Source: a virus (Duplodnaviria; Caudoviricetes). From it: a stretch of DNA of 58,525 nt. Numbering within the stretch: the first letter of the stretch is position 1; each line of letters opens with the position of its first letter. The translations under genes and the position numbers were made by a program. Below the pieces are notes generated by a model. It made no database searches. It was not told the origin of the DNA and saw only the letters and a list, made by a program, of their open reading frames with translations. Shown here in pieces: positions 1-58,525 of the stretch. The stretch is taken from positions 1-58,525 of the IMG/VR virus record IMGVR_UViG_3300021197_001797; one strand, given 5' to 3'.

Positions 1-701
1 TGTTCAACTTTACGGGAGCACAGGCTACGTTCACATTGCCTGATCCAACTGTAGGTGGAGACAACTGGTTTTTATATTTAAGAAACTCAGGCTCTGGTGC
101 AATTACAGCAACACCTCCAGGATCTACCACGATTGATAGTGCAAGTACCTTGGCATTTCAACCAGGAGAGTCAGCCATTATAGCTACCGATGGGGTCAAT
201 TTCTTTACCATTGGATTTGGGCAATCGGCTACGTTTGCCTTTGACTACACTGTTATAGACATTCAGGGAAGTGGTGACAAAACACTTACTGGTACAGAGC
301 TTAATAGAGTTGCATACAGATTTACTGGTGCTTTAACTGGGGCAAGAAACATTATTGTTCCTGCTACTGTTCAACAATATTGGATTGATAATAGAACAAC
401 AGGTAGTTACGTTTTAACTGTCAAAGTTTCAGGACAAACCGGCGTGCAAGTTGGACAAAATACAAGAGGCATTTATTACTGTGATGGCTCAGATGTTTTA
501 GATGCTGATACAAGTACAGTTTCTTTTCCAATTGCTGTAAATCAAGGTGGAACAGGGGCAACTACTGCGACAAACGCCTTAATTAATCTAGGCGGTTCTG
601 CAACAGGTAGAGCTATTTTTACGTCAGCATCTCAAGCTGCAGCTTGGTCAGCATTAGGCGTTGCACAAAGTGGAAACATTAATGGTGGGGTATTTCCTTA
701 A
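1..701 (+). CDS. Tail/virion structural protein, 5'-truncated (allele of 55901-57103)
   Basis: Translation aligns with the C-terminal half of 55901-57103; the TTG at 36 is an internal Leu codon. Confidence 0.85.
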   Translation, partial: FNFTGAQATFTLPDPTVGGDNWFLYLRNSGSGAITATPPGSTTIDSASTLAFQPGESAIIATDGVNFFTIGFGQSATFAFDYTVIDIQGSGDKTLTGTELNRVAYRFTGALTGARNIIVPATVQQYWIDNRTTGSYVLTVKVSGQTGVQVGQNTRGIYYCDGSDVLDADTSTVSFPIAVNQGGTGATTATNALINLGGSATGRAIFTSASQAAAWSALGVAQSGNINGGVFP

Positions 702-2123
702 TGCCAGTTCAAACTACCGTCCTTAGATCTGATCCTGGAATCAAACGTGATGGCACTAAGTTTGAAGGCAACAACTATGTGGACGGACAATGGGTGCGTT
801 TTCAAAGAGGATTGCCAAGAAAAATAGGCGGTTATAAAACTACTCAAAAATACTTGTCTGAGATAAGTAGAGGGTTTGCTACTTTTTCACAGATGCTTTT
901 TGTGTATTGTCATTCAGGCGGTGACAACACTTTAGAAAGATTTACATTAGATCAAACAGGCAATAGCTCTATCGTCACTGACAGAACACCTGTTTTAGCT
1001 TATGCCTATGGCACTGTAACACTTGCAGGTGCCAGTGGTGCTGTAGATATGATTGCTGTAGACGGTGTGGACATAATGTCTGGGTCAGTGCCTTTTAACA
1101 CTGACATAAATCAAACAGCTACAGACGTTGCTTCTAATATAAATGCTTTTACTAGCACGCCAAATTATACAGCCAATGCGGTTGGGGCTGTTATTACAAT
1201 AACTTCTGTCACAGGTGGGGATCAAGTTAACGGTTTTATAATTACTAATACTTTAACAAATTTGACAAGCACTATAGTTAATATGGATTATGGAAGTGAT
1301 GCTTTAATAACATCTGTTCACAACTATTGGATGTTTGATTTTCAATACGACTCAAGCACTAATCAAAATTATGTGTTGGCACAGGTTAGCCCAAATGGTG
1401 ATTGCATTTGTAATGATCAAGATGGGCAAATATTTTTTGGCGAGGTGTTAGGAACAAATGTTTTACGATCTGTTTCATTGCCAGCAAATACAAATGTGAC
1501 AGGCGGTATCGTAAGTCTACACCCATATTTATTCTACTACGGAACGGACGGTATTATTGGATGGAGCATTCCAGGAAATCCTACTGATCTAACAGGCACA
1601 GGGTCAGGAAATGCACGAGTATGGGGTCAAAAAATAATAAAAGCACTTCCACTTAGAGCAGGTTCAGGAACAGCACCTGCGGGTCTATTTTGGGCGTTTG
1701 ACGCTGTTATTAGAGCTACTTTTGTAGGTGGAACAGCAATATTTCAATTTGATATTGTAGCAACAGATACTTCTATTTTATCACCATTTTCTCCGATAGA
1801 TTATGACGGTGTTTTTTACTGGGCAGGTGTTGATCGTTTTTATATGTTTAACGGTGTGGTTAGAGAAGTACCTAACTCATTGAATTTAAACTACTTTTTT
1901 GATGGAATTAATCGTAATGCAGCAACAAAATGCTTTGCATATAAAGTTCCAAGGTACGGTGAAATATGGTGGGCGTATCCAAAAGGTACAGCTACCGAAT
2001 GCACGCACGCTGTAGTTTATAACATTCGTGAAAATACATGGTATGACACAGAACTTCCTAATGATGGTCGATCAGCAGGTCAGTTTAACAATTCATTTGC
2101 CGCACCTATATTAACGGGCGTGC
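1..2123. repeat. Left copy of a diverged 2123-bp terminal duplication (partner 56403-58525)
   Basis: Colinear at a constant offset of 56402 with many substitutions; 1997-2123 is identical to 58399-58525 (127 bp). Confidence 0.95.
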
Positions 2124-2887
2124 AATCTTCTCCATTGCCATTAGATCCTACTGAGACATTTGCTGTTACAGTGGTTAATTCTGGTTCTGGTAACAAATAT
2201 AATATGAGTGGTAGCGCACAACCAACTTTAACTTTTAGAGAGGGCAACACTTACCGATTTGATCAATCTGATTCTTCTAACGTAGGTCATCCCTTGCGTC
2301 TGTCTTCAACATCAGATGGTACGCATGGCGGTGGTGTGGAATATACTACGGGTGTAACTGTTGTTGGTGTATTGGGACAAGCAGGTGCATACACACAAAT
2401 TATAGTACCAACTGGAGCACCAACTTTATATTATTATTGTGAAATTCATAGTGGAATGGGTGGTCAAATTAACACAAATGTTAGGGGGATTGGATATAAA
2501 GTTTGGCAACATGAATTTGGAGTAGATGAAATTGATGGTCCTACAATTACACCAATAAAATCATTTTTTGAAACTGCTGATCTTAGCACGCTAACTCAAG
2601 GTGCCAATCGTTATTTGAGAATAACACAAATTGAGCCAGATTTTGTTCAAGTCGGTGACATGACAGTAGAAATTACAGGCCGTGCAAATGCGAGAGCACC
2701 TGAAGTTACAAGTAGCACAGTTTCATTCCCTGCTTCTGCCACACAACCTTATGAGCAAATTGTCATGTTAAAAGAACAAAGAAGAGAATTAAGAGTTAAA
2801 TTTACATCCAATGCTTTGTATGGTGATTATCAGATGGGGCAGATAATAGGTCATATGGATGGTGGTGATGGAACGGATTTAGGGTAA
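701..2887 (+). CDS. Tail nozzle / stabilisation protein (P22 gp10- or T7 gp12-like role) with inserted cupredoxin-like domain
   Basis: 728 aa, beta-rich, EIWWAYP and YNIRENTW motifs typical of podoviral nozzle proteins; lies between tail and ejection genes; TAATG overlap with upstream gene. Confidence 0.7.
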   Translation: MPVQTTVLRSDPGIKRDGTKFEGNNYVDGQWVRFQRGLPRKIGGYKTTQKYLSEISRGFATFSQMLFVYCHSGGDNTLERFTLDQTGNSSIVTDRTPVLAYAYGTVTLAGASGAVDMIAVDGVDIMSGSVPFNTDINQTATDVASNINAFTSTPNYTANAVGAVITITSVTGGDQVNGFIITNTLTNLTSTIVNMDYGSDALITSVHNYWMFDFQYDSSTNQNYVLAQVSPNGDCICNDQDGQIFFGEVLGTNVLRSVSLPANTNVTGGIVSLHPYLFYYGTDGIIGWSIPGNPTDLTGTGSGNARVWGQKIIKALPLRAGSGTAPAGLFWAFDAVIRATFVGGTAIFQFDIVATDTSILSPFSPIDYDGVFYWAGVDRFYMFNGVVREVPNSLNLNYFFDGINRNAATKCFAYKVPRYGEIWWAYPKGTATECTHAVVYNIRENTWYDTELPNDGRSAGQFNNSFAAPILTGVQSSPLPLDPTETFAVTVVNSGSGNKYNMSGSAQPTLTFREGNTYRFDQSDSSNVGHPLRLSSTSDGTHGGGVEYTTGVTVVGVLGQAGAYTQIIVPTGAPTLYYYCEIHSGMGGQINTNVRGIGYKVWQHEFGVDEIDGPTITPIKSFFETADLSTLTQGANRYLRITQIEPDFVQVGDMTVEITGRANARAPEVTSSTVSFPASATQPYEQIVMLKEQRRELRVKFTSNALYGDYQMGQIIGHMDGGDGTDLG

Positions 2888-3120
2888 TGGCTTTAAGTGT
2901 AACTTTGCCTGTAGGAATTGAGTTAACAGATTGGGCAAATTGCTTAATTACAGATTTTGTAGAATTTGGTGCTTTTGATCCTTTAGATGATCCTGAAAAA
3001 TGGCAAGATTGGGGCACTCAATTCCTTAATGCTACGAATTTAGTAGAAGATTTTCCTGACCCATACGCATTTGACAACTGGCAAGATTGGGCTGAACGAT
3101 TTGTTCAGACAACGCTATGA
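2887..3120 (+). CDS. Small acidic Trp-rich hypothetical virion protein
   Basis: 77 aa, coupled to both neighbours, internal WQDW repeat. Confidence 0.7.
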   Translation: MALSVTLPVGIELTDWANCLITDFVEFGAFDPLDDPEKWQDWGTQFLNATNLVEDFPDPYAFDNWQDWAERFVQTTL

Positions 3121-3566
3121 AGTTTATTGGATTTAGTAGAGAAGAAGAGGCTGAAAAGTGGGCAAGAGATAAGCTAGGTATAAAGGGTAACCCTGAATTT
3201 TTTAGGGCTATGTCGGCTGTAGATGATAAAGGTGAATTTGTTTGTGTAGCTATTTTCAACAACTTTACAAAAAGAAATATTGATGTAAACTTCGCTGCAA
3301 AAGAAGGTTATTGGTCAGCACCAAAAGAAACGATAAAAATGTTCAACGCTATATTTACTTACATATTCAAAATATCTGAAGCAGCAAGAGCAACTGCGTT
3401 GGTAGGAGAAAACAATTTAATTTCAAAGAAATTTGTTGCTAAACTTGGCTTTAAACACGAAGGTATAATGAGACGTGCTTATAAAAATAATGAGGATTTA
3501 AACATTTACGGTTTGTTGGCAGATGAATATAAAAACCATACTTGGGCGAGTGTGAGGAACAGATGA
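3117..3566 (+). CDS. GNAT-family (RimJ/RimL-like) acetyltransferase-fold protein
   Basis: N..S.KFVAKLGFKHEGIMR C-terminal GNAT motif; precedes internal virion genes. Confidence 0.75.
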   Translation: MKFIGFSREEEAEKWARDKLGIKGNPEFFRAMSAVDDKGEFVCVAIFNNFTKRNIDVNFAAKEGYWSAPKETIKMFNAIFTYIFKISEAARATALVGENNLISKKFVAKLGFKHEGIMRRAYKNNEDLNIYGLLADEYKNHTWASVRNR

Positions 3567-5548
3567 GCATAAAAGAAGAAATATTAAAAATCACAGTCAA
3601 CGATCCGCAATATCAAGAGTCAATACAACTTATCCAACAACAACTTTCTAACACCAATATTGTTGCAGAAGACTTAGTTGAAGCAATAAAAATGTTGGAG
3701 TATGTGCTTCAAAATCCTGATTCATATGCAGAAGTTCGTCAAGCAGCGATCGCCGATGGCCTTATCGACGAAAATATGTTTCCTCCACAGTTTGATTACG
3801 TTTTGATAATCAGCTTGTTGGCTGTGCTTTACACCATGCAAGACAATTTAGCTCAACAAGGTTATGCAAGAGGTGGTCTTAGAGTAGGAGGAAGACAACT
3901 TGATTTCGGCGGTCAAGGTGGCGACACCATGTTGGCGCACATCAATCCTAGAGAAGCTGAAGTTTTAAGAAGAATGGGTGGGCAAGGATCTGTCAATCCT
4001 AATACAGGATTAAAAGAATACAAAGGTCTTAAAGACGCTTTAATGATAGCTTTGCCTATAGCTTTAACTTTTGTTGCAGGCCCATTAGGTGGTGCGATAG
4101 GCACGTCTTTGACAGCAGGAACAGCTCTCGCAGGAACTATTGCTGCGCCAATACTAGGCGGTGCGATAGTAGGGGCAGGCAGCTCGGCATTGCAAGGGGC
4201 ATTGTCTGGAAACTTGAACTTCAAAGATGTAGCTTTGGGGGCTGTTTCTGGTGGAGTCGGTGGAGCAACTGGCGGCATAGGGAAAATGATAAGCAATGCA
4301 ACTGGCATTGATCCTAACACTGCTAGATATTTAGCTGGAGCAGCAACAGGCGCAGGACAAGCTGCAATAAGAGGAGGCAAAATAGGGCAAGGTGCGTTGT
4401 CTGGGGTAGCTTCTCAAGTTTTTAGAAACCCAATTGCAAATACGACAAAGAGAGCTAGCGAAGCTGTTTTAGATGGTGTGATGGGAATGAAAACAGGATT
4501 GTCTAATTTGACGAGTGGTCCTATGGCTCCAAACACAGGCATGGCTTTCACTGAAATGGGAGATCTCAGTGACGTAGCAGGTTCGTTTCAATCAAGTTCT
4601 GCTCCTCCAATGAATGAAATGTTTTCAAACACTTTTTATAGCGTAGGTGAAAACGGAACATTGACAAATCCTCAAATGAATGTTGAAACAGGTTTAGGTC
4701 CAAACGCTGACCTGATGTATGGGCCTGTTGGAGCTCCTGCAGAGATCAATGCATTAGATCCTGTTGATCCAGGATTTTCACTCAGTGATTCTGTAGAAAA
4801 AGGACTTAGCAAAATGAGGGCGACGTCACAATCTTCTAAATCCCCTGGAAATCCTTTTAATCAAAAAACAAACTCATATTTACAAATGATGCCGAATGCT
4901 TTAGATGATGCAGATCTTATGGGAAATCAAAGCGGAGCTGTCACAGGCCAGCCAGTTAGCATTTTTGACAAAATGAAAGGTGCTTTAGGAAACATAGGAA
5001 TGCAAGAAGTTGCAGGCGCAGCATTGTTAGCAAGTATGTTAGGGGATGCGGGTGCAGCAAAAGTTAAAAATTCTATTTCTGTTATGGATGATGCACAAAA
5101 AGAATATTTCAATCGAAATTTAAGAACTTGGGATTGGCGTAAAATAAATGCTGCTGCAAACGCCAAAGGAACGAATATTAATGAATTTATAACTAATCCT
5201 AAATTTATTGCTGAAGCAGAAAGCGGTATGTTTGATATAAACGCTCCAGTTCCAGGATCTTCAAACCCAATGATGAGAGCAAGAGGTGGCATGAGTCAAA
5301 TAAACAGTTTCGTTTCAGGAGCTGGTTCAGGTCGTGATGACATAATAAATGCAAGACTGTCTGATGGTGAGTTTGTAGTAGATGCTGAAACTGTAGCACT
5401 ATTAGGTGATGGGTCAAACAAAGAAGGTGCAAGAAGGTTAAATCATATGAGAGAAAATTTGCGAGAACACAAAGGGAAAACTTTATCAAAAGGTAAATTT
5501 AGTCCAAATGCAAAAGCACCACTGCAATACATGAGGAGGAGTGCATAA
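3563..5548 (+). CDS. Internal virion (ejection) protein
   Basis: ATGA overlap at 3563; GGDTMLAHINP..GSVNPNTGL motif, Gly/Ala-rich hydrophobic segment, C-terminal GSGRDDIINARLSDGEFV domain. Confidence 0.65.
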   Translation: MSIKEEILKITVNDPQYQESIQLIQQQLSNTNIVAEDLVEAIKMLEYVLQNPDSYAEVRQAAIADGLIDENMFPPQFDYVLIISLLAVLYTMQDNLAQQGYARGGLRVGGRQLDFGGQGGDTMLAHINPREAEVLRRMGGQGSVNPNTGLKEYKGLKDALMIALPIALTFVAGPLGGAIGTSLTAGTALAGTIAAPILGGAIVGAGSSALQGALSGNLNFKDVALGAVSGGVGGATGGIGKMISNATGIDPNTARYLAGAATGAGQAAIRGGKIGQGALSGVASQVFRNPIANTTKRASEAVLDGVMGMKTGLSNLTSGPMAPNTGMAFTEMGDLSDVAGSFQSSSAPPMNEMFSNTFYSVGENGTLTNPQMNVETGLGPNADLMYGPVGAPAEINALDPVDPGFSLSDSVEKGLSKMRATSQSSKSPGNPFNQKTNSYLQMMPNALDDADLMGNQSGAVTGQPVSIFDKMKGALGNIGMQEVAGAALLASMLGDAGAAKVKNSISVMDDAQKEYFNRNLRTWDWRKINAAANAKGTNINEFITNPKFIAEAESGMFDINAPVPGSSNPMMRARGGMSQINSFVSGAGSGRDDIINARLSDGEFVVDAETVALLGDGSNKEGARRLNHMRENLREHKGKTLSKGKFSPNAKAPLQYMRRSA

Positions 5549-6576
5549 TGGGAAGTTTATTTCAAGGTTCGCCACAAACAGCAACTTCTTACGTAGACAG
5601 CACTACGCAAACACCAAAGTGGATGCAAGATGCAATATTCAACCAAGTTCAATTAGCGCAAAATATAGCTAATAAGCCGTTTCAATCTTATGAACTTCCG
5701 ACGGTCGCCGATCTTTCTCCCCTGCAACAACAAGCTTATACAAATGTGCAGGCAAATCAGGGTGCTTATATGCCAGATTTAAATACTGCTCAAGCAGGGT
5801 TGAGAGCGATAGCAGGTTTGACACCAACGGCAGGCACATTATCGAGTGATATTCCTGCAAACACAACTACGGGGATGCTCAAAGCTCAGCCTTATTTTAC
5901 AAAAGCCGACAAAATGGGTTATGACAATATTGAAAATTACATGAATCCATACAACACCCAAGTGATGGATGCAATGGCAAGACAGAGCGCACGGAATTTG
6001 TCAGAAAATTTACTTCCTGCTGTTTCTGACAGTTTTATAAAAGCAGGTCAATTCGGTTCTAGCCGTATGGGTGACATGGGATCTAGAGCTTTGAGAGACA
6101 CTCAAGAGTCTTTGATAAACGCGCAAGCTGATTTGATGAATCGAGGTTACTCACAAGCAATGGCAGCACAGCAAGCTGATCTTTCTAGGATGGGGCAATT
6201 AGGTCAAACTGCGGCAGGAGTTCAAGCAGATGACTTGAGCCGACAAGCTACAGCACTGCAAAACATAGCTGCATTGGGACAGAATAGACAAGCCATGGGT
6301 TACACTGACACTGCAGCATTAGAATCAGCAGGAGCTGTTCAACAGGCTCAAATGCAAAGACAGTTAGGCGCAGCAGAAAAACAATTTTTAGATCAACAAA
6401 TTTATCCAATGCAACAAGCTGATTTTTTAAGCACTCAACTTAAAGGATTAGCCCCGATAACTCCAACAAGAACATTGACATCTAAAGATTCAACTGGAGA
6501 AACGTATTCAGCTTCTCCATTAGCACAAATTGGCTCAGCTTATGCTGCATATCGTGGTTTGAAAGCAATAGAATAG
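5548..6576 (+). CDS. Internal virion / DNA transfer protein
   Basis: Gln/Ala-rich; NYMNPY and AGQFGSSR motifs; strong SD (GAGGAGGAG). Confidence 0.65.
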   Translation: MGSLFQGSPQTATSYVDSTTQTPKWMQDAIFNQVQLAQNIANKPFQSYELPTVADLSPLQQQAYTNVQANQGAYMPDLNTAQAGLRAIAGLTPTAGTLSSDIPANTTTGMLKAQPYFTKADKMGYDNIENYMNPYNTQVMDAMARQSARNLSENLLPAVSDSFIKAGQFGSSRMGDMGSRALRDTQESLINAQADLMNRGYSQAMAAQQADLSRMGQLGQTAAGVQADDLSRQATALQNIAALGQNRQAMGYTDTAALESAGAVQQAQMQRQLGAAEKQFLDQQIYPMQQADFLSTQLKGLAPITPTRTLTSKDSTGETYSASPLAQIGSAYAAYRGLKAIE

Positions 6577-6585
6577 GAGAGCAAA

Positions 6586-8835
6586 ATGGGATATGAATTA
6601 AACAGGTTGATGAGACAGTATGGTTTAGCTACTCCTACTATGGCTCAATACACGGGGGAGATGGGGCCAGACGTTGACATTATTGATGAAGATGAAAATT
6701 CCGACACATTCGGAAATGTGATTGGCGTAACGCCAGGAACATTAACATTTGACCCTGCAAAACAAGCTGAATTTGATGATTATCAAGATCAATATCAATT
6801 TCGTTTAAGCAACAGACCTATGTATGAAAGCTCTCAATTTCGTACAACACCTGCTCAAGAGCAACCCCAAACATACGAAGATATGTTTACAATGTATCTA
6901 GGAAGACAGCCAGGAGATGGAGAAACAAATCGTGGTCCCGTTAGCGATGCCCAACGAAATCAATTTTTAAGAACTTATGAAAATGAATTTGCTAATTTAG
7001 GAATTAACAATACTGGCAACCAACTCGTGGCAGATCAAATTGGTAATTACTACGGTAATATTTTAAGAAATCCAGACTATGTGGGTACACCTACGAACCC
7101 TGTTGACCCATCAGCAGACTTTATCAGAAGAAACCCTAGTGTAATTAATCCTAATCCACCGTTTACTGGCCCAGTTATGACAATAGATCAAGCATATTTT
7201 GATCCTGATAATCCTCCAGTAGTAGATGGAGAAGTTACTGACAATTTTCGTCAATATGCTCAACAACAAGAACAAATTTTAGCTAATTTACAAAACCCAG
7301 TTCCAATTTCTGCTTCTACTTTTACTGATGAGCAGGCACAACTGTTAGATCCAACAGCCCTTGGAAGCAACAATGTTTTTACGGGATTTAATTATTTAAG
7401 CAGAAATCAAGACGTTCTTGGTCATGCAAATAGAGTGGCTGATGCTGAAGGAATTGCTCCAGGCCAAGCACGCACAGATCGCATGAATGAAATAGCTAAA
7501 GATCATTTTGTTGGCTTTGGAAGAGAAGAAGGACGTAGTTGGTACAACAGAGGCGGTGAGGTTAAAGGTTATCGTCATGGTGGTGGGACTATGCCACACT
7601 CTGAAGATGTCATGCAACGTTATGCTTCCGACGCTGGCATGGCTGGAATAGAAGATGCAGGCATAAGAGTAGATATAACAACACCAAAAGCAGAAATTCC
7701 TACGTTAGATCAAATAAGTGAAACTATTGTCACAGGCGAATCGCCGACAAACGAAAGTTTGATTTTAGAAATGTTAGAAAAAGGTGAAATGGCACCAACA
7801 GCTTACGATAATAAATTAGCGCAACAACAACAACAACTTGGCGAAAACACAGCAGCATTTCAAAAAATGATGTTAGATATTGCAGAAGGTCAATCTGCCG
7901 GACCAAGCGAATCAGAGCAATGGTTCAGACTTGCTGCAGCATTGAATGAAAGCAAAGATGGAAGTTTCATGGGCAGTGTTGCAAGTGCAGCAGAAGAATT
8001 TGCTGAAATTGGCAAAGAAAAAAGACAAGCTGGCGTCAAAGGCGATGCGTTGAAATTGCAAGCAGCAAAATATGGCTTAGACACTTTGGAAAAAGCTATA
8101 ACTCAAACTTCTGGTTTGGCTAAAGAGAAAAGAGATGAAATAAGAAACACCCGAAATTATTACAGAGAGTTGATCGACGAACACAAAAAATTTCAAAGAG
8201 ACAAAAAATACGATTTAATGGTTCTCCGCGAAGGACGAGCATTCGATGCAGACAAACCATTAACTACAGCAGCTAAAACTGCTAAAGATATGGGATTACA
8301 AAGAGGCACCCCAGAATACAACGAGTTCGTGCAAAAATATTACGCTGAAGAGCAAGCAATAAGAAAACTAGAAATGCAGGCGATGAAAGCAAACGCTGGC
8401 AGGTTGACAAATCCTGAAATAACTCAACTTGTCGACACTGACACCAAACTAGATGCTGTTAACGAAAGTTTGAGCAATTTGAATGAAGCATTGAAAATAA
8501 ATCCTAAAGCCTATGGAGATTCTTGGACAGACGTTGCAGCGAAATTTGCAAAAGGTGTTTATGCTCCTAACGACGAAAAATATAGAATGAGTGAAAGGCT
8601 AGAGAACTTGCTAACAAAAGGAGCCTTGAGAGTATTGAAGTTAACTTTTGGTGGTAACATCACTGAAGGTGAACGAGCGATTTTGATAAAAGTTCAAGGT
8701 CTAGGAACAAAAAGTGTTAAAGAAAGAGGTGAAATCATAACAGAAGCAGCAAGAGCATTGGTAAATGTTAGGCGAAAACTAGAAGACAGACGAAGACTTA
8801 TAAAGAGTGGCGATTACGTTCGTAAGGAGACATAA
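6586..8835 (+). CDS. Internal virion (ejection) protein with a YLxxNxDV..HF..FG..EGR module
   Basis: 749 aa, AGGAG SD, helical C-terminal half, position in the ejection cluster. Confidence 0.6.
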   Translation: MGYELNRLMRQYGLATPTMAQYTGEMGPDVDIIDEDENSDTFGNVIGVTPGTLTFDPAKQAEFDDYQDQYQFRLSNRPMYESSQFRTTPAQEQPQTYEDMFTMYLGRQPGDGETNRGPVSDAQRNQFLRTYENEFANLGINNTGNQLVADQIGNYYGNILRNPDYVGTPTNPVDPSADFIRRNPSVINPNPPFTGPVMTIDQAYFDPDNPPVVDGEVTDNFRQYAQQQEQILANLQNPVPISASTFTDEQAQLLDPTALGSNNVFTGFNYLSRNQDVLGHANRVADAEGIAPGQARTDRMNEIAKDHFVGFGREEGRSWYNRGGEVKGYRHGGGTMPHSEDVMQRYASDAGMAGIEDAGIRVDITTPKAEIPTLDQISETIVTGESPTNESLILEMLEKGEMAPTAYDNKLAQQQQQLGENTAAFQKMMLDIAEGQSAGPSESEQWFRLAAALNESKDGSFMGSVASAAEEFAEIGKEKRQAGVKGDALKLQAAKYGLDTLEKAITQTSGLAKEKRDEIRNTRNYYRELIDEHKKFQRDKKYDLMVLREGRAFDADKPLTTAAKTAKDMGLQRGTPEYNEFVQKYYAEEQAIRKLEMQAMKANAGRLTNPEITQLVDTDTKLDAVNESLSNLNEALKINPKAYGDSWTDVAAKFAKGVYAPNDEKYRMSERLENLLTKGALRVLKLTFGGNITEGERAILIKVQGLGTKSVKERGEIITEAARALVNVRRKLEDRRRLIKSGDYVRKET

Positions 8836-10992
8836 ATGGCAGACGATAATTACTACACGAACACAGCCCGTGCTCTTTTCGGTCAAGGTCTTGCTATGGG
8901 TTGGGGAGACGAAATTGAAGCTAAACTAAGATCGTTTAGTGGTGATGAAACTTACGCGCAAGAGCTGGCTAAAATAAATAAAGAATATGATAAATATGCT
9001 GAAGAAAATTCTGGATTGTCATTCGGATTAGAACTTGCAGGAGGATTTTTACCTACAATCGCTGCTCTTTTAGCAACACCATTCACTGGTGGGGCCAGCA
9101 CAGCTGGTGCTTTGGCAAACGCAGGTAGGATGGCAGGAAGATATGCGCCTAAATTAACAAGAGTTATGAAAAATCCTGTTGGTAGAGGAACAGTTGTCGG
9201 AGGGTCTAGTGGTGCTTTTGCCGGAGCTGGATCAGCTGACGAAGGTGAAAGAACAACTGGTGCTTTAACAGGTTTAGGGTTTGGACTAGGCATTGGTGCT
9301 GGACTTCCTGTGGCTGGCAGAGGAGCAAAAATAGCTTATAAATATTTGAAAGACCGATTAAGTTCTTCAGGAGCTTATGTTAACGATGCAGCATTAAGAA
9401 AAATTTACGATGCTATTTCAGTACAAGGTGGAACTCCAGAAGATGTTATGCGACGTTATGCTTCTGACGTAGAAATGGACGTTCCCTCTTCAATTGCTGA
9501 TTACAATTATGCAACATCAGGTTTGGCAAACGTAGTAGGATCAGCAGATCCTTTTGGGGAAGCTGGTTCTATCATAGACTCTACAATTGGTCAAGTTAAA
9601 AAAGACACTAAAGGTCGTATGACAAAACAAATAGAAAAAGCATTCAGCGACAGGAATTATTACGCTGAAGAAGACAAATTGCTAGAAAAATTAAGAAAAG
9701 GTGCTGACAAAGCTTACAAAAAAGCATATTCTTATGGCGTGATAGATGACCCAGAATTGTTAGACATTTTGAGAAACAGCAAATACGCAAAAGCTGCATT
9801 GAAAAGAGGTGAAGACATTGCAGAAGCACAAAGAGATGCAGCAAGGTTGGCAGGAAGACCTTTTGAAGACATGAATGTTTTAGACGTTGAAGGTGGACAA
9901 ATGATCGACGTTCGTACGGTAGATTACATGAAAAGAGGGCTAGATGATTTAATAAGAAGAGGCTTTGATGGAAAAGGTGCACTAGGAGGTGCGGAAGCAA
10001 ATGCAGTTAAAGAATTAAAAACAGCAATAATAGACAGAGTGGATGAAATAGTCCCTGATTACAAAACAGCAAGAAAAGTCTACCAAGGAGACAAAGAAGT
10101 TCTTGATGCTATGGAAGAAGGAATAAAAGATTTTAATTCAATTGCTCCTGAAAAACTCGCGCGCAAATTAGGGGAAATGAGTGAAGGAGAAATAGACGCT
10201 TACATCATTGGTGCAACTAGAAATTTGATGAATTTAATAACTAAACCAAGCCAAGAAGCAAATTTCGCTGCAAGGATAATAGGCTCTACAGACATGAAAA
10301 ACAGGCTTCAAGTCTTGTATCCTAATTTAGGAGAAGAGGGTTTAAGACTTTTCGAAAATGCTCTTTTGAGAGAGTCTGACATGTTCAAAAAACAAAGCGA
10401 GATTTTAGGAGGGTCTAAAACTGGTAAAACTAGAGCTGGTCAAGAAAATATACAAGAAGACTCTGGTGTCGTAGAATTAGGTTTCAGCGCAATGGGCATT
10501 GGAGGAACCAGTTTCATGGAAAACATAAGAATGTTTTTGAAAAAGAACGCAATGTCTAAACCAATGATGGCTAAAGTAGCTGACATGTTGACAGAGTCTG
10601 ACCCTAGTAAATTTGCAGCAACAATCGGATTGATTGAAGATTATGCAACGAGATTGAAACCAAAACAAAAACAATTGAATGTCAGAGAAGGAGCAGAGAT
10701 CGTTGGCGGTGCGCAAGTTATGCCTACTTTAGAACAAGGTCTTTCTGCACCAGAAACGACTGTTGAAACAGAATCAGAAATTGGGGTTGATGTCACCGGA
10801 GACACTGAAGGTGAGTTTACCGAAGAACAACAAAGGATGATCAAAGAAACTCCAGCGTTGTTCGACGCAGGTTTAGCTCAAGAAACAGTAACAACAGAAG
10901 TTACAGAAGAAGACACCAATTTAACTGAAAAACAAAAAGCATTTAAAAAACAATTTCCAACTTTGTGGGCTAATGGGATAAGGGAAGACTAA
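8836..10992 (+). CDS. Large internal virion / DNA transfer protein
   Basis: GQG..GWGDEI N-terminus followed by Gly/Ala-rich hydrophobic region and helical body; last gene before lysis cassette. Confidence 0.65.
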   Translation: MADDNYYTNTARALFGQGLAMGWGDEIEAKLRSFSGDETYAQELAKINKEYDKYAEENSGLSFGLELAGGFLPTIAALLATPFTGGASTAGALANAGRMAGRYAPKLTRVMKNPVGRGTVVGGSSGAFAGAGSADEGERTTGALTGLGFGLGIGAGLPVAGRGAKIAYKYLKDRLSSSGAYVNDAALRKIYDAISVQGGTPEDVMRRYASDVEMDVPSSIADYNYATSGLANVVGSADPFGEAGSIIDSTIGQVKKDTKGRMTKQIEKAFSDRNYYAEEDKLLEKLRKGADKAYKKAYSYGVIDDPELLDILRNSKYAKAALKRGEDIAEAQRDAARLAGRPFEDMNVLDVEGGQMIDVRTVDYMKRGLDDLIRRGFDGKGALGGAEANAVKELKTAIIDRVDEIVPDYKTARKVYQGDKEVLDAMEEGIKDFNSIAPEKLARKLGEMSEGEIDAYIIGATRNLMNLITKPSQEANFAARIIGSTDMKNRLQVLYPNLGEEGLRLFENALLRESDMFKKQSEILGGSKTGKTRAGQENIQEDSGVVELGFSAMGIGGTSFMENIRMFLKKNAMSKPMMAKVADMLTESDPSKFAATIGLIEDYATRLKPKQKQLNVREGAEIVGGAQVMPTLEQGLSAPETTVETESEIGVDVTGDTEGEFTEEQQRMIKETPALFDAGLAQETVTTEVTEEDTNLTEKQKAFKKQFPTLWANGIRED

Positions 10993-11117
10993 TGATGAGA
11001 AAAATTTTTGACAGAATGCACGAATGGATTGGAAATCAAAAGTTATTTGTTCAAATAGTTATTTTATTTGCTGCAACATTTTTATGCCTCGCTGTATTTA
11101 TGATGGTTTCCAGCTGA
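10992..11117 (+). CDS. Small single-TM protein, 41 aa (below ORF-track cutoff)
   Basis: MMRKIFDRMHEWIGNQKLFVQIVILFAATFLCLAVFMMVSS; TAATG overlap upstream and TGATG overlap downstream. Confidence 0.6.
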   Translation: MMRKIFDRMHEWIGNQKLFVQIVILFAATFLCLAVFMMVSS

Positions 11118-11386
11118 TGAATCCAACAAGAGATTTTGATGGAGACGGAAAAATAAGCATTGAAGAGTTGCAAGCTAGCAATCAAAGCGACAAACAACAA
11201 ACTCAAAGGTACATGGCTATTTGCGCTTTTGCCTTAATGGTTTGCATGACCATTGTTTTGTGCACTCCTATGATTGGTGATGAACGAGTTGCTGCATTAA
11301 GCGGTTTAATCAGTTCTATGTACTTTGCACTCGCCAGTCTTTGTGGTGCTTACATGGGTTTTAGCACATGGGCAAATAAGAAGTGA
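11117..11386 (+). CDS. Two-TM holin-like membrane protein with N-terminal EF-hand-like loop
   Basis: DFDGDGKISIEE followed by two hydrophobic helices and a basic C-terminus; start reassigned to ATG 11117. Confidence 0.6.
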   Translation: MNPTRDFDGDGKISIEELQASNQSDKQQTQRYMAICAFALMVCMTIVLCTPMIGDERVAALSGLISSMYFALASLCGAYMGFSTWANKK

Positions 11387-11769
11387 TAGGCAATCTCCTT
11401 GGTCCAATAGCAAGTCTTGCTGGAACTTGGCTCGAGGGGCACGTTGCAACCAAAAAAGCTAAAACAGAAGCTAAAATAGTAACAATAAAAAGTGAAGCTA
11501 TAATAAAAGAAAGACAAGCTACTGGTGAAATAGATTGGGACATAGAACAAGCAAAAGCGTCTGCTCATTCATGGAAAGACGAGTTTTTGACAATCATATT
11601 TTGCATACCTTTGGTGCTTTGTTTCATTCCTGGTTGTGAAGACGTTGTTCAAATTGGATTCAATCAATTGAAATTAATGCCAGAGTGGTATCAATATTCT
11701 TTAGGTGTTATTGTTGCAGCCAGCTTTGGTTATCGAGGTGTTGCTAAATTTTATGGGCGCAAAAAATGA
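11383..11769 (+). CDS. Holin-like membrane protein (3TM/GTA-holin-like)
   Basis: SWKDEF-TM ... TM-ASFGYRG pattern; immediately upstream of lysozyme. Confidence 0.65.
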   Translation: MIGNLLGPIASLAGTWLEGHVATKKAKTEAKIVTIKSEAIIKERQATGEIDWDIEQAKASAHSWKDEFLTIIFCIPLVLCFIPGCEDVVQIGFNQLKLMPEWYQYSLGVIVAASFGYRGVAKFYGRKK

Positions 11770-12179
11770 CATTTATAAAAAAATTAACAGAAAAGTTGAA
11801 GTTTGAAGAGGGTTTCGAATTGATGCCCTATAAAGACACTTTGGGCAAATTAACTATTGGTATCGGTCGTTGCTTGGATGAACGAGGTATAACGATGGAA
11901 GAAGCAGAATTTATTTTGAAAACTGACATTGCTATAGTGATGACAGAATTAAATGATTCATTTTCATGGTGGACTAATTTGTCAGAAGAAAGGCAGTTAA
12001 TAATGTGCGATTTAGCATTCAATTTAGGATTGCCAAAGTTGAAACAATTTGTTAAATTCCTTGAAGCTATGGAAAACGCTGAATGGATTAAAGCGCACGA
12101 TGAGCTGTTGGACAGCAATTATGCGGATCAAGTGCCCAACAGAGCCAAAAGAAACGCTGAAGCTATTCTTGAGAGGTAA
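11766..12179 (+). CDS. Endolysin, GH24 (T4-like) lysozyme
   Basis: EEG..PYKDTLGKLTIGIGR catalytic E-D-T region; FNLG; S.YA.QVPNRA. Confidence 0.9.
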   Translation: MTFIKKLTEKLKFEEGFELMPYKDTLGKLTIGIGRCLDERGITMEEAEFILKTDIAIVMTELNDSFSWWTNLSEERQLIMCDLAFNLGLPKLKQFVKFLEAMENAEWIKAHDELLDSNYADQVPNRAKRNAEAILER

Positions 12180-12180
12180 A

Positions 12181-12348
12181 ATGGAATCAGCTAGTTTTTT
12201 AGATTTTTTCAATGCATTTTGGCCTGTCATAGTTTCTTTGGTTGGATTGATAATAATACTTGCCAAATTGCATGGGAGAGTGGAAGTTATAGAGGACAAA
12301 ATAAAAACATTATTCGAATTGTGGAACAACAGAAACAAACCAGATTAA
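12181..12348 (+). CDS. Small TM plus coiled-coil protein (lysis accessory?)
   Basis: GAGAGG SD then ATG 12181; WPVIVSLVGLIIIL hydrophobic helix. Confidence 0.6.
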   Translation: MESASFLDFFNAFWPVIVSLVGLIIILAKLHGRVEVIEDKIKTLFELWNNRNKPD

Positions 12349-12367
12349 CGGCAATGATGCGGTTAAT

Positions 12368-12426
12368 CTCCCAGAGCTGGGGTATTTAATGCCATCGTAA
12401 CAGCCATGCTCTGGGAGTTTTCTTTC
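12368..12426 (+). terminator. Long-hairpin intrinsic terminator ending the late operon
   Basis: CTCCCAGAGC (12368-12377) / GCTCTGGGAG (12408-12417) perfect inverted repeat followed by TTTTCTTTC. Confidence 0.6.
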
Positions 12427-12448
12427 AGCAAATAAGGACAAATGATAC

Positions 12449-12643
12449 ATGTCAAGTGATGAAGAGTTCATGAAACGCATCCAAGATCAATTTGATAAAA
12501 TAGTTGACAGCAAACCCCACAAACCAATGTCAGAAATGGAAAAACTCAAACAACAAGAAATCAAGAACAGGAAAGCTGACATCAAAAAAGGTTTAGATGA
12601 AAACGCCCAAGGCACGACATCCAACGAATTGGATGTCGTGTGA
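12449..12643 (+). CDS. Hypothetical protein
   Basis: 64 aa charged helical ORF, AAGGA SD upstream. Confidence 0.5.
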   Translation: MSSDEEFMKRIQDQFDKIVDSKPHKPMSEMEKLKQQEIKNRKADIKKGLDENAQGTTSNELDVV

Positions 12644-12707
12644 AAATCAAAAAATAACTGATAAAATCCAAACAAATCCTAAAATTATATCTATTATCAT
12701 CATACCC

Positions 12708-13142
12708 TCATTTGTAAAATATATGATCACCAATCGTCACTACGTATTCATAAGTCCATTTAGGCTCTACATCTACGCTATGATAAAACATAGCGTTATC
12801 AGTTAGATTAATAGAAATACCATAAGAGTAAAATATGTCTTCTGCTACTCTAGTTGCTTTTCTCCATGCCTTTGCGTCAGTTGGTATGTCTGGTTTTCCA
12901 TCACAATACCAAGAAAATTGACATTTGTTCCTCAAAGGGAAATTTGTTTTGTGCTTATGAGTTGGACCTTCTCTGACAACTTCACAAACTGTGTTAGGCC
13001 AACGATCGTCGTGCACCCTATTCAGAACTACTGATGCGACTGCTAATTGACCTGCTGTTGGTTGATCTCTAGCTTCGAAATAAATGTTTTGAGCTAAACA
13101 TATTATTGAAGTGCCTACGGCAATTAATTCTAAACCTGTCAT
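12708..13142 (-). CDS. Cell wall hydrolase, SleB/Hydrolase_2 family
   Basis: CLAQNIYFEAR, AVASVVLNRV, PNTVCEVV, CQFSWYCDGK, IGDHIFY; start reassigned to ATG 13142. Confidence 0.9.
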   Translation of the reverse strand: MTGLELIAVGTSIICLAQNIYFEARDQPTAGQLAVASVVLNRVHDDRWPNTVCEVVREGPTHKHKTNFPLRNKCQFSWYCDGKPDIPTDAKAWRKATRVAEDIFYSYGISINLTDNAMFYHSVDVEPKWTYEYVVTIGDHIFYK

Positions 13143-13143
13143 G

Positions 13144-13353
13144 TCACCACTCACAAAACACAGAGCTGTCATATGGTGGCCAACCTCTTCTTTGCTCAGC
13201 TGGAATGCCCAGAGCTTTGTCTGACATCCACACTTGCACCATTTTGCAATATTGTTTGTCTCGTTGCAGTTCAAATTCCATGTCGCACTGACCTGCGTAA
13301 CCGAAAACTAAAATTAACAAGCCAACAGCTGTGGCTACTAAAATGTATTTCAT
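13144..13353 (-). CDS. Small protein with N-terminal signal/TM helix
   Basis: SD GAGGAGGG before ATG 13353; MKYILVATAVGLLILVFG; YC.MV and GWPPY motifs. Confidence 0.7.
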   Translation of the reverse strand: MKYILVATAVGLLILVFGYAGQCDMEFELQRDKQYCKMVQVWMSDKALGIPAEQRRGWPPYDSSVFCEW

Positions 13354-13365
13354 TTTTCCCTCCTC

Positions 13366-13393
13366 GGAAAGAGCCACCTGTTGCAGATGGCTC
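13366..13393 (-). terminator. Intrinsic terminator after the DUF932 gene
   Basis: Minus strand GAGCCATCTG-CAA-CAGGTGGCTC (10 bp, one G-U) then TTTCC; short U tract. Confidence 0.55.
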
Positions 13394-13410
13394 TCTTTCT
13401 GTTGAAGTTT

Positions 13411-14409
13411 TTATACAGCTTCTAAAAAGCGATTTGTTATTTTCACTTTCAAAGAAGCATTGTCAGTAAGGTGAGCTCTTTCGAATGCTCGACTTTTGTC
13501 GTCATTCTTGGAGCCAGACTCATGATCGTAGTATTGAGTAACAGCATTAACTAAACCCCATGCTGTACCTTTTGATGACTTGAAATCGTTGCCTAGACTC
13601 TCGCCATCATAAAGTTGAAAAATTCTTTTCAACGCTGTTGATGAATCTAGCTTTTCGTTTCCGACAAGCTCTTCACCGTTTTTGTCTTTCCAATCGTCTT
13701 TCAACTCTTGAGCAACAACATCGATAGCCCAATCTCGGTCTATTTTCAAACGAGCAAGCCTGTCTACGTTGTCTACAAAATTATCCCAAGTTTCTTCAAC
13801 AACACCAAGTTGTTCTTTCACTGAAGTAGCATCGAAGATCGCTGAATGAGGAACTCTGATAAGTGCATTGGAACCATTTTCGCCGATGGACAATCGCAAT
13901 GTATTATTACAAACCACACGTACGCTAGTTAAATGAACAGAGGTGGCAGAAGAACCGTCACAACTGGAAGCCATTAGAAGATACGGTGCAATAGCGTCTT
14001 GACCATGTATTTTGAACTCTTGGCCAGCTTTTGCTAAAGCCCAAAACTTCCGGCCATTGAACAAGCATCCGGCAGTTTCTAATTGATATTCTTTTTCGGA
14101 AATCAAGTCTCGGAAAAACTCTAGTGCTTGTTTAGGTTGCACTACTTTGTAGTTGGGAGAAACGATGCCAAGACCTTCATCATTGTCACTGCGATAAAGA
14201 GCATACCTGTTTTTGAATCGTTTCGTTTCACCGTCGAAATTAGTGAACTCGACAGAGGCCACATCGATGTTCCAATCCATGCCAGCTTCTTTTTCCCAAG
14301 TTTCAATTGGGGCATTGTAAGTTAATTCTTGACCAAGTCCGTGCCAAGGTTTGTCACCAACATAAGCCATGTTAGCGCGATTGTTAGTCATGTCTAATTC
14401 GTGAGCCAT
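13411..14409 (-). CDS. DUF932-family phage/plasmid-like protein
   Basis: MAHEL..MAYVG..PWHGLG, Y.VVQP, ETAG.L.NG, DGS.AT, RVVCNNTL, GTAWGLVNAVTQYYDH. Confidence 0.9.
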   Translation of the reverse strand: MAHELDMTNNRANMAYVGDKPWHGLGQELTYNAPIETWEKEAGMDWNIDVASVEFTNFDGETKRFKNRYALYRSDNDEGLGIVSPNYKVVQPKQALEFFRDLISEKEYQLETAGCLFNGRKFWALAKAGQEFKIHGQDAIAPYLLMASSCDGSSATSVHLTSVRVVCNNTLRLSIGENGSNALIRVPHSAIFDATSVKEQLGVVEETWDNFVDNVDRLARLKIDRDWAIDVVAQELKDDWKDKNGEELVGNEKLDSSTALKRIFQLYDGESLGNDFKSSKGTAWGLVNAVTQYYDHESGSKNDDKSRAFERAHLTDNASLKVKITNRFLEAV

Positions 14410-14480
14410 TTTATTTTTCCAATTCTAAGTTGTTTAAGTTATGATTGTACTATCGTTGAAGTTTTCAATTAAGGCAACAT
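14410..14480 (-). promoter_or_regulatory. Sigma70-type promoter with conserved AACTTAGAA leader (copy 1)
   Basis: TTGCCT (14477-14472), 17 bp, GATAGT (14454-14449); AACTTAGAA at 14431-14423. Confidence 0.75.
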
Positions 14481-15995
14481 TTATTTTGAAAATAAATTCA
14501 ATCCATCGTTAACTATTTGTTCTGCCACATCTTTTTTATTCATTAAAGAGCCTATAACTGACATATCTATGGTTCCTTTCGCAGCAATGTTTATGTAAGT
14601 TACATTTTTCAATTGACCTATTCTGTGTGCTCGATCTTCAGATTGCAGACGATCTCTCAAACTAAAATTGTTGCTAAAGTATATGACGTAGCTTGCAGCA
14701 ACTAAAGTTATGCCTGTACCCCCAGCTTGTTGATTGCCAACAAAAACATTGGCATCGCCGTTTTCAAATGATTCAATAGTTTCAGTGCGACCATCTTTGT
14801 TGACACCACCGTGATATTCTACAGCCTCTATCTTTGCTAATTTCAAAGCCTGCACGATGTCTGCAATTTCTATACGGTAACGTGCCCAAACAATTACTTT
14901 TTCGCCTGATTCAACTATCTTTTTTACACGATCGACGAGCATTTCTAGTTTTGGATTTTTGCCTTCAATCCTGACAGGATTTTCTGCGAGAGGATGAATG
15001 TAGTATCCTGAAGTTATTTGCGCAAGTTTAGTAACAGCAACTAATTTCGTGAATGGCGTTTCTTCATTTTCAAAAACTATACGGCATTCGTTTTCAGCTT
15101 TTTTGTAAACTTTAGTTTGTTCTGGCGTCAAATCAAACACCATAGTTTTGTAAATTTTTTCAGGCAAATCTAAACAATCTTTTTTCAAAACTCTGAAACT
15201 GTGCGGAGCTATCAAACTAGACAGTTTGTCTAAGTTTTTGTATTTAGGTCTGCCACCTGCACCTTTTGCTACAACTTGTGGTTGTCCTCTGCCGCCAGTT
15301 CTTTGTTTGATGTGTTGTAAAAGTGGATTGTTGCCTTGCAACATTTCAGCATATTCTGATTTGAAAGCGTAAAAACTAGTCGTTTCTAATATGTCTCCAT
15401 GCAAAAAACTAAATTGACTGAACGCATCGAAAGGTGAATTGTTGATGGGTGTGCCAGACATTATTCTTCTCCAAGAAGCCAAATGTTTGAGTTTCATCAA
15501 ATTCCTGGTTCTTTTGGCGGTAGGATTCTTTACGCTGTCACTCTCGTCGCAAACAATCATGGCATTTTCACAATTTTCTAAAAAATTTTCTGCTTTCCAA
15601 CAACCTTTAGATGTTTGCAATGCTTCCCAATTCATAGTCAATATTTTCAAAGAACCGTCTTCACAATCATCTAACTCATCTAACTCTTCTTTTTCTTTTT
15701 TGCGGGGAGAAGCTGACCATGCAGCAGATTTGTATCGCACCCAGTCTGGCATGTGTTTGGGCAGTTCTAGCCTAGTCCAATTAGAGTGAACACCATTCGG
15801 CGCAAAAACAAGCAAGCCATCGCAGTCACCACTAGACCAAAGCTCTGCTGCATTATTTATTATTATCCAAGTCTTACCTGTCCCCATCTCAGCCAACAAA
15901 GCGAAATACTTTTTCCTGCCGAATGCATTTAAGCACTCTATTTGATGTCTGTAGGGTTTTGTTTTGAATTTAGAATGTTGCGCAAATTTTTCCAT
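14481..15995 (-). CDS. SNF2-family SF2 helicase
   Basis: AEMGTGKT Walker A, DESD Walker B, SGTPI, GGTGITL, QSEDRAHRIGQ. Confidence 0.93.
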   Translation of the reverse strand: MEKFAQHSKFKTKPYRHQIECLNAFGRKKYFALLAEMGTGKTWIIINNAAELWSSGDCDGLLVFAPNGVHSNWTRLELPKHMPDWVRYKSAAWSASPRKKEKEELDELDDCEDGSLKILTMNWEALQTSKGCWKAENFLENCENAMIVCDESDSVKNPTAKRTRNLMKLKHLASWRRIMSGTPINNSPFDAFSQFSFLHGDILETTSFYAFKSEYAEMLQGNNPLLQHIKQRTGGRGQPQVVAKGAGGRPKYKNLDKLSSLIAPHSFRVLKKDCLDLPEKIYKTMVFDLTPEQTKVYKKAENECRIVFENEETPFTKLVAVTKLAQITSGYYIHPLAENPVRIEGKNPKLEMLVDRVKKIVESGEKVIVWARYRIEIADIVQALKLAKIEAVEYHGGVNKDGRTETIESFENGDANVFVGNQQAGGTGITLVAASYVIYFSNNFSLRDRLQSEDRAHRIGQLKNVTYINIAAKGTIDMSVIGSLMNKKDVAEQIVNDGLNLFSK

Positions 15996-16390
15996 GCTTC
16001 TTTTTCCTTAACTGGTTTCTTAGTTTTCCACAAACATATGTTTGCAATTTCTTCTGTAGTCATTTCGTTTATTTCGTCAGCGTGCTCCCCACCAACTAAA
16101 ATCCATTGTTTATTTGTAACGATCAAAAAGTATGCGTTGCCTTCAGCTTTCATTTGTCTCAAAAACCAATTCTTTTGGTCTTGTGATATTTTATGATTAG
16201 AACCAAACAATTTGGTTGATTGTCTTTTTGGCTCTATAGGCGATTTTTGTTCTATCCAAGACTCTTTTCCTTCACTGCAAAAGTTTATGTCAGGCATTCC
16301 GGCCACGACGAAATTTTCTACTCTGTCTAATCGATCATTGCCTGTCGGCAAATTCTTTTTCAAAACTTTGTAATCATTGCTCTCTGGCAT
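15938..16390 (-). CDS. PD-(D/E)xK nuclease (VRR-NUC / Holliday junction resolvase-like)
   Basis: RVEN....GMPD....WIEQK, Q.NW; start reassigned to ATG 16390. Confidence 0.75.
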   Translation of the reverse strand: MPESNDYKVLKKNLPTGNDRLDRVENFVVAGMPDINFCSEGKESWIEQKSPIEPKRQSTKLFGSNHKISQDQKNWFLRQMKAEGNAYFLIVTNKQWILVGGEHADEINEMTTEEIANICLWKTKKPVKEKEAWKNLRNILNSKQNPTDIK

Positions 16391-19133
16391 CAATACGTTT
16401 CCATTTGGTGATGAAGGCAAATCGTATATCGTTGAAGAACTTTGCACGAACTAAAAGTTGAGCACCTTCAGGAACTCTTTCTAACAACTCACGCCCACAT
16501 CTTTCAAAATCAAATCTCCCGATCCTACCACCTATTTGTCCGCTGTCGTCTCTCAATCTTACGTCAACAAACTCTAATGGTCCGTAACCTATTTTACCAC
16601 CACGTTTCTTAACATTAACCTCTTCGTTGTAGTTTCGTGCATTCTTGTATATCATCTCACCTAAAAACACACGCTCTTCACGATGAGGGATGTTTTCTAA
16701 ATCTTTTATCTCAATAACAGGACTGGCAATGCCATTGTCTTGAGGATTTTCATACAAATGAGAATAATTATTGTGAAAAGGAAAAATATCGTAAAATGCA
16801 TTGCTGGCTTTTTCTATGTCCTCTTTCTGCTTGTCCGTCAAAGTGCCTTGATCTCTAGCTTCAATCAACTTGCTTGCTTTGCTGTCTCCTATGCCTTTCA
16901 AAGAAGTGAAACCGCCATACAACTTTCCTTCTTTCACGCACCAATTTTCTTCACTCTTCTCCAAATCAAAATGAACGTATTCAATACCTTCTCTGACCAT
17001 TTCACGCAACAACTCTACTGCGCTGTCCTCATCTTTTGCGTTGCGCAAATTTGCTGCAGCAAACTCTAATGGATGATGAGCTTTCAAATAAGCTGTCCAA
17101 TAACTTATAACTGCATAACTGTGTGTGTGTGCTTTGTTCATTTGCCAAGCACCCATGGCGTTAATAGTGTCCCATGTTTCTCTAGCTTCTATTTCACTTA
17201 TGCCTTGACTTTCTGCTCCTTGTTTGAATTTTTCCCAATAGGTGTCAAAGAATTCAACACCCATCCTTTTGCTCATGGCTTTTCTTATTGTGGAAGTTTC
17301 TGCCCAATCAAATTTTCCGATCTCACGGACAATGGCAAGTGTTTGCTCTTGATAAACAGGCAACCCATAAGTGTCTTTCATGTGCTCTTCAACCAACGGA
17401 TGGATAGATTTGTATTTTTCTCCATTTTTTCGATTCACATATTTTTCAGTAACACCTCCGCCAAATGGTCCAGGACGAGCAAGTGCTGTCACAGCATCGA
17501 CTTCGGTCAATGTTTTAAACTCTATGTCTCTGCTGATTGCTCTCAAAGCATTTCCTTCAAACTGGAAAATACCACAAAGTCTTCCTTGATTAAAAACGTC
17601 AAATGTAGATTTGTCGTCAAATTTCAATCCATACCAATCTATGTTTAAACCACTGTCTTCAAGCACGCCCAATGTGCGCAATCCTAAAACATCAATCTTC
17701 AAAAGACCCAGTTGTTCTGCAGCACCTTTTTCGATATGTGCTATCCCATCTGCATCGACAGTGGCGTAATTAGTTATTTCATCATTACAAACCAACAAAC
17801 CTGCGGCATGAACACCAGAGTGTGAAGCGTGACCTTCTAACAACATTGCGCTTTTTGCCTGTGGGTATTGTTTGATGAACTCTTTTCCAGGAGCTGTTTC
17901 ATTGAACGTGTCCTCAAGACAGTTGTTTGCTCTTGAGTCAGCTGATGACCTTTCTATCATGGCAACTTTCACTGCGCCAGTAGCTTGTGGCGGTATGTTC
18001 AAGCTCTTGCAAACTTGTATAAGTGCTGACCTCGGTCTGAACTGACCGATCGTACCTATGTGAGCAACATTTTCAGCTCCGTATTTTTCAGACATGTAAT
18101 CAAAAACCATTTGTCTTTTGTTGTCTGGGAAATCTAAATCTATGTCGGGCAAGTCTGTACGACTGACATCTATGAATCTTTCAAAATATAATTTGGCAGG
18201 TATAGGGTCTATCTCTGTTATCCTAGACAAATAACAAACTAGTGAACCTGCCGCAGAGCCTCTTGATGGACCAACCAACATATGATCTTTGGCATAATGA
18301 ACCATGTCTGCTACAACTACAAAATAACTCTCGTAATCTTTCAACTTGATCAAGTCTAGTTCGTAGTTCAATCGTTCTTCATATTCATCATTCCATTTCA
18401 TTTTCCTGAATTTTATGCCGTCCCTGCACATTTTCTCTAAACTACCTTTAGAGCGAACCATAGGAGCCTGAGGCAAATTCAAATCTTTGCATTCATCTGC
18501 TATTGCTATTGCTGTCGATTGGTTTTCTAACTCTTCTAACAAATGCTGTTCGCTGGCTTTCAAACCAGCTCTTGAAGCTAATTCAAATGTCTCTTTGTCT
18601 TCTGGAAAAGAATATGCGTTGTCTGAAGTGCTAACAACTTTCAAATCATGACTCTTAGCTATTTGCTTTTTCTTCATGTTCAAAATTCTGCTAGAAGGAT
18701 TCAAATCAATGACGGCATTGACTTCTTCCAAAAACTCTCCATCAACTACTTCGCCAGCAAATTTAATAATGTTTTCCGTCATTCCTAAAACGTCATGAGA
18801 GTAAAGCCTAGGAAGTGCTCCCACCCTAGTTTTAATGGTCTGCTGATGACTCTTGCTTTTCATCCTGTACATTTCGCTCAGACCCTGTTCGTTCTTGGCT
18901 AAGAACCACATTCTAGGAGTTGTTTCATCGTCAGAAACTACACATTCAACGCCCAAAATCGGGTTGATGTCTGCTTTCTTGCAAGCATTGTACCAAGCTA
19001 CATGACCCCAAGTCGAATTATCAACGATTCCTGCTGTAGTGCAACCGATAGATTTTAGACGATCGATGACCTTATTCAAAGGCGCAAATGTCTGACCAAA
19101 AGAATATTCTGTTTTGACCTTAAGCTGAATCAT
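16374..19133 (-). CDS. dnaE: DNA polymerase III alpha subunit (family C), phage-encoded
   Basis: GPSRGSAAGSLVCY, FERF, PDIDLD, HAAG, KIDVLGL, GIFQF, RPGP, VYQEQ, NKAH; N-terminal PHP domain lacks the usual His ligands. Confidence 0.97.
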   Translation of the reverse strand: MIQLKVKTEYSFGQTFAPLNKVIDRLKSIGCTTAGIVDNSTWGHVAWYNACKKADINPILGVECVVSDDETTPRMWFLAKNEQGLSEMYRMKSKSHQQTIKTRVGALPRLYSHDVLGMTENIIKFAGEVVDGEFLEEVNAVIDLNPSSRILNMKKKQIAKSHDLKVVSTSDNAYSFPEDKETFELASRAGLKASEQHLLEELENQSTAIAIADECKDLNLPQAPMVRSKGSLEKMCRDGIKFRKMKWNDEYEERLNYELDLIKLKDYESYFVVVADMVHYAKDHMLVGPSRGSAAGSLVCYLSRITEIDPIPAKLYFERFIDVSRTDLPDIDLDFPDNKRQMVFDYMSEKYGAENVAHIGTIGQFRPRSALIQVCKSLNIPPQATGAVKVAMIERSSADSRANNCLEDTFNETAPGKEFIKQYPQAKSAMLLEGHASHSGVHAAGLLVCNDEITNYATVDADGIAHIEKGAAEQLGLLKIDVLGLRTLGVLEDSGLNIDWYGLKFDDKSTFDVFNQGRLCGIFQFEGNALRAISRDIEFKTLTEVDAVTALARPGPFGGGVTEKYVNRKNGEKYKSIHPLVEEHMKDTYGLPVYQEQTLAIVREIGKFDWAETSTIRKAMSKRMGVEFFDTYWEKFKQGAESQGISEIEARETWDTINAMGAWQMNKAHTHSYAVISYWTAYLKAHHPLEFAAANLRNAKDEDSAVELLREMVREGIEYVHFDLEKSEENWCVKEGKLYGGFTSLKGIGDSKASKLIEARDQGTLTDKQKEDIEKASNAFYDIFPFHNNYSHLYENPQDNGIASPVIEIKDLENIPHREERVFLGEMIYKNARNYNEEVNVKKRGGKIGYGPLEFVDVRLRDDSGQIGGRIGRFDFERCGRELLERVPEGAQLLVRAKFFNDIRFAFITKWKRIDAREQ

Positions 19134-19674
19134 TTTCTATTCCAAACAACATGTTCAAGAAACCATCTTCTTTAGTGCACTCATATAGTGCGCGAACGTC
19201 GTCAAGTGCTCTGTGAGTTTGCAACAAAGGTTTGCCCATGACCTTTTCATAAAGTTCTGTCATTTTCGGTCTATGACCAAATTGTGGTGTGTATTCTTGC
19301 ACAGTGCAAATTATTTCTTCAGGCCAAGGAAAATCTGCCGAAAGTCTTTCAAGTTCACACCTCAAAACTCCACTGTCAAATGGAGCATTGTGCGCCATGA
19401 AAACATCTGTGCCATCGAAAAACTCTCTCAACTGGGGCAAAAACTCTTCAAATGTTGGTTTGTTTTGCAAATCTTCCTGTTTGATTCCAGTTATCTTTGT
19501 TATTACTTGTTCTAGTTCTACTTGAGGATCAAGGAGTTGACTCAACTCCCTGATTTCCCCTGTTTCATCAACGACAACTCCACCAAGTTCAATGATGTGT
19601 GGTTGCTTTTCAATTGGTGCCGCAGACGGCATCAAAAGACCTGTAGTTTCAACGTCGAAGACAGCTACTTTCAT
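19120..19674 (-). CDS. DEDDh 3'-5' exonuclease (DnaQ/epsilon-like)
   Basis: VFDVETTG, AHNAPFD, HRALDDV. Confidence 0.93.
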   Translation of the reverse strand: MKVAVFDVETTGLLMPSAAPIEKQPHIIELGGVVVDETGEIRELSQLLDPQVELEQVITKITGIKQEDLQNKPTFEEFLPQLREFFDGTDVFMAHNAPFDSGVLRCELERLSADFPWPEEIICTVQEYTPQFGHRPKMTELYEKVMGKPLLQTHRALDDVRALYECTKEDGFLNMLFGIENDSA

Positions 19675-20156
19675 TCTGGCTCCAGCCTAACTATGAACTT
19701 CAAATCAACACCTAAAATTTCTTTAGTGTCAAAAATAACATAATTGTACCACCTTTTACCTGCTATCACAGGGTTGGTGTGCGATTGAGTCTTTACTTCT
19801 TGCGCTACAGGTATATTCCTTTCAGCGAAAAAGTTACGCCAACCTATCAATTCTTTGCCTGAACAATGCATGCCTAAATGACTGACGGTGTTCCGGCCAC
19901 GACCGAGAGTGTCTACCCAGTTGTTGCCCTCTTTGTAATTCAATATTTCAAACTCTTTGCCTTCAATGAGATCATAATTGAAATTCAAATCAGCTTGGTT
20001 TTCACCTTTTTTGCCGAACACCTTGCCAGAAGCAACAACTGTGTCCTCGACCCAATCAATTGCTCCCATGTCTTCTAATAATTTTCTTGCTTTTTCGACG
20101 TTTGCAGGCGCGATAGCTATTTGTTCTATTTTGAAATTCAACATGTCAGGCTCCAT
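19671..20156 (-). CDS. VOC/glyoxalase-superfamily protein (methylmalonyl-CoA-epimerase-like)
   Basis: IEQIAIA..NVEKARKLL..MG, EFEIL.Y, HLGMH, YVIFDT...LG..LKFI follow the paired beta-alpha-beta-beta-beta pattern. Confidence 0.65.
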   Translation of the reverse strand: MEPDMLNFKIEQIAIAPANVEKARKLLEDMGAIDWVEDTVVASGKVFGKKGENQADLNFNYDLIEGKEFEILNYKEGNNWVDTLGRGRNTVSHLGMHCSGKELIGWRNFFAERNIPVAQEVKTQSHTNPVIAGKRWYNYVIFDTKEILGVDLKFIVRLEPE

Positions 20157-20814
20157 AAGGTAAGATGCACCCAGTGAGGTGCTTGTGATGATCTTTTGAC
20201 TGCAATAAGAAAGCTATGAACTCAGCTACTTTTTCGGGTGGTGTTTCTTCCCCACACAAAAGACCTTGGAGCTGATACTCCTGAGCGTATTCTTTAGTCC
20301 AACCACGAGTTGTTACAACTTGATCATCAATTGCAGCACTCATTCCTGTGCCTTTCAATTTGTTAGGAGCTATGCCGAAAACAGTTATGCCGTATTTCTT
20401 TGTTAGTTCACGAGCCAACTGCAACGTCATTATATGTGCCGCACCTTTGGAAGCATTGTAAGCTAAAGAGCAAGTCATTGGCATGTGAGATGCATTGCTC
20501 ACGATGTTCAAAACAGTGCCTTTGCTTTCTTTCAACATAGGCAAGTAAGCTTGAACCATTTTGAAAATGCCTTTAGCATTGACGTTTATTACTTGATCCC
20601 AAGCTTCATCAGTGAAATCTTCCAGCCAATCTATCAAGTTTATCCCTGCGCAATTTATCAAAACGTCCAGCTTTTCACAAGCTAACTTAGGTTCCAAAAC
20701 ATCTTGTCCATAGTTCCGGTCATAACCTATGACTTCATGATTTTCTTTTTCCAAAGCTTCATATATAGCCTTGCCCAGACCTTTTGCAGCTCCAGTTACT
20801 AATATCGTGCTCAT
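20146..20814 (-). CDS. Short-chain dehydrogenase/reductase (SDR)
   Basis: TGAAKGLG, NCAG, catalytic Ser, YNASK. Confidence 0.93.
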   Translation of the reverse strand: MSTILVTGAAKGLGKAIYEALEKENHEVIGYDRNYGQDVLEPKLACEKLDVLINCAGINLIDWLEDFTDEAWDQVINVNAKGIFKMVQAYLPMLKESKGTVLNIVSNASHMPMTCSLAYNASKGAAHIMTLQLARELTKKYGITVFGIAPNKLKGTGMSAAIDDQVVTTRGWTKEYAQEYQLQGLLCGEETPPEKVAEFIAFLLQSKDHHKHLTGCILPYGA

Positions 20815-21113
20815 TTGTCTTTTCCTTTTCCATTGATCAAAGACTCCACCATTGCGGCATAAACTGCGGCATCGTGTATGCTGTCTTCATGAGTTAAATT
20901 ACTATTTGTGAAACGAGTCAATTTTACTATCATCAATTCAAAAAGATGCCAGATGTTATAATCCTCGACAGTTTTTAATTCTACCCCATCAGGGAATAAA
21001 ACACTCATCACTTCACCAACTCTTTTGTAGTTGTCTCCGTAAACTTTATTTCTTTCACGAAATGTTTCCCCCATTTCGACGAGGATCGATCCGGCATCTT
21101 TGAATTCATTCAT
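20811..21113 (-). CDS. Nmad1/DUF1599/DUF6378-like all-alpha nucleotide pyrophosphatase-like protein
   Basis: ERNKVYG ... KLTR ... HEDSIHDAAVY pattern. Confidence 0.6.
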   Translation of the reverse strand: MNEFKDAGSILVEMGETFRERNKVYGDNYKRVGEVMSVLFPDGVELKTVEDYNIWHLFELMIVKLTRFTNSNLTHEDSIHDAAVYAAMVESLINGKGKDK

Positions 21114-21592
21114 TTAATCACCCTCAAGTTTGGTTTCTTAGTTGCGTCTACTTTGTGAATAGATATACAATGAGCATTGATTCCATTTGCAATATACATG
21201 TCACAGACATCTTGACGGTCATCGTAAGCAAAGGCAACATCTTCACTTGTTGCTTTCATCCTTTGATAAAATAATTGTAGTTGCATCCTCTTCAAATAAG
21301 GTGAGCTAGAATGATCGCCATTTGGTCTCATCAAAAGACAACAAACTTCAAGACCGATTTCTTTCAACCAATGTTCAGCGATTGGAGCATAGAACTCTGG
21401 CCGTGCCGTAAAAATTGCAACATCCTCATACCTTTCTCTCCAAATGTGTTCATTGGCACTCTTGTCAAAGCCAGCAAGCAAATGATAAGCATTGTATTTC
21501 CAAGTTGGATCAGACTCGTCCCAATTTATTTTAGGTATCCTCCAACGGTCATCAGAAATAGTATTGTCAAGATCGAGGATTATGTAACTCAT
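21110..21592 (-). CDS. HAD-superfamily phosphatase (T4 PNK phosphatase-domain-like)
   Basis: LDLDNTI, FTARP, LLMR, YDDR. Confidence 0.85.
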   Translation of the reverse strand: MSYIILDLDNTISDDRWRIPKINWDESDPTWKYNAYHLLAGFDKSANEHIWRERYEDVAIFTARPEFYAPIAEHWLKEIGLEVCCLLMRPNGDHSSSPYLKRMQLQLFYQRMKATSEDVAFAYDDRQDVCDMYIANGINAHCISIHKVDATKKPNLRVIK

Positions 21593-22317
21593 TTCTTTTT
21601 CTCCTCTTTGCGCATCTTGTCAACGATCTTCAACAGCTTGCCTTTGGCTAACAAATCTCCGCCATATTGTTCTTCAGCGAATGCTTCAATTTCAGCGAAA
21701 TAATCTCTGCCTTGTTGAAACAAAAACTTTTCAGCCCATGGGTGCACAGACAAAACTTCATCAACCATGCCGTTCAACACCTTTTGATATTCACCCTGAG
21801 TTCGACCGCCTGTCCTCGCCTTGGCAAGTTCGACGAACGTACGCAAATTGAATTTGCAAACTATGTTGGTTGATATGTTTGTAGGCAGAACACCCCTAGC
21901 ATCTTCAACTGCATGGCCCATGTTGATCAAACCTGTGTAAGCTAATTTTATAGCGTCAAGTGCTTCATCAACTATTTTCACCGCTACAGGGTCTGCAGCA
22001 ATTTTGTCGCTGTAGATATAATCAAACTCAAACATGTCTAAAACACGCATGGTTTGTTGTGCGTAACTAGCCTGTCTAGTCCTGACTTGTTGGTGGGTGT
22101 AAGCACGACTGACACCTTCTACTAAAAAGACATAGTCCACAAACTCCCAAGAGCTAGGTATAGTGTTGGCCATGTACTCCAACTCATCCATCTTTTCTTG
22201 ATGTGGTCTTTCTTTTATTTCTTCCATCAAAGAAGGTGACATTGTGAGCCTAGTGGCTTTGGTGAACATCAAAATGTCTTGGGCATCTTGAGTGTGGCTT
22301 ATCAAAGTTACCTTCAT
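21589..22317 (-). CDS. thyX: Divergent flavin-dependent thymidylate synthase (ThyX-like)
   Basis: GVSRAYTHQQVRTR.ASYAQQTMR, EDARGVLP, NLR, Q.E; canonical RHRx7S reads RTRx7T. Confidence 0.8.
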   Translation of the reverse strand: MKVTLISHTQDAQDILMFTKATRLTMSPSLMEEIKERPHQEKMDELEYMANTIPSSWEFVDYVFLVEGVSRAYTHQQVRTRQASYAQQTMRVLDMFEFDYIYSDKIAADPVAVKIVDEALDAIKLAYTGLINMGHAVEDARGVLPTNISTNIVCKFNLRTFVELAKARTGGRTQGEYQKVLNGMVDEVLSVHPWAEKFLFQQGRDYFAEIEAFAEEQYGGDLLAKGKLLKIVDKMRKEEKKK

Positions 22318-22874
22318 GATGTTGCTCCCTCTTGAGGATGGGAATAATTTTCACTTGGCAAACTCTTGAAAGCACTTTCAGTTATCAATTTGAAATTGAA
22401 AACTTTGTATCTATTTTCTCTGTCAATGCAATTTAACATGCCTGTGTGAAATTTGTACTCACCTTTGTCTTTCAACTTTTGTCGGAACCTTATGTGAGCA
22501 CCTAATGAAAAACCTAAATCTTCAAACGCAACTTTGACAGATTTGTAATACCTAACCACGCCATCAGGACACTCTACAACAACACCGTGTCGCTTGGCTC
22601 TCTTTGCGCGAACTTCAGGGTCTTGCCAACTGCGAATAGCCACGGAAACTCGGTGTCGTGCTTGAGTTGCTTCCTCTTCGTTGCGTCTTCTTTTCAACTC
22701 CATGTCGCACCAATGCATGTCTCCCTGTTTGGAAGCTCTGGCTTTTTCAAGCTGTTTCTCGCCATTGGCTCTTGAAGAAAACTTCTTGATTTGCTTCTTC
22801 ATAATGGCGTTATACTCTGCGACCATTTCAGCGGTTGACATTTTGCTGACTTCTTTATATTCAAATCTAGACAT
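22314..22874 (-). CDS. Hypothetical basic protein, possibly DNA-binding
   Basis: AGGAG SD; YKSVKVAFEDLG..HIRFR C-terminal motif; coupled to the thyX-like gene. Confidence 0.6.
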   Translation of the reverse strand: MSRFEYKEVSKMSTAEMVAEYNAIMKKQIKKFSSRANGEKQLEKARASKQGDMHWCDMELKRRRNEEEATQARHRVSVAIRSWQDPEVRAKRAKRHGVVVECPDGVVRYYKSVKVAFEDLGFSLGAHIRFRQKLKDKGEYKFHTGMLNCIDRENRYKVFNFKLITESAFKSLPSENYSHPQEGATS

Positions 22875-22886
22875 AATAAATCTCCT

Positions 22887-22918
22887 AAAAAAAGAAAACC
22901 CCGCTCAAAGAGCAGGGC
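22887..22918 (-). terminator. Intrinsic terminator
   Basis: Minus strand GCCCTGCTC-TTT-GAGCGGGGT followed by TTTCTTTTTTT. Confidence 0.8.
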
Positions 22919-23264
22919 TAACACGTTTCGCATATTTTAATTTGAAGTCTTTGTAACCAGAATCATACTCTGGACCTTCATCAATTTCGTCCAACCAATG
23001 TTCTTCAGTGACGACATCAGCAGGGAACTCTTTCAATTCAAGGCAGTTGATCGCGAACTTGGCCATCACAAACGCCATGGCGTCTGCGGCACTATGTACA
23101 CCCGAAACGATGTAGTCAGTACCACTCTTGAATTTCCAGTAAGCTTGTCCGTCAGAAAATTTTCCGGTTGACTCGTCGTCATGCGCACCATAATTTTCGA
23201 GGAGTTGAGTTGAAACCACCCAGTTGTGGCCCATTCCAGCGGTGTTGTTTAAATCTTGTCCCAT
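22905..23264 (-). CDS. Conserved-looking hypothetical phage protein
   Basis: TQ..ENYGAHD ... YWKFK.G..YIV motif; has its own promoter and terminator. Confidence 0.7.
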   Translation of the reverse strand: MGQDLNNTAGMGHNWVVSTQLLENYGAHDDESTGKFSDGQAYWKFKSGTDYIVSGVHSAADAMAFVMAKFAINCLELKEFPADVVTEEHWLDEIDEGPEYDSGYKDFKLKYAKRVSPAL

Positions 23265-23330
23265 TTTATTTCTCCAGTTCTAAGTTTATCAATTCCTTAC
23301 TATCGCTCTTTGAGGACTATAAGGCAACAC
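23265..23330 (-). promoter_or_regulatory. Sigma70-type promoter with conserved AACTTAGAA leader (copy 2)
   Basis: TTGCCT (23327-23322), 17 bp, GATAGT (23304-23299); AACTTAGAA at 23286-23278, then GGAG SD. Confidence 0.78.
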
Positions 23331-24222
23331 TTATTTTTGCTCTTTCGTATTTTATATTGTTTTTCATCAATTTCTTCAAAACATTGATGTCTTTTAATAC
23401 GTCATCCAACAACAAATTTCTCCAAGTGCCAAACCTGCCTAAAGAATAAATGTTGTGGTTTATGGACAGATCATAAATAAAACTTTTTCTCCAATCGTCA
23501 TTGATGGGGGCAATCTTGCCGTGTCGTTGATTTGACTTTTCTATTTTGACGCAATCATTTCGACTTATGCCGAACGATTGAAAGAAATTGTATTCATCTG
23601 GCTCATCAATGTATTCTGCTATCAAAAGATCTTTAGTTATGCTTGCCCTATATAAAGATGTCGCTGGACTGGGATAATAGATCGTTTGGTAAACATTTGC
23701 ATCTTTGATCCTGAACCGTTCGACGACGATAGGCGCAGAGTTAAACTCTGGCCAATGCAACGCTACTTGTTTTATACCCAACATCTCGCCTGTAACCATC
23801 ATAGGAATGGTGCTAATGGCAGGTACAGAAGAGTCTTTCATTTCTTCAGGAGTAACTTTGTGATTCCACTTAACTCTTCCCTCACACTTTTCTGCTAGCT
23901 CTAACAAAAAGTCTTCAGGTGCAATGAACCGTTCTACTGTTTCTAAGTTCCAAATGCTACGGTCAGCTAACCTGCCTATGACTTTCTCTGAATACCAATT
24001 TGCGTAACGTATGTTTGGCTCAACAAAATCACCGTCCCATATGCCTTTGTGGACTTTTACTTTGTCGAAATCTATGCCGACACTTTCGCCTACTTCATTA
24101 GACCGAAAACGCAAAACAGCTTTGTGTGACTGATTTAACTTGTCTCCAGCTTCGTATATCGTAGCTCGCTGAAAGTGACAACCAGCCAACAGACCAGCAA
24201 GACCTGCTCCATAAATTTTCAT
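23317..24222 (-). CDS. FAD-dependent oxidoreductase-fold protein (UDP-galactopyranose-mutase-like termini)
   Basis: N-terminal KIYGAGLAG..IYE dinucleotide fold; C-terminal IYSLGRFGTW. Confidence 0.75.
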   Translation of the reverse strand: MKIYGAGLAGLLAGCHFQRATIYEAGDKLNQSHKAVLRFRSNEVGESVGIDFDKVKVHKGIWDGDFVEPNIRYANWYSEKVIGRLADRSIWNLETVERFIAPEDFLLELAEKCEGRVKWNHKVTPEEMKDSSVPAISTIPMMVTGEMLGIKQVALHWPEFNSAPIVVERFRIKDANVYQTIYYPSPATSLYRASITKDLLIAEYIDEPDEYNFFQSFGISRNDCVKIEKSNQRHGKIAPINDDWRKSFIYDLSINHNIYSLGRFGTWRNLLLDDVLKDINVLKKLMKNNIKYERAKISVAL

Positions 24223-24249
24223 AAAGACATCCTTATTAATTTCTTTTTT

Positions 24250-24278
24250 AGTATTGATCAGTCTTCAAAAGAAAGCAA
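24250..24278 (-). promoter_or_regulatory. Leftward sigma70-type promoter
   Basis: TTGCTT (24278-24273), 17 bp, AATACT (24255-24250). Confidence 0.6.
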
Positions 24279-24303
24279 GTAATTTTTTGTTGGCAAAAAT
24301 AGT

Positions 24304-24332
24304 TTGCCTTTTTTATAAAATTCGAGAATAAT
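24304..24332 (+). promoter_or_regulatory. Rightward sigma70-type promoter (divergent pair)
   Basis: TTGCCT (24304-24309), 17 bp, AATAAT (24327-24332). Confidence 0.65.
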
Positions 24333-24396
24333 AAAAGAGCTGGAAATGATGAAGGCATTTTGCAAGACTGTTCCAGCACAGAAAGGAAAACTAAGA

Positions 24397-24807
24397 ATGG
24401 CAAAAGTGTACATTACTCAGGTTCCGCACAAACATGACAGGGAAACCGATACATTTGTCCCTGCCGTAAACATCTCTCCGGCAACTGAACATGGAGAGTT
24501 GGTAATAATGATGCCACCTCGTACGTCTTTTTATGCTACCGTTGATTTAGTTAAAATGCTCAGCGAAAAGTTGAAAGACTATAGTTACGAAAATGGTGAC
24601 AGCATTGTTTCCATGGGTGACCCATCGGTGATTGCCGTTGCGTTTGCCTTGTTGGGCAGGATCCATGGTCGTTTTGTTGTGTTGAAATGGGACAAGAATG
24701 TTGGTAGATATCTGCCAGCTCATGTTTCGGTTCTGGAGTTCCAAACAGCAAGCGAAAAGTTAACAAATAAAATGATTGCTGAAGGTCAGAAAAGGAAAAA
24801 GAAATGA
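24397..24807 (+). CDS. Conserved hypothetical alpha/beta protein
   Basis: AAGGA SD; G.L..MMP, GDP..I, LKWD...RY motifs; start reassigned to ATG 24397. Confidence 0.7.
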   Translation: MAKVYITQVPHKHDRETDTFVPAVNISPATEHGELVIMMPPRTSFYATVDLVKMLSEKLKDYSYENGDSIVSMGDPSVIAVAFALLGRIHGRFVVLKWDKNVGRYLPAHVSVLEFQTASEKLTNKMIAEGQKRKKK

Positions 24808-25070
24808 AAGTTTATTACGTAGATGGTCCAGGCGTCAGGACCAAAAACTATTGGACGGTGAAAGAGGCAAGAGCTGAGGCGAAGCAAATGAATTACCCTC
24901 CACTCTCGTCGGTCATAGAGATGAAAGTTGTCGGACAAAGCAACATCGCTGAAAGTCTTTTCAATTTTCTGAACAATGACAGGACAATCAAAAACGGATC
25001 GGAAAGAACCGTACGTTATCTCGGCAGCCCAAAGCAACTTGAGAAATGGGAAAGCGAGGACGTTGCATGA
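24804..25070 (+). CDS. Hypothetical protein
   Basis: ATGA overlaps at both ends. Confidence 0.65.
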   Translation: MKVYYVDGPGVRTKNYWTVKEARAEAKQMNYPPLSSVIEMKVVGQSNIAESLFNFLNNDRTIKNGSERTVRYLGSPKQLEKWESEDVA

Positions 25071-25570
25071 TATCCTTAGATGAAATGGCCTCACTCGCAA
25101 GAGTTATGGCCGAGGCAGAAGACGCTGTCCGACAACAGGAAGCATCTTTGAAAGAAGCAAAAGAAAAGGCGCGACGATTGCGTGAAGAAACTATCCCTGC
25201 CGCAATGCAAGAGTTGGGGATAGATAAACTCGAGCTGAACACTGGAGAAAAAATAAGTGTCAGCCAAGAAGTTTATGCTTCAATACCTAATGAACACAGA
25301 GACGACGCATTCCGATGGCTGAACGACAATGGCTTTGGTGGTTTGATCAAAGTTGGAGTCTCTTCAAGCTACGGCAAAGGCGAACAGTCCAAGGCTATGG
25401 AGTTGTTCCAAGAACTTCAAGAGCGAGGTCTGAATGCAAAGTTCGATGAAGGTGTTCATCCGCAGACGCTCAAAGCATTTTTGAAAGAGCAAATCTCTAC
25501 TGGTGCTAATGTGCCATTAGATCTATTCGGTGCTCGTCCTGTTTGGACAGCTAAAATCAAAAAGTCATAG
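25067..25570 (+). CDS. Conserved phage replication-module protein
   Basis: N-terminal coiled coil, IP.AM.ELG, AF.WL..NG.G.LIK, VHPQTLKAF; start ATG 25067. Confidence 0.75.
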   Translation: MISLDEMASLARVMAEAEDAVRQQEASLKEAKEKARRLREETIPAAMQELGIDKLELNTGEKISVSQEVYASIPNEHRDDAFRWLNDNGFGGLIKVGVSSSYGKGEQSKAMELFQELQERGLNAKFDEGVHPQTLKAFLKEQISTGANVPLDLFGARPVWTAKIKKS

Positions 25571-25580
25571 GAGAAAAATC

Positions 25581-26351
25581 ATGGCTAAGAAAAATCAAGT
25601 AGCTAAAAAAGAATCAAATACAGAAGTCAGTTTCATGGAAGACATGTTAGAAGATGCAGGCATGGGGCTAGAAAACGCAGACAAAGACTCGTTTGCCATT
25701 CCATTCTTGACGGTGCTTCAAGGTCTTTCACCACAGCTAGAAAGCATTGACGGTGCAAAGCCTGGACTCATAATCAATACGATAACCGAGGAACTGCACA
25801 AGGAGGTCATGGTTGTGCCTTGCGCTTATCAACGCAGGTATTTGCGTTGGGCTCCACGTGAACTCGGTGGTGGCTATCGTGGAGATCATTCACCGATCGA
25901 AGTTGATTCAGGACAGCTGGCCGGAGTTAAACGTGATGACGATGGAGTCTTGACGATCGAAGGTGACGTATTAAAAGACACCCGAAATCATTTCTGCATG
26001 GTGCAGAGTGAATCAGGCGGTTGGCAACCTTGTTTGTTGTCTCTTTCTTCAACACAAATCAAAAAGTCCAAACGATGGATGTCTTTGATACAAGGTGTTG
26101 AAAGCAGAACTCCAGCAGGCAAGGTGTTCACACCACCCTCGTTTGCTAACATCTACAAGCTGTCAACGTTAAAAGAAGAAAACTCAAAAGGATCTTGGTG
26201 GGGTGTTAAGATAGAACTTGATGGCCCAGTCGCTGAACAAGAACTTTATCAAAAAGCTCGTGACTTTTCCAAACAAGTCATGGCCGGAGAAGTTCAAGTT
26301 TCAGAACCGATAGAAGAAACTCCTGAGAAAACTTTTGAACCACCGTTCTAG
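25581..26351 (+). CDS. Putative single-stranded DNA-binding protein
   Basis: IPFL.VLQ.LSPQ, STQIKKSKRW, N.KG.W; acidic tail ending EPPF; AGGAG SD. Confidence 0.6.
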   Translation: MAKKNQVAKKESNTEVSFMEDMLEDAGMGLENADKDSFAIPFLTVLQGLSPQLESIDGAKPGLIINTITEELHKEVMVVPCAYQRRYLRWAPRELGGGYRGDHSPIEVDSGQLAGVKRDDDGVLTIEGDVLKDTRNHFCMVQSESGGWQPCLLSLSSTQIKKSKRWMSLIQGVESRTPAGKVFTPPSFANIYKLSTLKEENSKGSWWGVKIELDGPVAEQELYQKARDFSKQVMAGEVQVSEPIEETPEKTFEPPF

Positions 26352-26365
26352 GTTTTTGTCGAACA

Positions 26366-26389
26366 TGGGTCTGTCACTCGGCAGACCCA
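26366..26389 (+). promoter_or_regulatory. Stable hairpin just upstream of the primase RBS
   Basis: TGGGTCTGTC-ACTC-GGCAGACCCA, no U tract; SD AGGAG at 26394 and TTG start at 26406. Confidence 0.5.
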
Positions 26390-26405
26390 AAGCAGGAGAA
26401 GTAGT

Positions 26406-28565
26406 TTGGAAAAAATTCACAAAGCTGCAATAACTTATGCCAACATGGGTTGGATGATCTTCCCTCTCCATTCAATAGATAAAGATGGCATATGTACTTG
26501 CGGCAATGCAACTTGCAGTGATGCAGGCAAGCACCCCAGAGTTCAACGAGGGTTGAAAGAAGCATCAAGAGACTTGGAGCAAATAGACAAATGGTTTGGG
26601 CCAGACGCTCCATTGAGCAACATAGGCATAGTCACAGGCGAAATATCCGGCATCACCGTTATTGATATAGATATAGGCGAAGGTAAGTTTGGTGCAGAGT
26701 CATGGCAAGAGGCTATAAAGGATCATGGAGAACCAAACACCCTAATGGCGCAAACAGGGTCAGGAGGCATGCACGTAATATTTAAGTACAACTCTGCCAT
26801 CAAGACTGCTAGCAATGTTCTAGGCAAAGGCGTAGACTCTCGCAACGATGGCGGTTACATAGTTGGTGCTCCTAGCTTGCATCGTTCTGGTGGAGTTTAC
26901 GATTGGATCAACTGGGACAATGAAATAGCCTCTTTGCCTTCACATCTTTCAAGAAGAAAAGAAAATAGAGGCAGACCAAAAAAAGACGACATGTATCGAG
27001 GCAAATATACTATCGAACAAATAACAGCAATGCTTGAAGTCATACCTGCTGATGATCGAGACTTGTGGCGGTCCATTGGTATCATTTTGGGCAGAGAGTT
27101 TGATCGTGTGGATGAAGCTTGGTTAGCTTATCAACAATGGTCTGAAAAGTTCGACGGTAAAAAAGGACGCAACCACGACACAATAATGCATGAGGCTTTT
27201 TACGAACTGTCTCAACAAAACTCTGACAAACAATTAACTGTCGGAACAATAGTCAAAGCTGCATTGGACAATGGTTGGGCTCCTAAGAGCGGTGAAGTGC
27301 CTCTCGGCAATTTCATTTTCTATGGTCCAGGAAACAATTACATTTACCGTCCAACTAATAGCTTTTGGATTGGTGCTGCAGTCGACAGTGCTGTTTCGCC
27401 TGTCAATGACAGTGGGGCGTTGATGAAAGCTTCTGACTGGGTACGCAAGAATGTCCTCGTAACTTCTATGACTTCTGATCCGAGCGTTGATGAAGATCAC
27501 ATGAAAGGATATGATTGTAGAGACGGTGAGATTGTCAAATCTCCTGGTGCTGCATTGTTCAATGCTTACCGACGACCGACGATCGAGTTAGGTGTTCCGA
27601 AGATGGCCAAGCCATTCATCGATCACGTGCACAAGGTGTTCGACAAAGATGGAGACGCTGATCAGTTTTTAAACTACATAGCTCATCGCGTTCAAAAGCC
27701 ATGGGAGAAACCTAGATTTGCTTTGCTCATTGCTGGCGGTCAAGGCGTAGGCAAAGACACTGCCGTAGAGTTTTGCTCTCCAGCCATTGGTCCATGGAAT
27801 GTTTCAAACATAGACCCAAGTGCATTTGAACAAGGTTTCAATGAATATGCTTCGTCAACTCTCGTAAGAATATCTGAAGCTGCAAACCTACACGAAATGT
27901 CTAAGTGGGCGTTCAATGAAAGAACTAAAGTGCTCATAGCTGGCTCTCCGGACACGTGTCAAATCAATCCAAAGTATGGACAGAAGTATTCTGTGCGGAT
28001 GTATTGCGGGGTCATCATAACGACCAATCATTTGGCCAATGGCATCTACATTCCTGAAGACGATCGACGCTATGACGTAATTGATTGCGCTACAATGCAA
28101 GACATGGGTCTTGCTCATGAAGACAAACGACGAGACTATTTCACTGAGCTTTGGGATTGGTTTTACGATGATGGCGCGAGTCACATTGCAGCTTACCTTC
28201 ATGAACATGACATCTCTAAATTTAATGCTTCCAACGGTCAACGAAAGACGGACGCACACAAGACAGTCGTCGCTGGGGGAATGCATGGAGACCAATGGCT
28301 GGACGACATCCTTGACGATATGAGCTACCCCAAAGCTGTGCGATCGGATTGGGTCATCACCAAAGCAATAGCCAATGGAGAAAAAGAAGGTGATGTTAAA
28401 AGAAAATTAGTTAACTCAATGGGAAGGAGTGGATACGCAATGCATCGTTCTGAACGCAAGGACGGTAGATGGAAGATAAACTCTAAGATAGCTACTGTCT
28501 ATACTAAAGTAGGCACAGACAAGTCTTATGATCCAACAGAGGAATTGAGCAATGAACCGTTCTAG
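26406..28565 (+). CDS. Bifunctional primase-polymerase (Prim-Pol) + PriCT-2 + SF3/DUF5906-type helicase
   Basis: CTCG...C...GKHP, NIGIVTG, IDID, TGSGGMH, GGYIV.APSLH.SG; Walker A GGQGVGKD; ITTN; DDRRY. Confidence 0.92.
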   Translation: MEKIHKAAITYANMGWMIFPLHSIDKDGICTCGNATCSDAGKHPRVQRGLKEASRDLEQIDKWFGPDAPLSNIGIVTGEISGITVIDIDIGEGKFGAESWQEAIKDHGEPNTLMAQTGSGGMHVIFKYNSAIKTASNVLGKGVDSRNDGGYIVGAPSLHRSGGVYDWINWDNEIASLPSHLSRRKENRGRPKKDDMYRGKYTIEQITAMLEVIPADDRDLWRSIGIILGREFDRVDEAWLAYQQWSEKFDGKKGRNHDTIMHEAFYELSQQNSDKQLTVGTIVKAALDNGWAPKSGEVPLGNFIFYGPGNNYIYRPTNSFWIGAAVDSAVSPVNDSGALMKASDWVRKNVLVTSMTSDPSVDEDHMKGYDCRDGEIVKSPGAALFNAYRRPTIELGVPKMAKPFIDHVHKVFDKDGDADQFLNYIAHRVQKPWEKPRFALLIAGGQGVGKDTAVEFCSPAIGPWNVSNIDPSAFEQGFNEYASSTLVRISEAANLHEMSKWAFNERTKVLIAGSPDTCQINPKYGQKYSVRMYCGVIITTNHLANGIYIPEDDRRYDVIDCATMQDMGLAHEDKRRDYFTELWDWFYDDGASHIAAYLHEHDISKFNASNGQRKTDAHKTVVAGGMHGDQWLDDILDDMSYPKAVRSDWVITKAIANGEKEGDVKRKLVNSMGRSGYAMHRSERKDGRWKINSKIATVYTKVGTDKSYDPTEELSNEPF

Positions 28566-28938
28566 TACATTTGATCCTTTTGATCCCAACAACAGAGACA
28601 AAAGAAAAAGACGCACCAAGGCGCAAGTTGTAGCAGATCAATTAGCTTGGGAGTCGTCATTAGACAATGCCTTCAAGACTGTTTTGCAAGAACAACATTG
28701 GCCTAAGATTGTTCAAGGTGATTTGCTCTTGGAAGACTCTGCAGGCTATCACGATAACTATTATGCCCTGAGAAGAAACATCAGCTCCTGCATGCAACGT
28801 CTTGGCTATGAACTGGTGCAGAACCCTAACTCAAAAGACGGCAGGTGGAAGGCATTCTCAAAGAGTGTTTCTGTTTACAAAAAAATAGGGTCGCAAGGTT
28901 GGTGCCTCACGACCCTGAAGAAAGAATTAGATTGGTAG
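28552..28938 (+). CDS. Protein paralogous to the primase-helicase C-terminal domain
   Basis: MQRLGY..KDGRWK..SK...VY.K.G matches MGRSGY..KDGRWK..SK...VY.K.G of the upstream gene. Confidence 0.75.
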   Translation: MNRSSTFDPFDPNNRDKRKRRTKAQVVADQLAWESSLDNAFKTVLQEQHWPKIVQGDLLLEDSAGYHDNYYALRRNISSCMQRLGYELVQNPNSKDGRWKAFSKSVSVYKKIGSQGWCLTTLKKELDW

Positions 28939-28939
28939 C

Positions 28940-29143
28940 TTAAAACATTTCATCAACGTAGGTCACCTCTATTTCATGGTCGTAAATATGTTCTGGATCG
29001 TTCTTTACCAATTGAAGCAACTCCTTCAATGTGATCGTGTCAGTGAAATAATCCTCTGCTTCAGAACGTGTTTTTGCAAACTTTGCAACTTGAATTTTTA
29101 ACGTAACATCTACGCCAACTTGAAAATACTTTGCGACTCTCAT
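28940..29143 (-). CDS. Hypothetical protein
   Basis: TGATG overlap with upstream gene; GAGGAG SD. Confidence 0.65.
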   Translation of the reverse strand: MRVAKYFQVGVDVTLKIQVAKFAKTRSEAEDYFTDTITLKELLQLVKNDPEHIYDHEIEVTYVDEMF

Positions 29144-29625
29144 CAGCTTTCTCCTCTGGGGTTTTTGATTCGGTAAATCATGTCAACTCTGCATGCACGA
29201 CCTTTGGTCCAGTCATGGTTGACGCCGTCAACTACAGCACCCATGTGCTGTCTGGTGTGAAGCAAATAGTTGTGGCCGTCTTTCCATACGTTAGGGAAAC
29301 GATCCATGTGGTGGGTTGTGACGTTCTTCAACTTGTCACAGTGACCTTTGGGGTACTGCTTGATGAAATCGCTTGGCCTGACTATCTCGGTTTCAACGCC
29401 TAACTCTTTCAGTGCTTTTGTCCACTGGTAGCCCCATGTGCCTTTGCCGTTCTTGCGACCTTGCTCGGCTAAAGCCTCGTGAACTTCTGGATAAGGAATG
29501 TTGCAAGCTAATGAGATGGCCATCACAACACAGTCGTTGTTCTCGTTCCACATGGCCCGTGACTCGCGTCTCATGTCTCCGTAGACGGCAGTCTGGCGAC
29601 GATCTTCTCTGTTAATTCTACCCAT
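29143..29625 (-). CDS. Papain-like / peptidase C39-like protein
   Basis: NDCVVMAISLA (Cys at helix start), HMGAVVDG..HDW (His, Asp). Confidence 0.55.
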   Translation of the reverse strand: MGRINREDRRQTAVYGDMRRESRAMWNENNDCVVMAISLACNIPYPEVHEALAEQGRKNGKGTWGYQWTKALKELGVETEIVRPSDFIKQYPKGHCDKLKNVTTHHMDRFPNVWKDGHNYLLHTRQHMGAVVDGVNHDWTKGRACRVDMIYRIKNPRGES

Positions 29626-29688
29626 TTTTCTTTCTCCGGTTCTAAGTTATGAAAGTACTATGCCTGAACATTACACATAAGGCAACAT
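29626..29688 (-). promoter_or_regulatory. Sigma70-type promoter with conserved AACTTAGAA leader (copy 3)
   Basis: TTGCCT (29685-29680), 17 bp, CATAGT (29662-29657); AACTTAGAA at 29648-29640, then GGAG SD. Confidence 0.78.
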
Positions 29689-29763
29689 AAAAGAACACAA
29701 AGAACGATAATAATTTTTCGACGAGGGACGATCGGCACGCCATTCGGTGCTTATTTGCGCCCG

Positions 29764-29869
29764 CTAAACTTGATAAAACTACGTTGAAAAAATAATTAAT
29801 ATAATATCAAAAAGTGCTAGAAAACATATTAATTTAATTTATATTTTACTTTAGGTTTACCAAGTTTAG
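29764..29869. repeat. Nested inverted repeats around an AT-rich core (candidate origin or packaging site)
   Basis: 29764-29780 vs 29853-29869 match 15/17 as an inverted repeat; 29794-29802 vs 29826-29834 match 9/9. Confidence 0.55.
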
Positions 29870-29888
29870 AGGGCTGTTAAGTTTTAAC

Positions 29889-29917
29889 TTGCCTAACTCG
29901 ACCACATGATCGATAAT
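29889..29917 (+). promoter_or_regulatory. Promoter for the packaging operon
   Basis: TTGCCT (29889-29894), 17 bp, GATAAT (29912-29917). Confidence 0.65.
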
Positions 29918-29944
29918 ATGAAAAACAACAGCGATGAGTGCGCG

Positions 29945-30433
29945 ATGAAAACTTATGCAGACAAAGAGAAAGACAAGCTGATCGACAAAGTCTGTGACAT
30001 GATGTCTACGGGCGTGCCTTGTGGTAAGTCCTGCGAGAAGATTGGAGTTCCTAAGTCTACATTCCTCGGCTGGACAAAGGCGGGAGGCCGTGCCGCCGAC
30101 CGGTACGCGCTCGCTCGCGAGGAAATGATCCATTCATTGGCTGAAGATGTGTTGCTGATAGCTGACAAAGACCCTGTGTCAGTCATTGACAACAACGGCA
30201 TAGCAAGGTACGACTCTGCTGCAGTACAGCATCAGCGATTGCGAGTCGACTCTCGTAAGTGGTTGCTCTCCAAGATGATGCCCAAGGTGTATGGCGACAA
30301 GGTCGCACAGGAACACTCTGGTGTCGACGGTGGGCCGATCAACATTGCGTCTCTCAATCTTAAGAACTTGACGGATGAAGAGCTCAGCAACATGGAACAG
30401 CTCATCGAAAAAGGGAACACTGAAGAGCAATGA
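29945..30433 (+). CDS. terS: Terminase small subunit (Sf6/P22-like)
   Basis: N-terminal HTH, RYALARE, RLRVDSRKWLLSKMMPKVYGDK; start moved downstream of the promoter (uncertain). Confidence 0.9.
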   Translation: MKTYADKEKDKLIDKVCDMMSTGVPCGKSCEKIGVPKSTFLGWTKAGGRAADRYALAREEMIHSLAEDVLLIADKDPVSVIDNNGIARYDSAAVQHQRLRVDSRKWLLSKMMPKVYGDKVAQEHSGVDGGPINIASLNLKNLTDEELSNMEQLIEKGNTEEQ

Positions 30434-31995
30434 ACGAGATGTCACCTGCGTTCGTCTCGCAAGCCATCCAGAAAGAGAAACAAAGGCGTCGTGCGTCTGC
30501 ATCGTTGTACGAGTTCGTTAAGCAGTCGTGGCACGTCGTTGAGCCATCGGCGAAGTTCATAGGCTCATGGCACATCGAAGAGATATGCGAACATCTTGAA
30601 GCGATCAGCACAGGCGACATTAAGAAGTTATTAATCAACATACCACCGAGACATAGTAAGTCGACGATCGTTAGCGTCATGTGGCCTATGTGGGAGTGGT
30701 TGACAGACCCAGCGCAGAAGTTCCTGTGTGCAAGTTACTCCGGCAACCTAAGCATACGTGACAACCTGAAAGCTAGACGACTCATACAATCACCTTGGTA
30801 TCAAGAGCGATGGGGTCAGATGTTTAAGTTGTCCGGAGACCAGAACGCAAAGCAACGATTTGAGAACGACAAGACAGGCTACAGGATAGCGACATCGGTT
30901 GGCGGTACAGCGACAGGTGAAGGTGGATCGAGATTGATCCTCGATGATCCGCATGCTGCACAAGAGGCACAGTCGGACGCCATACGTGAGTCTGCGGTTG
31001 AATGGTTCGATCAAGTATGGTCGACACGTCTCAATGACCCTAAGAATGATGCGATGGTCACGGTCATGCAACGTCTCCATGAGATGGACATAAGTGGACA
31101 CATCTTAGACATAGGCGGTTGGGAACATCTAATGATCCCAGCGGAATGGGACGGTTATAAACGTAAGACAAAGCTAGGATCATACGACCCAAGGACAACC
31201 AAAGGAGAGCTCATCTGTGCTGATCGTTTTGGGCCTAAGGAAGTGGCTGACCTGAAGCGGTTGCTTGGTGTCTATGGCTCTGCTGGACAGCTACAACAGG
31301 ATCCCAACCCTGCCGACGGTGGAATATTAAAAACTAGCTTTCTGGCGATGTGGCCTCAAGAATCTGGGCTACCCCCATTTGAATATATTCTGCAGTCCTA
31401 TGATTGCGCCTTCACGGAGAAGACCACAGGAGACCCAACTGCGTGCAGTGTTTGGGGAATCTTTACGCACGAAGGACAAAAGAATGCTATGTTAATAGAT
31501 GCTTGGGACAAACATTTAAGTTACCCTGACCTTAGAGAAAAAGCAGTTTCAGATTGGGCAAAAGAATACGGTGGTTTATCAAAAGAAAATCCATACAGCA
31601 AGGCAAGAAGACCGGACAGGATTCTTGTCGAGGCAAAAGCAAGTGGTCAATCTTTATTGCAAGACTTAAGATTAGCTAAAGTTCCGGCCATAGGGTATAA
31701 TCCAGGAAACGCAGACAAGATAAGCAGAGCACATCAAGCTGCACCAACTTTAGAATTAGGGTTGATTTGGGTGCCAGAGAGCAAAAAGAATCCTGGTCAT
31801 TTCGTTTCATGGTCTAACGATTTCGTAAAACAGCTTGCTAAATTTCCAGTAGCACCGCATGATGATTACGTAGATACTTTTACGCAAGCTATTATATATT
31901 TCAAAAACGACCACTGGTTTGATTTGCCGCAAGCAAGAGATCCTGATGAAAGAAAAGTTATACCGTTCCCGAATGTTAACCCATATGCTGCTTAG
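30430..31995 (+). CDS. terL: Terminase large subunit
   Basis: INIPPRHSKS, LILDDPH, VMQRLH, QSYDCA, VEAKASG, HDDYVDT. Confidence 0.96.
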   Translation: MNEMSPAFVSQAIQKEKQRRRASASLYEFVKQSWHVVEPSAKFIGSWHIEEICEHLEAISTGDIKKLLINIPPRHSKSTIVSVMWPMWEWLTDPAQKFLCASYSGNLSIRDNLKARRLIQSPWYQERWGQMFKLSGDQNAKQRFENDKTGYRIATSVGGTATGEGGSRLILDDPHAAQEAQSDAIRESAVEWFDQVWSTRLNDPKNDAMVTVMQRLHEMDISGHILDIGGWEHLMIPAEWDGYKRKTKLGSYDPRTTKGELICADRFGPKEVADLKRLLGVYGSAGQLQQDPNPADGGILKTSFLAMWPQESGLPPFEYILQSYDCAFTEKTTGDPTACSVWGIFTHEGQKNAMLIDAWDKHLSYPDLREKAVSDWAKEYGGLSKENPYSKARRPDRILVEAKASGQSLLQDLRLAKVPAIGYNPGNADKISRAHQAAPTLELGLIWVPESKKNPGHFVSWSNDFVKQLAKFPVAPHDDYVDTFTQAIIYFKNDHWFDLPQARDPDERKVIPFPNVNPYAA

Positions 31996-32003
31996 GATTT
32001 GAT

Positions 32004-33509
32004 ATGGCTATTACCTATGAAGAAGCGATAGCACTAGACCCCAACACGGGTCAAGTCAATATGGATTTGTTTCAGCAATATGCAGACCAACAAAAAACAA
32101 ATTTAGCAAACATGAGGGCTAACCCTCCAACACTAAGCGCACCATTACAAACTTTACAAGCTAACCCAGAACTTTTCAATCAAGCCACATCATATGCTTC
32201 TTCACAAGGTGTGGCTCCAGGGGCAGACTTTCAGGCGAGAGTAGAAGACTTTGCTGTTCAGAGTCCTGAGAGACAATACTTGATGACCAATCCTGATGTG
32301 CTTGCACAGGCCACTACTGACTATCAAAACAGGTTTGGTAATTACTTACCAACTTCAGAATATGAAGAAGATTTTGCGAGACAGCATTATTATGGTACGC
32401 CATTCACTCCAGACTTTGGGATACAAGATAACCGATACGGTTTTGATATGGCGTTGCCGAATGTCAATTCTGGTTTGATGAACATTGCTAAAGTTTTAAC
32501 TAATGTAGAAGACAGAAACTATGTTGGTGATAATGCAGACGTGTCTAGGCCAACTTATATTTTTAACGAGGAGATATCCAATCCGAGTGCATTGAGTGAC
32601 GTGTATGGTGAAATAGGAAATGATTTCAAAACTAATTTGATTGGCAGTGGTGCAAGCGGTGGTATGAATGAAGACATGGCAGGCAATGACATGTCTAGAT
32701 TTTTGCGTAATGTGTTTGCCCCAAGCAACAACATGGGCGGTGCGTCTATGTTAGAAGATCTTGGAGGTTATTCAGAACTGTTAAGAGCTTACGATCTTCT
32801 TGGGGTTACTGGTGAAGGAAACAGTTATGCTGACAAACAAGTTAACAGTGTTTTAAATTTGTTAAACAATAGCGATTCATCTTTGAACATGGATGGCACG
32901 GGCGGTGCAGATGCAATGAGGGCAAATGTTGGAACAGCAGATATAGGAAATTTTTCTGTTGCCAATGCTGTGGATGCTTTTTCAAATGTGCCACCATTCA
33001 CGCCAACTGCGGCAGCATGGAAAGCAGCAAGAGTTATTGACAGCATGATGTACGACGGCATGAGTTTTCCTGAAGCATTAGATGATGCTATGGGTTTTTC
33101 TGGAGGAAATAAATATACCAATCCTCCTGTTGGGTTTGGTGATGAGTCAAATGAAACTGGAACGGTAGGACCAGGATTTAAAGAAGGTGGTTCCACATCT
33201 TTGAAAGAAAGTTTGCAAATCAACAAACCCAGAGCAACGCCAAGTCATCCTAAGAAGTCTCACGTAGTCAAGATCAATGACAACGGCCAAGAGCGTATGA
33301 TTCGGTTCGGTCAACAAGGAGCAAAAACAAACAGGAATGCAAAACAGCGCAAAGCATTCAAAGACCGCCATGCAAAGAACATAGCCAGAGGACAGACCTC
33401 TCCAGCATATTGGGCCAACAAGGTCAAGTGGAAAGCAGCAGAGGGTGGATTAGTTGAGTACGATCCTGCTAAAATTGCTGCATTGAAAGAGAGCATGATG
33501 GATGGCTAG
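32004..33509 (+). CDS. Modular hypothetical (probably virion-associated) protein
   Basis: YLMTNPDV..ARQHY module; C-terminal basic IRFGQQG..RKAFKDRH..AYWA domain bracketed by FKEGG and AAEGG. Confidence 0.6.
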   Translation: MAITYEEAIALDPNTGQVNMDLFQQYADQQKTNLANMRANPPTLSAPLQTLQANPELFNQATSYASSQGVAPGADFQARVEDFAVQSPERQYLMTNPDVLAQATTDYQNRFGNYLPTSEYEEDFARQHYYGTPFTPDFGIQDNRYGFDMALPNVNSGLMNIAKVLTNVEDRNYVGDNADVSRPTYIFNEEISNPSALSDVYGEIGNDFKTNLIGSGASGGMNEDMAGNDMSRFLRNVFAPSNNMGGASMLEDLGGYSELLRAYDLLGVTGEGNSYADKQVNSVLNLLNNSDSSLNMDGTGGADAMRANVGTADIGNFSVANAVDAFSNVPPFTPTAAAWKAARVIDSMMYDGMSFPEALDDAMGFSGGNKYTNPPVGFGDESNETGTVGPGFKEGGSTSLKESLQINKPRATPSHPKKSHVVKINDNGQERMIRFGQQGAKTNRNAKQRKAFKDRHAKNIARGQTSPAYWANKVKWKAAEGGLVEYDPAKIAALKESMMDG

Positions 33510-35766
33510 CGCGACGGACGTAGCACGTAACATACTAGGCCAAGGTCTTCTTTTAGGTTGGGGAGACGAGCTTGAAGGTCTGGTGCGTTCTAAGTTTGGT
33601 GATGAAACTTATGAAGACGCTGTTAAGCAGATACGCGCAGAGAACGAAACTTATTCAACAGAAAATCCTTACGGAGCATTAGCAGGAGAAATTGCGGGTG
33701 GATTCATACCAACAATTGGGGCATTAGCTTTGACGCCATTCACTGGTGGATCATCTACAGCTCTTGCTGCAGGGAACATAGGCAGATTAGCAACGATGGG
33801 CGCGAGGAAGTTAGGGCCATTAGGAACCGCAGCATTAGTTGGAGCTGGAGAAGGCGCGATAGCTGGAGCAGGCACGGCAGAAGAAGGCAGTCGTTTACAA
33901 GGAGCAGGTTTAGGAGCTGTGATTGGTGGTGCGGCAGGAACAGTAGTTCAAAAAGGATCTGAGGCAGTAGTCAACGCACTCAACAAAAGAGCGATACAAA
34001 AAGCAGCACGGCAAGTTCCGGACGAGAGCGCATATGATCCATTGCAAGATCGGTTGGTAGCCAGTGGCGTACGCATGGACGCAGTGAAAGACAAAGGTGG
34101 CAATTGGATTGAAAACGAAGAATTGTTCACAGACCTTTACCGTGGTCCACCAGACGCGAGTCAACTCAACGAACCTATATACAAAGCTGAAAGATCAATA
34201 ATCAAAAAACTACAAAAGTATGCTAAAAGTGAAATGGGCACGCCAGAAGATCCTGTGAGAATACAAGCAGACGCCGAAAACATATTGCATTTTGATGGAG
34301 CAGAAAGATTTGGGCTGCCGGATCCTTTAGCCAATTACTCTTCGCCCAGATACGACAGCAATACAAAATTCAAAAGATATGGAGAATCGCGTGAAGGTCT
34401 TACGTGGGAAGACGTCAGCGACAGAGAAATAAGAATTGAAACAGCAGGAGAATTATTAGACCCTAAAAGGTATGCTGACTTGCGAAGAGACAAGCTAGCA
34501 GATGAGTTCTTTTTTGAAGACATAGATAGAGTAGACGGCAAACTCCCTGATGAAGTTGTGAACAAAAAAGTTGAAGAAACTTTAGAAAAATATCCTTGGT
34601 TGTCTAAAGTTCCTCCTGAAACTAAAGTTTTCTCGCCACAGTCGAATGCAAACAGATACACCAGTCGAAATTTGCGTTTTGATCATTTGATGGATGAGAT
34701 GAGAAACGCCATGGACCCAGATTCTAATTTGCCTGTTGACTTGCGCATTAATGCTGAAAAAGTAGAACAAATGAGCGTGCCAGCGATGATAAGGAAAGTT
34801 CACAAAATAAACGAATGGAGAGCAAAAGAAGCAGCAAGAGTTCAAAAAGAAGGGATGATGAGAACCCTACAAAACAAAAGTGTTTTCCAAGATGATTATT
34901 TTGAAATAGATTTTGTAGATCAAAAAGGTGGCAAGTGGGTAGAGTTGCCAAGTTCAAAATCAGAGGACGGGCAAGTTTGCACATTCATTGGTGCTGCAGG
35001 AGGTTGGTGCACACAGTCTCCGAACACTGCAGCTTATTACGCTCCAGAAAACAGGATGTCTAAATTAGACGTTTTGTTAGACGCAGAAGGAAGACCTCAT
35101 GTTCAAGTCTTTTTGAAAGACAATAGAGCTTTTGACCCTGAAGAAATCGGGACAGAAGAAGACCTGTATAGAGATTTAGAAGAATACATGGAAGATTGGT
35201 ATGGAACTAATGGAACAGCTGATGACGAAGCTGCAAATTTAGCCCAACAAGATTTTATAGAAGATTGGACTTCTGTAAACGAATACAAAATAGAATTGGC
35301 AAACGACCCCGCAGGCCGTTTTCAACAAGAGTTTTCCATAGATGAAATAAAGCCTGTTGGCAACTCACTAGGCAGCAAACAATCTGTTCAATACAATGAA
35401 AGAGACCCTGATTACGCTGAGAAGATTGCTAACAGCACAATGGCTTATTTGAACAACTTGTCCAAAAAATTTGGAGACAATTTGACAGATGTAACTTCCG
35501 GAGATTTAGATCATTTAGGAATTGTAGACACAAATAATTTGACACAAATGTCAGAAACATTATTAGATGGTCCGACAGGAAAAGCACCAAGAGCAGTCTT
35601 TGAAGAGTTCGATGACTGGGCAAGAGAAAATGGAGGTTATGGAGACGGAAGATTTATCAAAACATTTGAATTGATAAGGATGTTTGGTAGTTGGCAAGAC
35701 AGGAACTTCGCTGAAGGCGGTTCAGTAGACATTGATGCATTAATAGCAGACGTGCTTGGAGATTAA
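33502..35766 (+). CDS. Modular protein: ejection-protein-like N-terminus plus PcfJ-like domain
   Basis: N-terminal ~150 aa paralogous to 8836-10992; KWVEL..GWCT..AYY..LLDAEGRPHVQV; C-terminal FAEGG. Confidence 0.6.
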   Translation: MASATDVARNILGQGLLLGWGDELEGLVRSKFGDETYEDAVKQIRAENETYSTENPYGALAGEIAGGFIPTIGALALTPFTGGSSTALAAGNIGRLATMGARKLGPLGTAALVGAGEGAIAGAGTAEEGSRLQGAGLGAVIGGAAGTVVQKGSEAVVNALNKRAIQKAARQVPDESAYDPLQDRLVASGVRMDAVKDKGGNWIENEELFTDLYRGPPDASQLNEPIYKAERSIIKKLQKYAKSEMGTPEDPVRIQADAENILHFDGAERFGLPDPLANYSSPRYDSNTKFKRYGESREGLTWEDVSDREIRIETAGELLDPKRYADLRRDKLADEFFFEDIDRVDGKLPDEVVNKKVEETLEKYPWLSKVPPETKVFSPQSNANRYTSRNLRFDHLMDEMRNAMDPDSNLPVDLRINAEKVEQMSVPAMIRKVHKINEWRAKEAARVQKEGMMRTLQNKSVFQDDYFEIDFVDQKGGKWVELPSSKSEDGQVCTFIGAAGGWCTQSPNTAAYYAPENRMSKLDVLLDAEGRPHVQVFLKDNRAFDPEEIGTEEDLYRDLEEYMEDWYGTNGTADDEAANLAQQDFIEDWTSVNEYKIELANDPAGRFQQEFSIDEIKPVGNSLGSKQSVQYNERDPDYAEKIANSTMAYLNNLSKKFGDNLTDVTSGDLDHLGIVDTNNLTQMSETLLDGPTGKAPRAVFEEFDDWARENGGYGDGRFIKTFELIRMFGSWQDRNFAEGGSVDIDALIADVLGD

Positions 35767-35767
35767 C

Positions 35768-38356
35768 ATGGCAGACGTACAAATAACAGAAGAAGAAATG
35801 ACTATAGTTGAAATGCCGGAGGAAGAGCTAGAAGTTGAAGACACAGCAGATGGCGGTGCAGTTATAAAGCTAGAGTCTATTTCTGTCAAAGAAGGTTCAG
35901 AGCATTTTGCCAACATTGTAGAAGAAGTTGATCGCAGCAAATTGAGAATTTGTATTAGTGATTTGTTGACAAAGATAGGACGTGACAAAGAAGCTAGGCA
36001 AAAAAGAGACAAACAATATGAAGAGGGATTGCGCAGAACAGGCTTGGGTGATGACGCTCCAGGTGGAGCACAATTTGCCGGAGCAAACAAAGTGGTGCAT
36101 CCGATGTTAGTTGAAGCTTGTGTAGACTTTTCAGCTAGGTTCATCAAAGAGATATTCCCTCCAAATGGGCCTGTGAAATCCAAGATCATAGGTGAAACAG
36201 ACAAGGTCAAGGTAGAAAAAGCGCAACGCAAAACAGAGTTTATGAACTGGCAAGCCACAGAACAGATGGTAGAGTTTCGTTCTGAGTTAGAGCAGTTGTC
36301 TACGCAATTACCTTTGGGTGGCGGTCAATACATGAAGTATATGTGGAGCCCACAGCACAACAGGCCAACATCTGAGTTCGTACCGATTGACGATGTTTAT
36401 CTTCCTTTTTCTGCCACAAACTTTTATACTGCAGAACGCAAGACGCACGTACAATACATCACGCACATGGAATATCAAAAACGAGTTGAAGCTGGAATGT
36501 ACGCTGACGTAGATTTAGGAAGTCCAAACCAGCCAGAATTTTCAAAAGCAGAACAAGCAAACGAAAAAATTGAGGGCAAACAAAACACATCTTACAACGA
36601 AGACGGTTTAAGAACGATTTACGAAATCTATACATATTTAGAAATGGAAGATGAATACGGTCTGGCTCCTTACATTCTTTCCATTGACAAGTCTTCTGAC
36701 AAGCCACTGTCATTGTATCGCAACTGGGAGGAAGACGATCAACAAATGAACGAACTAGATTGGATGGTTGAGTTTCCTTTTGTGCCTTGGCGCGGAGCTT
36801 ATCCAATTGGTTTGACGCACATGATCGGAGGACTGAGTGGTGCAGCAACCGGAGCATTGCGAGCTTTATTAGATTCAGCTTACATTCAAAATGTTCCAAC
36901 TCTTTTGAAGTTGAAGGGTGGACCAAACGGCCAAACGCTAAATGTTCAACCAACTGAGATTGTTGAGATGGAAGGTGGCGCACTGGTGGACGATGTTCGC
37001 AAGTTAGCTATGCCTTTGCCGTTCGCTGGACCAAGCCCAACATTATTTCAATTGTTAGGATTTTTAGTTGACGCCGGAAAAGGTGTTGTTCAAACTTCTT
37101 TTGAGAAATTTAGTGACCAGAACCCTAATGCTCCTGTTGGCACGACGATGGCGATCATCGAGCAAGGCATGGTTGTGTTTAGTTCTATTCATTCGCGTTT
37201 GCATTCGGCGATGGCGAGAAGTTTCAACATCCTCCATAGGATTAACAGCGCATATTACACGCAAGAAGGATTAGACGCGATCGACGCAGGACTTTCGATT
37301 AGCGCAGATGATTTTGATGGACCTTCAGATGTTGTTCCGATAAGCAATCCTGCAATATTCAGTGAGGCGCAAAGGTTCGCTCAAATTCAAGCTATTATGC
37401 AAAGAGCTGCATTAATGCCTCAAATGTACGATCAAAGAGCTGTAGAAGAGATGTTCTTACGCACTTTGAAAGTTCCAGGATCAGAAGTTTTGAACCCGAT
37501 GCCAGGATCAGAAGACAGAGATCCTGTAAGTGAAAATGTTGCTGCAGCAATGGGACAAGGCGTTTACGTTTTACCTTATCAAGATCATTTAGCGCACATG
37601 GAAGTTCATTTGCCGTTTTTGAAATCGCCTTTGTTTGGTTCGAATCCAACTATCACTCCTGTTTTCCTTTATCCGATGGCCATGCATTTGAGAGACCATT
37701 TGTTGAATTATTATTTAGCCGAATCACATCAAGCAATAGACCAAGCTCAAAGAAGAAAAATAATAGGAGACGACGCAGAGCAAGAAGTAGAAATAATTCT
37801 TCGTGTTCAAAAGTTTATAGAAGAGCAATTAGGTGGATTTGGTCAAGAGCTAGCGCAGATAAATCAAGCAGCACAGCAATTCAAGCCAGAGATGGCGTCT
37901 CCAGGAGATGAAGCTATGAAAATAGCAGAGCTGAGTGCGCAAATGAAACAAAGTGAATTGCAACAAAAAGCTGAAAAAGACACTGCTCAATTGCAACTTA
38001 ATAATATCAAGCTAGAAACCAATTCTAGAATACAAGAGTTGAAAATAGCTCAAACAGCTGAAATCGAACAAGCCAAGCTTGCTGCATCAGAAGCTGATAG
38101 AGTTCAAAGAACAGAGTTGCAGAGTTTGAGAGAGTTAGCTGAGACAGAAAGAAACAACGTAAGACAAATGTCTGAGACAGATCGTTTGAATACTCGTGAA
38201 ATGAACGAAAACAAGAGAAAAGAAGAAGATCTTGCGGCAAGAGAAAGAATGAATGCTTCGGACAACATGACAGCAAAAGAGTTAGCTGAGATGGAAATCG
38301 AATCAGGAGAGAAAGTTGCTGTGAGTACTGGCACTGGCATAGATCAGAATCCTTGA
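35768..38356 (+). CDS. Portal protein
   Basis: VVHPMLVEAC, GPVKSKIIG, IGLTHMIGGL..AAT.ALRALLD, APVGTTMA, SSIHSRLH; long C-terminal coiled coil; start ATG 35768. Confidence 0.88.
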   Translation: MADVQITEEEMTIVEMPEEELEVEDTADGGAVIKLESISVKEGSEHFANIVEEVDRSKLRICISDLLTKIGRDKEARQKRDKQYEEGLRRTGLGDDAPGGAQFAGANKVVHPMLVEACVDFSARFIKEIFPPNGPVKSKIIGETDKVKVEKAQRKTEFMNWQATEQMVEFRSELEQLSTQLPLGGGQYMKYMWSPQHNRPTSEFVPIDDVYLPFSATNFYTAERKTHVQYITHMEYQKRVEAGMYADVDLGSPNQPEFSKAEQANEKIEGKQNTSYNEDGLRTIYEIYTYLEMEDEYGLAPYILSIDKSSDKPLSLYRNWEEDDQQMNELDWMVEFPFVPWRGAYPIGLTHMIGGLSGAATGALRALLDSAYIQNVPTLLKLKGGPNGQTLNVQPTEIVEMEGGALVDDVRKLAMPLPFAGPSPTLFQLLGFLVDAGKGVVQTSFEKFSDQNPNAPVGTTMAIIEQGMVVFSSIHSRLHSAMARSFNILHRINSAYYTQEGLDAIDAGLSISADDFDGPSDVVPISNPAIFSEAQRFAQIQAIMQRAALMPQMYDQRAVEEMFLRTLKVPGSEVLNPMPGSEDRDPVSENVAAAMGQGVYVLPYQDHLAHMEVHLPFLKSPLFGSNPTITPVFLYPMAMHLRDHLLNYYLAESHQAIDQAQRRKIIGDDAEQEVEIILRVQKFIEEQLGGFGQELAQINQAAQQFKPEMASPGDEAMKIAELSAQMKQSELQQKAEKDTAQLQLNNIKLETNSRIQELKIAQTAEIEQAKLAASEADRVQRTELQSLRELAETERNNVRQMSETDRLNTREMNENKRKEEDLAARERMNASDNMTAKELAEMEIESGEKVAVSTGTGIDQNP

Positions 38357-38574
38357 ACATGAATTATCACAGAAAATATTTCAAAAGAAAAGGACAGGTT
38401 TCAAAACCTAGCACGATAGAAACCCAAAAAGCTAGCGCAAAAGTCAAAAATAGTGAAAATATTGATGAAAAGCACAAATTTATTTGTTATAGTGTGGCCG
38501 GAGTGTCCGGAAGTAGGGACTGGAAGGACGCAATACGCTCAAAATTGAGGAAAAATGCCGTATCTACAAAGTAA
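38353..38574 (+). CDS. Hypothetical basic protein (uncertain)
   Basis: Fills the gap between portal and next gene; weak start signals. Confidence 0.35.
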   Translation: MNMNYHRKYFKRKGQVSKPSTIETQKASAKVKNSENIDEKHKFICYSVAGVSGSRDWKDAIRSKLRKNAVSTK

Positions 38575-39244
38575 TATCCCACATTTCAAGTGTTGGGTCA
38601 GAAAAGATTACACTTTCAACCATGAAAAATTCCATGGAGAGTTCATTCATGCTATGGCAATTGCAGTTACAACAATTCCTTGTAGGAGTCTTAGTTTTCA
38701 GATGATTTTTACCGGAGCTGAAACATACGACAACAACGATCCCAATGTTCATGGCGGTGCAATGTGGGCAAGAATGCCTATAACAGCGTTAGTTGGCGAC
38801 ACGCCATTTGATGAGTGGCCTGTTCCGATGGCAACTCATGATGCGCAACCATGGGATTGTTCTTCTAGGACACATAGTGTTTATGTATTAGACAGATGCA
38901 CGCCTTGTCCTTGGATAGCTAAGATTGATGGAGAACTTTATCCAGCAAAATATTACTTCACTGTCGATTACACTGATTCAGAAATAGGAGACGATCCTGC
39001 TCAACACAAGCAGTCTCACGTCTTAGAACTTTTGGATGCCGGAAAATGGACAGGAAATATAGTAGCTTTGCCAAACAACAGGGTTAGAGTTACGCATCCA
39101 GCGTGGTTTGAGCTGGGAGAAGGAGCACCAGAGTTTCGTCCATCACAACACATCCACTACAGCAAGTCGGATTTGGACTACACTTTGGATGTTAATCGTG
39201 TTTTTGACAATCTATATCAGGAGAAAAATGATGATGAAAAGTAA
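38555..39244 (+). CDS. Conserved hypothetical head-module protein
   Basis: GAMWARMPI.AL, QPWDC, YYFTVDY, QHKQSH, ALPNNR; GAGG SD. Confidence 0.75.
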   Translation: MPYLQSNIPHFKCWVRKDYTFNHEKFHGEFIHAMAIAVTTIPCRSLSFQMIFTGAETYDNNDPNVHGGAMWARMPITALVGDTPFDEWPVPMATHDAQPWDCSSRTHSVYVLDRCTPCPWIAKIDGELYPAKYYFTVDYTDSEIGDDPAQHKQSHVLELLDAGKWTGNIVALPNNRVRVTHPAWFELGEGAPEFRPSQHIHYSKSDLDYTLDVNRVFDNLYQEKNDDEK

Positions 39245-39503
39245 AGGTTACAGAAAAGGTGGCACCAAATCCGAAGGTGAAAGAGAAGCATCTTTAAAAA
39301 GACGACAGTCTGTTAGTAACGCTATCAAAACTATAAAAAGTTTTGGTGGAGCTATGACTGACTCTGAGAAAAAATTGTTAGAAGGTCTTCTTAATAGACC
39401 CACCAAAAAGAGCATGGGCGGTTCTATGAAAACCAAAGGTTATTCTGCGGGCGGACCATATCAAGGACAACGTCAAGAGTATAAAAGAACTGGAAAAGTC
39501 TAG
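39228..39503 (+). CDS. Small basic protein with GG motifs
   Basis: AGGAG SD before ATG 39228; YRKGG, SMGG, YSAGG. Confidence 0.65.
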   Translation: MMMKSKGYRKGGTKSEGEREASLKRRQSVSNAIKTIKSFGGAMTDSEKKLLEGLLNRPTKKSMGGSMKTKGYSAGGPYQGQRQEYKRTGKV

Positions 39504-39691
39504 TGTCAGGCCTGTATGATAACATACATAAAAAGCGACAGAAAGTCGCTGAAGGCGTGATTGATCCTACTACTGGCAAGAAATTGAAAATGAGAAAGAA
39601 AGGACAAGAAGGAGCACCAACAGCTAGTGCTTTCAAAGAAGCTGCAAAAACAGCTAAAAAAGCAAAAGGTGGTTCTGTTTTTAAATGGTAA
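39503..39691 (+). CDS. Small basic protein
   Basis: GLYDNIHKKR..KMRKKG..GAPT...FK; ends KAKGGSV. Confidence 0.7.
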   Translation: MSGLYDNIHKKRQKVAEGVIDPTTGKKLKMRKKGQEGAPTASAFKEAAKTAKKAKGGSVFKW

Positions 39692-39879
39692 CTGAAAAAC
39701 TTTTAAACAAACTTAAAGAGAGTCAGGCAACATTTGCGCTTGATGCTTTGAAACGACCCCAAGAACGCGATGTTTTTGAGTACGGGTATCGCGTTGGGAT
39801 GGTGGCTGGATTTGAAGAAGCTATCAACGTACTTCTAACACTTCTGGATGAGGAGAAATATAGTGACAAAGGATTATAA
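39685..39879 (+). CDS. Hypothetical protein upstream of GroES
   Basis: 64 aa helical, EY...VG...G motif, overlaps both neighbours. Confidence 0.65.
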   Translation: MVTEKLLNKLKESQATFALDALKRPQERDVFEYGYRVGMVAGFEEAINVLLTLLDEEKYSDKGL

Positions 39880-40279
39880 GGATGCATTGAAAGAGGCGTT
39901 TCCAGCAGTTAATGCAGGGATACAACCTTTTGGTAGTCGCATTCTGGTTCAAATAAGAACAGCAAAAAGTAAAACTGCCGGAGGAATCATTTTAACCACT
40001 GATTCCAAAGATACAGAAAAGTGGAACACTCAGGTTGGCAAAGTTATTTCTGTTGGTCCTCTGGCCTTTAAAAACAGGAATACGATGGAAAGCTGGCCTG
40101 AAGGACAATGGTGCAATGAAGGCGAGTTTGTTCGCGTGCCAAAGTATGGCGGTGATCGTTGGGAAGTTCCATTAGACGACAAACCTATGGGTGAAAAAGC
40201 TATGTTTGTTATTTTCAATGATTTAGATGTCATTGGTCAAATAACCGGAGACCCATTGAAAATCAAAGCATTTATCTGA
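39863..40279 (+). CDS. groES: Co-chaperonin GroES-like protein
   Basis: PFGSRILV, KTAGGIIL, GKVISVGP, KYGG, NDLDVIG; GTG start after GAGGAG. Confidence 0.88.
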   Translation: MTKDYKDALKEAFPAVNAGIQPFGSRILVQIRTAKSKTAGGIILTTDSKDTEKWNTQVGKVISVGPLAFKNRNTMESWPEGQWCNEGEFVRVPKYGGDRWEVPLDDKPMGEKAMFVIFNDLDVIGQITGDPLKIKAFI

Positions 40280-40293
40280 TAAGGAGATAAGAG

Positions 40294-41226
40294 ATGTCTG
40301 TAGAAGAAACTATGGTAGAATTAGACGAAGAAGAAGTTGAAGAGAATCCTGAAGAAGAGTTGGTCGTAGTAGAAGAACAGCCTGAACAGGAAGAAGAGGA
40401 CGAACCGATTCAACAAGAAGAAACTGTTGATGAGGTCGACGATGAGCGAGAAGCGATCCGCGAGCGAAGACGCAAAGAAAAAGCTGAACGAAAAACTCGC
40501 AGAGAAACAGCAATGAAAAGGGACAAAACTGAATTAGATTTTCTTCGATCAAGGAATGATGATTTAGAAAGACGTTTGACCGCGCAAGAGAAAAAGTCTA
40601 CGCAAGTTGAAGTTTCTAATTTTGATCAACGTATCGCGCAAGCTCAAAAAGAAGCTGAGATGGCAGATCGTGTTATAGCCAAAGCAGTTGAAGACGGCAA
40701 TGGGGCAGACGTGTCTAAAGCTATGAAATACCGTGATGTAGCTTTAGCCAAAATGCAACAATTGAGTCAACAAAAACAGCACACTGCCAGCCAAGCAGAA
40801 CAATCCACTACAGTTGATGAGCAAACAATGTATCACGCCAAACAATTCATGGATGAAAATACTTGGTATGATTCTCAAGGTAGAGATGAAGATTCGGCTA
40901 TTGTGATGGCAATTGACCAAGCATTGACTCGCGAAGGATTCAACCCAAGGTCTGAAGAGTATTGGGACGAGTTGAGAGTTCGGGCAGCAAGAAGAATCCC
41001 AGAGAGATTTGATGAAGAAGTTGCTCCGAAGAAAGCTGTTCGCAAAGCTAGAGGTGGCCCAGCAGTTGGTTCAGGCAAAGAGCATGCTCCTGCCTCTACT
41101 AGAAAAGAAGTTTACATCAGTCCCGAAAGAAAACAGGCGTTGATAGACGCAGGTGTTTGGGATGATCCTGTTTTGCGTATGAAATACGTGAAAAGGTATG
41201 CTGAATACGACAAAGAGAACGCATAA
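40294..41226 (+). CDS. Capsid scaffolding protein (putative)
   Basis: Acidic N-terminus, coiled coil, N.WY..D..S, EY..EL; position ahead of capsid genes. Confidence 0.7.
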   Translation: MSVEETMVELDEEEVEENPEEELVVVEEQPEQEEEDEPIQQEETVDEVDDEREAIRERRRKEKAERKTRRETAMKRDKTELDFLRSRNDDLERRLTAQEKKSTQVEVSNFDQRIAQAQKEAEMADRVIAKAVEDGNGADVSKAMKYRDVALAKMQQLSQQKQHTASQAEQSTTVDEQTMYHAKQFMDENTWYDSQGRDEDSAIVMAIDQALTREGFNPRSEEYWDELRVRAARRIPERFDEEVAPKKAVRKARGGPAVGSGKEHAPASTRKEVYISPERKQALIDAGVWDDPVLRMKYVKRYAEYDKENA

Positions 41227-41236
41227 AACTTTTAAC

Positions 41237-41265
41237 TTGCTTTTTTTGATGTTTAAAAACATAAT
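41237..41265 (+). promoter_or_regulatory. Promoter for the capsid operon
   Basis: TTGCTT (41237-41242), 17 bp, CATAAT (41260-41265); shares TTTTAACTTGC with the terS promoter. Confidence 0.65.
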
Positions 41266-41292
41266 GAACTTAATCGCTGAAAGGAGCGAATT

Positions 41293-41823
41293 GTGAAAGA
41301 CGAACGAAAAACGAAATCTGCAGACGAAGGCCGTGCTAACCGTGCGATGGTAGATCGTAATACCACAGAAAATCGGGGAGTCACTGAGGACGAGCGGGTA
41401 GAAATGTTCCGTCAAAATTTATTTCAGTCCAGTCTTCCGGACTTACCAGATATTCCTGGCTGGCACATGTGTTGGCTAACTACGACTAATCCTCGTGATT
41501 CTATACAGCAACGTATCCGGTTGGGATATGAACCAGTTAAACCTGAAGAAGTTCCTGGTTGGGAATATGCTTCTATCAAAACTGGTGAATGGCAAGGTTT
41601 CATAGGGGTTAATGAGATGCTGGCTTTTAAACTGCCAATGTCACTTTACGAAAAATTCATGATGGAAGCGCATCACGATGCGCCAAACCGTGAAGAAGGT
41701 AAGTTGACAGAAACAGCAGAATTTTTAGAAGAGCAAGCAAGAGCATCAGGCAGTAGTGTAAGTATGGGTGATGGTAATAGGGGGTTGGGAGAAGAAAGAC
41801 AGGGTCAATTCGATCTTGTCTGA
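41293..41823 (+). CDS. Conserved head-module hypothetical protein
   Basis: AAGGAG SD, GTG start; P..PGW..CW, R.RLGYEPV. Confidence 0.7.
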   Translation: MKDERKTKSADEGRANRAMVDRNTTENRGVTEDERVEMFRQNLFQSSLPDLPDIPGWHMCWLTTTNPRDSIQQRIRLGYEPVKPEEVPGWEYASIKTGEWQGFIGVNEMLAFKLPMSLYEKFMMEAHHDAPNREEGKLTETAEFLEEQARASGSSVSMGDGNRGLGEERQGQFDLV

Positions 41824-41856
41824 CGTGCAACAATCTATTAACCAAAGGAGCTACTT

Positions 41857-42453
41857 ATGTCAGCGACAAGTGCACCATTTGGCTTCCGTCCATCCTACCA
41901 CAATAGTGGTCGAATCACGGCGAAAGCCTACGTGATTGCTTCTGGATACGCTCAAAACGTATTTCAAGGCGATCCAGTCAAATTAGTCGATGCTGGTGTT
42001 ATTCAATTAGGCACAAGCGACGGCACTCGATCAGGCACAACTGGTGGAATAAATCTACTAGGTATTTTTGCAGGATGTCAGTATAATGATTCTACTGGCC
42101 GTCCTTCACTTTCACCTTTTTGGCCAGCCAATGCTGCAGGAACCGAAATAATTGCTTGGGTTTATGATGACCCTGCAATCCTTTACGACGTCATGTACAC
42201 GAACCCATCTTCTGGAACTACGATTCAAGCTTCTGTTGGAAAACAGGCTGATTGGACAGTAGCGTCTCCAGGTGGATCAACTCAAGTTGGTCTTTCATCT
42301 ACTTCATTGGGCGTGCTTCAAGCGACATCAGGGCAGTTTCAAATCACCGGAGTTGCTGGTGGTGCTGATAATGCTTTGACAGATGCTTACGTCGATGTTA
42401 CGGTTCGTATAAACGAAATGCAGTATAATGCTGCAGTTAACACGATAAGTTAG
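41857..42453 (+). CDS. Capsid-associated (decoration/cement) protein
   Basis: APFGFRP, FQGDPV, GIFAGC.Y, VYDDP; directly upstream of the major capsid gene. Confidence 0.65.
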   Translation: MSATSAPFGFRPSYHNSGRITAKAYVIASGYAQNVFQGDPVKLVDAGVIQLGTSDGTRSGTTGGINLLGIFAGCQYNDSTGRPSLSPFWPANAAGTEIIAWVYDDPAILYDVMYTNPSSGTTIQASVGKQADWTVASPGGSTQVGLSSTSLGVLQATSGQFQITGVAGGADNALTDAYVDVTVRINEMQYNAAVNTIS

Positions 42454-42466
42454 GGAGGATTGAACT

Positions 42467-43381
42467 ATGGCTACTCCAATGCGTAGTACCGATTTCCGCT
42501 CAGTCGTTGAGCCGATCCTCAACGAAGTTTTTGACGGAGTCTATGAACAGCGAGCTGATGAGTGGAAAGATGTTTTCCGCGAGCAGCAAGGTATCCCAAG
42601 AAACTATCATGAAGAACCAGTTCTTTATGGTTTTGGGGCAGCACCTGAATTGCCTGACGGCATGGCTGTTACTTACCAATCCGGTGGTATTTTGTTTGTC
42701 CAAAGGTATCTATACCATGTCTATGGTTTAGCGTTTGCGCTTACCAAAGTCTTGGTTGAAGATGGCGATCATATTCGTATCGGTCAAACTTATGCTAAGC
42801 ATCTTGCTCAATCATTGATTGAAACAAAAGAGACTTTAACAGCTAACATCATGAACAGAGCTTTCAACGCTTCATATACAGGCGGTGATGGCGTTGCTTT
42901 GAGTGCAAACAACCATCCGATTGTTAACGGTACTTTTAGTAACATTCTGACTAATGCAGCTGCATTGTCTCAAACGTCTCTTGAACAGATGTTGATTCAA
43001 ATTCGAAACGCTGTTGACAACAACGGCAAGAGAATAAGATTAACTCCAACTCAAATCGTTACAGGCCCAGCAAATGTTTTCCAAGCTGAAACACTGCTCA
43101 AGTCTGTGTTGAGAACTGGAACAGCTGACAACGACATCAACCCTGTTAAATCAATGGGTTTGTTAGGCGATGGTCAAGCTAACCTTTCCAGAATTACCTC
43201 TAACACTGCTTGGTGGATACAAACTGATGCGCCAGAAGGATTAAAACTTCTAATGCGTAGAGGGTTAGAGAAGTCTATGGAAGGTGACTTTGCAACGGAC
43301 TCCATGCGTTACAAAGCTACTGAAAGATATACTGTAGGTTGGACAGACCCTCGGGCTGTGTTCGGAACTCCTGGAGTATAA
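42467..43381 (+). CDS. Major capsid protein (HK97 fold, Mu gpT-like)
   Basis: 304 aa; EP.LN..F, GFG.AP, GGDGV.L...HP, DNDIN, EGDF.T...RYKA.ERY..GW.DPR; GGGAGG SD. Confidence 0.9.
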   Translation: MATPMRSTDFRSVVEPILNEVFDGVYEQRADEWKDVFREQQGIPRNYHEEPVLYGFGAAPELPDGMAVTYQSGGILFVQRYLYHVYGLAFALTKVLVEDGDHIRIGQTYAKHLAQSLIETKETLTANIMNRAFNASYTGGDGVALSANNHPIVNGTFSNILTNAAALSQTSLEQMLIQIRNAVDNNGKRIRLTPTQIVTGPANVFQAETLLKSVLRTGTADNDINPVKSMGLLGDGQANLSRITSNTAWWIQTDAPEGLKLLMRRGLEKSMEGDFATDSMRYKATERYTVGWTDPRAVFGTPGV

Positions 43382-43387
43382 GTTGCG

Positions 43388-43447
43388 GCAGATCTCATCC
43401 TTCGATGAATTCCTCCTCTGGACATTGGGGGATGAGAAACTGTTTTT
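43388..43447 (+). terminator. Long hairpin / terminator after the capsid gene
   Basis: 15-bp stem 43393-43407 / 43423-43437 with 3 G-U pairs, followed by AACTGTTTTT. Confidence 0.6.
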
Positions 43448-43520
43448 GGAGATTAACTTTGTGTCTGACAGCTCTCCAGCTGACTACATGCAGACAGGCA
43501 CATACAACTCGCATGTGAGG
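43447..43520 (+). ncRNA. Structured cis-RNA, candidate Mu-gpT-DE-type motif
   Basis: Stem TGTGTCTG/CAGGCACA, inner CAGCT/AGCTG hairpin, two possible pseudoknots; lies directly downstream of a Mu-gpT-like capsid gene. Confidence 0.5.
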
Positions 43521-43527
43521 AAATAAA

Positions 43528-43983
43528 ATGGGTACAACTACTTTTTCTGGTCCGGTTAAAGCCGGAGGAATACAAGCAACTACAGGAACAGACATTGGTG
43601 TAAATGTAGCTAATGTGGGTTCTGTAGTAATGGCACAGTCAATGATGCCAAACATCACTGGTGCAAGCCAACTTAACCAAAGAGTTGCAATTGTCCCAGC
43701 AAAATCACAAATAGTAGATGTTATTGTAAACGTCACAACTATTGGTGATGACAGTGGGGCAGCTACTATTTCTGTCGGTACAGCAGCAGATCCAAATGCT
43801 TTTTTGGATGCAGTCAACACAAAAGCTCTTGGCACAACGCATGGAACGCTTGATACAGAAGCTACTAATGTAGGTACAGCCGATCTAGAAGTTTTAGCAG
43901 ACTTCACTGGTGCTACTGGTGACGGTACAACAGGTGTTGCTTCACTCACGGTAATGTATATTCAAAACAACAATCTCTCTTAA
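43528..43983 (+). CDS. Virion structural protein
   Basis: MGTTTFSGPVKAG N-terminus, beta-rich; follows the capsid gene. Confidence 0.7.
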   Translation: MGTTTFSGPVKAGGIQATTGTDIGVNVANVGSVVMAQSMMPNITGASQLNQRVAIVPAKSQIVDVIVNVTTIGDDSGAATISVGTAADPNAFLDAVNTKALGTTHGTLDTEATNVGTADLEVLADFTGATGDGTTGVASLTVMYIQNNNLS

Positions 43984-43996
43984 AGGGAGGTGAATT

Positions 43997-44443
43997 ATGG
44001 CTGATGCAGTCACAACTCAAGTTCTTCAAGATGGTGAGCGGTTATATATTGCCAAATTTACTAATATTTCTGATGGATCTGGGGAAGCAAAAGTAACCAA
44101 AGTTAATGTGTCAAGTTTAAATCCTAATTCTCACGGTTTAACCTGTATTGGTGTAAAAATTTCAAAAATATATGCTCAAACCGAAGACATGGGCGTGGAC
44201 ATATATTGGGTTGGAGATCCAACACCAGCTAATGATGCGTTGGCAATGACAATACCTCAAGGTCAATTATATGACATTGGCTATGATCCTTCTATTCCGT
44301 ACAATGGAGTAGGTGCTCTGGGAACTGGTGAAGCAGGAAATGTAGCTTTTAGCACTAGGAATGCTTCTGCTGGCGACACTTATACTATTATTCTATATGG
44401 AATAAAAGTTTATGCAGAAGCGATTCCAGGAGATCAAACATGA
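43997..44443 (+). CDS. Virion structural protein
   Basis: MADAVTTQ..DG, KFTNISDGSGE, GDTYTIIL. Confidence 0.7.
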   Translation: MADAVTTQVLQDGERLYIAKFTNISDGSGEAKVTKVNVSSLNPNSHGLTCIGVKISKIYAQTEDMGVDIYWVGDPTPANDALAMTIPQGQLYDIGYDPSIPYNGVGALGTGEAGNVAFSTRNASAGDTYTIILYGIKVYAEAIPGDQT

Positions 44444-44967
44444 CAAAAGATTTTGATTTTCCCGAAAGTTTTGGTTTTCAAAAATATTCCAAAGGCGGTT
44501 CAGCCAGCCCTAAAAAGATGAGTCGTGGTGGAATGAGAAATATCCGTGATGAAGAAGCTAGGGTCATAGGCGTTCAAGATGATGCGGCTGATGAACTTAA
44601 AAGAGTTAGATCACGCAGGTCTAATGATTCACAAGAACGCAGAGACAAGTCTCAACAAATGAGGCGCGTATCATCAAGAGAAAGAAATGCTCGTGATGAA
44701 ATGACAAGGTTGCGAGGCGAAGCTGAAAAAGAAGTGAAAAAAGGTTTTTATGCAAAAGGCGGTTCTAAAAAAGATTGGATCCAAGGTGCTGTCAAAAAAC
44801 CAGGAGCTTTGCGAGGTTATATGGATGTAGCTAAAGGAGAAACTATTCCCAAAGGCGCATTAAATAAAGTTGCAAGCGGTCAGCCAGCAAAAGCAGGTGG
44901 GCCAAAACCTTCTTCTAAAACTCAACAGCGAGCACGTCTTGCTAAAACTTTTTCTAAAATGAAATAG
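44440..44967 (+). CDS. Basic protein with three GG motifs
   Basis: YSKGG, MSRGG, YAKGG; WIQGAVKKPGALR..RARLAKT. Confidence 0.7.
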   Translation: MTKDFDFPESFGFQKYSKGGSASPKKMSRGGMRNIRDEEARVIGVQDDAADELKRVRSRRSNDSQERRDKSQQMRRVSSRERNARDEMTRLRGEAEKEVKKGFYAKGGSKKDWIQGAVKKPGALRGYMDVAKGETIPKGALNKVASGQPAKAGGPKPSSKTQQRARLAKTFSKMK

Positions 44968-44976
44968 GAGCAAAAA

Positions 44977-45219
44977 ATGGCACAAGGATATAATGATAAA
45001 TTAGACGAGTCCATGGGGTCTCGAAATGGCAAAAAGTCTCAGTCTATGAAATCTAGAAGAGATGAAAGCAAAGGCATGGAAAAATCTATGGGTCGTCGAG
45101 CTTATTCTTCTGTAGGAACTATGGATAAAAAAGCCAAAGGAGGTTCAGTAAGTGGCATAGGTGGTTTCAAACCCATGGAAGGTGACAGTATTTTCAAAAT
45201 GTCAAAGGGCTGGGGTTAA
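44977..45219 (+). CDS. Small basic protein
   Basis: QGYNDKLDESMG..SRRDESKGMEK; KAKGGSV; AGGAG SD. Confidence 0.7.
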   Translation: MAQGYNDKLDESMGSRNGKKSQSMKSRRDESKGMEKSMGRRAYSSVGTMDKKAKGGSVSGIGGFKPMEGDSIFKMSKGWG

Positions 45220-45258
45220 GCTGAAACAGCTACCGATCTTTAATAAAATGAGGTTGAT

Positions 45259-46269
45259 ATGGCTTATTCAGGCAACATTGCTGCAAAAACTTTTAACGCC
45301 TTAAAAGTTGTAGATCATGCTTTCAGGCGTTGCAGACTGCCTGCACAAGCTATAACTTCAGAGATGCAAAGTTATGCTTTAGACTCTCTTTCTTTTTTCT
45401 TAGATGAATTAGCTAATATAAAAACACCAAGTTGGTGCATACAACAACAGCTTTTGCCTATGTATGAAAACAATCAAATAGTAACTTTGCCTGTTGGCAC
45501 CATAGATGTTTTGAATATAAACTTGAACACATTACAAGAATTAAGTGGAACTGTGACTTCTACTAACACTTCTTATTTAGTAAATTTCACTACGCCAACG
45601 ATAGTTAATTTTATAGGAATAAAATGGTCAGCAACAGCTATTCCTGTGACTTTTCAAACTAGCACAGACAACGTGACTTGGACAACAGTCGGAACTTCTA
45701 CAAGCACTAATCTTTCTACAGGTTCTACTGCAGTAGCAGGTAATATAACTTGGGATGAAATAACTGGAGCACTGGCAAAACAATATTTTAGAATAATACC
45801 AACAGACGGTGTCTCTAATATTTCTACTACTTCTATAACTTTAGGAAACATGCCTCAAGCTATACCCATGGGAATTTTGAGCAGAGACAATTATGTGAAT
45901 CAAAGCAATTTGACATTTTCTGGAAGACCTACAAGTTTTTACTACCAAAGAAATTTGCCTCAACCTGTTGTTAATTTGTGGCCAGCTCCAAATATTGCTT
46001 CAGAAAAATATGTCATTTCATTGTGGCGTCATCGTCAAATCATGGACACTGACAATTTGCAACAAGAAATAGAAATACCTGATAGATGGTTGGAGGCTAT
46101 AATAAATGGTCTTGCAGCAAGAGTTTGTTTAGAAACGCCATCAGCTGATATGCAGCTTTTGCCTTTGTTAGAAGCAAGAGCAGAGAGAAGTGTGCAAAGA
46201 GCTTGGGATGGTGACAATGATGGTTCTCCAATACAAATAAATCCTGGAATTGGAGTTTACACGGCATGA
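45259..46269 (+). CDS. Head-tail adaptor / tail tubular A-like protein with inserted beta-sandwich
   Basis: AFRRC, GRPT.FYYQR, LWPAP, P.RW.EAI..GLA; central Thr-rich STDN.TWT..YFRI insert. Confidence 0.65.
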   Translation: MAYSGNIAAKTFNALKVVDHAFRRCRLPAQAITSEMQSYALDSLSFFLDELANIKTPSWCIQQQLLPMYENNQIVTLPVGTIDVLNINLNTLQELSGTVTSTNTSYLVNFTTPTIVNFIGIKWSATAIPVTFQTSTDNVTWTTVGTSTSTNLSTGSTAVAGNITWDEITGALAKQYFRIIPTDGVSNISTTSITLGNMPQAIPMGILSRDNYVNQSNLTFSGRPTSFYYQRNLPQPVVNLWPAPNIASEKYVISLWRHRQIMDTDNLQQEIEIPDRWLEAIINGLAARVCLETPSADMQLLPLLEARAERSVQRAWDGDNDGSPIQINPGIGVYTA

Positions 46270-46571
46270 GTGTTTATTTAGATCCCCAAGGACAACCAAC
46301 TTTTGGTATAGGTATTTGCGCCAGATGTTCTCGCAAATTCTTTTTGGCTGATTTACATCCTGATCCTAATTTTCCAGGACTGATGGTTTGTGAAGCAGAC
46401 AAAGACGAGTATGATCCGTATCTTCTTCCTCCCAGAAGACCTGATCAGATCGTTTTACCTTTTAATCGTCCTGACACTAATATAGACACTCATCCTGCCG
46501 GAGTGATACAAGAAGCTGGTGATGAGTTTATTACTACAGAAGATAGTAATAAGTATTTGGAGATGGATTAA
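46266..46571 (+). CDS. Small Cys-motif protein
   Basis: GICARC..F ... GLMVC..D.D..DP. Confidence 0.7.
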   Translation: MSVYLDPQGQPTFGIGICARCSRKFFLADLHPDPNFPGLMVCEADKDEYDPYLLPPRRPDQIVLPFNRPDTNIDTHPAGVIQEAGDEFITTEDSNKYLEMD

Positions 46572-48226
46572 TGTCAGACGTTCCAAGTAATTTAATACCT
46601 AGCAGGGTTACCCAACTGCCTACTGCGCCAGTGGCATCTCCTGACGGATTGCTCTTGTTCACTTATCAAGGTGTCAGTTATCAAGTTAGAGCTGGCGATC
46701 TGCTTCAAGTTTCTGGAGTGCCCACAACTCGACAAGTTATAGCTGGTACTGGAATGACAGGCGGTGGCCCTCTTTCATCAGATGTAACTTTGAGCATTGC
46801 AAATGGTGGGGTAGGAACAGCTCAACTCGCAACTTCTGGTGCAACGGCAGGAACTTACGGAAGTTCTACTCAAATACCTGTTATGACTGTAGACTCAACA
46901 GGAAGAGTTACAGCTATAACTTCGGTTACAGCTACGATAACAGGTTACGTTCCTACTAGCACGCAAATTATTGCAGGCAATGGTTTAGAAGGCGGTGGTA
47001 ATTTAAGTGGCAATGTGACTTTAACAGCAGATTTTGAGGACAATGTACCTTTAGTTGGAACATCAGGAGGATCTGCCGGAACGTCTAACGAATTAGCAAG
47101 AGGAGATCATCAACATCCTCCAGTAGATTTATCAGACAGTGATGAGATAAACGGTGTTTTGCCAATAAATAGTGGTGGAACAGGCCGAAGTAACACTTCA
47201 AGTCCTGGAGCTATTGCTTACGGTGGTGGGTCTGATATTGCATTAGGTCCAGCAGGTTTAGCAGGTCAAGTTTTAATTTCTGGTGGAACAGGTGCCTACA
47301 CATGGGGATCAGCATTAATACAAACTGATCAACCTGCTAATGTGTTTTATGGTGGACCTGCTTCTGGCCCTAATGCACCTACAGCATTTAGAGCATTAGT
47401 AAATGCGGATTTACCAAACTCTGGAGCTAGTGCAGGAACATACGGATCATCAAATTTAATACCAGTAATAACAGTTGATGCTAAAGGTGTGATAACAGGA
47501 GTTACTACAGCTAGTTTTCAAACAGGTTTAGATTATCAAGGCACATGGAATGCATCTACTAATACTCCTTCATTAGCTTCTGGAGTAGGTACGCAGGGTC
47601 ATTATTACATCGTTAGTGTTGCGGGAACTACTAACCTTGACGGTGTTACAGATTGGCAAGTTGGTGATTGGGCTGTTTATAGTAGCACTTCAGTTTGGCA
47701 AAAATTAGATCAAAGTAACACAGTAACTTCTGTTAACGGTCAAGTTGGTGCCGTGACATTGACTGCCAGTGATGTCGGTGCTCCTCAAACAAACGGCACT
47801 GGGGCAACTGGAACTTGGGGCATCGACATTTCAGGCACTGCGGCTAGTGCAACTAATGTAGCTGGCGGTGGAGCAAATAGAATTGTATATAATACGGCAT
47901 CTGGAACAACTGATTTTCTAGTAGCTCCGACTGTGACTGACACATTTTTAAAGTGGAATGGTAGTGCATTTGTTTGGAATAGTGCTGTTACTGCGGCAGT
48001 CACAGGTTTCAGTGGAGGCACAACAGGTCTTACACCCAACACTTTAACAACAGGTGATATAACTGTTGCAGGAACTTTAATTGCGGCTAATGGTGGCACA
48101 GGGCTGACAAGTTCAGGTGCAAATGGTAATGTATTAACGAGCAATGGTACAACATGGGTGTCACAGGCACCCACAGCAGGAGTAACAACAGACGATGTAA
48201 TTGCTTTAGCGATAGCATTAGGTTAA
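46571..48226 (+). CDS. Tail fibre protein
   Basis: Repeated AGTYGS...IPV.TVD..G modules; YQGTWNA.TNTP..G.YY.V..AG domain; GGTG repeats. Confidence 0.8.
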   Translation: MSDVPSNLIPSRVTQLPTAPVASPDGLLLFTYQGVSYQVRAGDLLQVSGVPTTRQVIAGTGMTGGGPLSSDVTLSIANGGVGTAQLATSGATAGTYGSSTQIPVMTVDSTGRVTAITSVTATITGYVPTSTQIIAGNGLEGGGNLSGNVTLTADFEDNVPLVGTSGGSAGTSNELARGDHQHPPVDLSDSDEINGVLPINSGGTGRSNTSSPGAIAYGGGSDIALGPAGLAGQVLISGGTGAYTWGSALIQTDQPANVFYGGPASGPNAPTAFRALVNADLPNSGASAGTYGSSNLIPVITVDAKGVITGVTTASFQTGLDYQGTWNASTNTPSLASGVGTQGHYYIVSVAGTTNLDGVTDWQVGDWAVYSSTSVWQKLDQSNTVTSVNGQVGAVTLTASDVGAPQTNGTGATGTWGIDISGTAASATNVAGGGANRIVYNTASGTTDFLVAPTVTDTFLKWNGSAFVWNSAVTAAVTGFSGGTTGLTPNTLTTGDITVAGTLIAANGGTGLTSSGANGNVLTSNGTTWVSQAPTAGVTTDDVIALAIALG

Positions 48227-48235
48227 GGAGAGAAC

Positions 48236-48568
48236 ATGGCTAATACATTTACGAGGAAGCTATCGAGGTCCATAGGAACAGCACTTACGGCTGTTGGGTC
48301 TTACGTTGTGGGTTCTTCTACTCAGACCACTGTTATTGGACTGACAATATCAAATACTAGCGCATCCACTGTTAATATTGATGTTACATTAAATGATGGG
48401 GCAAATGATACATACATTGTTAAAGATGCACCTGTGCCTGTAGGCGGTGCGTTAGTTCCAATCGGGGGAAATCAAAAGATAGTGATGATTACTGGGGATT
48501 CAATTAAAGTTAATTCAAGTGCAGCAAGTTCAGTCGATGCTGTTCTATCAGTTCTGGAGATAACATAA
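48236..48568 (+). CDS. Tail-associated structural protein
   Basis: MANTF, TTVIGL..SN, K.APVP.G, S.LEIT. Confidence 0.7.
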   Translation: MANTFTRKLSRSIGTALTAVGSYVVGSSTQTTVIGLTISNTSASTVNIDVTLNDGANDTYIVKDAPVPVGGALVPIGGNQKIVMITGDSIKVNSSAASSVDAVLSVLEIT

Positions 48569-48786
48569 TGTCAAATCCATATATTGGTAATTCACCCACC
48601 GACATACCATTAACTTCAGATCAGTTGGCAGATGGCATTGTAACTACTGCTAAACTAGCTTCTCCAATTGCTCCTACGATTGTGGGGGGATCGATCAACA
48701 ACACACCCATAGGGGCCACAACTGCTAACACAGGGGCATTTACAAGTGTTACAGCAACGTCAGGAATTTCAGGAGGTACATTCTAA
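48568..48786 (+). CDS. Short tail-fibre-like protein
   Basis: YIGNSP, LADGIVTTAKLA, GGSINNTPIG. Confidence 0.6.
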   Translation: MSNPYIGNSPTDIPLTSDQLADGIVTTAKLASPIAPTIVGGSINNTPIGATTANTGAFTSVTATSGISGGTF

Positions 48787-49445
48787 TGCCACAATCAGGT
48801 TTTACACCAATACAACTTTATCGTAGTTCAACTGCTTCTGCCACACCAAATCCAAGTGATCTACAAGATGGTGAATTAGCCCTAAATACAAATGATGGAA
48901 AACTGTTTTATAAAGACAGCTCTGGGAATTTAGGAACATTAGCTACAAGTTCAGGATCTGCAGGCGATGTTACTGGTCCTTCAACTTCTGTTGATAATGC
49001 GTTAGTTGCTATGAACGGCACAACAGGAAAAGTAATCAAAAGTGCTGATCTAACACTTAATAACGTGATACTTGGAAATGGCACCAATGCACCTCAAGTT
49101 GTAGCTCCAGGAACCAATGGGAACGTCTTAAAGTCAAACGGTACAACTTGGACATCAGCTGCTGAAGCTGCCATTCCTCAATTGGTTGGAACAAACACCA
49201 CCGCAACTTCTGATCAATTTCTTGTAGCAAGTGCAGGTTCAATTACTATTACGCTTCCAAGTGGACCAAGTGCAGGTGACTTTGTAATTATAAAAGACGG
49301 AACAGGAGCTGCAGCAACGACTAATTTTACAGTAAACGGAAATGGTGCGAATATTGCTAGTTCGGCTACGCCATTAACTTTTGACAAAAACTTTGCACAA
49401 ATTACTATGACGTATATGGATGCAACGATTGGTTGGAGTGTCTAA
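48786..49445 (+). CDS. Tail fibre / spike protein
   Basis: L.DGELALNT.DGKLFYKD N-terminal module; ITITLP..PS.GD..GW C-terminal module. Confidence 0.75.
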   Translation: MPQSGFTPIQLYRSSTASATPNPSDLQDGELALNTNDGKLFYKDSSGNLGTLATSSGSAGDVTGPSTSVDNALVAMNGTTGKVIKSADLTLNNVILGNGTNAPQVVAPGTNGNVLKSNGTTWTSAAEAAIPQLVGTNTTATSDQFLVASAGSITITLPSGPSAGDFVIIKDGTGAAATTNFTVNGNGANIASSATPLTFDKNFAQITMTYMDATIGWSV

Positions 49446-50881
49446 TGAGCAATCTGTCAGAGCTATTACCCTCTGGCGGTGGTCAGAATGTAGGGAGCTT
49501 TGTAGCTTCTGGTACGCTCACTAATGGTAAACCAGTAGCGTTAAGAACTGACGGTAAGGTTGAGGCAGTATTAACTACTACAACACAAGCAGGAAGTGCA
49601 ATTGATATTACTACGGTTGCAGTCGTTGGACCAACTCCAGTTTCTGCCTATGCAACCAATGCAGACAGAATGGTAATAGTATATAGTCTTAGCGGTACTT
49701 TATATTACAAACTAGGGCAAGTTTCTGCTTTTGGCATGACACTTGGTTCAGAAACAGCAATACCGACCATTAGCACTAGCACTAATCAACAAGCGATTTG
49801 TTACGATGAAACATCTCAAAGAATAGTAGTATTTTTTAAAGACACTAATAACTCAGAATATGGAACTGCAATTGCAGGAACTGTTTCTACCAGTGGAATT
49901 ACATGGGGAACTGCGGCTGTTTATAATAGTACAAATACAAACTACTCAAAAGCTATAGCAGGTGGTGGTAAAGTTTGTGTAGTATTTACAGAATATTCTA
50001 GCGGAACTGGTGGCAGTGCAATTCTTGGGACGATTAGTGGAAATAACATAACTTTTCCAGGGAGCAGTAGAAGATTTTTAGCTGGCAATGGTAACTCTTA
50101 TGGTCTTGTTTATTCAGAAGACCAAGGAAATTTCGTAGTTTTTTACAATCAAGAAACTACTTCAGCAGCTTCTACACCTTTAAACATTAGTGGTAACAAT
50201 ATAACTTTAGGATCAGAAGTTCAATTCAACACCCAAAGAACAGATTATATAACTGCCGCATATGACAAAACTAAAAATAAAACATTAATTACTTATTTAG
50301 ACGGTAGCACAGCATATAAAGCGATTGTAGGTACAAACTCTGGGAGTGCAATGAGTTTTGGAACAGAAGAAAATGCAAATTTTGGAAGTGCTGCAGATGA
50401 CGGAAATGTTGTTTATGATCCCCATGCACAACAATGTGTAATTGTTTTTGGAAATGCAGCAAGAACTAATGAACTTACATTTAGACCTGCTACTATTTCT
50501 GGAACAGATGTTACTTTTGGTAACACCACCCATGTCAATGTTGGGTCCAATGCTATTTATTATTTTTCTTTAAGTGCTTACACGAGTCAAAATAAATTAG
50601 TTACAACTTTCTATGGGGCCAGTAATCACGCTGACGGTGTGGTTTATCAAAGCGTAGGAACTAATTCTGCAAATTTCATAGGCATAACAGGTCAAGCTAT
50701 ATCAGACACTGCGACAGGCAACGTGGATATGTTGGGTGGGATAAACTCTCAACAGACCTCATTGGTTATTGGCAGTAAATATTACGTTCAAAGTGATGGC
50801 ACTTTAGGAACAACTGTCACGAGTATATTTGCAGGGCAAGCAATTAGTGCCACTACTCTTAACATAAGGGATTTGACATGA
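49445..50881 (+). CDS. Beta-propeller virion protein, paralogue 1 (candidate receptor-binding)
   Basis: Repeated YD....K.VV.Y ... GT.SG..ITFG blades; shared termini with next two genes; start ATG 49445. Confidence 0.7.
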   Translation: MSNLSELLPSGGGQNVGSFVASGTLTNGKPVALRTDGKVEAVLTTTTQAGSAIDITTVAVVGPTPVSAYATNADRMVIVYSLSGTLYYKLGQVSAFGMTLGSETAIPTISTSTNQQAICYDETSQRIVVFFKDTNNSEYGTAIAGTVSTSGITWGTAAVYNSTNTNYSKAIAGGGKVCVVFTEYSSGTGGSAILGTISGNNITFPGSSRRFLAGNGNSYGLVYSEDQGNFVVFYNQETTSAASTPLNISGNNITLGSEVQFNTQRTDYITAAYDKTKNKTLITYLDGSTAYKAIVGTNSGSAMSFGTEENANFGSAADDGNVVYDPHAQQCVIVFGNAARTNELTFRPATISGTDVTFGNTTHVNVGSNAIYYFSLSAYTSQNKLVTTFYGASNHADGVVYQSVGTNSANFIGITGQAISDTATGNVDMLGGINSQQTSLVIGSKYYVQSDGTLGTTVTSIFAGQAISATTLNIRDLT

Positions 50882-52410
50882 GTACTTTATCTGATCTTTT
50901 ACCCGCAGGGTCTGGTGGCAAGAATGTCGATTTTGTTGCTGACGGAGCTTTAACGAGTGGTCAAACGGTAGCATTAAAAACTGATGGTACGGTTGAGCCA
51001 ATTGCTACAGCAAGTTCTTCAGCAACAAGTCCTGCCACATTTACCACTGTGTCTCTTCAAGCAGGAAATTCCAGCGATGATTACGGAAATAAATCTGCTT
51101 CTGTTTATGATGTTAACGCAGACAGAGTTATTATATTCTATGGCAAACAAGGTTCAACTTACGGGCTGTGGGCTGTTGCGTATACCCCAACCAGTACTGG
51201 ATTAACTAATCCTGGTACTGAAAAATTAATTAGTAGTTCGGGTGCTGAATGTGATCGAGTATGCACTGTTTATGACCCCAGTGCTCAAAAATCTGTAGTT
51301 GCTTATAAGCGTAGAGTTAGTGGAACTACTGGTCCAGGTAATTGCGTAGTTGTAGAAGTAAACCCTTCAACAAATACTATTACTACCGGATCACAAACTG
51401 ATTTTGGTTACAGTGGTGCATATGTTAATGGCATTGCTTTGGCTTATGACAGCAAAAACTCCAAAGTTGTGATAAACTATGGTGCCTCTAGTTCAGGCTA
51501 TGGAGAAACAAGAGTTGGTGCCGTATCAGGCACGAGCATAAGTTTTAGCGGTTACTCAATTTTTTCAACTGGCGGTGCAGGTTTGGGTGGAATGGGGTCT
51601 GCTTATGATCCACACAGTGATACAATTACGGTAACATGGCCTTACGTTAACAATAATTATTATGCATCTGTGATGGTAGGAAGAGTTAGTGGAAACACAG
51701 TCACTTGGGGAGGGACTAGACAAACCTATGACACTGCTAATAGTTTTAAAAAATTTGCAGCAGTTACTGACACGGTTTCTAACCAAGTTTGGACACTTCA
51801 AGCTTTCAGTGCTGATCAAGGTGGTCGGCAATGTTTGTTAACTCCTTCTCACAATGGAAGTTCAGGATCTGTTACTATGGGAACGCCACAAAATTCGGGA
51901 TATTATTTTTATAACTATCCCGTGGTAGAATTTTCATCTGTTGATAATAAACTTAGTGCAGTTGCAATGTCAGGAGCTTCTAGTGTTACTTACATGATTT
52001 GGTGGACTGTTTCAGGAACTACGGCAACTTATAGCTCTCAGCATATCGGTACTGAAGTTCCAAATGGAAACGAAAGTGTTGGAATGAGTATTATTTCATC
52101 TACCAAACAAAATATAATAACCTACAGAGGAACAACTGAAAATGGAAGATATTATTTAGGGAACCCTCCAAATCAAACTAACGTATCAAACTTCATCGGA
52201 ATAACCGATGCATCAATATCGGACACTGCCACAGGTTCTGTAACGATTAAAGGTGGAATAGCTACAAACGCTAGTTTACCTACGTTAACGCCAAACAGCG
52301 TTTATTATGTTCAAGGTGACGGAACGATCAGCACAACATCCACATCCCCTGCTGTTAGAATAGGTAAGGCATTGTCTTCAACAAGCATTAATTTGGAGTT
52401 TAACTCGTGA
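50878..52410 (+). CDS. Beta-propeller virion protein, paralogue 2
   Basis: Same LS.LLP.G.G N-terminus and NFIGIT..YYVQ.DGT C-terminus. Confidence 0.7.
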   Translation: MSTLSDLLPAGSGGKNVDFVADGALTSGQTVALKTDGTVEPIATASSSATSPATFTTVSLQAGNSSDDYGNKSASVYDVNADRVIIFYGKQGSTYGLWAVAYTPTSTGLTNPGTEKLISSSGAECDRVCTVYDPSAQKSVVAYKRRVSGTTGPGNCVVVEVNPSTNTITTGSQTDFGYSGAYVNGIALAYDSKNSKVVINYGASSSGYGETRVGAVSGTSISFSGYSIFSTGGAGLGGMGSAYDPHSDTITVTWPYVNNNYYASVMVGRVSGNTVTWGGTRQTYDTANSFKKFAAVTDTVSNQVWTLQAFSADQGGRQCLLTPSHNGSSGSVTMGTPQNSGYYFYNYPVVEFSSVDNKLSAVAMSGASSVTYMIWWTVSGTTATYSSQHIGTEVPNGNESVGMSIISSTKQNIITYRGTTENGRYYLGNPPNQTNVSNFIGITDASISDTATGSVTIKGGIATNASLPTLTPNSVYYVQGDGTISTTSTSPAVRIGKALSSTSINLEFNS

Positions 52411-54989
52411 CAAATTTATCCGAATTATTACCTTCAGGTGGCGGTGCCAAAGAATTTAGTACTGTAGCTAGTGGGACTTTAGCAAATGGTCAAACGGTAG
52501 CTCTTAAAACAGACGGTAAAGTAGAGGCTGTTGGAATTTCAAGTGAAGCAGTAGGTACTACACAAACGTGGAGTGGAACGGCTGTCGCTTACAATATGAG
52601 AGCTGTTTATGATCCAGACCAACAAAAAGTCGTAATTGCATATAGATCAACTTCTGATTACGGCTATGCTATTGTAGGAGATGTAGATCCTTCTAATAAC
52701 AGCATAACTTTTGGAGCTCCTGTTCTTTGGGTAAGTAGCTTTGTTATTCCGCAAGCTATTGGATATGACACGGTTAATGATAAAATAGCAGTGTTTTATC
52801 AAGATGTTAGTTCAGGTTCTCACGGCAAATCTAGGGTGGGAACTGTCAGTGGAAATACTATCACCATTGATACTGCTGTTGGCACCTACAACGCTGGAAG
52901 CACTGAAGCTACAGAAGTAGTTTTTAACCCAGACCAAGGCGTGTTTCTTGTAATTTATAAAGATAATGCTAGTTCAGGCCGTCCTACGGGTGTGGTCGGA
53001 ACAATTTCAGGCACCTCTATTAGTTTTGGTAGCGAAGCATCACTTGATAGTAATGATACCTCGTACCTATCTATCACTTATAACACCACTACTAGTTCAT
53101 ATGTTATGGTTTACAATAGCAACGCTGTACCACAAAACATTTATTATCAAGTGCCAACAACGAGTGGAACTACTGTAACTGCTGGAACTCCAACAATAAT
53201 AACTTTAAATAGTTCTACGACAGCCAGCGGTAAATACACTACTTTATCTTCTGACAACGCAAGCAACACTGTGTTTTTAACTACTGTTAATAGCTATAAC
53301 AATAATTATGCATCATCAATTGCCGCTACACTTAGTGGTAGTACACTTACTTTCGGCACTGAAAATGTATTTTATACTAGTACAACTTATGAGTTAGGTT
53401 CAACATATGACATCGATGCTAAAAAACTTGTAGTGTCTTACTCTAAACAAGATGGAGTTGTTATTCCCGCTACGGTGTCAGGAACAACTCTAACTTTCGG
53501 ATCACCTACAACTTTTAGAAGTTCTCAAACTGGTAATCTTATAAATGTTTATGATAGTTCGCACAAAAGAGTGTTTATATCTTATGCTGAAAACAACACT
53601 GCCTATGGTGGAGCAGTAGTATATGCAGCTGAGTCTACTAACGCATCAGATTTCATAGGCATAACATCTGAGGCCATAGCCAATACAGCTACGGGGAAAG
53701 TCAATCCTCAAGGTGGGGTTGCTACGGCACAGGCAACAGGTGGTGCAACAGTAGGAACAGCTACTGAGTTCACAGGAGGTATTCCAGCAACCGATTTGAA
53801 AGGCGTTTTTACAAGTACTAGTAACAAGGTGGTTTATGCTTTTCAAAATGCAGGAACAGGGTATGGAAACGCAATAGTTTCAAACATAAATGCTTCTACT
53901 AACGCAATTACTTTTGGATCGGCTGTTTCTTACAATGCTATTTCTACTAGTTATAACAATATAGGGTTTGATGCAAATGCCCAAAGAATAGTTGCAATAT
54001 ATGCAAGCGCAGGAAATAGCTATGCGGGAGATGCACGAGTTAGTTCTGTTTCAGGAACATCTCTTGGTGGTTTTGGGGCAGTAGGAACATTTACATCTGG
54101 TTCAGATGATTATATGTCTGGAGACATTGTTTTTGATTCCAACAGCAATAAGATGGTTATAGCTTTTAGAAGAAAAGACAATAGTAATAATTATTATGGC
54201 AGCGCAGTTGTTGGAACAGTAGATTCTTCTAATGATACTATCAGTTTTGGTTCAGTTACTAATTTTTCAAACACTGATGTTTCATATGTAAATGCAACTT
54301 TTGACTCAAATTCTAACAAAGTAGTAATTGCTTATAGGGACAATAGTAATAATCATGGAACAGCAATTGTGGGAACTGTTTCTGGCACGGCTATATCTTT
54401 TCCTAACAGCGCAACAGTTTTTAATAATGCAAACACTGAAATGAACGAAGGAAAAACAATTTGTTTCGACTCTAATTCTAATAAAGTTGTTATTCCTTTT
54501 CTTTCTTCAACAGGAAAAGCTATTGTTGGCACTGTTAGTGGTAATACAATAAATTTTAATGGAACTGCCACGGCATTTTCTGGAGGTGATAATTCTAGTC
54601 AAAGTTCTACTTTCGACAGCACCTTGAATAGAGTTATTGTTCAATGGAGAGACAATTTCAATAATAGTTACGGCACGGCTTCTTCAGGAACTGTTTCTGG
54701 AGATAGTATTACTTTTGATACAGCCGTTATTGTGAGTACTAATCAAGCCGTGACAGCAGGTTCTAACTCTGCTGTTTATGACTCTAATTCTAACAGAACA
54801 TCATTAGCCCAAAGGATTGGAAACCCTGCAAGTTCTTTAGTTTTTATACCTAGTGGAGTTTTAGAGCCACTTGTTACAGGCTCAACGTACTACGTTCAAA
54901 ATGACGGAACTCTTACCACCACATCAAGCACTGTCACGGCAGGTAAAGCTATTTCAACCACTCAACTCGTTTTAAAAGGAGCATCATAA
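52407..54989 (+). CDS. Beta-propeller virion protein, paralogue 3 (two repeat blocks)
   Basis: 860 aa; second block of FDSNSNK.VI repeats lies between FIGIT and YYVQNDGT. Confidence 0.7.
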   Translation: MTNLSELLPSGGGAKEFSTVASGTLANGQTVALKTDGKVEAVGISSEAVGTTQTWSGTAVAYNMRAVYDPDQQKVVIAYRSTSDYGYAIVGDVDPSNNSITFGAPVLWVSSFVIPQAIGYDTVNDKIAVFYQDVSSGSHGKSRVGTVSGNTITIDTAVGTYNAGSTEATEVVFNPDQGVFLVIYKDNASSGRPTGVVGTISGTSISFGSEASLDSNDTSYLSITYNTTTSSYVMVYNSNAVPQNIYYQVPTTSGTTVTAGTPTIITLNSSTTASGKYTTLSSDNASNTVFLTTVNSYNNNYASSIAATLSGSTLTFGTENVFYTSTTYELGSTYDIDAKKLVVSYSKQDGVVIPATVSGTTLTFGSPTTFRSSQTGNLINVYDSSHKRVFISYAENNTAYGGAVVYAAESTNASDFIGITSEAIANTATGKVNPQGGVATAQATGGATVGTATEFTGGIPATDLKGVFTSTSNKVVYAFQNAGTGYGNAIVSNINASTNAITFGSAVSYNAISTSYNNIGFDANAQRIVAIYASAGNSYAGDARVSSVSGTSLGGFGAVGTFTSGSDDYMSGDIVFDSNSNKMVIAFRRKDNSNNYYGSAVVGTVDSSNDTISFGSVTNFSNTDVSYVNATFDSNSNKVVIAYRDNSNNHGTAIVGTVSGTAISFPNSATVFNNANTEMNEGKTICFDSNSNKVVIPFLSSTGKAIVGTVSGNTINFNGTATAFSGGDNSSQSSTFDSTLNRVIVQWRDNFNNSYGTASSGTVSGDSITFDTAVIVSTNQAVTAGSNSAVYDSNSNRTSLAQRIGNPASSLVFIPSGVLEPLVTGSTYYVQNDGTLTTTSSTVTAGKAISTTQLVLKGAS

Positions 54990-55258
54990 TGAAAACGATT
55001 GTAGAAAATGTAACGAATTTATCTAAATTTCTTTTTGAGGATGACAAGCGTGTCATAATGAAAGAAACTCAAATTGACGTTGGACCAGAAGAAAAACTAG
55101 ATTTTATTGTAGGATGTCATTCAACAAGTGATAGTACTTTGTATGAAGGTATCACTGGTCCTGAAGAAGAATGGTATGGAAATAAATGGTTTTTCGATGG
55201 GGCCACTTGGACACTAAATCCAGATTGGGTAGACCCAAGAGAAGAGATCTCTGAGTAA
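54989..55258 (+). CDS. Small tail-fibre-associated protein
   Basis: W.GNKW.FDG.TW.LNPDW C-terminus. Confidence 0.65.
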   Translation: MKTIVENVTNLSKFLFEDDKRVIMKETQIDVGPEEKLDFIVGCHSTSDSTLYEGITGPEEEWYGNKWFFDGATWTLNPDWVDPREEISE

Positions 55259-55268
55259 GGATTAAGCC

Positions 55269-55901
55269 ATGAGCTATACAATGACATACGATAGCTTGCT
55301 AGTGGACATGAGGCGTTATTTAGAACGTGGATTTACACAGGCAAGCGATCAAATAGTCTTTGATCAACTGCCTCGTTTAATTACGTTGGCAGAAAGACGG
55401 ATAGCTCGTGAGTTAAAGATTGAAGGATTTATTAGGGCTGTAACAACGCCTTTAGCTGTTGGCGTTGCAACCTATTTGAAACCTGATAGATGGCGTGACA
55501 CTGTTAGTATGACGGTTGGTGGTTCTTCTATTTTTACTAGATCCTATGAATATTGCAGAAATTATTGGCCCAATGAGGCAGAAACTGGAAAACCTCAATT
55601 TTATGCTAATTATGACTATCAACATTGGTTAATTACACCTACACCAAGTGCTGTGCAAACACTAGAAGTGATCTATTATGAGCAACCTGCTTTGTTGGGG
55701 GATGACTTTCAAAGCAATTGGCTAACAGAATATGCACCAGAAGTATTGTTGTATGCATCATTGTTAGAGGCCACACCATTTCTGAAAAATGATGAAAGAG
55801 TGCAAATGTGGCAAGCATTATATGACAGATCAGCGCAGGCACTTAATGGTCAAGATCTAGGTCGTATTCTTGACAGATCCGCACAGAGGAGTGAATCGTA
55901 A
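55269..55901 (+). CDS. Head-tail adaptor-like structural protein
   Basis: P..I.LAE.RI.R.L, G.P.FYA, P.P, NWL..YAP..LLYA.L.EA.PFLK. Confidence 0.7.
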   Translation: MSYTMTYDSLLVDMRRYLERGFTQASDQIVFDQLPRLITLAERRIARELKIEGFIRAVTTPLAVGVATYLKPDRWRDTVSMTVGGSSIFTRSYEYCRNYWPNEAETGKPQFYANYDYQHWLITPTPSAVQTLEVIYYEQPALLGDDFQSNWLTEYAPEVLLYASLLEATPFLKNDERVQMWQALYDRSAQALNGQDLGRILDRSAQRSES

Positions 55902-57103
55902 TGCCTAGTTATACTGATGTATTTGGTGGGGCTAATATTTATCCAAGTGAAATTAGCTATAGCTCTTTAAATTTAACTGCCGATATAACACTGAGTTGGC
56001 CTGAAGAAACGTCAACTAATGTCAATTTAGCCACTAGAATTATTGACGTTACACAAGCAAGTGCAGGGTTTAGTATCATTTTACCTGATGCTAAAAAAAG
56101 TGGAACGGGTAACACTATCCTTTTTAATAACAGAGGATCACACACTTTTACTGTTAAAAGTTCAGGCGGTACTTCAGTTGGTACGATTGCTTCTGGTCAA
56201 TTATGGCAAGTTTATCTCACTGATAATTCTACAGTCGATGGAACATGGGTGCTACTGCAATATGGTGCGACCACTTCTAACGCTAATGCAAGTTCATTAG
56301 CTGGTACAGGCATAGTTGCTGTCGGAACTTTGTTAAGTCAATCTGTTCCAGTAAGTTCAATAAATAGTTCCTATGTTAGCGGTGTTGATGATCGTGCAAA
56401 GATGTTCAATTTTACGGGAGCACAGGCTACTTTTACATTGCCCGACCCAACTGTAGGTGGAGACAACTGGTTTTTATATTTAAGAAACTCAGGCTCTGGT
56501 GCAATTACAGCAACACCTCCAGGATCTACAACAATTGATGGTGCTGGAACACTGGCGTTTCAGCCAGGAGAGTCAGCCATTATTGCTACTGATGGAACTA
56601 ACTTTTTTACAATTGGTTTTGGACAATCGGCAACATTTGCATTTGATTACACTGTTATAGACATTGCTGGAACTGGTGACAAAGTACTTACTGGTACAGA
56701 ACTTAACAGAGTTGCATACAGATTTACTGGTGCGTTAACTGGGGCAAGAAATATTATTGTTCCTGCTACTGTTCAACAGTATTGGATTGATAATAGAACA
56801 ACAGGTAGTCACGTTTTAACTGTTAAAGTTGCGGGACAAACTGGAGAAATTATAACTCAAGGTAGTAGAGGAATTTACTATTGTGATGGAAATGATGTTT
56901 TAGACGCTGACACATCAACTGTAGCTTTCCCTATTACTATACTTCAAGGTGGAACTGAAGCAACCACAGCAGCACAGGCAAGAATTAATTTAGGGGGAGG
57001 TAGTACGGGGATTTCATTATTTCAATCTACTACACAACCAGATGCTTGGGCTGCAATGGGCGTGGCATTGAGCGGAGTAGTTAACGGAGGGGTATTTACT
57101 TAA
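55901..57103 (+). CDS. Tail/virion structural protein (full-length allele)
   Basis: 400 aa beta-rich; FTGALTGARNIIVP module; C-terminal part duplicated at 1-701. Confidence 0.75.
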   Translation: MPSYTDVFGGANIYPSEISYSSLNLTADITLSWPEETSTNVNLATRIIDVTQASAGFSIILPDAKKSGTGNTILFNNRGSHTFTVKSSGGTSVGTIASGQLWQVYLTDNSTVDGTWVLLQYGATTSNANASSLAGTGIVAVGTLLSQSVPVSSINSSYVSGVDDRAKMFNFTGAQATFTLPDPTVGGDNWFLYLRNSGSGAITATPPGSTTIDGAGTLAFQPGESAIIATDGTNFFTIGFGQSATFAFDYTVIDIAGTGDKVLTGTELNRVAYRFTGALTGARNIIVPATVQQYWIDNRTTGSHVLTVKVAGQTGEIITQGSRGIYYCDGNDVLDADTSTVAFPITILQGGTEATTAAQARINLGGGSTGISLFQSTTQPDAWAAMGVALSGVVNGGVFT

Positions 57104-58525
57104 TGCCAATCCAAACAACAGTTTTACGTTCAGAGCCAGGAATTAAACGCGATGGCACTAAATTTGATGGTAATAACTATGTTGATGGTCAATGGGTACG
57201 TTTTCAAAGAGGATTACCTAGAAAAATAGGTGGATATAAAACCACTCAAAAGTATTTGTCTGAGGTAAGTAGAGGGTTTGCTACATTCTCACAAATGCTA
57301 TTTGTTTACTGTCATTCTGGCGGTGACAACACGTTAGAGAGATTTACATTAGATCAAACAGGCAATAGCTCTATCGTCACTGACAGAACACCTGTTTTGG
57401 CTTCTGCTTATGGAACTGTAACAATTGCAGGTGTTAGTGGTGCTGTAGATATGATCGCTGTAGACGGTGTGAACATAATGTCTGGGTCAGTGGCTTTTAA
57501 TACTGACATAAATCAAACAGCCACAGATGTTGCCTCTAATATCACTGCTTTCACAAGCACACCAAATTATACAGCTAATGCTGTTGGGGCAATCATCACA
57601 ATTACTTCTGCTACAGCAGGAGATCAGGCCAACAATTTTATTATAACAACTACTTTGACCACTTTAACAAGCACTATTGTCAACATGAATTATGGCAGTG
57701 ATGCGCTAATAACATCTATTGATAACTATTGGATGTTTGATTTTCAATATGACTCAAGCACAAATCAAAATTATGTGTTAGCACAGGTTAGCCCAAATGG
57801 TGATTGTATTTGTAATGATCAAGACGGACAAATATTTTTTGGCGAAGTGCTAGGAACGGATGTTTTAAGGTCTGTTTCACTGCCAGCTAATACTAATGTA
57901 ACAGGCGGTATTGTTTCGTTGCACCCATATCTTTTTTACTATGGGACTGATGGAATAATTGGTTGGAGCATTCCAGGAAATCCCACAGATCTTTTAGGAA
58001 CAGGGTCAGGAAATGCACGAGTGTGGGGTCAAAAAATAATAAAAGGGCTTCCACTTAGAGCAGGTTCAGGAACAGCTCCTGCGGGTATATTCTGGGCGTT
58101 TGACGCTGTGATTAGAGCTACTTTCGTAGGGGGAGCTTCTGTATTTCAATTTGATATTGTGGCAACAGATACTAGTATTTTGTCACCATTTAGCCCAATA
58201 GATTATGACGGTGTGTTTTACTGGGCTGGTGTGGATCGTTTTTATATGTTTAACGGAGTGGTTAGAGAAGTACCTAACTCATTGAATTTAAATTACTTTT
58301 TTGATGGAATTAATCGCAATGCGGCAACAAAATGTTTCTCATATAAAGTTCCAAGATTTGGTGAAATATGGTGGGCATATCCAAAAGGCACAGCCACAGA
58401 ATGCACGCACGCTGTAGTTTATAACATTCGTGAAAATACATGGTATGACACAGAACTTCCTAATGATGGTCGATCAGCAGGTCAGTTTAACAATTCATTT
58501 GCCGCACCTATATTAACGGGCGTGC
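56403..58525. repeat. Right copy of the diverged terminal duplication
   Basis: See 1-2123. Confidence 0.95.
57103..58525 (+). CDS. Tail nozzle protein, 3'-truncated allele of 701-2887 (absent from the ORF track)
   Basis: ATG 57103 MPIQTTVLRSEPGIKRDG; colinear with 701-2123 to the window end. Confidence 0.85.
   Translation, partial: MPIQTTVLRSEPGIKRDGTKFDGNNYVDGQWVRFQRGLPRKIGGYKTTQKYLSEVSRGFATFSQMLFVYCHSGGDNTLERFTLDQTGNSSIVTDRTPVLASAYGTVTIAGVSGAVDMIAVDGVNIMSGSVAFNTDINQTATDVASNITAFTSTPNYTANAVGAIITITSATAGDQANNFIITTTLTTLTSTIVNMNYGSDALITSIDNYWMFDFQYDSSTNQNYVLAQVSPNGDCICNDQDGQIFFGEVLGTDVLRSVSLPANTNVTGGIVSLHPYLFYYGTDGIIGWSIPGNPTDLLGTGSGNARVWGQKIIKGLPLRAGSGTAPAGIFWAFDAVIRATFVGGASVFQFDIVATDTSILSPFSPIDYDGVFYWAGVDRFYMFNGVVREVPNSLNLNYFFDGINRNAATKCFSYKVPRFGEIWWAYPKGTATECTHAVVYNIRENTWYDTELPNDGRSAGQFNNSFAAPILTGV

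Follow-up and report, generated by a model that had tools for sequence, protein, structure and literature searches.

A remodelled active site in a phage subfamily of ThyX-fold proteins, and the flavoprotein encoded beside them: a possible link to hypermodified thymidine

Canonical ThyX proteins are homotetramers in which each active site is shared by three subunits, and in their chemistry a flavin-N5-bound carbon is handed to C5 of uracil. The signature motif of these enzymes is RHRx7S (Myllykallio et al., 2002, as cited in PMC2826268). The RHR motif touches the phosphate and ribityl moieties of FAD, and the residues contacting FAD and dUMP have been named, among them five dUMP contacts of the M. 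tuberculosis and H. pylori enzymes (PMC6514825). In T. maritima ThyX, H53 stacks on the folate and on the reduced flavin, Y91 and N85 hold H53 in place, and the Tyr acts as a lid above uracil C5 and flavin N5 (PMC11940539; PMC8316439; PMC6514825). Mutation of Y91 makes flavin oxidation about 1000-fold slower (PMC11940539). From an NADP+ complex, the NADPH site of ThyX overlaps the flavin site (PMC6514825), and ThyX accepts free formaldehyde via a flavin carbinolamine (PMC8316439).

PolB is a bacterial ThyX-fold enzyme of polyoxin biosynthesis that methylates C5 of UMP or dUMP; its substrate use is altered while it remains a reductive methylase, and we know of no flavoprotein partner for it. 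In UDP-galactopyranose mutase (UGM), in turn, the flavin N5 forms an adduct with C1 of the ring-opened sugar. As regards phage DNA, thymidine hypermodification is started by ThyA-family dUMP 5-hydroxymethyltransferases (M6, ViI and SP10 type), which place the first carbon on C5 (PMC8989533). In virion DNA of the Pbunaviruses F8 and 14-1, about one quarter of T is replaced, in a TG context, by thymidine derivatives with masses of 362 and 390 U (Yee et al., 2025, preprint, PMC12191111). The modification is sugar-like, and the available text of the preprint assigns no genes to it (PMC12191111). In the literature searched, no paper ties ThyX to phage thymidine hypermodification or describes the variant subfamily presented below.

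The variant studied here is encoded in a viral stretch of 58,525 nucleotides (IMG/VR record IMGVR_UViG_3300021197_001797), referred to as the window. It belongs to a cassette with an exonuclease and a DNA polymerase gene directly downstream:

23317..24222, minus strand: FAD/NAD(P)-binding flavoprotein with a predicted UDP-galactopyranose-mutase-like fold (301 aa; phrog_4828, PHROG 1.9e-81; N-terminal GxGxxG)
22905..23264, minus strand: ORF of 119 aa with no family match and a homologue in 1 of 88 related loci, not a conserved part of the cassette
22314..22874, minus strand: phrog_4730 protein, between flavoprotein and ThyX (186 aa; homologue in 52 of 88 related loci)
21589..22317, minus strand: variant (virus-type) ThyX (242 aa; Thy1 profile, ThyX fold, RTRx7TxRV and TIPSSWEF)
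21110..21592, minus strand: HAD-family phosphatase of the PNKP phosphatase-domain type (160 aa; PF25109 at 27.9 bits against a cut-off of 27.6; phrog_415, 7e-17)
20811..21113, minus strand: DUF6378 protein (100 aa; PF19905 at E 1.7e-5 and 25.4, just under the cut-off of 27.1; phrog_4889, 4e-31)
20146..20814, minus strand: short-chain dehydrogenase/reductase (SDR), FabG-like (222 aa; PF00106, 7.8e-36; phrog_3142)
19671..20156, minus strand: VOC/glyoxalase-like protein, a lead only (161 aa; Atlas feature search score 0.92-0.97)
19120-19674, minus strand: 3'-5' exonuclease (phrog_192, 1.5e-41)
16374-19133, minus strand: DnaE-type DNA polymerase III alpha (phrog_405, 1.6e-225)

The variant ThyX is a full-length Thy1 protein with a confident ThyX fold. 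Its residues 4-194 cover positions 1-191 of the 191 positions of PF02511 (Thy1) (E 8.7e-32; 110.9 bits against a cut-off of 24.8). The AF2 model has a pLDDT of 92.3 and, by VIA, reaches Z 16.2-19.1 with all 47 ThyX/PolB entries among the matches listed, the next best being Z 3.4. Canonical ThyX (T. maritima TM0449 and M. tuberculosis) has the same fold, with Z 18-19 and an rmsd of 2.4-2.8 across some 200 residues, and PolB (PDB 4P5A/4P5B) shares the top structural rank with the ThyX entries at Z 19.1; identity to the solved structures is about 20%. The PolB sequence is also matched by the subfamily profile, at E 1.3e-10. Against the TIGR02170 thyX equivalog, the variant scores 83.8 bits, under the cut-off of 87.9, and ORF59 of F8 scores 87.8, whereas canonical phage ThyX proteins reach 185.5 and 232 bits. 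An artefact, a pseudogene, chance or sequencing noise is ruled out: the ORF is intact, the full profile is covered and the state is kept in 119 of 120 close homologues.

The signature motif RHRx7S is absent from the variant. The stretch HQQVRTRQASYAQQTMRV, residues 75-92 of the translated ORF, has RTRQASYAQQT in its place (His to Thr and Ser to Thr), and the extended motif reads RTRx7TxRV as against the canonical RHRx7SxRY; residues 52-59 read TIPSSWEF as against GHxSxxEH. Individual residues were mapped with a profile from 54 subfamily members, aligned with the solved T. maritima (Tm) and M. tuberculosis (Mtb) ThyX chains. The replacements are: (i) Tm H53, H59 and H79 by I53, F59 and T80; (ii) Tm N85, S88 and Y91 by A86, T89 and V92; and (iii) the late "SH" histidine by R172. 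That is, the folate-stacking His53, the Tyr91 lid/general acid and the H-bond partner N85 are all absent (I53, V92, A86). On the other hand, Tm E58, Q75 (Q76 in the variant), R78 (R79), R80 (R81), R90 (R91), R147 (R141) and R174 (R168) are kept, and the equivalent of Tm R165 is conserved too. By alignment, the FAD contacts are present as R79 and R81 (both motif arginines), S55/S56 (the Ser of H-x-S) and R159 (Mtb R190), and the dUMP contacts as R71, R79, T89, R91 and R168 (Mtb R87, R95, S105, R107 and R199).

The first-pass annotation had described this pattern, namely loss of the motif His, the Ser, the following Tyr and the upstream His with retention of the Gln and Arg residues tied to dUMP and FAD binding, and the profile alignment agrees with it on both counts. 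It had also proposed that flavin and uridylate are still bound by a protein that works differently. Since the FAD and dUMP contacts are kept and both the His that stacks on folate and the lid Tyr have been lost, it is a fair reading of the sequence that the variant would bind both FAD and dUMP but work otherwise than canonical ThyX; none of the computations demonstrates the different donor or product put forward at the same time.

The remodelled site, as judged from the homologues, is not a one-off but the standard state of a phage subfamily with thousands of members, and the idea of an individually rewritten enzyme has to be abandoned. The pattern R[T/S]R..T.RV is present in 119 of 120 close homologues (109 RTR and 10 RSR; one lacks the motif), and T, S or N stands at the position of the RHR His in 86 of 88 related loci, the other two having a P and no recognisable motif, respectively. 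Pbunavirus, Wifcevirus, Carpasinavirus, Kylevirus, Ss1-like and Rhizobium phages have the same active-site state. Across 119 subfamily rows, position 53 is I, V or L in 112 and position 92 is non-aromatic in 108, and the FAD and dUMP contacts are conserved in 107-118 rows per position (FAD-contact arginines in 113-118; R79 in 118, R141 in 117). Position 89 (Tm S88) is S in 71 rows, T in 32 and A in 14; the Ser-to-Thr replacement is a conservative change, real but given too much weight at first.

Nor is RTR the key change, because 22-23 of the 119 rows keep the RHR His and have nevertheless already I, V or L at position 53 and, mostly, a non-aromatic residue at position 92. The RHR-His state changes nine times on both trees (FastTree, 119 rows; IQ-TREE quick, 116 rows, with the long-branch P0269, P0225 and P0224 removed), and at least five of these changes are forced by well-supported branches. 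The RHR-keeping members without H53 and Y91, together with the repeated changes of the His state, rule out RTR as the decisive change. On these trees, His to Thr in RHR appears as a late and recurrent change, and the loss of H53 and Y91 as the wider one.

Among cultured relatives, Ralstonia phage PY059YO380 is nearest (74% identity), and its copy of the gene bears no more than a "hypothetical" label; positions 15000-30000 of the window gave no megablast match among phage records. In prokaryote genomes, a single-protein scan, which reaches close relatives only, found the variant at two loci, both on short MAG contigs: (i) one with flavoprotein, ThyX, DUF6378, SDR, exonuclease and DnaE; and (ii) another, ending about 340 bases past ThyX, with flavoprotein, ThyX and the start of HAD. 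This suggests that both are binned phage DNA, in keeping with a subfamily confined to viruses, the scan being a weak test of virus restriction.

The linkage between variant ThyX and flavoprotein is obligatory: at all 62 testable loci, i.e., those that extend 4 kb or more upstream of ThyX, the flavoprotein gene is found on the same strand (median gap 467 bp). The flavoprotein profile matched 5 of 5 whole records with variant ThyX and none of five whose ThyX is canonical or of the actinophage type, and the three canonical-ThyX phage records searched all lack a UGM-like flavoprotein. This protein has no Pfam match even at E 10, no NCBIfam match and, by sequence against the PDB, only a chance-level match (E 1.2), and it is placed by structure prediction only (model pLDDT 83.6). 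By VIA, UGMs are its best structural neighbours (Z 17.0-17.7, 280-287 of 301 residues, rmsd 3.6-3.8, 10-16% identity), and its N-terminal GxGxxG is a FAD-binding motif, but UGMs have 390-510 aa compared with about 300 aa here. Since the protoporphyrinogen oxidases (Z 15.5-16.5) and the amino-acid and amine oxidases (about 15) follow the UGMs within 1-2.5 Z units, the model supports a placement at superfamily level only.

Regarding the other cassette genes, 65 loci extend 4 kb or more downstream; of these, 57 contain the HAD phosphatase and 61 DUF6378. The two are fused in Pbunavirus, Wifcevirus and XcP1, and the DUF6378 copy of Pantoea phage Kyle is annotated as "pyrophosphatase". The SDR, found in 43 of 65 loci, stays under every NCBIfam equivalog cut-off. 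The VOC-like gene (39 of 65 loci) has no Pfam, PHROG or NCBIfam match, and 18 of its 30 Atlas matches fall in Glyoxalase_4 clusters. The exonuclease and DnaE are present in 64 and 63 of the 65 loci, respectively. Part of this gene order is generic, since canonical phage ThyX genes also adjoin MazG-like pyrophosphatases and polymerases. In Rhizobium jumbo phages, the variant ThyX occurs together with dUTPase and ribonucleotide reductase. A ThyA-family gene (PF00303) was found in none of eight distinct records (the window's own complete record, F8, 14-1 and five relatives; the control matched in 10 of 14 reference genomes), and therefore the variant ThyX is the only recognisable enzyme there able to put a carbon on uracil C5. 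Of the 53 ORFs of the window compared with PHROGs, none was recognised as a dNMP kinase that would act on a modified dUMP.

The homologues of the Pbunaviruses F8, 14-1 and JG024 (ORF59, "FAD-dependent thymidylate synthase") and those of Wifcevirus, Carpasinavirus and Kylevirus belong to the same subfamily (38-45% identity). They share the motif state (THQLVRTRTGAYQQETSRA and TI[RK]SPFEF), and their loci have the same upstream flavoprotein, with HAD/DUF6378, exonuclease and DnaE polymerase downstream. Two differences can be noted: (i) ORF59-type homologues have a C-terminal extension with several Cys (seen in the alignment of XcP1 and Bas99), which the window ThyX lacks; and (ii) the window cassette contains an SDR and a VOC-like gene, both of which are missing from Pbunavirus cassettes. 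F8 and 14-1, the phages with hypermodified thymidine, carry variant ThyX, flavoprotein and a HAD-DUF6378 fusion, and ThyA was not found in them by the PF00303 search. By phmmer, the core of the window cassette is common to both phages, beside exonuclease and DnaE (ThyX E 2.5e-38 to 5.5e-39; flavoprotein about 1e-57 to 3e-58; HAD 9e-6 to 4e-8; DUF6378 about 1e-14 to 6e-14).

By our arithmetic, the masses of 362 and 390 would both correspond to 5-hydroxymethyl-dU plus erythritol or a pentose, minus water. Protection in a TG context would show as weaker avoidance of restriction-type palindromes with TG/CA. In the window, the observed/expected ratio of 6-mer palindromes is 0.85 for the 16 containing TG/CA and 0.74 for the 48 without; for words with an expectation of at least 5 (15 versus 31), the difference is marginal (one-sided Mann-Whitney p 0.048) in a test of low power. 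The Tet/JBP dioxygenase profile PF12851 matched none of five records and likewise nothing in its control, so that this search is uninformative.

The explanation that we tentatively prefer, at slightly less than even confidence, is that the variant ThyX is a flavin-dependent, dUMP-binding C5-transferase whose product is not dTMP and, together with the UGM-like flavoprotein, feeds thymidine hypermodification. The reduced FAD would still form the N5 one-carbon adduct and transfer its carbon to dUMP at C5. As both the Tyr91 lid and the H53-N85-Y91 gate are lost, the exocyclic-methylene intermediate could escape simple reduction to dTMP, and a C5-functionalised deoxyuridylate would be released, the simplest being 5-hydroxymethyl-dUMP formed through water capture. 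This product would then be converted to hypermodified thymidine, as in F8 and 14-1, by the flavoprotein, the HAD phosphatase and DUF6378 and, in the window, also by the SDR and the VOC-like protein; as Pbunaviruses lack the latter two genes, the end product may differ from theirs. The role so proposed is that of the ThyA-family dUMP 5-hydroxymethyltransferases, although these have an unrelated fold and use a Cys nucleophile rather than a flavin relay. The replacement of H53, N85 and Y91 by I, A and V counts in favour of such an altered outcome, and so do the score under the thyX equivalog cut-off and the precedent of PolB for ThyX-fold enzymes with other substrates. Indirect support comes from the flavoprotein linkage at 62 of 62 loci and from the coexistence in Pbunaviruses of hypermodified thymidine and the same enzyme, with no ThyA. 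The lack of a ThyA-family gene in the eight records and the fit of both masses to 5-hydroxymethyl-dU adducts point the same way. Nevertheless, the work of Yee et al. is a preprint, the gene order is partly generic, the TG/CA palindrome difference is marginal and no dNMP kinase for modified dUMP was recognised in the 53 ORFs.

Nearly as likely, in our opinion, is that the variant is an ordinary dTMP synthase in which a hydrophobic network replaces the His/Tyr gating, the DNA modification of its relatives being due to other genes that act on DNA. The hosts of variant-ThyX phages (Pseudomonas, E. coli, Xanthomonas and Rhizobium) have their own ThyA, which speaks against this reading, yet several facts fit a synthase well: the full-length Thy1 match and ThyX fold, the conservation of all FAD and dUMP contacts (107-118 of 119 rows per position), as a true synthase would require, and the lack of any other thymidylate-synthase-like gene in the complete window or in the seven relatives searched. 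As with canonical phage ThyX, the gene is found next to the polymerase within the replication module, and the Rhizobium jumbo phage set with dUTPase and ribonucleotide reductase is that of a classical dTMP supply. A Thr, Ser or Asn at the His79 position could still form an H-bond with the FAD phosphate/ribityl. Furthermore, ordinary thymidine makes up about three quarters of T in F8 and 14-1 (PMC12191111); dTMP is therefore still required by the phage and would come from a plain synthase. The TG specificity of the modification speaks for a step at the level of DNA, which is beyond the reach of a mononucleotide enzyme. A flavoprotein hydroxylating T in DNA would explain the modification with ThyX chemistry unchanged. 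In such a dTMP synthase, flavin reduction may have been handed to the flavoprotein as a dedicated NAD(P)H-dependent reductase; given the overlap of the NADPH and flavin sites (PMC6514825), the loss of H53 could mirror such outsourcing. Against a plain synthase stand the roughly 1000-fold cost of Y91 substitution in T. maritima (PMC11940539), when 108 of 119 members are non-aromatic at that position, the score under the equivalog cut-off, and the flavoprotein itself: a UGM-like partner is not known to be required for plain dTMP synthesis, and the three canonical-ThyX phages do without one.

Unlikely, in our opinion, is the use of another pyrimidine nucleotide as substrate (UMP, dCMP or a nucleotide sugar), or a loss of catalysis that would leave a flavin- or nucleotide-binding subunit of the flavoprotein. 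No ThyX structure is closer to the model than PolB (Z 19.1, rmsd 2.2 over 197 residues), the nearest folds of the flavoprotein are UDP-sugar-binding mutases, and the variant lacks the residues to which the general-acid and lid roles have been ascribed. However, each of the five dUMP contacts of M. tuberculosis and H. pylori ThyX has a conserved equivalent, the strong purifying selection on active-site arginines (R79 and R141) argues against an inactive protein, and the cassette neighbours have DNA functions, not RNA or cell-wall ones. Similarly improbable, though chemically conceivable, is a two-flavoprotein system in which ThyX and the UGM-like protein would take the carbon from a sugar carbonyl instead of methylene-tetrahydrofolate, which would explain the loss of the folate-stacking His. 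Sugar C1 would be joined directly to C5 of deoxyuridylate, giving a C-C-linked polyhydroxyalkyl- or C-glycosyl-deoxyuridine, and trimming of the sugar would fall to the HAD phosphatase, the SDR and the VOC-like protein. By our arithmetic, dU with a reductively attached pentose has a mass of 362.3 and dU with a C-linked hexosyl 390.3; the published masses suit a C-linked sugar and O-linked 5-hmdU adducts equally well.

In any case, thousands of phage genes are called "thymidylate synthase" on fold alone, including those of Pbunaviruses used in phage therapy and of E. coli Wifceviruses. If the preferred explanation of a product other than dTMP is true, it would mean (i) a new end point for flavin-relay catalysis by ThyX; (ii) the missing first enzyme for the hypermodified thymidine described in Pbunaviruses in 2025; (iii) an account of the restriction resistance of Wifceviruses, so far unexplained; and (iv) a marker for modified DNA in uncultivated phages, namely I53, a non-aromatic residue 92 and R172 next to a flavoprotein neighbour. 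If, instead, the variant is a plain synthase, then His53 and Tyr91, held to be mechanistically central in T. maritima ThyX, would be dispensable, with a bearing on the ThyX mechanism and on inhibitor design.

The open reading frame at 21589-22317 (minus strand) encodes a protein of 242 amino acids, and the motifs from which the first-pass annotation proposed a variant ThyX, HQQVRTRQASYAQQTMRV and TIPSSWEF, are indeed present in it. The protein matches the whole Pfam Thy1 profile (E 8.7e-32; 110.9 bits, cut-off 24.8), as well as PHROG thymidylate-synthase families, and is the product of the single Thy1 gene in the window. The AlphaFold model, built with an alignment of 54 relatives (pLDDT 92.3; pTM 0.82), matches all solved ThyX structures, as well as PolB, a methylase of the ThyX fold, with Z 16.2-19.1; the next best chain outside ThyX/PolB reaches Z 3.4. 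The ThyX fold predicted by this model is secure.

Active-site residues were mapped through a profile of 54 subfamily members aligned to the solved T. maritima and M. tuberculosis ThyX chains. Seven residues are replaced (T. maritima residue first, query residue second): H53 by I53, H59 by F59, H79 by T80, N85 by A86, S88 by T89, Y91 by V92, and the histidine of the late 'SH' by R172; E58, Q75, R78, R80, R90, R147 and R174 (T. maritima numbers) are kept. This alignment bears out the loss of the motif His, Ser and Tyr and of the upstream His, together with the retention of Gln and Arg residues, claimed at first pass. In ThyX, the RHR residues are described as hydrogen-bonding the FAD phosphates and ribityl, FAD being bound as well by a Ser in the H-x-S segment and by another Arg; four Arg together with the motif Ser make up the five residues that contact dUMP; and the Tyr covers uracil C5 and flavin N5 like a lid (PMC6514825). 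The T. maritima H53, held by Y91 and N85, stacks on folate and reduced flavin, and mutation of Y91 makes flavin oxidation some 1000-fold slower (PMC11940539). The flavin carbinolamine is consumed more slowly by S88A, R90A and Y91A, and free formaldehyde is usable by ThyX (PMC8316439). Read with these published roles, the mapping indicates that the query retains the FAD- and dUMP-binding residues but has lost the whole H53-N85-Y91 network, three hydrophobic residues standing in its place. The NCBI thyX equivalog model (cut-off 87.9 bits) draws the same line between virus-type and canonical proteins: the query scores 83.8 and the variant ThyX of the Pbunavirus F8 (ORF59) 87.8, against 185.5 and 232 bits for canonical phage ThyX.

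A word-indexed search with the query returned 3067 homologues, the best 120 of which comprise 109 with RTR, 10 with RSR and one without the motif; all 119 motif-bearing proteins have Thr, then Arg-Val. When 50%-identity representatives were searched exhaustively, 2269 matched at E <= 0.001. In a full-length alignment of 119 rows, made up of 105 such representatives (200-320 aa) and 14 proteins from named phages, R79, R81, R141 and R168 each occur in 115-118 rows.

Residues at the altered positions (query numbering; 119 rows)
Position 53: I 97, V 8, L 7, H 2
Position 80: T 75, H 23, N 9, S 7
Position 89: S 71, T 32, A 14
Position 92: V/I/T/A/L/M 105, Y 6, F 5
Position 172: R 98, K 10, Q 7, H 1

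The variant occurs in the named phages Ralstonia PY059YO380 (74% identity), Rhizobium RHph_Y65, Cronobacter Ss1, Vibrio VA-RY-3, Xanthomonas XcP1, Escherichia Bas99, Pantoea Kyle, and Pseudomonas JG024, F8 and 14-1. In contrast, the canonical ThyX of Staphylococcus MVC_VPHSA2, Haloarcula HCTV-8 and Bacillus Wes44 retains GH.S..EH, RHR and SQRY. Two trees were rooted with these three proteins, the second without three long-branch rows, and on the rooted trees the virus-type rows fall into a single group (support 93). The His state of position 80 changes nine times, at least five of them forced by strong branches, and in the groups that retain RHR, H53 is already missing and position 92 is mostly non-aromatic. 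The change from RHR to RTR is therefore late and recurrent; it is probably also mild, because Thr, Ser or Asn would keep the capacity for hydrogen bonding. Hence, of the active-site rewrite proposed at first pass, the loss of the His/Tyr network stands and is the older, defining change of the subfamily, but RTR as its hallmark does not. Our literature search found no paper describing this subfamily or giving it a role.

Several members are longer. The proteins of XcP1 (locus L005, 6001-6759) and Bas99 (locus L006, 6001-6810) carry a C-terminal extension with several Cys conserved in the alignment, which may be a metal site and is absent from the query and its close relatives; those of the Pbunaviruses and Kyle have 305 and 277 aa. 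The actinophage 'ThyX-like' proteins of Microbacterium Anakin (L092, 2123-4245; 439 aa) and Gordonia Suzy (L093, 2902-4038; 378 aa) have long insertions and are of an intermediate type, with RQR or RTR, no H53, and Phe at the Tyr position.

The window is a complete phage genome (58,525 bases; CheckV completeness 100), whose PHROG matches include terminase, portal, head and tail proteins as well as a replication module. Although classed as linear, it is circularly closed or permuted, because the last ORF reads in frame across its ends (57103-58525 joined to 1-701; 708 aa, with a single stop at its end). It encodes a paralogue of the product of the next gene (701-2887; 728 aa): bases 57103-58525 and 701-2123 are 88.1% identical, and the two proteins share 89.5% identity over their first ~500 aa and diverge over the C-terminal ~200 aa. 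Each matches virion-structural and tail-fibre PHROG families, and the two look like tandem tail-fibre-like genes with different tips. Three other genes were recorded: a ferredoxin-like auxiliary gene (38555-39244; phrog_3704, 6.5e-26) and a GroES-like co-chaperonin (39848-40279; phrog_3188, 3.8e-12), both between portal and head genes, and an acyl-CoA N-acyltransferase-like gene (3117-3566; phrog_4470, 9.3e-21) among tail/structural genes.

The query lies within a one-strand gene block that also holds an exonuclease and a DnaE-type polymerase.

Genes around the query, in block order
23317-24222, minus: flavoprotein, followed by two small ORFs and ThyX
21110-21592, minus: HAD phosphatase, after ThyX
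20811-21113, minus: DUF6378 protein
20146-20814, minus: SDR
19671-20156, minus: VOC-like protein, before the exonuclease and polymerase

Neither Pfam nor NCBIfam has a match to the flavoprotein. The structures nearest to its model (pLDDT 83.6) are UDP-galactopyranose mutases (Z 17.0-17.7 over ~284 of 301 residues); protoporphyrinogen oxidases come next at Z 15.5-16.5, then amino-acid and amine oxidases at ~15. The arrangement was surveyed in 88 loci, 80 from IMG/VR (51-98% identity) and eight from named phages, a set biased to relatives of the query whose named phages cover distant genera. The flavoprotein occurs on the same strand in all 62 loci that extend 4 kb or more upstream of ThyX (median gap 467 bp). 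Among the 65 that reach 4 kb or more downstream, HAD was found in 57, DUF6378 in 61, SDR in 43, the VOC-like gene in 39, the exonuclease in 64 and the polymerase in 63; Bas99 has the full cassette, SDR and VOC-like genes included. As a control in whole records, the flavoprotein profile detected 5/5 with variant ThyX versus 0/5 with canonical or actinophage-type ThyX; it did not detect the 'oxidoreductase' annotated directly upstream of the Anakin gene. No ThyA-family gene was found in the window or in seven relatives.

A possible link to DNA modification comes from the Pbunaviruses. F8 virion DNA resists all five tested enzymes with TG-containing sites, and in F8 and 14-1 about one quarter of T is replaced by thymidine derivatives of 362 and 390 U (Yee et al. 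2025 preprint, PMC12191111). By our own arithmetic, these values correspond to 5-hydroxymethyl-dU joined to erythritol or to pentose with loss of water; dU bearing a C-linked pentitol-yl or hexosyl group fits them just as well. The preprint names no biosynthetic genes, and 'ThyX' and 'thymidylate' each occur zero times in its text. Both genomes contain the variant ThyX together with the flavoprotein and a gene that fuses HAD to DUF6378; ThyA was found in neither. In the window, 6-mer palindromes with TG/CA are slightly less avoided than others (observed/expected 0.85 vs 0.74; one-sided p 0.048), which is too weak to count; the dinucleotides TA and CG are depleted (rho 0.69 and 0.70), and TG/CA is enriched (rho 1.24). 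GGTACC has no copy (6.7 expected), and 25.4% of T precedes G, close to the quarter modified in F8/14-1.

That the variant is a plain thymidylate synthase is a real possibility, if somewhat below an even chance. Its substrate contacts are all intact, the bulk of T in F8/14-1 is ordinary, and TG specificity demands a DNA-level step outside the reach of ThyX. In Rhizobium phages the variant is paired with RNR and dUTPase; canonical phage ThyX genes likewise adjoin pyrophosphatases and polymerases, and no subfamily member is tied to a modification by experiment. What points to a product other than dTMP is the obligatory pairing with the flavoprotein, the score below the equivalog cut-off, and the data from Pbunaviruses.

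In ThyX chemistry, as described, carbon moves from flavin N5 to uracil C5 and forms an exocyclic methylene, which reduced flavin then reduces (PMC8989533, PMC8316439); in other hypermodifying phages, the C5 handle is reported to come from ThyA-type hydroxymethylases (PMC8989533). The variant would bind substrate and flavin, as the retained contacts imply, without lid and gate, so that the exocyclic-methylene intermediate could be hydrated or otherwise captured and then released in place of dTMP. With a likelihood just short of even, we tentatively propose that the variant ThyX releases this C5-functionalised product as a handle, analogous to that of ThyA-type hydroxymethylases, and may thereby feed thymidine hypermodification.
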